DNA from: Propionibacteriaceae bacterium
GTDB lineage: Bacteria > Actinomycetota > Actinomycetes > Propionibacteriales > Propionibacteriaceae
Assembly: GCA_031256725.1 (NCBI GenBank)
Contig: JAIRQE010000006.1
Location: forward strand, 120,001-152,000
Length of the DNA stretch: 32,000 nucleotides
Reading direction: 5' to 3'
Position 1 is the first letter of the stretch, and every line of letters starts with the position of its first letter. Shown piece by piece: positions 1 to 32,000 of the stretch. The position numbers were made by a program, and so were the translations under genes. Below the pieces are notes generated by a model. That model worked only from the letters and a program-made list of their open reading frames with translations, was not told the origin of the DNA and made no database searches.

Positions 1-35
1 CGGTAGAATTGAAAGCCAGAAAGGAGGAATCGACC

Positions 36-224
36 ATGGTAACTGTTATGACTGAAGAGCAGGTTGATGAAGCCATCCTCCTTTCGGATGCGGCACTCGC
101 GGCGGCTGGACATTCATACCATGACGCGGCCAACGAAGCCGACCTACGTGAAGCACTGCGGGGGCGAATGACTTTCGATGAGGTGGTTCGTCGTGGCATC
201 GAGCGGATACAGCACGGTGAGTGA
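36..224 (+). CDS. Small VbhA-like antitoxin of the Fic toxin (62 aa)
   Basis: The ATG at 36 follows AAGGAGG (20-27). The protein is small and acidic. Its C-terminal ...LREALRGRMTFDEVVRRGIERI resembles VbhA-family antitoxins. Its stop (222-224) overlaps the GTG start of the downstream Fic gene (GTGAGTGA). I did not see the expected inhibitory (S/T)xxxE(G/N) motif. Confidence 0.55.
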   Translation: MVTVMTEEQVDEAILLSDAALAAAGHSYHDAANEADLREALRGRMTFDEVVRRGIERIQHGE

Positions 225-966
225 GTTTTCCAACTGGGAGAGTTACTTCTGGCCTGGTACATCTGTTCTGAAAAATCTGGCAAACGAAGGAAATCAGCCT
301 ATTCTCACAGACCTTGAACTCATGGCAACCAGGGTTCGAGGAGCCGAAATCGCGTCTCACCCCATTAAAGGCGACTTTGACTTGGCGCATCTATGCGAAA
401 TCCACCACCATCTATTCCAAGATATCTATGAATGGGCTGGTCAACTGCGTACTGCTCCAGCATTTCCGGTGGCCATGTTCAAGGGTGGACCGTCACCAGA
501 ATCCATTGCTCACGGCGTATTTGATGCAGACGATAAACACCCCTATCGATACTTCCCAGCAGGCGAAGCGATGGAATCCCACCTTAAGGATTGGTTCGCC
601 AGGCTAAATCAGATTCGCGGTGAAGCTCTAGATGCAGCAGCATTCGCTTCATCCCTTGCAGAACCTTGGGGAGAAATCAACGCAGCTCATCCTTTTCGAG
701 AAGGAAACACCCGAGCACAGGTCTTCTTCTTTGCTCAGTTTGCAGCAGAGGAGGGACACTTCCTGGACTACGAGCGCTTCGCAACAGATGAGTACTTCCG
801 TTTGAAGTTCAATGCTGGTCGCTTTCTCATCCAGCATGACACCGATACATCTCTCTTGACCGAAGCCCTTGAACTAATCATCGACCGACGGATGACAGGC
901 AAACCTCGAAGCTATGGTGGGATGCTCCCTGCATATGAACCTCATTACATTTCTGAGAGTGACTAA
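217..966 (+). CDS. Fic/DOC (Fido) domain protein, putative toxin of a class I Fic TA pair
   Basis: The Fic active-site motif HPFREGNTRAQV is at 688-723. The N-terminal WESYFWPGTSVLKN...IKGDFDLAHLCEIHHHLFQDIYEWAGQLR is typical of VbhT/FicT-like proteins. I chose the GTG at 217 (4-nt overlap with the antitoxin stop) rather than the track start at 178, which would overlap the antitoxin by 47 nt. Confidence 0.85.
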   Translation: MSEFSNWESYFWPGTSVLKNLANEGNQPILTDLELMATRVRGAEIASHPIKGDFDLAHLCEIHHHLFQDIYEWAGQLRTAPAFPVAMFKGGPSPESIAHGVFDADDKHPYRYFPAGEAMESHLKDWFARLNQIRGEALDAAAFASSLAEPWGEINAAHPFREGNTRAQVFFFAQFAAEEGHFLDYERFATDEYFRLKFNAGRFLIQHDTDTSLLTEALELIIDRRMTGKPRSYGGMLPAYEPHYISESD

Positions 967-1420
967 GGAAACTGGAAATGGCACCGATGGGCCATCAGTC
1001 TTCAGGTGGCATCACTGTCAAGGACAGCATTCCCGACTCTTGATTATTACGTGCAGCCTAAATCAGCACTGTTCGCTTTCTAGCCCTTTCCTTCTCCTGA
1101 TAAGAAAGCCAGCAACGTCTTCCCATCTCCCTGAATGCGGTCTCTAGATGAGTAAAGAACTCCTCTGCTTGGATGACCTCTTGAGGCTTAGGCATGTATG
1201 TCTTATCGTGTCGTTGAATCTCTTGCACTGGCATAATGATTCCTTCCTGGCTCAAGCATATTCGAAATAATCGAAAACCAAGTCACTTTAAAGAGACGAG
1301 TTCTCATGACTCGTATGGAGTAGGTCACGAAGAAACTGAGCCCAGTTCGTTCCATGTGAACCAGGTGATTGTTGACTGAAGAAAGTGATCAATCTGTAAA
1401 TGAGAATTTTTCTCCTTTAG

Positions 1421-1449
1421 TTGTACTATACGTCTATTCTGAGTAGACT
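1421..1449 (+). promoter_or_regulatory. Candidate sigma-70-type promoter for the ATPase/RloB operon
   Basis: TTGTAC (1421-1426), a 17-nt spacer, then TAGACT (1444-1449). It lies in an AT-rich intergenic region about 43 nt upstream of the ATG at 1492. Pattern match only. Confidence 0.3.
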
Positions 1450-1491
1450 CATGAGAAGAAATCTGAAGTTTTTCCTCGTTTGGAGGGTTCA

Positions 1492-2808
1492 ATGTTAGTG
1501 AACTTTACAGTGGAGAATTGGCGATCATTCCGTGACCCCACTTCTTTGTCTATGATTGCCACACGTGAGAAGAACCATGGACGTCGCCTAACCAAAATAG
1601 TGAAGCATAAAATGCGACTGCTGCCAGTTGCGGCGATTTATGGGGGAAACGCTTCTGGGAAGACTGGCCTGATCGAGGCGATGTCTTTTGCTCAGATGAT
1701 CATTCTTCGATCAGAAAAATCAGATCGCCCTATCCCCGCAGAGCCGTTTCTGCTCAACTCTGAGTCTAAAGAAAGTCCTAGTCGCTTTTCTTTCACTTTT
1801 TTGGCCGATGATCGACTATTCGAGTACGAGTTCTCCTGCACACTGAGAACGATCATTTACGAACAACTAACTGAATTTCTTGGGGCACGTAAGCGGGTTT
1901 TCTTTGTTCGCAATAACGATAAAGTGATCATAGATACTACATTGCCCGACGCAGAGCGTCTTCAGTTTGCCTTTTTGGGAACAAATCAGAATCAGCTATT
2001 CCTCAACAACGCAGTGTCACAGAAAATCGCAACCTTCGATGTAGCCTATGACTGGTTCGAAGCACTTCACATCATTGGCCCACATTCGCATTTTGGCCCT
2101 TGCAGGCATTTCTTCAGCAGTGATCATGGTTTTGCCGAACAAGTCAATGACATGCTGAGACAATTGGACACTGGAATCACTGGGTTAGGTAGTAGGAGAG
2201 TATCTCCTGAAGATGTTGGTATGTCTGAGGTTTTCCGGAAAAGAATGGAAAGAGACCTGAGAGAGGGTGAATCCAGATCGATATACAGACCTCTTGATCA
2301 GGCTCCTTTGATCGCCTCTCGGGAAGACGGACAATTGTGTCTATTTAAACAGGTCTCGCATCATTTGGCTGATGATGGATCAATTGCAGCCTTCGATCTT
2401 GATGACGAATCTGAAGGATCCAGGCGTCTTATTGATCTATTACCACCCTTTCTTGATCTAGTTGATCCCGAGACACCCACGGTCCTCATCATTGATGAAA
2501 TTGATCGCAGTTTACATACTTTACTTTTGCGCCGACTACTCGAATGGTACCTAGAATCACGTGCTTCAGAAAGCAGAACTCAGTTAGTGTTCACGACGCA
2601 CGATGTGCTACTCATGGATCAGGTCCTTTTTCGTCGAGATGAAATGTGGGTTACTGAACGTGAAATTGATGGTTCGTCTAAGTTGTTCGCCTTGAGTGAT
2701 TATGAGGGGATTCGGTACGACAAAGATATTCGCAAGAGCTACCTTCAAGGACGACTGGGTGGCATTCCGAGAATCCTCCTAAGCGCTGAATCGAGGTTCA
2801 ATGAGTAG
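1492..2808 (+). CDS. AAA_15/AAA_21-type (ABC/OLD-like) ATPase, AbiLi-like
   Basis: Walker A is YGGNASGKTG (about 1642-1668), Walker B is LIIDEIDRSLH, and a downstream FTTHD motif is present. The ATG at 1492 follows GGAGGG; the track start at 1480 is a TTG. The gene overlaps the next gene by 8 nt. Confidence 0.85.
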   Translation: MLVNFTVENWRSFRDPTSLSMIATREKNHGRRLTKIVKHKMRLLPVAAIYGGNASGKTGLIEAMSFAQMIILRSEKSDRPIPAEPFLLNSESKESPSRFSFTFLADDRLFEYEFSCTLRTIIYEQLTEFLGARKRVFFVRNNDKVIIDTTLPDAERLQFAFLGTNQNQLFLNNAVSQKIATFDVAYDWFEALHIIGPHSHFGPCRHFFSSDHGFAEQVNDMLRQLDTGITGLGSRRVSPEDVGMSEVFRKRMERDLREGESRSIYRPLDQAPLIASREDGQLCLFKQVSHHLADDGSIAAFDLDDESEGSRRLIDLLPPFLDLVDPETPTVLIIDEIDRSLHTLLLRRLLEWYLESRASESRTQLVFTTHDVLLMDQVLFRRDEMWVTEREIDGSSKLFALSDYEGIRYDKDIRKSYLQGRLGGIPRILLSAESRFNE

Positions 2809-3382
2809 TCCACGTAGACCACACCGTACTCAGGGTCGCCTTCCGTATCGCAAGAGATTTGTCGTGGCTACAGAAGGGATAAAGACTGAACGTGAATACC
2901 TGGCTTTAATTAATAGGGAACGAATAACCGTGAACTGGGTACGTCCGGACAGCAGTAACCCGATGGGAGTACTCAAAGCCATGAAACGCCATATTGAAAA
3001 GGAACCACTACGTCGTGGCGATGAAGCCTGGATTGTCATTGATAGAGACCACTGGGCAGAAACTGAGCTCAATGATGTTGCGTCTTGGGCGAACAGTCAA
3101 CCGAACCATGGAATGGCCCTAAGCAATCCCAAGTTTGAGTACTGGATGCTCCTTCACTTTGAGGATGCAAAAGGTGTGTCCACCTCCTACGAAATCAAGA
3201 ATAAACTGAGGCAATACCTACCAAGCTATGTAAAACAAGTGGCACCAAGCGACTTTAGTGAAGAAAACATTGCAAGAGCTATTGTCAGAGCCAAATCTCA
3301 AGATGACAACACACATGATTGGCCTAAGAGCCCTGGGCAAACAACTGTTTACAGACTAATTGAACGAATGCTTGAGGCTTGA
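2801..3382 (+). CDS. RloB-like (Toprim-related) protein, AbiLii-like partner
   Basis: It carries the RloB-family hallmarks FVVATEGIKTEREY, WIVIDRDHW and SNPKFEYWMLLHF. Its ATG at 2801 overlaps the ATPase stop (2806-2808), which implies translational coupling. Confidence 0.85.
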   Translation: MSSPRRPHRTQGRLPYRKRFVVATEGIKTEREYLALINRERITVNWVRPDSSNPMGVLKAMKRHIEKEPLRRGDEAWIVIDRDHWAETELNDVASWANSQPNHGMALSNPKFEYWMLLHFEDAKGVSTSYEIKNKLRQYLPSYVKQVAPSDFSEENIARAIVRAKSQDDNTHDWPKSPGQTTVYRLIERMLEA

Positions 3383-3560
3383 TTGGGACTTTCGGATTAG
3401 CGGTGTAAGTGGCGGTTTTCATTAGCGTTCCTCTGTCGGCGTGCGGTCTGCAAAGGTGATTGCGAAAGCGTGGAGTGCTGGTTTCTATCGTTGGATCATT
3501 GAAAACCAGAAGGTCCGAGTTCTTAGTTAGCCTCGCAAAGATCGAATCTCCCAGCTACAC

Positions 3561-3591
3561 AATTAGCACTCTCGTCGCTAGAGTGCTAATT
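3561..3591. promoter_or_regulatory. Perfect 12-bp inverted repeat (AATTAGCACTCT-N7-AGAGTGCTAATT): operator or terminator
   Basis: Read directly from the sequence. It lies 56 nt upstream of the AAA+ gene start and 179 nt downstream of the RloB stop. It overlaps a possible promoter (TTAGCA, 18 nt, TAATTT) and could equally form a 12-bp RNA stem followed by UUUGGG. Confidence 0.45.
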
Positions 3592-3646
3592 TGGGAGTAA
3601 CATAGTTACATGCGTGTGATTACGACAGTAAGAAGGCAGGTGAACC

Positions 3647-4918
3647 ATGACGACGCTGGGTGCTATGTTGAACCAAGCCTGGGCAATGCAAGCGTTGGGA
3701 GGGACAATGCCTACTAATAACTTCGTTGGCACCCCTGCTAAGGTCATACATGTTGACGTGGCAAGCAACACTGCTCATTTGAAGTACCTGAACGGCAATA
3801 TTGGTCGCATCTCTAATCTCCGTAATTTGGTAGATCTTTCTCCTGGGGAGGTAATTCTTCAGAGCGACACCAATTGGGAACTAGCCCCAAAGGAATCCTG
3901 GTATGAGGCGACTTCAATCGCAATCGTGAGAAAGGTCCTTGATGATCTTTCTGTGCTAGTCGACCATGGTTTGAACCTCACATCCATCCCAAACCGGGCG
4001 TGCATCCCAGTAGCGATCAACAATACTATTGAGTTTACTGACACCGAGGGCCTGATTCGTGTGATCTCAGAGGAACCGATCACTAGTGGAATCCTTAACC
4101 GGGAAACCAATACGACGGAATTCATCCGGAAAGAGTACCTCGTTGAGTTGGAAGAAGGAGGACTCTCTTTCTCTGACTTTGGAGGCTACCCAGAGGTCAA
4201 GTCACGCGCACTCGAATTGATCAAGACCCAGCTAGATCATCGTGAGGCCCTTGATGCAATTGGAGCAAAACCCGTGAAAGGAATCCTTTTCACTGGCCCT
4301 CCTGGAACTGGGAAGACCCACCTCGCGAGGATCATTGCGCACGAATCCAAAGCAGACTTCTTCCTCGTGAGCGGTCCAGCCATCGTCAGCAAATGGCTAG
4401 GAGACTCTGAAGGAACTCTGCGAGCGCTTTTCGAGGCCGCAACAGGGTCCGAATCTGGCAGGGCCATTATCTTCTTCGATGAGATTGACAGCATAGCTGA
4501 GAACCGAGCCGGCGACACTCACGAATCTTCCAGACGGCTTGTGGCCCAGTTGCTGGCGCTCATGGACGGTTTCGAAGAAGCCCCAAAGGGTGTTATTGTG
4601 ATAGCGGCAACCAACCGGGCTGACGCCCTCGACCCAGCCCTCACCAGGCCAGGTAGATTCGACTGGGAAATTGAGTTTGGTATGCCAAGTTTGAATGACC
4701 GTCTGGAGATACTCCAAGTCGGAGCGAGTCAGGTCTCAACCATAGGCAATCTACCACTAACCGAAGTAGCCGCGTTGACAGAAGGCTGGTCAGCTGCGGA
4801 GCTTAGCTCCATGTGGACCGAGGCAGCTCTAGTTGCAGCAAAAGATGAGCGAAAAGCCATTGCGGGGGAAGACCTTGCTTGGGCTTTTGAGAGGGTACAA
4901 AGCAGACCAAGGCAATAG
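3647..4918 (+). CDS. Classical-clade AAA+ ATPase (FtsH/proteasomal-ATPase-like single AAA module) with a novel beta-rich N-terminal region of about 200 aa
   Basis: Walker A GPPGTGKT (4295-4318). Pore loop 1 K-W-L-G (4391-4402). Walker B IIFFDEID. Second region of homology ATNRADALDPALTRPGRFD. Lid helix bundle LTEGWSAAELSSMWTEAAL. Residues 1-200 show two stretches patterned like the OB/beta-barrel interdomains of PAN/Mpa/ARC (for example VIHVDVASNTAHLKYLNG...LSPGEVIL). Confidence 0.9.
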   Translation: MTTLGAMLNQAWAMQALGGTMPTNNFVGTPAKVIHVDVASNTAHLKYLNGNIGRISNLRNLVDLSPGEVILQSDTNWELAPKESWYEATSIAIVRKVLDDLSVLVDHGLNLTSIPNRACIPVAINNTIEFTDTEGLIRVISEEPITSGILNRETNTTEFIRKEYLVELEEGGLSFSDFGGYPEVKSRALELIKTQLDHREALDAIGAKPVKGILFTGPPGTGKTHLARIIAHESKADFFLVSGPAIVSKWLGDSEGTLRALFEAATGSESGRAIIFFDEIDSIAENRAGDTHESSRRLVAQLLALMDGFEEAPKGVIVIAATNRADALDPALTRPGRFDWEIEFGMPSLNDRLEILQVGASQVSTIGNLPLTEVAALTEGWSAAELSSMWTEAALVAAKDERKAIAGEDLAWAFERVQSRPRQ

Positions 4919-4932
4919 AGAAGTAGGAGCCC

Positions 4933-6255
4933 ATGATGGGATTACGCGAAAAATGGGAAAAACACAAGAAGAAAAAACAGCAGATAGATTCACTTAACAG
5001 CAACCCAGAACCGGTGTTACGAGATTTTGTCTATCTAGATGAGCAGAGTCTACAAAGCCTACTGTCCTCAACTAGTGGCGAAATTGCAGACCATCGATCA
5101 GAAAGCACTTCGGAGGGCATCAACAGTGAATTTGGAGCCTCGATAGGAGCAGGGAGTCCCTCTCCCCTGAAAGCAGAGGTTTCCTCTCGGTTTCAAGCCA
5201 CAGATACACGAATGGTCCAAACATCCCGCCGAGCGACAGTCCAGTCTTGGTTTCGCGATTTTCATAAAATCGCTAATCTCAAACTCTTGGATCTGGGGAA
5301 GGCTAGAGTCGAGAAGAAGCCTGATTTGTCTGAAGTGAAGGAGACATCACTCCTTGCATCAACATCACAACTTAGGCGTGGAGAACTCATTGAGCTACGA
5401 GTGAGGCTCGCTCCAGATCCAGTGTATTCATTGAGCGCAGTGATGTCGGAATATGCATACATCGCTCAAGCGAATCCGGACATGTTTGGGGCTAGTGATA
5501 AGAAAGTACTATCTCAACTCCTTCAGGTAAACACTATTATGGAACGGCTTCTAGTCGGTCTTATCCCAATCAAGGCTACTGCAATTGACTATTCGGTGTA
5601 TGAGGCCAATGGTGAGCTATGCATAATTCATAATGATCTTATTCAGAATGCATCAACGGCAATGAGTCAACTAAAGATCACTGGGGTAACTGATCACTCC
5701 TCTTATTGGAAAGACCTACGTCGCGTCCTCTTCGCAGATTCCGAGTTCACATTACTTGGGAGAATTAGCCAAAGTGGAATCAAGTCCACCTGGACACCTG
5801 TGAAACTTGCGGATGTTTTCGGAATCGTAAAACCCGACCTTGTACATCAATTCCAGGAGTTGTCCCAAATGACAAACATTGACTTGGGAATAAAGGATTC
5901 AACACTCATGTTGGCTTTGCGCTCCTATGCCCAAACGCTTCTTGCTCAACAATCCATCACTTTGGGGGAGGTGCAGCAACAGCTTCTTGAGGAGAGAATA
6001 TGTGGTCTCCGGAGTGAAGGAGTTCCAATTTCTTCACAATGCAAGGCATTTAGTGTGGTTCGCGAACTCTTGCAGGATTGGTTTGACATTGAAATCGATC
6101 CTTCGGATGATGTCGCTTTGCGTGAACAAGCTCGCAATGAAAATGGACTGTCGCTCTTTGGTACACAAACTCAATCTAGCTCACCAATCGAGAAGACTCA
6201 GCCAAATAAGAAAGAGCACCTACTCGAAGTGGAAATCATCGCGATTTACTGGTAG
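4933..6255 (+). CDS. Uncharacterised 440-aa partner of the AAA+ ATPase (possibly DUF6414/DolA-like)
   Basis: The ATG lies 14 nt after the ATPase stop and follows AGGAG. The ORF is long and clean. The N-terminus is Lys-rich, followed by FVYLDEQSLQSLLSS and a Ser/Gly-rich segment. There are no TM helices and I recognise no catalytic motif. The C-terminus ends ...VEIIAIYW. Confidence 0.75.
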   Translation: MMGLREKWEKHKKKKQQIDSLNSNPEPVLRDFVYLDEQSLQSLLSSTSGEIADHRSESTSEGINSEFGASIGAGSPSPLKAEVSSRFQATDTRMVQTSRRATVQSWFRDFHKIANLKLLDLGKARVEKKPDLSEVKETSLLASTSQLRRGELIELRVRLAPDPVYSLSAVMSEYAYIAQANPDMFGASDKKVLSQLLQVNTIMERLLVGLIPIKATAIDYSVYEANGELCIIHNDLIQNASTAMSQLKITGVTDHSSYWKDLRRVLFADSEFTLLGRISQSGIKSTWTPVKLADVFGIVKPDLVHQFQELSQMTNIDLGIKDSTLMLALRSYAQTLLAQQSITLGEVQQQLLEERICGLRSEGVPISSQCKAFSVVRELLQDWFDIEIDPSDDVALREQARNENGLSLFGTQTQSSSPIEKTQPNKKEHLLEVEIIAIYW

Positions 6256-6372
6256 AAAAAACAGGGGTTACCTGGATGGACTGACTCTGAGTGATATCAA
6301 TAATCGAGTGCCATTATCTGGATCTCTAAACCAATATGACGACAAAGCTACAGTACTGCTACTCTCGATGTT

Positions 6373-7029
6373 GTGAAAAGGAATGTTTCTAGAACCACCT
6401 CGGGACGCAAGCATGTTTTCAATTTCATCATGGGTGTTTTTACAGGCGCAATAGCTCTTATTCTTGGAACTCTTGCTCTTCAAGCTCTTTTCCCACAAGA
6501 TAGCCCCACTTCTTTACCGCGAGAGACAGTAACTGTAACTCATACACCCTCATCAATCAGCACACCCACGAATCCATCCCAGGCACCAACTGAAGCTGAG
6601 ACTGGAGGTTCTACAAGTCTCTTTGAAAGACCCTTAATAGATAGTAAGCGCTACAATGAATACCACCAAGGTGGTACCCTTTTCCAAGACTCATATGGAA
6701 ATAGATACAATGAATGCCACTCTTTCAGCGCTGGGAACTACACAACCTCGTATGCCGTCTATAACTTAGATCGAAATTATACCTATTTTAATGCTTTGAT
6801 TGTTGGGAGCAGCGAGATTCGCTCTGAAAACACTTTCGTAATTCGAGTACTCCTGGACGAGAAGCAAATCTTCATCAAAGATGATTTCACTAAAAGAACT
6901 GAGCCTTTTCCGCTTTCTATCCCAATTACCGATGCGCTCCGACTCACTGTCGAAGTGTCCCTAGTAAACGATTACTGGCAAAGCGACGAAGGGTCCACCA
7001 TTTACTTAGTTAACGCAACGGTCTCATAG
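6373..7029 (+). CDS. Single-pass membrane-anchored protein with a Pro/Thr/Ser linker and a C-terminal NPCBM-like beta-sandwich
   Basis: A basic N-tail is followed by a hydrophobic helix FNFIMGVFTGAIALILGTLALQALF (about 6421-6495) and a PT-rich linker. The C-terminal pattern AVYNLDRNYTYFNALIVG...FVIRVLLDEKQIF...LRLTVEV resembles NPCBM/discoidin-like domains. The start is uncertain (GTG at 6373 or ATG at 6430). Confidence 0.6.
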   Translation: MKRNVSRTTSGRKHVFNFIMGVFTGAIALILGTLALQALFPQDSPTSLPRETVTVTHTPSSISTPTNPSQAPTEAETGGSTSLFERPLIDSKRYNEYHQGGTLFQDSYGNRYNECHSFSAGNYTTSYAVYNLDRNYTYFNALIVGSSEIRSENTFVIRVLLDEKQIFIKDDFTKRTEPFPLSIPITDALRLTVEVSLVNDYWQSDEGSTIYLVNATVS

Positions 7030-7371
7030 CCGTCGATCAAAGACAGGTCTCTTGTTTAAGATACCTTTCATTGAAATGTTCTCGGAACCGATTCACTCGA
7101 ACAGCTGCGGCGCAATACTGAAATGGCCAAGAAAGCCAGGCGCTGCCTAATGAAGCTTGAACGAGTATTCAGAAACTGACTCTCCTGGAATCAGGGATTA
7201 TCCTCGGAGATTTCATCTGCATTTCATATCTGAAAGACTCATGAATCTCCTGGATCACCCTTTCTGTTAATCGATAATGCCTCCTCTGTTGTGGGTTCGC
7301 TGGCTTACCACCCAACCCACGGACCGAGGACAATTCATAGAGGTCTCGATATGCAACAGTGGCACATAAGG

Positions 7372-7752
7372 GGCTCTTCACAATCGAGAGTGTAGATAGG
7401 GTCTGAATCCTCCGGTTTCGAGTAGGGATCGGGCGATGTAGTGGGTGAGGTTTCTGAAGCCGAGGGCGATACCGCCGAGGTGTTCGAGTCTTCCGTTGAT
7501 AGCTTCGGTGGGGCCGTTCGAGGTGTGGGGATGATGGAAGTAGGCGAGGATGTCACCCATGCGTCGTTTCAGGGTCCGGCCAAGACGTTTGATTTCCACG
7601 TATCCTGGGGGTATCCCGTAACAGATGGACATGATGAGGTGTTTCAATCGGGTTCGTCCACGGGTGCGATCCGGGTCTCGGTAGGCAGCGACGATACGCT
7701 GGTAGACACTCTGATAGTATCCAAGAAGCGTCAGCGTGGATCGGTGACTACA
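7372..7752 (-). mobile_element. ISL3-family insertion sequence remnant (3' fragment of the transposase plus terminal inverted repeat)
   Basis: Minus-strand translation gives ...LAYFHHPHTSNGPTEAINGRLEHLGGIALGFRNLTHYIARSLLETGGFRP, a typical ISL3 transposase C-terminus. An upstream in-frame extension ...YYQSVYQRIVAAYRDPDRTRGRTRLKHLI stops at an in-frame TAG (7753-7755). An ISL3-type terminal repeat GGCTCTTCACAATCG begins at 7372. The first two-thirds or so of the transposase is missing. Confidence 0.75.
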
Positions 7753-7793
7753 CTAGCCAGCACCAACAACCGCGACAGGGTCCAGACTGATGG

Positions 7794-9986
7794 TCACAAC
7801 GACTCTCCTGATGTGTTCCCAAGCCCTTCAAATGTCACATCGTCGAGTTCGTGTGCAGACTCTGGGGCCACTTCATCGACCACTTCCGCATCGACCTCTC
7901 CCATGCTCTGAAGATATTCATTTCGTAGGTCGTATAGACGTTTTCCTGAACTTTGAATGATCCAGAACCACCAACCATTGACTGTGCGTCCCTTGATCGC
8001 TCTGCCTGCTCCTGATGGGGTCTCAAATACGTCAGAACCAATGTAGATGCGTCCGTCTCTTGATACAACAGCCAAGGTCTCAGATGCTTCCCGTCCTACA
8101 GGTTGTGAACTGGGTATGAGAACTGCTCCTGCTTCAAGCCATCCGTCTGATATCAACTGAGCCAAGTCTACGGAGACGGTACTCTGATCACTCCCGGCTG
8201 CCTCAAGTCCTACGTGGCCGACAGGAACAGGCCACACTTCCAGAATCTGCGAAATCAACAACGCCGTGCGGTCTGTAATGGTTTGTTCGTCCCATCCTTC
8301 TTCACCCATCACCATGGCTTCATTTGTTAGCAGTACGTCGCTGATTGACTTGAAATGATCTCGCTTAGTTTGCCATGTACCATTCGAGACTTTGCTGTTT
8401 AGGGCCTGCGTAACAAGTGTGAGGTTTCCAATCTCCTGAACAACACGATCTCGTCGAGCCTCTTCTTCGGGTGAAAGATCATCTTGCCAGTTTCTGCGCC
8501 ACTTCTGAGGCATCAAATGCTCCAGCGTTCCTTTGTTCCTGGTGATTGGACCCATTGCCAGACGGTGTCCTGTGGGGTAACCACGTTGTGCATCTTCAAG
8601 GGCTTCGAACACCATACGTAGTCTTGCCCTGACATATTTCCAGTACGCAGCTGTACCTGTGAGTGCGGTTCTAACTTCCGTGTCGCCTGGCCAGTAGCCA
8701 ACGGGAGTGTGATTGCTAGCTAGGAATGCTTCAACAGCGCCAGATAGATTCTCGAAGGAGTTGTCGCTCAAATGACGCAGAAGATCCATAATGAAACGGT
8801 TGGACCCTTGAGAAGAGGCTTTCACCAACGCTCGTCGAACAAACCAACTCTCCAAGATTCCAAGAACGCGCTCGCGTTCCTGTTCGGGTATTGACTCCTG
8901 TTCCGGTTCATCCAACCAGATCAGGAGTGGCCGAGCAATTTCGGAATTGAGTGTGCCGACGCGGTAACTGAAGAGTTCGATTCGTGACAGAACTCCATCA
9001 TCTCTGTTGGATGATTCGATGACTGAACGATATCTGTCTGCGGCGGTCCTGATATGAGGTAGCAGTGCTCCAATGTCTTTAGCCACAGTGTTCACATAAT
9101 GCTTGAACTGGGTAAACACTTCGCGTGTCGGGAACTCCTTCAACGTTCGGGCACTTAACCATTGCGAGAGAAAGAGAGAGGCTCGGGAATGCTTGATTCT
9201 GCCGGATGTTATCTCGACTTCCCACCAGGGAGTCTCGAATTGTGCCCAATACTTCAAGTATGCATTTTCGGCATCATGCTCATCGACTTGTTGGAAGACG
9301 AAGTTCTTAATCAGGTCAGCTGCCGACAAAGGCGTTCCTCGCGCATTAAGAGTCTCGAAGATGGCTTGCGCATCTTCTGTGGAATCCAGACCAATTGACA
9401 CGATTTCAATTCGATCACTAATGGCAGCAACTAGCACCTTTGCTCGCGTTTCGGTATCACCTTCGTCGAACCACGAACTGATGACGTTCCTGAAGAAGCG
9501 ATATGCGTCATTGAGACGACAGGGAAGTGGGTTGCCTGATGCAGACATAACCGAGACAAAACCTTCGCGATCCCGATTCGTAGGCCACAGTTTGAATCGA
9601 TCCTCTTCAGTTTCGCGGTTGTCCACCGGATTTTCAATCAGTGGACGAATGCGTCCAACGAGCCCAATCAAGTCTCTTCGTTCTAGCTCATCCTTAAGGG
9701 CAGCGAGCAACAGTTGAAGTGTCGTCAATCTCTGTTGCCCGTCAATGACATTCCAAGTAGGAAGGCTTCCTAATGCAATTTGTGTTTGCTGGATAACGAT
9801 TGCACCCAGGAAATGGGTAGCTGCACTGTTGTGTTCAGAGATGACTTCAATCAGGCGAACGATATCCTGCCACAAGGGTTCCCACTGAGCTTCTTTCGAC
9901 CACACATAGGGTCGTTGAAAGAGCGGTACCACTAGTTTTTTCGGATTGAAGAATATGTCTTGGGGTTTTATGACATCAGTCTTCAC
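7794..9986 (-). CDS. GmrSD-family DUF262 + DUF1524 (HNH-like) enzyme with a C-terminal RAMA-like domain; putative type IV (modification-dependent) restriction enzyme
   Basis: The DUF262 motifs are PLFQRPYVWSKEAQWEPLWQDI and DGQQRLTTL (about 9721-9749). The DUF1524 motifs are GTLEHLMPQKW (about 8509-8531) and GNLTLVTQALNSKVSNGTW. The C-terminal GRIYIGSDVFETPSGAGRAIKGRTVNGWWFWI...LYDLRNEY matches the RAMA/DUF4357 pattern. Confidence 0.9.
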   Translation of the reverse strand: MKTDVIKPQDIFFNPKKLVVPLFQRPYVWSKEAQWEPLWQDIVRLIEVISEHNSAATHFLGAIVIQQTQIALGSLPTWNVIDGQQRLTTLQLLLAALKDELERRDLIGLVGRIRPLIENPVDNRETEEDRFKLWPTNRDREGFVSVMSASGNPLPCRLNDAYRFFRNVISSWFDEGDTETRAKVLVAAISDRIEIVSIGLDSTEDAQAIFETLNARGTPLSAADLIKNFVFQQVDEHDAENAYLKYWAQFETPWWEVEITSGRIKHSRASLFLSQWLSARTLKEFPTREVFTQFKHYVNTVAKDIGALLPHIRTAADRYRSVIESSNRDDGVLSRIELFSYRVGTLNSEIARPLLIWLDEPEQESIPEQERERVLGILESWFVRRALVKASSQGSNRFIMDLLRHLSDNSFENLSGAVEAFLASNHTPVGYWPGDTEVRTALTGTAAYWKYVRARLRMVFEALEDAQRGYPTGHRLAMGPITRNKGTLEHLMPQKWRRNWQDDLSPEEEARRDRVVQEIGNLTLVTQALNSKVSNGTWQTKRDHFKSISDVLLTNEAMVMGEEGWDEQTITDRTALLISQILEVWPVPVGHVGLEAAGSDQSTVSVDLAQLISDGWLEAGAVLIPSSQPVGREASETLAVVSRDGRIYIGSDVFETPSGAGRAIKGRTVNGWWFWIIQSSGKRLYDLRNEYLQSMGEVDAEVVDEVAPESAHELDDVTFEGLGNTSGESL

Positions 9987-10105
9987 GAGTGATCCCCCTC
10001 CTTGGTGAGCTGCATCGGATTAATACTGCATCAGTCTATTGCATGGGAATTGTTGAGCTATATCGGCGCAAGTAATGCAGTCTCCCATCATGTCCTTAAA
10101 AATGG

Positions 10106-10190
10106 ACCACACTTCTTGCTGACGAGGTTTTAGGCCCTCTGCAACCCCTGCATGCTGGCTCTGTTTTCCTCGTCAGCCAGAAGTGTGGTC
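10106..10190. repeat. Long imperfect inverted repeat (23-bp arms, 22/23 complementary, 39-nt spacer)
   Basis: GACCACACTTCTTGCTGACGAGG (10106-10128) pairs with CCTCGTCAGCCAGAAGTGTGGTC (10168-10190). It lies in the intergenic region between the divergent GmrSD-like gene and the 10390 ORF. Confidence 0.7.
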
Positions 10191-10389
10191 GAGATTCCGT
10201 CGGTGATTTGGTGACCGATTGAAGAGAGGCGGGCACTGGAGTGAATGCAGTGCAGGGATGTGCAGCACTGAACAATTCTCTCCTTCAACCGACTACATAG
10301 TGAGGAAGTTTTTGCAGCGCTCAGTTGGGTTGCAGCCCTGCACGGGTGCTGCATGCCTCCTACACAGGTCATGCAAGGAAAGGACGATC

Positions 10390-11091
10390 ATGCCCGAATC
10401 AATCATCGTACTGACTCAACGATACCTACAACTGAAATCCATAATCGGCGATGAATACGCTAAGGAGCGCCCTGTCCCGATCCTGGGAAGAGGAAGAAAG
10501 CGGAGGGATGCCCGCAAGGATGCAGCCGAACGTCTTGGAGCCGGGGTATCGTACGCTACTTTTGAGAAGGTGGCCTGGCTGTTGGAAGTGTCGGGAAATA
10601 CGAAGCGACCCTTGGGGATGCAGGCAGCCTGGGACGCTCTGGCAGCCATCAGGCAAGGTGGCACCGTCGATTGGCCGTACAAGACTGCTGTGTCTGTGGC
10701 GCTGATCGAGGAACTGGATCACCTCTCGAAGAACAGCGATCCCGAGGTGAGGAGTATTGCTGAGCGTGAGTATCTTCGCGTGAGACGGTTTCAGAAAGAC
10801 TGGCGGACTGACAAACTGGAGTTCGAGGTCCGACAGGCAGTGCAGCGGGTGCAGACCTTCCGAAACATCCTTCACTATGACTACCGTGAGGACGAAGTAA
10901 CCCATTACTTCCTTTTCCAAAGCCATATCGCTGACGTAAACCCAAAACCCCTTGTCGTACGGTGGAGCACAATTTGCACCACCGTACGACAAGGAATAAC
11001 TCTCTTGCGCCATGGTCATAAGGTTGGGCGGAAAGTACGTTCCAGAATGTCGGCGGTGGCTGGGTTCACCATTTCGCTTCGGCGGATGTAA
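10390..11091 (+). CDS. Hypothetical island protein (possible HTH/ParB-like DNA-binding region)
   Basis: The ATG at 10390 follows AAGGAAAGGA. The protein is charged and helical, with GVSYATFEKVAWLLE resembling an HTH. The track start at 10219 adds an implausible Cys-rich extension. The 3' end overlaps the integrase 3' end by 76 nt (convergent), so the true end or the reality of the gene is uncertain. Confidence 0.4.
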   Translation: MPESIIVLTQRYLQLKSIIGDEYAKERPVPILGRGRKRRDARKDAAERLGAGVSYATFEKVAWLLEVSGNTKRPLGMQAAWDALAAIRQGGTVDWPYKTAVSVALIEELDHLSKNSDPEVRSIAEREYLRVRRFQKDWRTDKLEFEVRQAVQRVQTFRNILHYDYREDEVTHYFLFQSHIADVNPKPLVVRWSTICTTVRQGITLLRHGHKVGRKVRSRMSAVAGFTISLRRM

Positions 11092-12197
11092 TGCTGGACT
11101 GTGATCTTAGGATCAGTGTGACCAAGAAGTTCAGCAGCGAGATCAATAGAGGCGGTTTCACTGATCGCGGTGGCCACGGTTCGACGGAACATGTGTGGGG
11201 TGACACCTTCGATCCCTGCCAGGTTGAGCACATGCCTGAGTTGTCGGCGTACGTTATTGGTTGTCAAGGGCGTACCATTTCGCGAACAGAAAACCAACGC
11301 ATCTGGGGAGATGTCAGTCATGGCCTCTAGGCGCGCCCTAATAGCTTGGGCCGTGAAACTTGGGATCGCGATAACTCGCCGTGACTTGGCTGTCTTCGGA
11401 TGGTCCTGGCGATATGGGGCGAGCCCTCTCGGGGTGACGATGGTGCCTCGAATGGCAATGGACGGTGTAGGACTTTCAACATCCACGTCTCGCCTTCGGA
11501 TAGCCAAGGCCTCGCCAATACGAGCCGAGGTACCCAGCATGACCTCGATGATGGCTGAGAGTTGGCCGTCTGGTCGTGGACCGCTGGGGACGATCCCGGT
11601 TTCCCAGAATCGTACAGCGATCCTGACTGAGTTCACTTCTTCAGGGGTCATGGCATCCGGTGTGTGCGCCGGTTTGTGGAGTCGGGCGATCCCATCCATG
11701 GGGTTTCTGGGAATGATTTCGTGGCGCACGGCCAACCCAAACGCCAACCGAAGAACGACCTTAGCTTGTCGAGCCTTGTTGTAGGAGACCTTCAGCAGGT
11801 TCTTGATGAGCATGTCGCATCGTGCGACACCAATCTCTCTTAAGGTCAGGTTCTCGAAGGCTGGCAGTACAAGTTGCCGCATGTGATACCGGTAGCGATC
11901 TCGGGTCTGTTGGGCAAGGCGATTCTCTAACTCGATGTCCTCCAACCAATACTCAACCAAATCACCAAAGGATGAATCCGGGGTGAGACCTGAAACAGGT
12001 GGTTGGAACAGGGTTCGCTGGGCAAGCTTGACTTTGAGGTTCTGCTCCGCTTGGCGTTTGCTCGTACCAACAGCTTGAACAAGACGACTCTTGCCATCCC
12101 AGTCGCGATACCTGGTGCGGGCTTCGACCCTGCCTTGAGTGGTGCGAAGGAAGGTGACCTCACCGAAGGTTCCAATGGGGATTCTAGGTCTGGTCAT
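11016..12197 (-). CDS. int: Tyrosine recombinase / phage-type integrase
   Basis: The C-terminal catalytic region is HMFRRTVATAI...LGHTDPKITVQHYIRR. The N-terminal arm-binding-like domain is IPIGTFGEVTF...RTRYRDWDGKSR. It lies next to a tRNA 3' end. Confidence 0.95.
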   Translation of the reverse strand: MTRPRIPIGTFGEVTFLRTTQGRVEARTRYRDWDGKSRLVQAVGTSKRQAEQNLKVKLAQRTLFQPPVSGLTPDSSFGDLVEYWLEDIELENRLAQQTRDRYRYHMRQLVLPAFENLTLREIGVARCDMLIKNLLKVSYNKARQAKVVLRLAFGLAVRHEIIPRNPMDGIARLHKPAHTPDAMTPEEVNSVRIAVRFWETGIVPSGPRPDGQLSAIIEVMLGTSARIGEALAIRRRDVDVESPTPSIAIRGTIVTPRGLAPYRQDHPKTAKSRRVIAIPSFTAQAIRARLEAMTDISPDALVFCSRNGTPLTTNNVRRQLRHVLNLAGIEGVTPHMFRRTVATAISETASIDLAAELLGHTDPKITVQHYIRRSEMVNPATADILERTFRPTL

Positions 12198-12418
12198 TGT
12201 GACTCACCCCGGTTCCTGGCATCGTCTCGGTGGAGAGCCATCCATGCCTTCACATCCGAGCTCATGAACTTCAGATGCTTGCCTAGGCGGTAGGCCATGG
12301 GGCCTTTGCCATGGGTACGCCAGTCGTAGATGGTGGATACAGGGATGCCGAGAAACTCGGAGAGTTCCGTTACGGACAATAGACGTTGCGGTGTCTGATT
12401 CTGGTTAGTGTCGGTCAT
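12194..12418 (-). CDS. xis: Excisionase / AlpA-type helix-turn-helix DNA-binding protein (74 aa)
   Basis: LLSVTELSEFLGIPVSTIYDWRTHGKGPMAYRLGKHLKFMSSDVKAW is a typical MerR-superfamily excisionase HTH. The ATGA stop/start overlaps int. I used the internal ATG at 12418 (MTDTNQ...) rather than the track start at 12622, which runs to within about 47 nt of the tRNA through att-flanking sequence. Confidence 0.8.
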   Translation of the reverse strand: MTDTNQNQTPQRLLSVTELSEFLGIPVSTIYDWRTHGKGPMAYRLGKHLKFMSSDVKAWMALHRDDARNRGESQ

Positions 12419-12668
12419 GTACGACAGGTGCGACAGCATTCCCTGGACCAATACAGATCGCTGCCACTGACATGGACCATTCCTGGATGCTGCGACTTCG
12501 CGCAGCATGACACAGGGCTCTTCAAACACCAAAACAGGCTTCCAAAAGCGATTCAGACAAGGTGAAACGAACTCAAAATGATGAGTTTTTGATGGGTAGA
12601 TCAAATCGGAGACTCCTCTCAATGAAGAGGAAACTGGCCCTGACTAGCCAAAACAGTCCGACATTTTG

Positions 12669-12742
<74 letters not shown>

Positions 12743-12961
12743 TACTGGCTCCTACACTTCACATATCCGAAGCATGAAGCCTGAGAGAGTCTACTATAAA
12801 ACTTACATATCTGTCGTGGAATGCTCCCCAACCACCACCATGCAGGGCACTGCAAACTGACGCGCACATGAAGTAGAATCACAATGTGACAGAGACTCAG
12901 CATCCCGAACCCACTATGGCGACTGTGAAACAACTCATGCGACTGCTCTGCGGACATGCTA

Positions 12962-12997
12962 TTCCTGTGCCCTGAACCCGAACACTGTCAACACGAC
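12962..12997 (+). repeat. 36-bp direct repeat, copy 1 (pairs with 13241-13276; 30/36 identical)
   Basis: Copy 1 reads TTCCTGTGCCCTGAACCCGAACACTGTCAACACGAC. Copy 2 reads TTCCTATGTCCTGAACCAAGACACTGTCAACCCGAC. Confidence 0.7.
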
Positions 12998-13240
12998 TAT
13001 CATGCTATCTCTATAGTGGAGATGGTTGACAACGGGAAGCCCGCCACCTATCCGACTTATTAGCTATACTAATTCCATGACCGTAGCTGCCGCTGTTGCG
13101 GCGGCACTGGCTTTATCAGATGCTGATCGTGAGGCTATCATACTACTCGACACAAACCCGCTCTGTATCGGGCCATTGATGATTAGTTTCGCGATAGACA
13201 TTCATCCATCGTCGCGTTTCCTATGTCCCGAGACAGGGGT

Positions 13241-13337
13241 TTCCTATGTCCTGAACCAAGACACTGTCAACCCGACAGTTGTGTCAACCCGACACCGTCA
13301 ACCCGACAGTGTCAACCTGGCAGTGTCAACCTGGCAG
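13241..13337 (+). repeat. Direct-repeat copy 2, running into five tandem iterons of GTCAACC(CGACA/TGGCA)
   Basis: GTCAACC occurs at 13266, 13283, 13297, 13311 and 13325, with spacings of 17, 14, 14 and 14 nt. CTGTCAACCCGACA (13264-13277) is an exact inverted copy of the tRNA-Pro 3' end plus 2 flanking nt (12667-12680). Confidence 0.8.
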
Positions 13338-13618
13338 ATTGGTGAGTATATGGCCTAGTCAAGCTGGGTTTATCCATGAGCGAAAGGTTCATGGAAGTGA
13401 ACAGGTCATACTTTAATCATATTAAACTCTTTTTGCGAGTGTAAGCTGTTGAAAGGATGCTGGATTGGTTGGGGTTATCTGGGAGTACTGTCGCACCTGG
13501 TAAGTGTGAATAAAGAATCAACTTTATGGGATTTGGAACCGCTGATGAGTATTTCCGAATTGGCCCGATACCTGGGGATTCAGTAGATGGCGCAGCGCGA
13601 TGAGGTAGGCTGGGCATC

Positions 13619-16600
13619 GTGGCTTCCTCATCCTCGATCTCCTCGTTGGTTGCTGCGGCCATACATCTGTTCTCCGGTAACTCTGGCGGTGTAACAACAT
13701 CACTCATCAACGCGGGATGGCCGACAATGCAGGAGGCATTCAGGCCAACGCTCGAAGCGAAGCGTTTGAGGCAAGACGTCAGAAAAGCCATCCACGAGTG
13801 GGCCGAAGGCGACAATGTCGCGAATGCTGATATTGATACGGGCCTAGAGATCGCTAAGGCTTCTATCGAGCAGTTTGGGTTTTCCAAGAAAGAACTGGAA
13901 GAGTGTGGCTTGAATGCGGAGAACGCCGCCAGCCGAGTGATCCTAGCCGCCTCAAGTCGAGAGCCTTCCTGGTCTCTGCAAAGGGCTGAGTTCAACGTTG
14001 CTGAACACGCCATTCGCGCAACATATGCAGCACTAATCAGAGCCTGCCTTTCAGAGCCCGGCTATCTCGAGGCGAGATTTCGTGAAATCGAGTCCGAGCT
14101 TGCGCTTCTTCGGGTGGCCTTCGCGCGTTTGTCGAGAATCCCAGCGCAGGTTAACCCGAACAATTCCGATATCATGCGAGCGATACGGATCTATCTCAAT
14201 GCCCGCATCATCGACTGGAATGCCCTCCCAGACTGGCTTGGTGGTCGTTCCCTCTCGTCATTGGCGCGACCATTGGTACTACGGAGCCCATTCGAACCCG
14301 GATCGCCTGACAAGAATGAGATTGATGCGCTTGAGGGTGCCCAGATGATGGTTGTGGTGGGCGAACCGGGATCGGGAAAGACCTGGCTCTCCAAGAGGTA
14401 TGCGCTCGTGGCGGCCAGGAAAGCAATAGCTGCTCTTGATGAGGGCAAACCACTCAGCGAGGTGGAGATCCCGATCTGGACCACATGGGCAGCCTGGAAA
14501 GACACTCCGGGGCCAACCCGCGAGAGTCTCGTACGAGCGTCATTCGATCGAGTCATGGCAGTGGGTAGCCTGACGGATGAAGACCAGGGTTTCGACAACC
14601 TGATTCAGCGCGTACTCAGTCAAGCAGGCAAAGCCCTGGTGTTGGTGGACTCCCTTGACGAAGGGCCCATCGGGAATGACCGTGACGCCCTTGCCACGTC
14701 GCTTACGACGCTGCCTGGACAGAAGTGGCGTGTAGTGATCACGAGCAGGCCTGGAGCATGGAGCGCGACAAACCTCAACAGATCTGACCGCGCAGCGCCG
14801 ATCCGCATGACCGAAATCCAACCACTCGCATGGCCAGATGATGTCGAGGTCTTCGTAGGTGATTGGTTCGGCCGAGATCGTGACAACGCGACAAAACTTT
14901 TGCATCAAATACGCGCTCGCGATGATCTACAACGGGTCTCTGTCAGCCCAATGCTGCTTACTTTCCTCTGCTTGCTCGGCCCAACATCCGCCGCGTTTCC
15001 GCCAAAGCGGTTCGACCTGTTTGAAGAAGTAGCCAGGCGCATTCTGAGCGCGCCGTGGCGACGAGTCGAGACTTCCACCGACGTACAATCATGTTTGGCG
15101 CAACTCACACAATGGGCATGGAGCATCGCTGCTTCGGCTCAACCGACTGCCACCACTAACTGCCACCACTATCGGACTACGTACATGGAAAGATAGATTT
15201 GCATGTGACGATGATCCGCCTAGTGGGCTTCGTGCTGTCGACAATATTGCGCCTCTTCTATCTGATGGATTTGGGCGACCAAGAGAACGCCAATTCATTC
15301 ACCGGCTGGTCCTTGAACACTTCATTGCTCGTTATCTTACCGGACTCCCGGTCAACGACGTCTACAGGTATCTTCTTCCCCATTTGTGGTTCGATGAGGA
15401 TTGGGAGTACCTCATTTCTACGGTCATTGTGTCCCATCGTGATAATGATGCACTTCTCTCTCGCCTACTAGACAAGGCACGGTCGTCTTGCCATGACAGA
15501 GCCCATATGGAGGCTGGGTCACAGATCGAAGATATGCTCATCGGACTAGCGGACCAGTCGCAACCGACCGACTGGTCTGCGCCAAACTGTGAGCGAATCA
15601 GGCGAGCGCTACTGGGGCCAGCGACCGGGAGTTGGCGCGCAACTACTGCCAGCGCAAGAATCTGGATCTCGCAGACTTCCCAAGAAACAGCGGCAAATGG
15701 TATCACCCGAGAGCTTGAATCGGCAAATCCACGCCAGATTCCCGATCTCGTGGATCGGCTCCTCCGTCTGAATCCCAATTTTTCCCAGCGTGAACATGCT
15801 GTCAACATTGTTGAAAAGGGCTTGGTGTCTTCATCATCAGTGGAAGATACGTCGCGGATGCTGAGGCAACTCATCGCGTTAGGATCGACAGAAGCGGAAG
15901 TCCGCAAGGTCATTTTGAGCGCGTTTGCAGGAAATGTCGCGTGCAAGACTCCGGAGATCTTGACGACGGAGCTGCTGCGGCTCCGGCCAACCGTGCAAGA
16001 GCGTCAGCATTGCGCACAGAGCCTCACCAGACTGCTTCTTACGAGCCGTGATCCCTACACGCCGCTTAGTGCGGTGGATGGCTTGCTACGGCTGCCTGCC
16101 AACGATCGAGAGCGCCTTCTGGTAATCAACCAGGTACAGAGGTTCGTTGTGCAGAATGAACCACCTGAAGGATGGGACATGCTCTGTATTGTGCGCCCTC
16201 TGTTTCGCTTCGCCGACACCGATGCAAAGCGTTTGAAGGCTTTGGATGATATCGTTACCGGGCGTCAAAAGGCAGCATGGTGGCCATGCCCCGGCCTTTC
16301 GGAGGCGCTGGTGCGTCTGGCCGACACCGAGGAACGCCGCCGAATCGCGATTGGCGGGATTGTTTCGGCTCTCGGAGAGGATAGTAGAGGCGCTGAGTTG
16401 CGTCAGATGGATGCCTTGCTTGTCTTGGCTGACAGTCAGAAGTGGCGCGATTACGCGGTTGTTCTGATTGCTGAGTCAGCAGGTGGCGACCGTCCGAAGC
16501 TCGATCTAGCCAAGGCGATGCTGGCCCCTCTAGACACACGGGAGTGGCGAGATACTGTCCTTCGTGCATTGTCTGCGTACCATGTGCCGGTAAATGGGTT

Positions 16601-16859
16601 AATAGATACCTTGGTCAATAACTTCGACAGTAGCCAGTGGCGCCAGATGATCAGGGATTTGATTCTCCTGGTCCTGCCGACAACGGGAGAGAGACGCGAA
16701 TTGGTGGACAAGCTCCTTTCGCTGGACCCCAGCCCTGAGCACCTGCGCCGGGCGGTAGGCATCCTCACCAATCTGGCGAACTCACATGACATTGCCCCGA
16801 GCTTGCGTCGCATGATGACGACGCAAGAGTGGCTGGGCTGGATTACCAGCGCCGGGTGA
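13619..16859 (+). pseudogene. NACHT/STAND NTPase (bacterial NLR-like) with C-terminal helical repeats, split by a frameshift into ORFs 13619-15196 and about 15207-16859
   Basis: Walker A is VVVGEPGSGKTW (about 14351-14386) and Walker B is LVLVDSLDEG (about 14638-14667). The downstream frame is open from well upstream of the track start at 15384. It encodes ...RQFIHRLVLEHFIARYL, the conserved post-NACHT motif. Removing one copy of the 13-bp duplication at 15146-15171 fuses both parts in frame (about 1076 aa). Confidence 0.85.
15146..15171 (+). repeat. Perfect 13-bp tandem duplication (ACTGCCACCACTA x2) causing the NACHT frameshift
   Basis: Read directly: aaccg ACTGCCACCACTA ACTGCCACCACTA tcgg. 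Confidence 0.95.
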
Positions 16860-16968
16860 TTCCAAGGGCTTGAGTCGCTGAACTGATGAGTTCTTGGAAG
16901 ACATCTATACCCTGATCAACTTCAGAAAGATGATCCCCTAGCCACTATAAGTCTGATCGCGATGGTTT

Positions 16969-18267
16969 TCATGCCCACAGCTGAGACTGGGGGTTCGCCA
17001 CGGCTGATGAGAGTACAGCTAAGGCTCCGCCGGTGGCAGCTCCGTAGCGGCCAGAACGGGAGGGGCGTACCTCAAGTTCAGAGGCAAGCCAGCGGGAGGC
17101 GAGGACCCGGGAGTTGATTTCAGTGGAGATCCGGGGAGTGAGGATTTCTGCGAGTGGAACGAAGGAACCACCGAGTATGACGTGGCTCACGTCGATGATG
17201 TTCATGGCTGTGGACAGCGCGACTCCTAGGGCGAAACCAGCGTGGTCAAGGGCTTCAATCGCCCGAGGATCACCTGCTTGATGGGCCTTGATGAGGGTAT
17301 CAATCTGGCCATCAGGATCAAGGCCAGCATTGGTCATGATGGAGCGCGTACCAGCGTATACCTCCAGACATCCTCGCGCGGTACAGGCACACGGGGGGCC
17401 GTGGGGATCGACGGTGAGGTGCCCGATCTCCCCAGCCCATCCGTGAACACCAGTGAAGACACGACCATCAACCACGATGGCTGATCCAATGCCCACATCC
17501 CCAGATAAATAGATGAAGGAGGGATGTGTCTGGGTGGCTATTTCGGCTTGGGCGGCGAGACTGGCTTCGTTGTCGACAAGGAGGTCGTCAACGAGAATCT
17601 GTCGTACGCACGCGAACGTGGAAGCATCAATGGAGGGGTCGACATCCAGGGAATCGATCACTGAGGCCATCGTGGAGTGGATGTCGAGATCATGCCACCC
17701 GAGGTTGGGAGCCAAACGAAGTGGGCCCCGTGGATGGTCGGCGATGCCAGGAAGAGCGAGGCAGGCTCCCAGGATTCTGATCAAGCGCTTGGAGAGGTCA
17801 GTGATGACCTCCATGACCTCGTCGATGAGGGTGGCAAAGGCGCTGACAGGATCCGAGTTGTGCAGGTTGGCCCTCACAAAGGATTCAGCAAGAATGTCGC
17901 CCGTGAGATCAAGGGCACGTACCCCTAGATAATCCACATTGATCTCAAGGCCAATCGAGGCAACAGTACCACGAGCGAGGGTAAGGGGAATGGCTGGGCG
18001 ACCTGCCTTGACCGGGGTGGTTGCAGGTAGTTCGACGATCAGGCTCGCTGCGATGAGGTCACCCACGAGGGTGGACACTGTTGCCTTCGTCAACCCGGTC
18101 GTCTCGGCGAGATCCGCCCGAGAGATAGCCTCCGAGGAACAGATCTGCGAGAAGACCAGTCGAAGATTATGTTCTCTGAGGGATCGTTGGCCAGCCCGAA
18201 TCATAGAGTCGGTGGGAATCACGCGCGTGTGTCGTGCTGCCTGGTCCATGGATATGAATCGTATCAA
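16969..18267 (-). CDS. ROK-family transcriptional regulator (XylR-like), divergent from xylA
   Basis: The N-terminal winged-HTH is NLRLVFSQICSSEAISRADLAETTGLTKATVSTLVGDL. The ROK sugar-kinase-like body includes GEIGHLTVDPHGPPCACTARGCLE. The TTG start at 18267 follows AAGGA; an alternative ATG is at 18249. Confidence 0.85.
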   Translation of the reverse strand: MIRFISMDQAARHTRVIPTDSMIRAGQRSLREHNLRLVFSQICSSEAISRADLAETTGLTKATVSTLVGDLIAASLIVELPATTPVKAGRPAIPLTLARGTVASIGLEINVDYLGVRALDLTGDILAESFVRANLHNSDPVSAFATLIDEVMEVITDLSKRLIRILGACLALPGIADHPRGPLRLAPNLGWHDLDIHSTMASVIDSLDVDPSIDASTFACVRQILVDDLLVDNEASLAAQAEIATQTHPSFIYLSGDVGIGSAIVVDGRVFTGVHGWAGEIGHLTVDPHGPPCACTARGCLEVYAGTRSIMTNAGLDPDGQIDTLIKAHQAGDPRAIEALDHAGFALGVALSTAMNIIDVSHVILGGSFVPLAEILTPRISTEINSRVLASRWLASELEVRPSRSGRYGAATGGALAVLSSAVANPQSQLWA

Positions 18268-18394
18268 AGACAGTCCTTGCGTCCTAGGAGAACCTGACCT
18301 GAGATGGACAGAGGTCTTGTGGCCAATCTGTCGGCTGGCCTATGATGGGAGATAATATGTTCAACGATAGAACTAATACCAAGGAGGGTAATTC

Positions 18395-19585
18395 ATGTCT
18401 ATCCCTACACCGACCCCGAACGATCATTTCTCCTTCGGCATGTGGACGGTCAACTGGCCCGCTCAGGACCAATTTGGCTCGGCAACTCGCGCGATGATGG
18501 ATCCTGTTTATATCGTTCATAAGCTTGCTGAGATTGGAGCCTGGGGAATCACCTTCCACGATGATGACCTCATTCCTTTTGGTACTGCCCCTGCCGAAAG
18601 ACAGGCCATCATTGACTCCTTTAAGAAAGCCCTCGACGAGACCGGAATCGTCTGTGAAATGGTGACGACAAACACCTTCTCTCACCCCATTTTCAAAGAT
18701 GGTGCCTTCACCTCCAATGATCGCCAGGTCCGCCGATTCGGCCTGCGCAAAGTGCTTCGCAATGTTGACCTTGCTGCTGACCTGGGTGCCACGACCTTCG
18801 TGATGTGGGGTGGCCGAGAGGGTGCTGAGTACGACACCTCCAAAGACTACAAGTCGGCTTTGGATCGTTATGCTGAAGGTATTGATACCGTGGCGGCGTA
18901 CATCAAATCCCAGGGGTACAACCTGAAGATCGCGCTCGAACCCAAGCCCAATGAACCCCGTGGTGACATCCTTCTTCCGACCGTCGGACATGCCTTGGGT
19001 TTCATCGCATGTCTGGACAATGGCGATATTGTCGGACTCAACCCTGAGGTTGGCCACGAACAGATGGCCTGCCTCAATTACACCGCTGGGATCGCCCAGG
19101 CGCTATGGTGTGGCAAGCTCTTCCATATCGACCTCAATAGTCAAAAGGGTGTGAAGTACGATCAGGACCTCGCCTTCGGTCATGGTGACCTCATCAACGC
19201 CTTCTCGACGGTTGACCTGCTGGAGAATGGATTCCCTAATGGTGGTCCTACCTATGAGGGTCCCCGCCACTTTGACTACAAGCCCAGCCGTACGGAATCT
19301 GAAGAAGGAGTATGGGAATCGGCACGGGCCAATATGACGATGTACCTCCTACTCAAGGAGCGCGCCAAGGCTTTCCGTGAGGATTCAGAAATCAAAGACC
19401 TCATGAAGTCTTCGGGTGTGACTGCCCTGGCTGAACCCACACTCGCGGCAGGGGAGACCATCGAATCCTTCATGGCTGACCCGTCAACCTTTGAAGATCT
19501 GGACCCTGATCAGGTCGCAGATCGCGGCTATGACTACATCCGCATCAACCAGATCGCGATGGAATACCTTCTCGGAGCGAGGTAG
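18395..19585 (+). CDS. xylA: Xylose isomerase (class I, actinobacterial type)
   Basis: The protein has 396 aa. It contains [27 protein letters not shown], the metal-binding region [11 protein letters not shown] and PEVGHEQMA. The RBS is AAGGAGG. Confidence 0.95.
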
Positions 19586-19589
19586 TGCC

Positions 19590-21008
19590 ATGACTCTCGT
19601 GGCAGGTGTGGACACCTCAACTCAGTCGTGCAAGGTGGTCATTCGGGATGCTGAGACCGGCGCTAGCATTCGAATGGGATCGGCTCCCCATCCTGAGGGA
19701 ACCGAATGCCACCCCGATCATTGGTGGGCGGCCTTCCAGGAAGCCTGTGAGAAAGCAGGTGGGCTTGATGATGTGTCCGCCATTGCCGTGGGTGGACAAC
19801 AACATGGGATGGTCTGTCTGGATAAGGATGGAGAAGTCGTACGTCCTGCTCTGCTGTGGAATGACAACCGTTCAGCCCGGGCTGCAGACGATCTCATCTC
19901 AGAGCAAGGTCGCCAGTTCTGGGCCGAATCCTGCGGGTCGATTTTGGTGGCCTCGTTCACGGTGACGAAGCTTCGCTGGCTTCGTGACCACGAGCCCGAG
20001 AATGCCTCGCGTGTGGCAGCCGTCTGTCTTCCTCACGACTGGCTCACCTGGCGTATCGCGGGCCACGGTCCACGATCTCAAGGTGGGGATGGCGACCTGT
20101 TTTCCCTGGTCACTGATCGTTCTGATGCCTCGGGGACAGGGTACTGGTCGCCATTCACCAGCGAGTATCTTTCCGAGATCTTAGAAGCCGCCCTGGGCTC
20201 TCGGCCTCTCCTGCCGAGGGTTCTGGGGATTTCGGAATCAGCAGGGACCACAAACTGGGGTGCCCAGATTGGCCCAGGAGCGGGGGATAATGCCGCCGCC
20301 GCCTTGGGCCTGGGACTCCTACCAGGGGATGTCTCCATTTCGTTGGGGACCTCAGGCGTGGTGAGCGCTATCAGTTCCACTGGGATAGCCGACCGCACAG
20401 GTGTTGTGGCGGGGTTCGCTGATGCCACGGGTTCCTTTTTGCCGTTGGTGTGTACCCTCAACGCGTCTCGCATCCTTGATTCTGCCACTCGCATTATGGG
20501 GATTTCCTTTGCGGAAGTGGATGCCCTGGCTCTCAGTGCACCTGCCGGCGCTGAGGGGCTGAGACTCGTACCCTTCTTTGAGGGAGAGAGAACCCCACCA
20601 CTGCCGCAGGCCACGGCCGCCCTCCACGGGATGACCTTGGCCAACTGTACCCCGCAGAACATGGCTCGGGCCTTTGTGGAGGCCCTTCTGTGCTGTCAGG
20701 CTGGGGGATTGGAGGCGATCTCCTCCCATGGGTTCACTGCGGAGCGGGTCTTCCTGATCGGCGGTGGTGCGAAGTCAGCAGCGGTACGTCAGATCGCCCC
20801 AAGTGTCTTTGGGTGCGAGGTCGTCGTACCTCCGACTGAGGAATGGGTGGCTATTGGATCTGCACGTCAAGCGGCCTGGGTTCTTGCGGGAACCCCCGAA
20901 CCACCCACCTGGCGCATTGACGGGTATGACACCTATTCGGCCCCTGCTGAACCGATCATCATGACCCAGTATCAGCAGGTACAAAACCTCTTCTTCTCAC
21001 GCGACTGA
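19590..21008 (+). CDS. xylB: Xylulokinase (FGGY family)
   Basis: MTLVAGVDTSTQSCKVVIRD, GGQQHGMV, and a C-terminal FGGY pattern GGGAKS. The ATG at 19590 lies 4 nt after the xylA stop. The track start at 19491 overlaps xylA. Confidence 0.9.
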   Translation: MTLVAGVDTSTQSCKVVIRDAETGASIRMGSAPHPEGTECHPDHWWAAFQEACEKAGGLDDVSAIAVGGQQHGMVCLDKDGEVVRPALLWNDNRSARAADDLISEQGRQFWAESCGSILVASFTVTKLRWLRDHEPENASRVAAVCLPHDWLTWRIAGHGPRSQGGDGDLFSLVTDRSDASGTGYWSPFTSEYLSEILEAALGSRPLLPRVLGISESAGTTNWGAQIGPGAGDNAAAALGLGLLPGDVSISLGTSGVVSAISSTGIADRTGVVAGFADATGSFLPLVCTLNASRILDSATRIMGISFAEVDALALSAPAGAEGLRLVPFFEGERTPPLPQATAALHGMTLANCTPQNMARAFVEALLCCQAGGLEAISSHGFTAERVFLIGGGAKSAAVRQIAPSVFGCEVVVPPTEEWVAIGSARQAAWVLAGTPEPPTWRIDGYDTYSAPAEPIIMTQYQQVQNLFFSRD

Positions 21009-21833
21009 GGCCCCAACGACTCTCGTACCGCGGGTGGTAACTGGTGCTGGAAGGGACTGGATGGCACCTGTAATGGCAGCGACGATGTCTTCGTAGGTGA
21101 CGTCGGACATGGGTGATTCACCAATGATTCTTCCGTGACGCATGACGACGATCCGGTCGGCGACCGCTTGTACATCGGCAAGGTTGTGGGAGATCAGAAC
21201 GATGCCATGCCCCAGACGGCGCATCCGAACGATCAGGTCGAGAACCTCGGCTGTCTGTGTGATCGACAATGACGAGGTGGGTTCGTCCAGTACGACGATC
21301 TTGGGTTTAGCGAGCAGGGTACGCGCAATCGCCACGGACTGACGCTGACCGGCTGAGAGATTCTCGCAGGGATAACGTACGGACGGAATCCGGGCGCCGA
21401 TCTCATCGAGAACTGACTTCGCTTCGGTTTCCATCTCATCACTGGACAGTACGTTCGCGCGGTTCCGTTCGTGTCCGAGGAACATGTTGGCGACCACATC
21501 AAGGTTGTTGGCGAGGGCGAGATCCTGGAAAACCGTGGCAATCCCCAATCGGGTGGCCACCGAAGGGCTGGTGATTGATACCTCCATACCATCGCGAAGG
21601 ATGGTTCCCGAGGTTGGTCGGTACACCCCAGAGACGACTTTTGCCAAGGTGGATTTTCCGGCGGCGTTCTCTCCGACGAGGGCGACAATTTCATGGCTGT
21701 AGACCTTGAAGTCGATGTGCTCGAGGGCTCTGATACCGCCAAAGCTGAGATTGAGATCGCGCAGTTCCAAGGCTGGAATCCTGGGGGCTTCAGGATCGTA
21801 GGTGGGAGCGACGGGAGTGTCAAGATGCGTCAT
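20997..21833 (-). CDS. Stand-alone single-NBD sugar-type ABC transporter ATP-binding protein (FrcA-like)
   Basis: Walker A GENAAGKST, signature LSAGQRQ, Walker B VVLDEPTSSL, and H-loop ISHN. I used the start MTHLD at 21833; the longer track ORF overlaps the upstream ROK gene. The gene overlaps the ROK stop by 14 nt and the xylB 3' end by 12 nt (convergent). Confidence 0.85.
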   Translation of the reverse strand: MTHLDTPVAPTYDPEAPRIPALELRDLNLSFGGIRALEHIDFKVYSHEIVALVGENAAGKSTLAKVVSGVYRPTSGTILRDGMEVSITSPSVATRLGIATVFQDLALANNLDVVANMFLGHERNRANVLSSDEMETEAKSVLDEIGARIPSVRYPCENLSAGQRQSVAIARTLLAKPKIVVLDEPTSSLSITQTAEVLDLIVRMRRLGHGIVLISHNLADVQAVADRIVVMRHGRIIGESPMSDVTYEDIVAAITGAIQSLPAPVTTRGTRVVGASVA

Positions 21834-23034
21834 GGAAAACCACTCCTTCGAGATTTCCAGGCAGTCGGATGGATTCAAGAGCCAAACACACTGCGCCAAC
21901 GAGTTCGCACTCCACACCGAGCTCGCCGGGGACGATTTCGATGGTGGGGGTGGAACCAGGCAGGGTGAAACGTGATGTGGCTGCTCTGAGCGGATCCAGG
22001 AAAAGATCACCGAGTCGGGCGATGTCGCCTCCGACGACAACACGTTGAGGATCGATGAGGTTGCATAGTCCAGCCAGCGCTAGACCAATGTGGCGTGTCG
22101 CGTCTTCAATGACCCGCCGGCAGGCAATGTCCCCTCCGGTTGCCCTCTCAGTAAGGTCAGCAAGGGAAAGGTTCCCATGAGTGAGCTTGAGTGATTCGAG
22201 CATCGACGAGGTTCCGGTGACAGCTTCAAGGCATCCTCTGTTTCCGCAGTAACAGATGGGCCCTTGATCGTCGTAGCTGACATGGCCAATTTCACCAGCG
22301 ATCCCCGAGAATCCACGGAAGAGTTTGCCCTCGTAGACAATTCCCGCACCGATTCCATGGGAAACGCTGAGATAGATAACAGGGTCGGCACCAAATCCAG
22401 CACCCATCCGGCATTCGGCCAGAGCGCCAACATTCGTGCCGTTTTCTACGACGACGTCGCAGTCTAGACGGCGTTCAAGTGCAGGACCGATGGCAATTTG
22501 GTCCCAGCCACGCATGAGTCCAGGTGAGCAGACCATGGAGGTCGTACGGTCAATGGGAGCATCAAGGGCGACACCTGTACCGAGGATCTCCTCGCGGGAG
22601 GCTCCAATGTGGTTGAGCATGTCGGAGATGAAGAGCGCGATTCTGTCAAGGACGGTGTCAGAGCGATGGTCTTTGGCGAGGGGGAGATGCTGCTTGATGA
22701 GAATCTCTCCGGCCGGGCTTGCGAGGCATACTCGAAGATCACGGCGACCGATGTGGACTCCAGCCACGATTCCGAGTCGTCGTGCCAGGGTGACATTGAT
22801 GGCCCGTCGTCCACTGCGAGAGGTGGGTGTGGTGTTGACGATGCCAGCTTCGAGGAGTTCTTTGACGATAACTGAGACTGTTCCTGCAGATAGACCTGTG
22901 GCATCTGCAAGCTCCACTTGGGTGATGACACCGAATTTCTTGATGGCGTCAAGAATGTGGGCACGGTTAGCTTCACGCAGCGAAGTCTGTGACCCGTGCG
23001 CGAGACCTGCTGTGTCCACCATGGTGCTTATCAT
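21820..23034 (-). CDS. ROK-family transcriptional regulator (second copy), divergent from the sugar ABC transporter operon
   Basis: The HTH is ILDAIKKFGVITQVELADATGLSAGTVSVIVKEL. The ROK motif is GEIGHVSYDDQGPICYCGNRGCLE. The exact start is uncertain (ATG at 23034 or ATG four codons downstream). Confidence 0.88.
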   Translation of the reverse strand: MISTMVDTAGLAHGSQTSLREANRAHILDAIKKFGVITQVELADATGLSAGTVSVIVKELLEAGIVNTTPTSRSGRRAINVTLARRLGIVAGVHIGRRDLRVCLASPAGEILIKQHLPLAKDHRSDTVLDRIALFISDMLNHIGASREEILGTGVALDAPIDRTTSMVCSPGLMRGWDQIAIGPALERRLDCDVVVENGTNVGALAECRMGAGFGADPVIYLSVSHGIGAGIVYEGKLFRGFSGIAGEIGHVSYDDQGPICYCGNRGCLEAVTGTSSMLESLKLTHGNLSLADLTERATGGDIACRRVIEDATRHIGLALAGLCNLIDPQRVVVGGDIARLGDLFLDPLRAATSRFTLPGSTPTIEIVPGELGVECELVGAVCLALESIRLPGNLEGVVFHDAS

Positions 23035-23262
23035 ACTCCTTCCCTCGCGATCATGGCTTTGACGGATAAAGTAACAATTCCGTAACTATTGGTTTTTGTC
23101 TTTGTTTTCCAAACTCAAGGCCCTATAGTTGAACCATTCCAGCGGGACAGACCCCAGGAATACTCGCCAGGTGAAGAATTCACATGGCGAAGGAACTCAA
23201 TTCTTACGCCTCGTGATGTGAGGACGGAGTTTCAGATGTACCCATCTCAAAGAGGAGACACT

Positions 23263-24378
23263 ATGAAGCTAAGGAAACTAGCAACATTAGCCCTGGGGGC
23301 AGTACTGGTTATCGGTCTCACTGCGTGCGCCGATACCACCCGTGATCCAGTCAGCTCAGGAGGCGAAGAAGCAGGCGGTTTGATCGGCATCTCTATGCCA
23401 ACCAAGAGCCTGGAACGTTGGAATAATGACGGTGCCAATTTGGAGGCCCGCCTCAAGGAGTTCGGCTATGAGACCACTCTGCAGTATGCCGATGACAAGG
23501 TCGACATGCAGATCTCCCAGCTTCAGAACATGATCAACCAGAATGTCAAGGTCCTCGTGATCGCGGCTATCAATGGTGAGGCATTGGCACCAGTTCTCAA
23601 GACTGCCGCTGATGCTGGAATTAAGATTGTTGCCTATGATCGCTTGATCAACGGCACCGAGAATGTTGACTACTATGCCACATTCGATAACTACCTAGTT
23701 GGTAAGTACCAGGGCGAATTCATTGAAGAGGCTTTGGATCTCAAGAATGCTGCTGGTCCTTTCAATATCGAACCTTTCGCTGGGTCTCCCGATGACAACA
23801 ACGCCAAGTTCTTCTTCTCTGGTGCCTGGGATGTTCTGAGTCCTTATGTTGAGTCAGGCAAGCTCGTTTCTCAGTCTGGCAAGGCTCCTGCCACCAATGA
23901 CGACTGGGCTTCCATTGGAATCCAGGGTTGGAAGACCGATTCGGCTCAGTCCGAAATGCAGAACCGTATCAATTCCTTCTACACCGGTTCCACCAAGGTG
24001 GACGTGGTTCTTAGCCCCAACGATTCCCTCGCCTTGGGTATCGCTCAGGCTCTTGATACCGCTGGTTACAACCCTGATGTTGATTGGCCCGTTCTCACCG
24101 GTCAGGATGCTGACATCGCCAACGTGAAGAATATCCTGGCTGGCAAACAGTCCATGTCAGTGTGGAAAGACACCCGTACCCTCGGTGATCAGGTTGCCAA
24201 GATGGTTGACCAGATGCTGAAGGGCGAAACGGTTGACGTCAACGACACTACGACCTATCACAATGGCGTCAAGCAGGTTCCTTCCTACCTGTTGCCACCT
24301 GAGGTTGTCGTCAAGGACACCGTTGAAGAGATTCTCGTCGGCAAGGGTTACTACACCAAGGATCAGATCGGTCTGTGA
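23263..24378 (+). CDS. chvE: ChvE-type monosaccharide (xylose/arabinose/galactose-class) ABC transporter substrate-binding lipoprotein
   Basis: The signal peptide has a lipobox: MKLRKLATLALGAVLVIGLTAC. There are long stretches that I recognise as ChvE-like, including ISMPTKSLERWNNDG, LQYADD, VAYDRLI, YYATFDN, GPFNIEPFAGSPDDNNAKFFF and VPSYLL. The RBS is AGAGGAG. Confidence 0.88.
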   Translation: MKLRKLATLALGAVLVIGLTACADTTRDPVSSGGEEAGGLIGISMPTKSLERWNNDGANLEARLKEFGYETTLQYADDKVDMQISQLQNMINQNVKVLVIAAINGEALAPVLKTAADAGIKIVAYDRLINGTENVDYYATFDNYLVGKYQGEFIEEALDLKNAAGPFNIEPFAGSPDDNNAKFFFSGAWDVLSPYVESGKLVSQSGKAPATNDDWASIGIQGWKTDSAQSEMQNRINSFYTGSTKVDVVLSPNDSLALGIAQALDTAGYNPDVDWPVLTGQDADIANVKNILAGKQSMSVWKDTRTLGDQVAKMVDQMLKGETVDVNDTTTYHNGVKQVPSYLLPPEVVVKDTVEEILVGKGYYTKDQIGL

Positions 24379-24438
24379 TCGATTCTGGTTCACAGGAACT
24401 CTGTGATGCCGTGCTGGGTATCATGTGAGAACTGGGGG

Positions 24439-24464
24439 AGGTGGCGCTCAAGATAGCGCCACCT
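24439..24464 (+). terminator. Intercistronic GC-rich stem-loop between the binding-protein and ATPase genes (attenuator or mRNA-stabiliser candidate)
   Basis: AGGTGGCGCT-caagat-AGCGCCACCT forms a 10-bp perfect stem with a 6-nt loop. No U-tract follows. Confidence 0.45.
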
Positions 24465-24499
24465 ACCACCCAGGTTAATACGACCATAAAGGCAGAACA

Positions 24500-26119
24500 A
24501 TGGATGACTACATCGTTGTAGATGATTACATCTTGGAGATGCAGGAGATCACCAAGGAGTTTCCGGGGGTGAAAGCTCTCACCGATGTCACTTTGCGAGT
24601 ACGCCGCGGCGAGATCCACGCCATCTGTGGGGAGAATGGCGCTGGGAAATCGACCCTGATGAAAGTACTCTCAGGGGTACATTCGGCAGGATCGTACGCA
24701 GGCGAAATCCTCTTTGATGGACAGCCGTGCAGCTTTCGTACGATCAGGGACTCAGAAAAACTGGGCATTGTCATCATTCACCAGGAATTGGCGCTGAGCC
24801 CGTACCTCTCCATTGCCGAAAATATCTTCATGGGAAATGAGCGCTCCCGTAGTGGTGTCATTGATTGGCGGAAAACCACCCAAGAAGCTCAGGTTCTTCT
24901 CGACCGTGTCGGTCTTGATGAAGACCCCTCCACACGTATCACCGATATTGGTGTTGGCAAGCAGCAACTCGTTGAAATCGCGAAAGCCCTCTCCAAGGAA
25001 GTCAAACTTCTCATCCTTGATGAACCCACAGCGGCCCTCAACGACGATGATTCCGAGAACCTGCTGCGCTTGATTAAACAGCTTCAATCCCAGGGGATCA
25101 CTTGTATCATGATCTCCCATAAACTTGGCGAGATCGAGGAGATCGCCGATACCACCACCATCATTCGAGATGGGCTCACCATCGAAAGCCTCGATATGCA
25201 TTCTCAGGCTCAGGATCATTCCCAAGAGCACATCATCCGAGGCATGGTGGGTCGCCCTCTCGATCATCGTTTCCCCGATCATGAATCCACCATCGGTGAG
25301 GAAGTCCTCGCGATCAAGGATTGGACCGTACACCATCCCATCGATACCTCACGCAAGGTGGTGGACTGTGTGTCTCTCAACGTACGACGGGGAGAGATTG
25401 TCGGCTTAGCCGGACTCATGGGTGCAGGCCGAACCGAACTCGCAATGTCGGTCTTTGGTCGGGCCTATGGTACGCGAATCTCCGGGCAGGTCTTCAAAGA
25501 CGGGAAGGAAATCCAGATTCGTAGTGTCCAAGACGCGATGAATCATGGGATCGCCTATGCCACCGAAGATCGAAAGAGGTATGGACTCAACCTCATTCAG
25601 ACGGTCAAAGAAAACATCACCTCGGCGGCTCTCACCAAGCTCTCCAAGGTCGGTGTCATCGAAGTGGACGCCGAGACCGGTGTGGCTGAGGAATACCGCA
25701 AGGAACTCAACGTCAAGACACCGACCATTGAAGTGTCTGCATCGAAGCTTTCGGGGGGGAACCAACAGAAGGTCGTACTAGCTAAGTGGATTTACACCGA
25801 CCCCGATGTTCTGATCCTTGACGAGCCGACTCGTGGTATTGATGTCGGGGCCAAGTTTGAGATCTATACAATCATTGGGCGTCTAGCCGACGAAGGCAAA
25901 GGTGTGCTGATGATCTCCTCAGAACTCCCTGAACTTTTAGGGGTGTGTGATCGAATCTACACACTCGCACAGGGGCGAATCACCGGATGTCTGGATCGCG
26001 ACGAAGCGACTCAGGAATCCCTGATGCACCTCATGACTGCCGAGGATTCACATCGAGGATCCAAAGCCCACCCTGACTCCGGTACCGACGCCGGTGACCA
26101 ACAAGAGAAAGACCTGTGA
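24500..26119 (+). CDS. gguA: Sugar ABC transporter ATP-binding protein, duplicated NBD (GguA/XylG type, CUT2)
   Basis: It has two NBDs. The first carries GENGAGKST and [10 protein letters not shown]. The second carries LSGGNQQK and [11 protein letters not shown]. Confidence 0.9.
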
Positions 26120-27348
26120 TGAACGCCCTCAACGAAATCAAGGAACTTTTCGGCAAGAACATGCGTCAGTATGGCATCATGCTGGCCCTCGTGGTGATCC
26201 TTCTGGTGTTCGCCTTCTCGACTCAAGGTCGAATCATCATTCCCAACAACATGTGGACCCTCATCCAGCAGAATGCCTATGTTCTTATTCTGGCACTAGG
26301 GATGCTGATGGTGATCATCGCGGGGCATATCGATCTGTCGGTGGGCTCGGTGGTCGCCTTTATCGGGGCCATCGTTGGCTACATGATGTACACCTGGCAT
26401 GTTCCCTGGATGCTGGCTGTCCTATGCGGTCTGGTTCTTGGTGTGATCGTGGGTGCCTGGCATGGATTCTGGGTGGCCTATGTTCGAATTCCCGCCTTTG
26501 TGGTCACCCTCGCGGGGATGTTGCTCTTCCGTGGTTTGGCGCAGGTCATTGCCGCACGTACAATGGCTGGATTCCCAGCGGGATTCAATGCGATTGCTGG
26601 GGGTTCCTTACCGAATTTCCTGGGGTTCGTCCCCAACCCTCTTGCGGGGTTATTTGGTGAGGGTAGTCCTTTTGGCGTGAGCTTGGATGGTGTGACTCTG
26701 GCGATCGGGGCCTTTGCCATCTTCGGGATGATCATGCAATCGTGGAGGTCTCGCCTCTCGCAGATCAAGCATGGACTCATGGTGGGTCCGATGTCACTGC
26801 TCATTGGGCGGTGGATTCTTCTGGGATTGGCCATCGCCTTCGTGACCTACATTCTCTCCATGAACACCATTGGCGGGACTCCAATTGTTCTCATCCTCGT
26901 CGCTGTACTCATCCTCAGTTATGCCTTCGTGACCACTCGTACGGTCTTCGGACGTCATGTCTATGCCATTGGTGGCAATCGAAATGCCGCCCTCCTCTCG
27001 GGTATCAACACGGCTAGGGTTGACTTCGGAATCTTCATCAACATGGGCCTTCTCACAGCGATTGCTGCCATCGTAACCACCTCGCGTTCGGGTGCCTCCA
27101 TTGCTGCCGCCGGTACGGGCTATGAGCTTGACGCTATCGCCGCCTGCTTCATTGGCGGTACGGCAGTCACCGGCGGTGTGGGACGTGTGGCAGGTGCCAT
27201 GGTTGGGGCTCTCATCATGGGAGTGCTCAATATGGGGCTGTCTATCTTGAGTGTCGATGCTAACTGGACCATGGCCATCAAGGGTCTTGTTCTTCTCATT
27301 GCCGTCACCATCGACCTCGTATCCAAGCGTCGGGCCACGATTGGGTAA
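26116..27348 (+). CDS. gguB: Sugar ABC transporter permease (GguB/XylH type)
   Basis: The 410-aa protein is highly hydrophobic with many TM segments. It carries the CUT2 permease motif [20 protein letters not shown]. The ATGA start overlaps the ATPase stop. Confidence 0.9.
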
Positions 27349-27544
27349 CGAGGCTCTAGTCTTTTAACCTTGAAGGTACCCTCCGGTGGTACCTATGATC
27401 GTGTCGTCGAGGAGAGCTTTGGTGCCACGACGCAGAGGTACCCGAGATCGCTGGGGTCTCGTCCTTCACCAACTCGGTAATAACCGACATAATTTATCGC
27501 AACAAATGATAAGAAATCTTGCCATATTCCCTTGTTGTTAATCA

Positions 27545-27573
27545 TTGACACTAGTAAAAGAAGGGAATACATT
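27545..27573 (+). promoter_or_regulatory. Candidate promoter of the large surface-protein gene
   Basis: TTGACA (27545-27550), a 17-nt spacer, then TACATT (27568-27573). It lies in an AT-rich region about 105 nt upstream of the ATG at 27679 and is flanked by the 8-bp inverted repeat ATTCCCTT...AAGGGAAT. Confidence 0.45.
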
Positions 27574-27678
27574 ATTATTTATGTCAACACGGGGTGACAT
27601 TGTTTGGCAGTCGCTAAACGGGGAATGAGTATGCCTTGAGGTGCCTTGGGGTGCTCTATTGAACGGGGAGGTGTTCGA

Positions 27679-30600
27679 ATGAACGCACACACTACTATTC
27701 TATTTTCAAAATCTGTTCTAGTCAGAATTCTGGCTTTCACTATGCTGCTCCTTGCCATTGGGATTGGGGTTCAGCCTCCTGCTGCTTTCGCTGATCTAGG
27801 GTCAGACTTGTGGGCAAAAAACGTTGGCGATACCTACAGCGTAGATGGGTACACCTTTGTCATCTTGAAAAAGCAGACTGTTGATGGGAAGCAAGCAGTC
27901 ATGATCATGCCACGTGGGGATTTCTTTCCTCAGCAATCGTGGAGCAGTACGAGCAACAATTACGAAGGATCTGACATCCAGACCGAACTGACGAAGGTCT
28001 ACAAGTCAAACAACTGGCTGCCGTCGATTAAAGCCATCACACTGGTCCCAGACCTGGGGCCTGTTAATAGCACATCCAAGGATGTCGAGACCAAGCCCAC
28101 GGGGGTCTTAGCAACATCAACAACACAAACCAAGGACATTTATTTCCTGCCCAGTTATGGTGACCTGAAAGCCTTCAACAACAACTCGATTATGAACTTA
28201 CGACCAGAATTCAAGAACTATAACGAGGGACGCTTGATGACACGTACTGCAAAGGAATCCGATACAGCAAACGTCTGTGAGGTAATCTATAAAGCTGACA
28301 CATTTTCCTGTTCAGCTCACTATTTGGCAACCATCCCAAGCAAGCAACCCACCATGTGGGTTCTGGGTGAGGCGATAACCCACTCCGCGACAATTAACTA
28401 TGTCGATACTGATGGAAATCCCATTAAGACGGCTACTATCCAAACAGTTGATCATGGCAACACACTGACCATCACCTCTCCGCCATTGATTCCTGGTTAT
28501 GACTACGAGGGTTGGAAGAACGGCTCATCGGGCGCTGTAAACACTGGAACCGTCACGATAGCGAATGTGACAGGCGACATCAGTATCTATCTTGTCTACC
28601 ATAAAAAAGCATATACCGCCGAACTGTCGGTTAATCCAGCTAGTACTACAGCGGGTTCGTTCATCACCGCCACAGTCATAGTGAAGGAGACTAACGGTTC
28701 TCCCATTGAGGGCGTGACGATTACTTTTGCCAAGAAGAGTGCGGACATCACCTTGACGACAACGACCTGTATGACTTTGGCTACTGGCTGCTCAGTTGAC
28801 GTTGTCTCGGATGTCGCCAAGACGTACCCAGATGAAATCTCAGCCACTGCCACTGTTCTTTTAGAGAATGTCGCAGTCACTGGTTCGCCTGCTACGGTCA
28901 CCTTCACTGCTGGGCCTCTCGACTACACTAGATCAAGCTTTAGTGTGGAACCAGTGGCGAAAATGGAAGATAAGACCACCTGGGTGATCGTTGGCAATTC
29001 TTATACTGGTACGCTGACTGCCAGCGATTCGTTGGGGAACCCAATCACGGACCTGGCCTTGTCAGATATTGTTTTTTCGGCGTCTTCGACAGCTGTCGAT
29101 GTGTCTGCAGTGACCAACCACGGCGATGGACGGTACACCGTTACCTACACCTCGACCAAAGCAGACAGTGCACCGACAGCTCAGGTGACATATAAGGCAG
29201 TTCAGGTGGGCAAGACTGTGCCGATTCCATTCCGCGAGTCTAAACCTGTGACATGCTCCGATCCTGATCTGGCGACGCACATCACTGCTGATCCCACCAA
29301 TTTGTTAGTCGGACAGACCTCGAAGGTAACCGCTCATGTTTCTGATGAGTACTGCAACCCGATCCCAGACTGGCCAGTGACTTTCTGGCTTACTTCAGGC
29401 AGCAATGGACAGTTGTCCGAAACCATCCAATTTACCGATGCCAACGGCAATGCGGCGGTGGCGCTCACCGATAAAACCGCAGAAACTGTCAAGGTCAATG
29501 GGTCGATTCCTACGGAAAACGGTGATTGGACTTTGCCCAATTCTCCAGTAGCAGTGACCTTCTCCACAAGTACCTTTTCGTACACCACGTCCACCTTCAC
29601 TGTGAATCCGACTGCGGTTCTGTCCGATAAGTCAACGTGGGTCCAGGTGAGTCAGCCGAATGAGGGAGGCTACTTAGGTATTCTGACAGCGAAGGATGGA
29701 TTCGGTAACCTGCTCACGGATTTGAACCTGGACGACATTGTCTTCACCGCCTCAAGTAGTGATGTGGCGATATCCACTGTGGTGAACAACCACGATGGTA
29801 CCTACTCGGTGACGTACACCTCCACAAAAGCCAGTTCGGATCCGACGGCCCAGGTGACGTACAAATCGACCCAGGTAGGTGAAAACCTGCCGATCCCCTT
29901 CAAAGCTGGTACTCCAACCGCGATATGTCAGGACCCCAAACTGGGTTCCTCGTTGACAGCTAATCCGCTCTCATTGCCGGTGGGGGAAACCTCCGAAGCG
30001 ACTGCCTATGTCACCGATGAGTTCTGCAACCCAGTGGAGGGTGTGGTGGTGACCTTTACGCTCGAACCAGGTAGTGATGCGATCCTCGTGGTGCTCACCA
30101 GCATAACCGATCCGGCTGGGAAGGCATACGCCACGCTGAGTGATGTCACCGCAGAAACTGTCCAGATCAGCGCAGCCTTCCAGGCAACACAAGGATGGGT
30201 AACGATACCAGGTTCTCCGGTGTCTGTGGAGTTCACTGACAATAAGGTCGATCCCGACAAGTCAACGGTAACTCTTGATCCTGATATTCAGGTGGTTGGT
30301 TCTCCAGTCACGGTCATCATCACTGCCCGCGATTCCAAGAATAACCCGATAACCGGGATTCCGGTATCTCAGATTCAGGTGAGTGGTATCAATGGTACGC
30401 TCTTGGCCACCGTGACGAACTGCATCGAGGTTGGCCCCTCCAAGCCGGGTGTGTACACCTGTCAGATGACAGCCCAGTTGGTCGGACCCTACACTGTGAC
30501 TGCAGTGGTGACCGCTGTGACCCTGAACCAGCATCCTGTGGCGCAATTCACCCATGGAGGGGTGTGTACAGATAACTGCACCCCTGTCGATTCGAGCCAC

Positions 30601-32000
30601 ATCACCCGCTTCGAAATGGTCACCAACGACCAACTCGCCAACGGAAAAGCCAAAGATTCCGCACGGGCTTACGCCTATGACACCTACGGTAATGAGGTGT
30701 CTGGTGCTCATGTTATCGTGATCGATGTCTCTACCGATTTACTGGCCGGTTATCTGAACCCGGCTACAGCCACTGCCACTACCGGTAGTGACGGAACTGC
30801 CCTCGTGGAGTGGACCTCCACCAAACAGGGGATCTTCACTGGGCAGGGTACTATCGACGGACTCTCTCCAGTGACCGGTATCCTGAACCAGATTCGGTTC
30901 ATTGCTGGTAAGGCTGATCCATCTCACTCAGACCTCGTAGTGAGCCCAGCCAGTCCGATCGTCGTTGGCAACAATTACACGCTGAAGGTGACGGTACGGG
31001 ACACAACCGATAATCCACTGGCTGGTGAAACGGTCAGCTTCTCAGTTGATTCGGACAATGCGATCTACTCTGAGACAACCTGCCAAACGGTCAGCGATGG
31101 TACGTGCTCAGTCACCCTAACCTCGAAGCTGGTTGGAAGTTATCAGGTGTCGGCCGCTATCCCCAACAGCACTGGTGTAGCCACCAATGTTATCGGTAGC
31201 CCAGCGATAGTGGAGTTCACTCACGGATCTGTTTGTGTATCCTCGCCGACGACACCGTGTGATCCGGTTGATCCCAGTCACATCACTCGAATCGAAGTAG
31301 ATCCCAATGGCCAGCCAGCCGATGGTAAGGCTCAAGATGTGATCAATGTGTACGCCTATGACCGCTACGGCAATCCGGTTTTGAATGCCCAGGTTGATGC
31401 AGTTGCAGCGACTGGTGTGACCTTGGCTACACCCGCCAAACCAGTGATTCAAGGTAATGGCCAGGCCATCGTGGGCTATACGTCGACGACCAAGGGCGAA
31501 TACAAGGTGGATGTGACCGTTGGTGGACTAGTTCCCAATGGTTCACCTGCAACTCTGATTTTCAGGTCAGGAACCCCGGATTGGTCGAAGTCGACTCTGA
31601 TGATCACCCCAACGTTCCCACAGGTGGTCGAGTCAATTTTCACTGTTACTGCTCATGTTGTCGATACGAACATGAATCCTGTTTCGGGTGCAGTTGTTGT
31701 CTTCCCGGCGGTCACCAATCTAGCCTTCGACGCTAGCACATGTACAACGGATGACAATGGTAACTGCTCGGTGAAGGTGACCTCCATTAAGGCCAACACT
31801 TATGTGATCAGTGCAACTGGAGACGGTCAGCCACTGGCCAATACCGTCACTGCCACCTTCACCGCAGGTGAGATCTGTATTCCAGACGATGGTTGTGTGC
31901 CCGATGCTGGTGAACCCATCAGTCGGATTGAAACTGTCGTCAATGGCGTACTGCCTGATGGAATCCAGCACGATATCTTCAAAGTTTTCGCCTATGACAA
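27679..32000 (+). CDS. Very large secreted protein with many Ig-like (Big_1/invasin-like) domains; 5' part only, the ORF runs off the window end
   Basis: This ORF is not in the supplied track. I translated codon by codon from the ATG at 27679 (RBS GGGGAGGTG) to 31998 and found no stop in 1440 codons. The signal peptide is MNAHTTILFSKSVLVRILAFTMLLLAIGIGVQPPAAFA. An N-terminal domain of about 200 aa follows, then a Listeria/Bacteroides-repeat-like segment (INYVDTDGNPI...GYDYEGW). After that come repeated Ig-like modules, for example ITATVIVKETNGSPIEGVTITF, AYAYDTYGNEV and VYAYDRYGNPV. Confidence 0.9.
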   Translation, partial: MNAHTTILFSKSVLVRILAFTMLLLAIGIGVQPPAAFADLGSDLWAKNVGDTYSVDGYTFVILKKQTVDGKQAVMIMPRGDFFPQQSWSSTSNNYEGSDIQTELTKVYKSNNWLPSIKAITLVPDLGPVNSTSKDVETKPTGVLATSTTQTKDIYFLPSYGDLKAFNNNSIMNLRPEFKNYNEGRLMTRTAKESDTANVCEVIYKADTFSCSAHYLATIPSKQPTMWVLGEAITHSATINYVDTDGNPIKTATIQTVDHGNTLTITSPPLIPGYDYEGWKNGSSGAVNTGTVTIANVTGDISIYLVYHKKAYTAELSVNPASTTAGSFITATVIVKETNGSPIEGVTITFAKKSADITLTTTTCMTLATGCSVDVVSDVAKTYPDEISATATVLLENVAVTGSPATVTFTAGPLDYTRSSFSVEPVAKMEDKTTWVIVGNSYTGTLTASDSLGNPITDLALSDIVFSASSTAVDVSAVTNHGDGRYTVTYTSTKADSAPTAQVTYKAVQVGKTVPIPFRESKPVTCSDPDLATHITADPTNLLVGQTSKVTAHVSDEYCNPIPDWPVTFWLTSGSNGQLSETIQFTDANGNAAVALTDKTAETVKVNGSIPTENGDWTLPNSPVAVTFSTSTFSYTTSTFTVNPTAVLSDKSTWVQVSQPNEGGYLGILTAKDGFGNLLTDLNLDDIVFTASSSDVAISTVVNNHDGTYSVTYTSTKASSDPTAQVTYKSTQVGENLPIPFKAGTPTAICQDPKLGSSLTANPLSLPVGETSEATAYVTDEFCNPVEGVVVTFTLEPGSDAILVVLTSITDPAGKAYATLSDVTAETVQISAAFQATQGWVTIPGSPVSVEFTDNKVDPDKSTVTLDPDIQVVGSPVTVIITARDSKNNPITGIPVSQIQVSGINGTLLATVTNCIEVGPSKPGVYTCQMTAQLVGPYTVTAVVTAVTLNQHPVAQFTHGGVCTDNCTPVDSSHITRFEMVTNDQLANGKAKDSARAYAYDTYGNEVSGAHVIVIDVSTDLLAGYLNPATATATTGSDGTALVEWTSTKQGIFTGQGTIDGLSPVTGILNQIRFIAGKADPSHSDLVVSPASPIVVGNNYTLKVTVRDTTDNPLAGETVSFSVDSDNAIYSETTCQTVSDGTCSVTLTSKLVGSYQVSAAIPNSTGVATNVIGSPAIVEFTHGSVCVSSPTTPCDPVDPSHITRIEVDPNGQPADGKAQDVINVYAYDRYGNPVLNAQVDAVAATGVTLATPAKPVIQGNGQAIVGYTSTTKGEYKVDVTVGGLVPNGSPATLIFRSGTPDWSKSTLMITPTFPQVVESIFTVTAHVVDTNMNPVSGAVVVFPAVTNLAFDASTCTTDDNGNCSVKVTSIKANTYVISATGDGQPLANTVTATFTAGEICIPDDGCVPDAGEPISRIETVVNGVLPDGIQHDIFKVFAYD

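Follow-up and report, generated by a model that had tools for sequence, protein, structure and literature searches.

Dodola is a two-gene defense system that consists of a DUF6414 protein and a ClpB-related ATPase (bioRxiv 10.1101/2024.10.26.620412; PMC11514479), named DolA and DolB (Millman et al. 2022). It protects B. subtilis and S. thermophilus against phages, and the ATPase of the S. thermophilus system matches Clp ATP-binding subunits (PMC11514479). A survey also places Dodola in Euryarchaeota (bioRxiv 10.1101/2024.10.26.620412). Reviews up to 2026 still list its mechanism as unknown. AAA ATPases occur in other defense systems with a dedicated partner, such as IetAS, where the AAA ATPase IetA is paired with the subtilisin-like protease IetS (Gao et al. 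2020), and the TRIP13/Pch2-HORMA (Cap6-Cap7) regulators of CBASS. Here we describe an ATPase-DUF6414 gene pair within a 32,000-nt stretch of DNA (hereafter the window), which, judged from sequence, is probably a variant of Dodola.

Gene organization and island context

The pair is formed by two ORFs on the same strand (3647/3707-4918 and 4933-6255). The ATPase gene ends with a TAG stop codon at 4916-4918, and a gap of 14 nt separates it from the ATG at 4933. The features of the locus are as follows.

1480-3382: AbiLi/AbiLii pair, on the upstream flank of the ATPase gene
3561-3591, no strand assigned: perfect 12-nt inverted repeat, AATTAGCACTCT-N7-AGAGTGCTAATT, in the 265-nt gap 5' of the ATPase gene
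3647-4918, + strand: AAA+ ATPase gene, longest ORF 423 aa, a single-module classical-clade AAA with a tandem beta N-domain
4925-4929, + strand: Shine-Dalgarno sequence AGGAG within the 14-nt gap, 3 nt ahead of ATG 4933 and 6 nt ahead of ATG 4936
4933-6255, + strand: DUF6414 gene (PF19952, DolA family), 440 aa
7794-9986, - strand: GmrSD+RAMA enzyme, on the other flank of the pair
11016-12197, - strand: integrase
12668-12742, - strand: tRNA-Pro

The two genes sit in a low-GC island (44-52% inside, compared to 53-61% outside) that adjoins the integrase and tRNA-Pro, and their neighbors within the window include AbiL, GmrSD and Fic/PDC-S04 genes. These features bear out the original prediction, which placed two tightly coupled genes, the second with its own ribosome binding site, between an ATPase/RloB pair and a GmrSD-like enzyme inside a tRNA-linked island. 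The 3' segment of tRNA-Pro, the candidate att repeat of the island, is found just once within the window. The inverted repeat in front of the ATPase gene may serve as an operator, or it may be a hairpin that terminates transcription of the preceding abiL operon; a promoter and terminator scan yielded no more sites than shuffled sequence. A third gene (6373-7029), which encodes a TM segment and an NPCBM domain, was considered as a component of the system and rejected, as it is carried by none of the 86 related loci.

Structural features of the ATPase and its DUF6414 partner

The true start of the ATPase is probably the ATG at 3707 (M21), which gives a protein of 403 aa, because this codon is preceded by GGGAGGG (3697-3703), the NCBI call (P0121) is also 403 aa, homologues are ∼408 aa in length, and residues 1–23 are disordered in the predicted model. 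Residue numbers of the ATPase count from M1 at 3647. The protein contains a AAA domain (PF00004, 1.5e-41) plus AAA_lid_3 in Pfam, and the following elements can be located.

3731-4069, + strand: N-terminal all-beta domain, residues 29–141, two successive five-strand units
4295-4318, + strand: Walker A, GPPGTGKT, residues 217–224
4391-4402, + strand: pore loop 1, K249-W250-L251-G252 (aromatic-hydrophobic-Gly), near-invariant in the family
4472-4489, + strand: Walker B, FFDEID (D278, E279)
4607-4663, + strand: second region of homology (SRH), ATNR...LDPALTRPGRFD, with sensor-1 N323 and arginine fingers R334/R337

The Walker A and B motifs, pore loop, sensor-1 and SRH arginines are invariant or nearly so in 37 homologues. 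The predicted classical-clade, pore-loop-competent AAA is thus retained, with PF00004, the K-W-L-G loop and R334/R337 all present. A Walker B motif had also been correctly recognized, but its acidic residues, numbered D279/E280, are D278/E279, a shift of one residue.

The AlphaFold2 model (pLDDT 82) shows five strands at residues 29–80 and five at 90–141, without an N-terminal coiled coil, in agreement with the tandem beta-barrel N-domain that had been proposed from the sequence. The second beta unit aligns to the OB domain of PAN/Rpt in Foldseek superpositions with Rpt subunits (345–430 alignment columns), and the NCBIfam Pan2 match of the ATPase begins at residue 91. The N-domain alone has no Pfam match and a PDB sequence search with it gave nothing; in the homologue alignment, W77, P81, N116 and G135 are invariant within it. 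The closest structures to the ATPase are Rpt1-6/PAN, with the OB region included (Foldseek E ∼1e-27), while its AAA module is ∼45% identical to Cdc48 D1. The chain ends in ...RPRQ, and homologues have RPRR plus a variable tail.

The partner protein matches DUF6414 (PF19952) with 186 bits (cutoff 25 bits; E = 1.6e-54), and residues 29–439 cover profile positions 1–283 of 283. It had been regarded as an orphan, a description that no longer applies, since its family comprises 776 clusters at 50% identity. Its main features are listed below.

5020-5040, + strand: invariant N-terminal strand motif R30-x-F32-x-Y34-L35-D36, kept from Actinomycetota to haloarchaea
5083-5199, + strand: Ser/Gly/Thr-rich low-confidence segment, residues 51–89 (pLDDT < 50)
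5707-5733, + strand: conserved core motif W259-K-D261-L-R263-R-V-L-F267
6217-6252, + strand: C-terminal beta strand that ends in invariant A437-I-Y439-W440, kept in bacteria and haloarchaea

A variable basic tail (residues 1–28) precedes the RxFxYLD strand. As anticipated, no TM segment is found (the maximum Kyte-Doolittle mean over 19 residues is 1.14). The predicted fold has no Foldseek match at E ≤ 1e-3 in PDB or BFVD, and sequence and profile searches against PDB gave no match. No catalytic motif can be recognized in the protein, and together with the lack of a fold match this makes any effector role speculative. The C-terminal I-Y-W was considered as an HbYX-type motif for docking to the 20S proteasome. 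This is unlikely, because the residues are just as invariant in Alphaproteobacteria, a group not known to have a 20S proteasome, and because the model places them in a confident core strand.

A DUF6414 profile built solely from peripheral members retrieved 92 matches, of which the complete ones are ∼400–440 aa and none carries a Bacillota name; the best 150 matches listed in a whole-library DUF6414 profile search are all long forms. A 'short' Natrinema protein (321 aa), examined as a bridge to short forms, proved to be annotated too short, with 428 aa in P0379.

Relationship to Dodola and other AAA systems

The pair resembles Dodola in having two adjacent, co-oriented genes, one of which encodes a PF19952/DUF6414 protein; adjacency and co-orientation are found in the window (14-nt gap) and in 86/86 related loci. 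As in Dodola, the product of the other gene is a single-chain AAA+ ATPase whose P-loop follows an N-terminal domain, and both systems have a defense-island setting. The differences lie in the ATPase, which is a classical-clade AAA (PF00004 plus AAA_lid_3; Rpt/PAN/Cdc48-like), in the DUF6414 protein, which at ∼440 aa carries long insertions compared with the 283 positions of the Pfam profile, and in the hosts, which are Actinomycetota, Alphaproteobacteria and haloarchaea, the validated Dodola systems being from Bacillota.

The PADLOC model for DolB (PDLC03838) aligns to the window ATPase with 11 bits (E = 0.044), at Walker A only. On related ATPases from Corynebacterium and haloarchaea, it scores 12–20 bits at the P-loop. 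The same ATPases, that of the window included, score 100–124 bits with IetA models and 45–59 bits with TRIP13 models. The partner has no match in PADLOC even at E ≤ 10, in a library where the presence of a DolA model is unconfirmed, and no DUF6414 protein tested (window, Corynebacterium, haloarchaeal) matched any PADLOC model. The original prediction suspected Dodola and otherwise held the pair to be undescribed. The suspicion is upheld for the partner (DUF6414, 186 bits) and not for the ATPase (DolB, 11 bits), and the confident DUF6414 match removes the claim of an undescribed pair by the prediction's own standard. It is the Pfam family, and that family only, which suggests kinship to Dodola. 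Since the ATPase fails the DolB comparison and neither protein is recognized as Dodola by PADLOC, the pair is probably not simply Dodola.

One could argue that DolA/DolB profiles of the DefenseFinder type would call the pair and that 'ClpB-like' is no more than an imprecise name for one and the same ATPase family, with nothing to set the pair apart from ordinary Dodola. DolA is defined by the Pfam family DUF6414, and the DolB model, in which Walker A falls near position 170 of 375 and an N-domain precedes one AAA module, has a layout similar to that of the window ATPase. The existence of haloarchaeal AAA+DUF6414 pairs would also fit the reported presence of Dodola in Euryarchaeota. However, a classical-clade DolB model would be expected to score far higher than the 11–20 bits obtained, the published S. 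thermophilus ATPase is Clp-like, and the DUF6414 proteins tested are missed by every PADLOC model. This explanation is therefore unlikely.

The ATPase shares with PAN, Rpt1-6 and Mpa-ARC an OB-like beta domain ahead of a single classical AAA module, an Ar-Φ-Gly pore loop and SRH arginine fingers. Of the hallmarks of proteasomal ATPases (coiled coil, OB ring, AAA, HbYX/GQYL), only the OB-like domain and the AAA module are present. Unlike these proteins, it has neither the N-terminal coiled coil nor an HbYX/GQYL motif at the C-terminus, and it carries one more beta unit at the N-terminus. Its gene shows no linkage to 20S genes, and the protein occurs in Alphaproteobacteria; its NCBIfam scores are 215 bits against a cutoff of 500 for PAN and 116 against 505 for Mpa. 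It is likewise not a member of the Cdc48/p97/VAT group, which has tandem D1-D2 modules and a double-psi-barrel N-domain, as it contains a single AAA module and scores 215 bits with TIGR01243 (cutoff 803 bits).

IetA, the best PADLOC match of the ATPase (∼120 bits, confined to the AAA module), is likewise a classical AAA protein encoded by a two-gene locus, in its case a known defense system. However, the NCBIfam IteA_antiphage model (NF042959) gives 101.7 bits where 510 are required, the window ATPase is paired with a DUF6414 protein rather than a protease, and no protease gene is adjacent in the window, which places the pair outside IetAS. The TRIP13/Pch2-HORMA regulators also have a single-module AAA+ remodeler with an N-domain, which in CBASS engages the N-terminal tail of a small partner, and thus illustrate, by analogy, how an unfoldase could switch the conformation of its partner. 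Membership in this group is not indicated: TRIP13 models are weak on the window ATPase (51–53 bits), DUF6414 has no match to a HORMA-like fold, and no HORMA or CD-NTase matches were found among the scanned neighbors in the window.

Distribution, putative function and mechanism

The ATPase and DUF6414 genes are syntenic in all 86 related loci, which span Actinomycetota, Alpha- and Betaproteobacteria, Chloroflexota and Ignavibacteria, as well as on 5/5 inspected plasmids (4 haloarchaeal, 1 Corynebacterium); the expectation that homologues of both genes would co-occur as neighbors is thus confirmed. In 71 loci, the gene junctions range from -17 to +10 nt, with a 4-nt overlap in 32 of these, which suggests translational coupling. 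The pairwise distances of the two proteins correlate (r = 0.86, Mantel p = 0.001), indicating co-divergence, and DUF6414 diverges faster than the ATPase (0.64 vs 0.51). The distribution is patchy, with relatives in 138 of 185,579 species genomes. Relatives detected on plasmids by tblastn are restricted to Actinomycetota, Sphingomonadales and haloarchaea, and the pair was not found in GenBank phages, IMG/VR or PHROGs.

The related loci are flanked by type I, III and IIG R-M systems, GajA/GajB, OLD/AAA_21, TIR effectors and integrases, with reverse transcriptase, NACHT-like ATPase and HEPN/HNH genes as further neighbors. Homologue flanks rich in known defense genes had been foreseen, and they are present (R-M, Gabija, OLD, TIR) by a descriptive tally without a matched background. 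Some relatives lie among housekeeping genes, for example at a Corynebacterium matruchotii locus (L005). This genomic context suggests a putative anti-phage role for the pair.

Alternatively, the pair could be an addiction or stabilization module of mobile elements resembling a toxin-antitoxin (TA) system, in which DUF6414 is toxic and is continuously neutralized by the unfoldase, or the reverse. Plasmids and megaplasmids commonly carry the pair, among them pCmarinum2 with its 25.9 kb, and integrases and transposases lie beside it; its genes are tightly coupled, and in certain plasmid copies (Halorientalis L089, Halobacterium L087) the DUF6414 gene is split or ends differently. Against this, both proteins are far larger than usual TA components, defense systems associate with mobile elements likewise, and published Dodola confers phage resistance, so we regard such a module as improbable. 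Many abortive-infection systems are mechanistically TA-like, and thus the two readings are not exclusive. A stand-alone PAN/Mpa-like chaperone and adaptor for housekeeping or stress protein quality control, unrelated to phages, would fit the similarity of the AAA module to Cdc48/PAN/FtsH, the use of proteasomal ATPases by the host phylum and the metabolic neighbors at some loci, yet it is very improbable given the rarity of the relatives, a distribution that indicates horizontal transfer among Actinomycetota, Alphaproteobacteria and haloarchaea, the low-GC tRNA-adjacent location, an ATPase that has neither coiled coil nor HbYX and misses the NCBIfam cutoffs of PAN, Mpa, FtsH and CDC48 alike, and the absence of proteasome or protease gene linkage at inspected loci.

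We therefore favor, as a fairly likely explanation, that the pair is an anti-phage module akin to Dodola, self-contained and translationally coupled, in which a proteasome-type AAA replaces the ClpB-like DolB. The DolA-family DUF6414 protein would act together with a hexameric, protein-threading AAA+ motor. The ATPase would form a ring whose N-domain collar binds DUF6414, and the faster-evolving DUF6414 could provide specificity or act as the effector. Driven by ATP, threading through the K-W-L-G pore might then proceed in one of two ways. The ATPase may remodel DUF6414, starting from the flexible basic N-terminal tail before the RxFxYLD strand, as an on/off switch; alternatively, it may unfold a phage protein presented by DUF6414. 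As no protease is encoded, the proposed output is remodeling rather than degradation.

A broader and more tentative possibility is that DUF6414 defines an immune class common to Bacteria and Archaea that needs a hexameric translocase but allows the motor to be exchanged, Clp/Hsp100-like in the Dodola of Bacillota and proteasome-type here. The ATPase, without a protease, might thread the DUF6414 N-tail to switch an effector of new fold, or unfold a phage protein captured by DUF6414. If true, this would be a protease-independent 'unfoldase immunity', a mechanism so far undescribed for any defense system.

The large, strictly syntenic sister family described here, with 776 clusters at 50% identity in bacteria and haloarchaea, keeps DUF6414 and has an AAA+ motor of another clade. 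If this holds, what is conserved would be the need for a ring-shaped protein-threading ATPase, and not ClpB-specific chemistry. Since PADLOC models miss the family, it may be under-represented in defense-system censuses of Actinomycetota, Alphaproteobacteria and haloarchaea. With no match for its model in solved or predicted viral structures, DUF6414 is a candidate for structure determination, and the question of how Dodola works gains a concrete, testable shape.

A conserved ATPase–DUF6414 gene pair

The two same-strand ORFs of the original prediction were confirmed at 3647..4918 and 4933..6255. The ATPase stop (TAG, 4916-4918) is followed by a 14-nt spacer, which carries AGGAG (4925-4929), and then by the partner ATG at 4933. 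The neighbouring genes also match their earlier description in Pfam, PADLOC and ARAGORN annotation, and the window is a defence island in its own right.

Features of the locus
178-966: Fic protein (PADLOC PDC-S04, 3.6e-47)
1480-2808: AbiLi, AAA_21 ATPase (PADLOC, 8.7e-82)
2801-3382: AbiLii, RloB (PADLOC, 1.9e-23)
3647..4918, + strand: AAA ATPase ORF, 423 aa
4933..6255, + strand: partner ORF, 440 aa
6373-7029: third gene, 218 aa; N-terminal TM helix (Kyte-Doolittle 2.27) and C-terminal NPCBM/NEW2 domain (1.1e-07)
7794-9986, - strand: GmrSD_N/GmrSD_C/RAMA enzyme (PADLOC, 1.5e-92)
11016-12197, - strand: tyrosine integrase (Pfam)
12668-12742, - strand: tRNA-Pro (ARAGORN)

The partner, previously regarded as an orphan, is a full-length DUF6414 protein of a large family; the Pfam comparison that had been proposed gave a confident match (PF19952, 1.6e-54, 186 bits against a 25-bit cutoff, profile positions 1-283 covered). 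A whole-library profile search retrieved 776 clusters (50% identity) at E <= 1e-3 and 502 at E <= 1e-30, and the relatives are all annotated PF19952 and about 420-460 aa long. The positions invariant in 55 DUF6414 sequences comprise an N-terminal strand motif (R30-x-F-x-Y-L-D36), S42, L43, S46, R149, G150, E154, W259, D261, R263, R277, W287, R397 and the extreme C-terminus (A437-x-Y439-W440). Haloarchaeal members keep both the LREFxYLD motif and the terminal A-[IVM]-Y-W. As had been described, the partner lacks a TM segment. In its AlphaFold2 model (pLDDT 78, pTM 0.62), a basic helix at the N-terminus is followed by the invariant strand; a Ser/Gly-rich stretch of low confidence (51-89) comes next, then an alpha/beta core, a C-terminal domain of helices and a terminal strand predicted with confidence. 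The sequence has no match among PDB sequences, and the model has no structural relative in PDB or BFVD at E <= 1e-3.

The C-terminal I-Y-W (6244-6252; protein alignments A3 and A5) is an invariant hydrophobic-Tyr-Trp, formally similar to the HbYX motif with which proteasome activators dock. Some of the taxa carrying it are not known to have a 20S proteasome. Since it is equally conserved in these taxa and is predicted as a core strand, the motif is probably structural. DUF6414 is annotated as two successive ORFs in Halorientalis (L089, 1323-2570), and the protein of Halobacterium PHS3 (L087, 4848-6050) is without the conserved terminal YW; these two loci may hold frameshifted or decaying copies.

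The ATPase matches AAA (PF00004, 1.5e-41, residues 213-345) and AAA_lid_3. In an alignment of 37 homologues, Walker A (GPPGTGKT, residues 217-224), the pore loop (K249-W250-L251-G252), Walker B (D278/E279, one position before the D279/E280 first reported), sensor-1 (N323) and the SRH arginines (R334, R337) are invariant or nearly so, in agreement with the AAA module originally described. This module is ~45% identical to Cdc48 D1 (PDB phmmer, 1.5e-102), and the protein scores far under every NCBIfam cutoff: CDC48 (215 bits, cutoff 803), PAN (215, 500), FtsH (213, 600), Mpa (116, 505) and IteA (102, 510). The AlphaFold2 model (pLDDT 82) supports the proposed tandem beta N-domain, with two successive five-strand units (residues 29-80 and 90-141) and no predicted N-terminal coiled coil. 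Its top Foldseek matches are 26S Rpt subunits and PAN (E ~1e-27), in alignments that span 345-430 columns and thus include the OB region. The NCBIfam Pan2 match begins at residue 91, and the N-domain alone has no match among PDB sequences. An HbYX motif is absent from the C-terminus (...RPRQ). The 423-aa ORF probably begins 20 codons early, the true start being M21 (ATG 3707), since GGGAGGG lies just ahead of this codon (3697-3703), the NCBI annotation (P0121) is 403 aa, homologues of ~408 aa align from M21, and the model shows residues 1-23 as disordered.

The pairing of the ATPase with DUF6414 is real. Retrieval through the DUF6414 protein yielded 86 loci, distributed over Actinomycetota, Alpha- and Betaproteobacteria, Chloroflexota and Ignavibacteria. 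All 86 have an ATPase homologous to that of the window directly upstream on the same strand (40-69% identical, with the N-domain present in every locus that is not truncated). All five inspected plasmids (Halobacterium, Halorientalis, Natrinema, Salinigranum and Corynebacterium marinum) have the same architecture. The distance from the ATPase stop to the nearest in-frame DUF6414 start is -17 to +10 nt in 71 loci, with a 4-nt overlap in 32. Pairwise distances of the two proteins are correlated (r = 0.86, Mantel p = 0.001), and DUF6414 evolves faster (mean p-distance 0.64 versus 0.51 for the ATPase). The original interpretation is partly supported: its ATPase architecture and synteny hold, and the partner is not an orphan. 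The third gene has a counterpart in none of the 86 related loci and so is not part of the module; it accompanies the pair in this organism only, including a Logan contig (L092), and has no PADLOC, NCBIfam or PHROG match.

Relation to Dodola

Dodola consists of a DUF6414 protein and a ClpB-related ATPase (bioRxiv 10.1101/2024.10.26.620412; PMC11514479). It protects B. subtilis and S. thermophilus against phages (PMC11514479), and the literature of 2026 still gives its mechanism as unknown. Of the suspected Dodola membership, the DolA half holds, as the partner is a DUF6414 protein (PF19952), but the ATPase does not qualify as DolB, judged by the PADLOC model and the published description rather than a validated DolA/DolB pair. 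The PADLOC DolB model (PDLC03838, 375 positions) gave 11 bits for the window ATPase (E 0.044, P-loop only), 12-20 bits for four haloarchaeal ATPases and, for that of C. marinum, nothing at E <= 1. The same ATPases reached 100-124 bits with IetA models and 45-59 bits with TRIP13 (PADLOC). Much higher scores would be expected if the DolB model represented the classical clade, in agreement with the S. thermophilus Dodola ATPase being described as matching Clp ATP-binding subunits (PMC11514479). None of the DUF6414 proteins tested (window and plasmid relatives) had a PADLOC match, in searches run without a validated DolA alongside. That the pair is plain Dodola, already filed there by current tools, is improbable. 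The best description of the cassette is a Dodola-related variant, in which a proteasome-type AAA replaces the ClpB-like DolB, and the pair belongs to a large cross-domain family missed by PADLOC.

Distribution and genomic neighbourhood

Relatives are patchily distributed: a pattern-based scan, which gives a lower bound, detected them in at least 138 of 185,579 species genomes. GenBank phages, IMG/VR and PHROGs contain no member of the family. Both features fit a horizontally mobile host-side system. A toxin–antitoxin-like addiction module of mobile elements is an unlikely alternative.

In 80 species loci, 154 flanking ORFs (>= 200 aa, nearest two per side) were scanned with PADLOC and Pfam. 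In this descriptive tally, which has no matched background, recurrent matches were type I restriction R subunits (8), GajA and GajB (3 each), type III and type IIG R-M, OLD/AAA_21 ATPases, TIR effectors, PDC candidates and integrases; a reverse transcriptase, a 1446-aa NACHT-like ATPase and HEPN/HNH genes were found at single loci. Some related loci have metabolic neighbours. A housekeeping chaperone is a very unlikely alternative. A ~1000-aa same-strand gene ends at most tens of bases from the ATPase start in several genomes of Leucobacter, Klenkia, Nocardioides, Cellulosimicrobium and Glutamicibacter (L016, L022, L032, L024, L050, L054, L055, L064), sometimes with 240-530-aa genes further upstream. 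These genes are probably type I R-M, as type I restriction R subunits are the commonest flanking family in the pooled scan. R-M linkage upstream of the pair is recurrent, the matches being pooled and not per protein.

In the window, GC is 44-52% up to ~10 kb versus 53-61% beyond 14 kb. A second copy of the tRNA-Pro 3' end was not found inside the window, which places the island's far end beyond the left edge. To the right of tRNA-Pro comes a NACHT protein, followed by sugar-metabolism genes; the NACHT/STAND-type NTPase (525 aa) and an ORF of 491 aa without a Pfam match (13619-16859, just past tRNA-Pro and outside the low-GC island) may form another defence-type gene pair beside the integration site. 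At the other end (9-966), a 71-aa ORF without a family match precedes and overlaps the Fic/DOC gene and may encode a small antitoxin-like partner. The stretch from the abiL pair to the ATPase gene contains a perfect 12-nt inverted repeat, AATTAGCACTCT-N7-AGAGTGCTAATT (3561-3591), a possible operator or terminator hairpin; a consensus promoter/terminator scan around it found nothing exceeding chance. Between the NPCBM and GmrSD genes is a decayed IS element (7378-7647, - strand), an 89-aa remnant whose sole match is to DDE_Tnp_ISL3 (profile positions 185-239 of 240), at the C-terminal end of an ISL3-family transposase, which suggests that the island was assembled piecemeal.

Proposed mechanism

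The module pairs a protein-threading motor of the proteasomal-ATPase type, intact, conserved and bearing an OB-like collar, with an obligately linked, faster-evolving partner with invariant termini, a flexible basic N-tail and a fold without a known relative. It has no protease gene. The ATPase hexamer would bind DUF6414 through its N-collar. It may then remodel DUF6414 starting at the N-terminal tail, as TRIP13 acts on HORMA proteins or ClpC acts with its adaptor MecA, or it may unfold a phage protein that DUF6414 presents. If validated DolB belongs to the Clp clade, DUF6414 proteins have partners from two different AAA+ clades, which would point to protein translocation as such being the required activity.

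Follow-up and report, generated by a model that had tools for sequence, protein, structure and literature searches.

A 13-bp tandem duplication has probably inactivated a divergent NACHT-type STAND NTPase gene beside a tRNA-Pro defence island in an uncultured actinobacterium

About 25% of Actinomycetota genomes encode NACHT proteins, and D[GAS]hDE has been identified as the Walker B signature specific to them (Kibby et al., bioRxiv 10.1101/2022.07.19.500537). The bNACHT proteins described by Kibby et al. are single chains in which an N-terminal domain is followed by a NACHT module, consisting of NBD, helical domain and winged helix, and by a C-terminal repeat superstructure. A gene from an uncultured actinobacterium shares this layout once one copy of a 13-bp tandem duplication is removed: the repaired protein features the Walker A lysine as well as a D[GAS]hDE Walker B motif, and the gene resides in a defence-island neighbourhood. 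It differs from the described bNACHT genes in several respects. Its closest non-self match in a full HMMER scan of 1.84 billion representatives is only 36% identical; neither the repaired protein nor either of its two fragments matches a PADLOC family; and the NCBIfam model EruA hits the P-loop only and not significantly (E 0.029, 12.5 bits against a cut-off of 1000). In addition, the N-terminal helical domain of about 200 aa is without a Pfam match, its separate AF2 model (pLDDT 80.9) gave no fold hit in the PDB at E < 3, and the gene is frameshifted.

The lesion itself invites comparison with a second set of systems. Perfect, spontaneous duplications within the open reading frames of the pneumococcal genes cap3A, cap8E and tts lead to loss of function and are precisely excised to give the wild type, according to Waite et al. 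(2001, 2003, cited in PMC4022640), and an intra-ORF duplication reversible by precise excision is also cited for phcA of Ralstonia solanacearum (Poussier et al. 2003, in bioRxiv 10.1101/2023.04.27.538605). The locus studied here likewise contains a perfect tandem duplication within an ORF that is restored by precise excision. It also resembles simple-sequence-repeat contingency loci, where slipped-strand mispairing alters the number of repeats and a gene under fluctuating selection is thereby moved in or out of frame. However, ON/OFF switching of the cap and phcA genes was observed in experiments and at frequencies that depend on duplication length, whereas a single static sequence is at hand here. 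The simple-sequence-repeat loci consist of multi-copy homopolymer or 2-7-nt tracts that are kept in orthologues, whereas the present tract is two-copy, 13-nt and lineage-specific.

The following features define the disruption. Positions refer to the window, i.e. the whole 32-kb stretch of DNA that was analysed.

15146 to 15158, plus strand: first of the two 13-bp units, ACTGCCACCACTA, coding in the repaired gene for T-A-T-T in the loop ...SAQPTATTIGL...
15159 to 15171, plus strand: copy 2 of the 13-bp unit ACTGCCACCACTA, the extra 13 bases by which the reading frame is moved +1
13619 to 15196, plus strand: N-terminal fragment ORF, 525 aa from GTG 13619 or 489 aa from ATG 13727 (Logan call)
15172 to 15383, plus strand: stranded segment (repaired residues 514-584) in frame B, without a start and absent from both fragments
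15384 to 16859, plus strand: C-terminal fragment ORF, 491 aa from TTG 15384 (repaired residue 585)

The two copies of ACTGCCACCACTA are arranged head to tail with 26/26 bases in register, exactly where the original prediction had placed them, and their junction reads ...CCACCACTA followed directly by ACTGCCACC... As the period is broken on both flanks (G15145 versus A15158, T15172 versus A15159), the tract comprises exactly 2.0 copies. Microhomology flanking the unit boundaries is absent. Among unit lengths of 7-60 bp, the whole 32 kb contain two perfect tandem duplications, of which the 13-bp one is the sole intragenic case; the other is a 14-bp duplication in a non-coding array at 13307. In 200 first-order Markov shuffles, units of at least 12 bp were never perfectly duplicated in tandem, and 2% of the shuffles showed such a duplication of at least 10 bp. 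Related loci harbour 18 perfect tandem duplications with units of at least 12 nt in 522 kb, some of them in frame and within NACHT homologues, and the 13-bp duplication thus belongs to an ordinary mutation class. Local DNA structure was considered as a cause of the duplication and rejected, because predicted folding at this site is weakly better than that of shuffled sequences (z = -2.4) and the repeat plays no informative part in it.

Frame A is open from 13604 to 15196, with a GTG at 13619 and a stop codon ending at 15196, while frame B is open from 15048 to 16859, leaving an overlap of 148 nt that is open in both frames. Removal of one copy results in a single ORF of 1075 aa reading ...SAQPTATTIGLRTWKDRF..., in line with the earlier proposals that the 13619 frame ends at 15196, that the remainder continues in a +1 frame already open upstream of the duplication and that deletion of one copy yields an ORF of about 1076 aa. 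The N-terminal fragment contains 513 native residues, comprising an all-helical N-terminal domain (residues ~1-200), the P-loop NTPase, the helical domain and the first winged-helix helices, followed by 12 out-of-frame residues (NCHHYRTTYMER) and the stop; it is represented by collection entry P0025, in which residues 2-513 are matched at 100%. The C-terminal fragment (P0024), which another annotation starts at ATG 15507 (residue 626, giving 450 aa), holds the end of the NOD module and a helical-repeat, sensor-like region and lacks the NTPase domain. Since frame B is devoid of ATG, GTG and TTG between 15048 and 15384, neither fragment can contain residues 514-584. This stranded segment carries the invariant residues W519, F555 and H557, the near-invariant R553 and H584, and the winged-helix motif RQFIHRLVLEHFIA (repaired residues 553-566, nt 15288-15329), which corresponds to the F-x-H-R...E-H-F-x-A motif noted previously.

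Three further features were located in the repaired protein.

14360 to 14383, plus strand: Walker A/P-loop GEPGSGKT, residues 248-255, with G251, G253 and K254 invariant in an alignment of 61 sequences
14648 to 14662, plus strand: Walker B D-S-L-D-E, residues 344-348, with D344, D347 and E348 invariant in the 61 sequences and in agreement with D[GAS]hDE
15672 to 16847, plus strand: about 11 helical-hairpin repeats of ~36 aa (repaired residues ~681-1072), a predicted HEAT/ARM-like alpha-solenoid

Pfam NACHT (PF05729) is matched by residues 243-417 with 31.1 bits versus a cut-off of 26.7, and 11 of 13 homologues carry a precomputed assignment to this family. AF2 modelling of the repaired protein (pLDDT 84.3, pTM 0.79) gave a structure whose top Foldseek matches in the PDB are NLRC4, NOD2 and the NLRP3 NACHT (4kxf, 5irl, 7alv; E 2e-9 to 5e-7, probability 1.00), and a conserved winged-helix histidine motif, FxH...E.h.A, is common to the bacterial protein and these animal NLRs. 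Sequence identity to them is, in contrast, 10-13%, the repaired protein has neither CARD nor PYD, and helical-hairpin repeats take the place of LRRs; global TM scores reach only 0.27-0.33 because the repeat domains differ. The solenoid is deduced from AF2 secondary structure, profile matches to designed helical repeat proteins and Foldseek matches to the HEAT solenoids of transportin and condensin. Only after repair does the NTPase chain carry the winged-helix extension, modelled by AF2 as helices and strands between residues 464 and 570. As sequenced, the winged helix is interrupted by the duplication at residue 513, and residues 514-584 are untranslatable; the window therefore holds a disrupted NACHT member, a pseudogene. 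That a single NACHT/NLR-like gene is split by the duplication, as originally suggested, is thus borne out by the Pfam score, the DSLDE motif and the NLRC4/NOD2/NLRP3 folds.

Comparison with relatives bears on whether the two ORFs might be natural. The repaired 1075-aa protein is colinear with the examined relatives, and residues 509-513 are crossed in one frame or alignment stretch by 13/13 homologues from the first search, at 21 of the 23 best genomic loci and in 147 of 148 listed representatives. Invariant residues flank the break, A500 on the upstream and W519, F555 and H557 on the downstream side. Orthologues naturally encoded as two genes with the same junction had been named as an observation that would speak against a disrupted gene; the relatives proved to be single polypeptides through the junction. 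It has to be considered that the two ORFs encode cooperating subunits or that they are joined by a programmed +1 ribosomal frameshift within 15048-15196. Such an arrangement would be compatible with the 148 nt open in both frames and with public records in which both fragments (525 aa and 450 aa) are listed as proteins. We regard it as extremely unlikely, however, as the break lies within the winged-helix domain and not at a domain boundary, 71 conserved codons are left without a start codon, no relative among the best genomic loci and listed representatives is split here, and the shift is due exactly to the duplicated 13-mer, which is the signature of a mutation and not of a conserved recoding site. 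Slippery heptamer and homopolymer are both absent, convincing ribosome-binding sites were detected neither before 15384 nor before 15507, and a promoter/terminator scan of 12700-17100 revealed nothing pointing to separate expression of the C-terminal fragment.

The repaired protein belongs to a new, divergent actinobacterial bNACHT clade, of which about 240 representatives are recovered at E <= 1e-30. The duplication tract is missing in all aligned relatives, whose loop is 3-4 residues shorter. Searches of genome contigs and metagenome contigs with the repaired protein revealed no close orthologues or other strains; exact-protein look-ups and 90%-identity clusters contained no relative at >=90% identity; and a DNA pattern accepting either allele retrieved neither a one-copy allele nor a close relative from metagenome contigs. 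Altogether, about 15 billion proteins and the contig collections contain neither a one-copy allele nor a fragment spanning the junction. A word-indexed homology search missed the window's own fragments although they are present in the collection, and statements of absence are therefore founded on the full HMMER scan and the 90%-identity clusters. None of 43 distant genomic relatives shares synteny with the window or has a tRNA-Pro near the gene, i.e. a positional orthologue was not found among them.

The two-copy state is the only one present in both available assemblies. Logan contig SRR14710887_57831 is 100% identical to the window without gaps over 13222-20042 and thus contains both copies, which renders an assembler artefact unlikely. 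A literature search for run SRR14710887 yielded no paper. The NCBI and Logan assemblies probably share one sample and its reads and do not constitute independent biological replicates, and a minor one-copy subpopulation is conceivable because only one population has been sampled. An artefact of sequencing, amplification or assembly, with the organism's gene being intact and one-copy, had originally been left as an option and could draw on the fact that one sample is known and that the source looks metagenome-derived (Logan contig numbers exceed 57,000 and relatives at >=90% identity are lacking). We nevertheless consider it very unlikely, since the two pipelines, one represented by the 182.6-kb NCBI/JGI contig and the other by the Logan contig, agree base for base. 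A k-mer (de Bruijn) assembler emits the junction between copy 1 and copy 2 only if that junction is in the reads, and short-read errors are not known to generate clean 13-bp tandem duplications; both points count against an artefact, as does the intactness of the remaining long ORFs in the window.

Taken together, these observations most likely reflect a recent spontaneous loss of function, caused by a 13-bp tandem duplication in a winged-helix surface loop of a single-chain NACHT-type STAND NTPase. Before the lesion, the gene of this uncultured actinobacterium, a relative of the Propionibacteriaceae, would have encoded a NACHT module flanked by an N-terminal helical domain and a C-terminal solenoid of helical repeats. 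With 13 extra bases the frame is shifted and translation from the native start ends after 12 aberrant codons; the next 71 codons, including those for the invariant winged-helix residues, lack a start codon, the remaining C-terminal half is without an NTPase and a complete NOD module is present in neither product. Switching from sensor to effector would then presumably fail, leaving the gene functionally off, because the two-copy state offers no usable start codon for residues 514-584 with W519, F555 and H557. It counts against complete silencing that public annotations list both fragments as proteins and that a truncated product comprising effector and NBD could keep some activity. The lesion is recent, as already proposed, since the 561 downstream codons contain 0 stops in frame B versus 20 and 29 in the two alternative frames; such openness would arise by chance with P about 1e-11, and GC content by codon position is alike in both halves of the gene. 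Relatives are colinear across the break, removal of a defined indel restores the frame, and conserved W519, F555 and H557 are lost from every possible product: the locus is an ordinary frameshift pseudogene next to a tRNA-Pro defence island.

This island comprises genes for AbiLi/AbiLii, an IetA-like ATPase, a GmrSD type IV enzyme and PDC-S04/Fic, and an integrase and an HTH_17 gene adjoin tRNA-Pro. The 22-nt 3' end of the tRNA was found once only when a second att site for the integrase island was sought; its 14-nt core alone recurs, in inverted orientation. From tested bNACHT analogues and the position beside the defence island we infer that the intact gene may have encoded an anti-phage sensor; the missing PADLOC model match and the N-terminal domain without a recognisable fold count against this role. 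The setting also raises the question of whether the duplication has another origin with the same outcome, namely a target-site duplication left after excision of a transposable element, or fill-in repair of a staggered break through end joining, instead of slippage. A slippage event would not typically lack microhomology at the unit boundaries, the gene lies in a recombination hotspot by tRNA-Pro with integrase and att-like repeats, and Ku/LigD end joining, which is present in many Actinomycetota, would offer a route. Nonetheless, such an origin appears highly unlikely: there is no element remnant between the copies, no IS was seen in the window and excision of bacterial IS seldom leaves a clean doubled target site.

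Spontaneous knockout by tandem duplication is in principle reversible. The gene would be regained if slippage during replication removed exactly one of the two 13-bp repeats, or if a compensating -1/+2 indel arose inside the overlap that is open in two frames. This reversibility is generic to any short tandem duplication and not a dedicated switching mechanism. One may still ask whether the duplication represents the OFF state of a contingency locus whose copy number alternates between one and two often enough to be useful, by which a population would hedge the cost of a NACHT sensor against phage protection in the manner of the pneumococcal capsule genes and Ralstonia phcA. Precise single-copy loss does give an intact, undecayed 1075-aa gene, the gene adjoins a defence island, and tandem duplications in ORFs are documented as reversible switches for phcA and the capsule genes (for the latter Waite 2001/2003, cited in PMC4022640). 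Yet a hypermutable multi-copy repeat tract is not present, there being two copies only and no microhomology at the unit boundaries. The tract is neither conserved nor copy-variable among orthologues but absent from all aligned relatives with their shorter loop, a one-copy allele did not turn up in the collections named above, and the Logan contig passes through the site unbroken. Similar duplications are common one-off mutations, as the 18 cases in 522 kb illustrate. Furthermore, PMC4022640 puts the expected reversion of pneumococcal capsule-gene duplications no longer than 9 bp at about 1e-5 or less, a low value for a contingency locus; the notion that tandem duplications collapse at high frequency was thus overstated for a 13-bp unit. 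The phase-variable switch put forward in the original prediction is therefore unsupported and we deem it very improbable, and it is likewise very improbable that the two-copy phase silences a costly or autotoxic NLR-like sensor, rare one-copy revertants being selected when phage pressure returns.

The significance of a recent knockout at this locus is modest overall. The two public "proteins" of 525 aa and 450 aa represent two parts of a single disrupted gene, for which annotation as a pseudogene is appropriate. The repaired 1075-aa sequence is a candidate for testing what a divergent bNACHT clade senses and does, because it contains a conserved N-terminal helical domain without a recognised fold. 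The locus is a clean case in which a defence gene was inactivated very recently beside an active-looking integrative defence island, and it is consistent with rapid gain and loss of defence genes. If the duplication did act as a switch, a STAND/NACHT defence gene of an uncultured actinobacterium would be phase-variable through a tandem duplication of non-SSR type, and a mixture of one-copy and two-copy alleles in read data, if true, would make the locus an unusual case of an NLR-like gene that is silenced reversibly.

The 13-mer ACTGCCACCACTA is found at positions 15146-15158 and is followed without a gap by an identical second copy at 15159-15171, which Tandem Repeats Finder describes with a period of 13, 2.0 copies and 100% matches. 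Neither flank continues the period (G15145 vs A15158; T15172 vs A15159), which limits the repeat to exactly two copies without flanking microhomology. Among perfect tandem duplications with 7-60-bp units, the whole window contains only one other, a 14-bp duplication at 13307 within a non-coding array, and perfect duplications with units of at least 12 bp appeared in none of 200 Markov shuffles of the window. The duplication thus lies exactly where the original prediction had put it. Two overlapping reading frames meet here:

13604-15196, plus strand, open stretch of frame A, encoding the N-terminal part of a NACHT protein (first start GTG 13619, alternative ATG 13727)
15048-16859, plus strand, open stretch of frame B in an ORF scan, encoding the C-terminal part

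Removal of either copy in silico fuses both frames into a single ORF of 1075 aa (about 1076 had been expected) that reads ...WAWSIAASAQPTATTIGLRTWKDRF...; residue numbers refer to this repaired protein. In the two-copy state, the N-terminal product runs through 513 native residues, continues with NCHHYRTTYMER and then meets a stop. Frame B lacks ATG, GTG and TTG between 15048 and 15384, and residues 514-584 are therefore excluded from every product. The earliest possible start of a C-terminal product is TTG 15384 (residue 585), the annotated one is ATG 15507 (residue 626), and neither is preceded by a convincing ribosome-binding site.

The proposed NACHT/NLR-like identity of the gene is well founded. 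Pfam NACHT matches residues 243-417 with 31.1 bits (gathering score 26.7), and AlphaFold2, given an alignment of 61 sequences, yields a confident model (mean pLDDT 84.3, pTM 0.79) whose top PDB matches are NLRC4, NOD2 and the NLRP3 NACHT (E 2e-9 to 5e-7). The repaired protein is organized as follows:

residues 1-200 (~1-200 in the model; 13619-14220, plus strand), all-helical N-terminal domain
residues ~240-620, NTPase, helical and winged-helix module in the model
residues 248-255, Walker A, GEPGSGKT
residues 344-348, Walker B, D-S-L-D-E, fitting D[GAS]hDE
residues 681-1072, ~11 HEAT/ARM-like helical-hairpin repeats of ~36 residues each in the model

The D[GAS]hDE motif sets NACHT apart from other STAND NTPases (Kibby et al., bioRxiv 10.1101/2022.07.19.500537). 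The helical-repeat region resembles designed helical repeat proteins in profile matches, no PADLOC model matches the protein, and an NCBIfam EruA match is confined to the P-loop. At least 29 relatives share the N-terminal domain (alignment A3), W118 and W200 being invariant and W61 nearly so among 30 aligned sequences. The domain begins with the hydrophobic helix ISSLVAAAIHLF. It has no match in Pfam, and its confident AlphaFold2 model has no fold match in the PDB (best E 3.7), making it a candidate novel domain, of effector or adaptor type, in an actinobacterial bNACHT clade.

Relatives of the protein cross the junction as one gene, which speaks against orthologues that naturally exist as two genes with the same break. 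In a first homology search, all 13 homologues were colinear over residues 509-513. When 1.84 billion protein representatives were scanned exhaustively with HMMER, 1365 proteins matched at E <= 1e-3; the two best matches were the fragments encoded by the window itself, P0025 (525 aa) and P0024 (450 aa), the third was only 36% identical, and 147 of the 148 other proteins among the matches listed aligned in a single stretch through the junction. The junction is also read through in one frame in 21 of the 23 best genomic loci, the remaining two, from the MFD-series MAGs L025 and L026, being fragmentary. Several MAG relatives (L025, L026, L019 and L023) look broken into short frames and could be real pseudogenes or draft-assembly errors (L019 has only ~2.9x coverage). 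Invariant residues lie on either side of the break (A500 upstream; W519, F555 and H557 downstream), and in the model residues 509-513 form a lower-confidence loop between helix 489-505 and strand 522-525, placing the break within the winged-helix domain and not at a domain boundary. Even in its one-copy form this loop exceeds that of relatives by 3-4 residues. A word-indexed search for homologues of the repaired protein missed the window's two fragments, both cluster representatives in the collection searched, and negatives resting solely on that search are to be taken cautiously.

Is the duplication real? Exact-protein look-ups led to a 6821-nt Logan contig of run SRR14710887 that is 100% identical, without gaps, to window positions 13222-20042 and hence carries both copies; its gene calls are the two NACHT fragments. 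The 182,600-nt contig from which the window derives is in NCBI and JGI/IMG. A k-mer (de Bruijn) assembler outputs a copy-to-copy junction only when reads contain it, and with two pipelines in agreement an assembler artefact is unlikely. The assemblies probably share one sample, so that their agreement bears on that population alone. Over the 561 codons 3' of the duplication, frame B has no stops, whereas the two alternative frames have 20 and 29 (chance probability ~1e-11), and GC by codon position is similar in the two gene halves. No second disabling mutation is visible in the NACHT gene, and the frameshift is therefore recent.

The gene is separated by an 877-nt spacer from a tRNA gene, on the other side of which a defence island extends (178-12742):

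178-966, Fic/PDC-S04 protein
1480-3382, AbiLi and AbiLii
3647-4918, IetA-like AAA ATPase
4933-6255, DUF6414 protein, partner of the IetA-like ATPase, lacking a PADLOC match
7794-9986, GmrSD/type IV restriction enzyme with RAMA domain
11016-12197, tyrosine integrase
12194-12622, HTH_17 excisionase-like gene
12668-12742, minus strand, tRNA-Pro(GGG), immediately right of the island
12667-12680, minus strand, 3'-terminal 14 nt of tRNA-Pro, CTGTCAACCCGACA

A second full att repeat was not found within the window. The spacer contains four inverted, plus-strand copies of CTGTCAACCCGACA (12985-12998, 13264-13277, 13281-13294 and 13295-13308; one exact, two with one mismatch, one with two) that precede the NACHT start by ~300-630 nt. 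In all, five matches to the 14-mer were found vs 0.31 expected by chance. The inverted copies overlap a 14-nt tandem array (4.9 copies, 13260-13331) that includes the perfect duplication at 13307, as well as a pair of 45-nt repeats (12953/13232) with 78% identity. As inverted elements, the copies may represent att-core remnants or binding sites for the integrase. Logan contigs of SRR14710887 cover 7670-12696 and 13222-20042, ending within the tRNA and at the repeat cluster, respectively, which fits repeats or strain variation at island borders.

Sugar-utilisation genes lie to the right of the NACHT gene. The closest matches of the sugar-ABC ATPase stem from Propionibacteriaceae MAGs (80-82% identity), and 90%-identity clusters contain no relatives at least 90% identical to window proteins beyond the contig itself. 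An imperfect 18-nt tandem repeat (24503-24541; 2.2 copies, 86% matches) sits at the very start of the ATPase ORF (24500-26119), which is ~20 residues longer than most homologues. A further plus-strand ORF of >1453 aa (27640-32000) continues past the window end; its nine Big_1/invasin-D3 Ig-like domains, together with filamin and MucBP repeats, mark the product as a large surface adhesin.

NACHT relatives in named genomes occur mostly in Actinomycetota (a Propionibacteriaceae MAG, Geodermatophilus, Arthrobacter, Tessaracoccus, Promicromonospora and Brachybacterium), and none of 43 related loci is syntenic with the window. A hint that related integrative elements carry the NACHT family comes from Arthrobacter sp. 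SDTb3-6 (locus L006), where the NACHT homologue (5815-9933) directly follows a gene (4482-5603) for a tyrosine integrase that shares 34% identity with the one in the window.

Precise loss of one 13-bp copy would restore the gene, a -1/+2 indel within the loop would compensate in the same way, and reversible tandem duplications are documented for pneumococcal cap3A, cap8E and tts (Waite et al., 2001, 2003, cited in PMC4022640) and for Ralstonia phcA (Poussier et al., 2003, cited in bioRxiv 10.1101/2023.04.27.538605). A programmed or selected switch is nevertheless very improbable, as all testable hallmarks of a contingency locus are absent: there are just two copies, the duplicated tract is conserved in none of the aligned relatives, and a one-copy allele or junction-spanning fragment is found neither among ~15 billion proteins nor in genome and metagenome contig collections. 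The expected reversion is at most ~1e-5, going by the pneumococcal capsule-gene duplications of up to 9 bp (PMC4022640). Moreover, perfect tandem duplications with units of at least 12 nt are common one-off events, numbering 18 over the 522 kb that related loci span (~1 per 30 kb), and in-frame duplications of 12, 15 and 18 nt exist inside NACHT homologues (L014, 7446; L015, 7514 and 7542). Several units in related loci (13, 14, 16, 23 and 29 nt) are not multiples of three. An ordinary recent frameshift is thus quite probable. While the original prediction was right about the sequence and the gene structure, the reversible switch it envisaged lacks positive support, and the observations are best fitted by a microduplication, recent and of an ordinary kind, that turned a new and divergent bacterial NACHT family member into a pseudogene.
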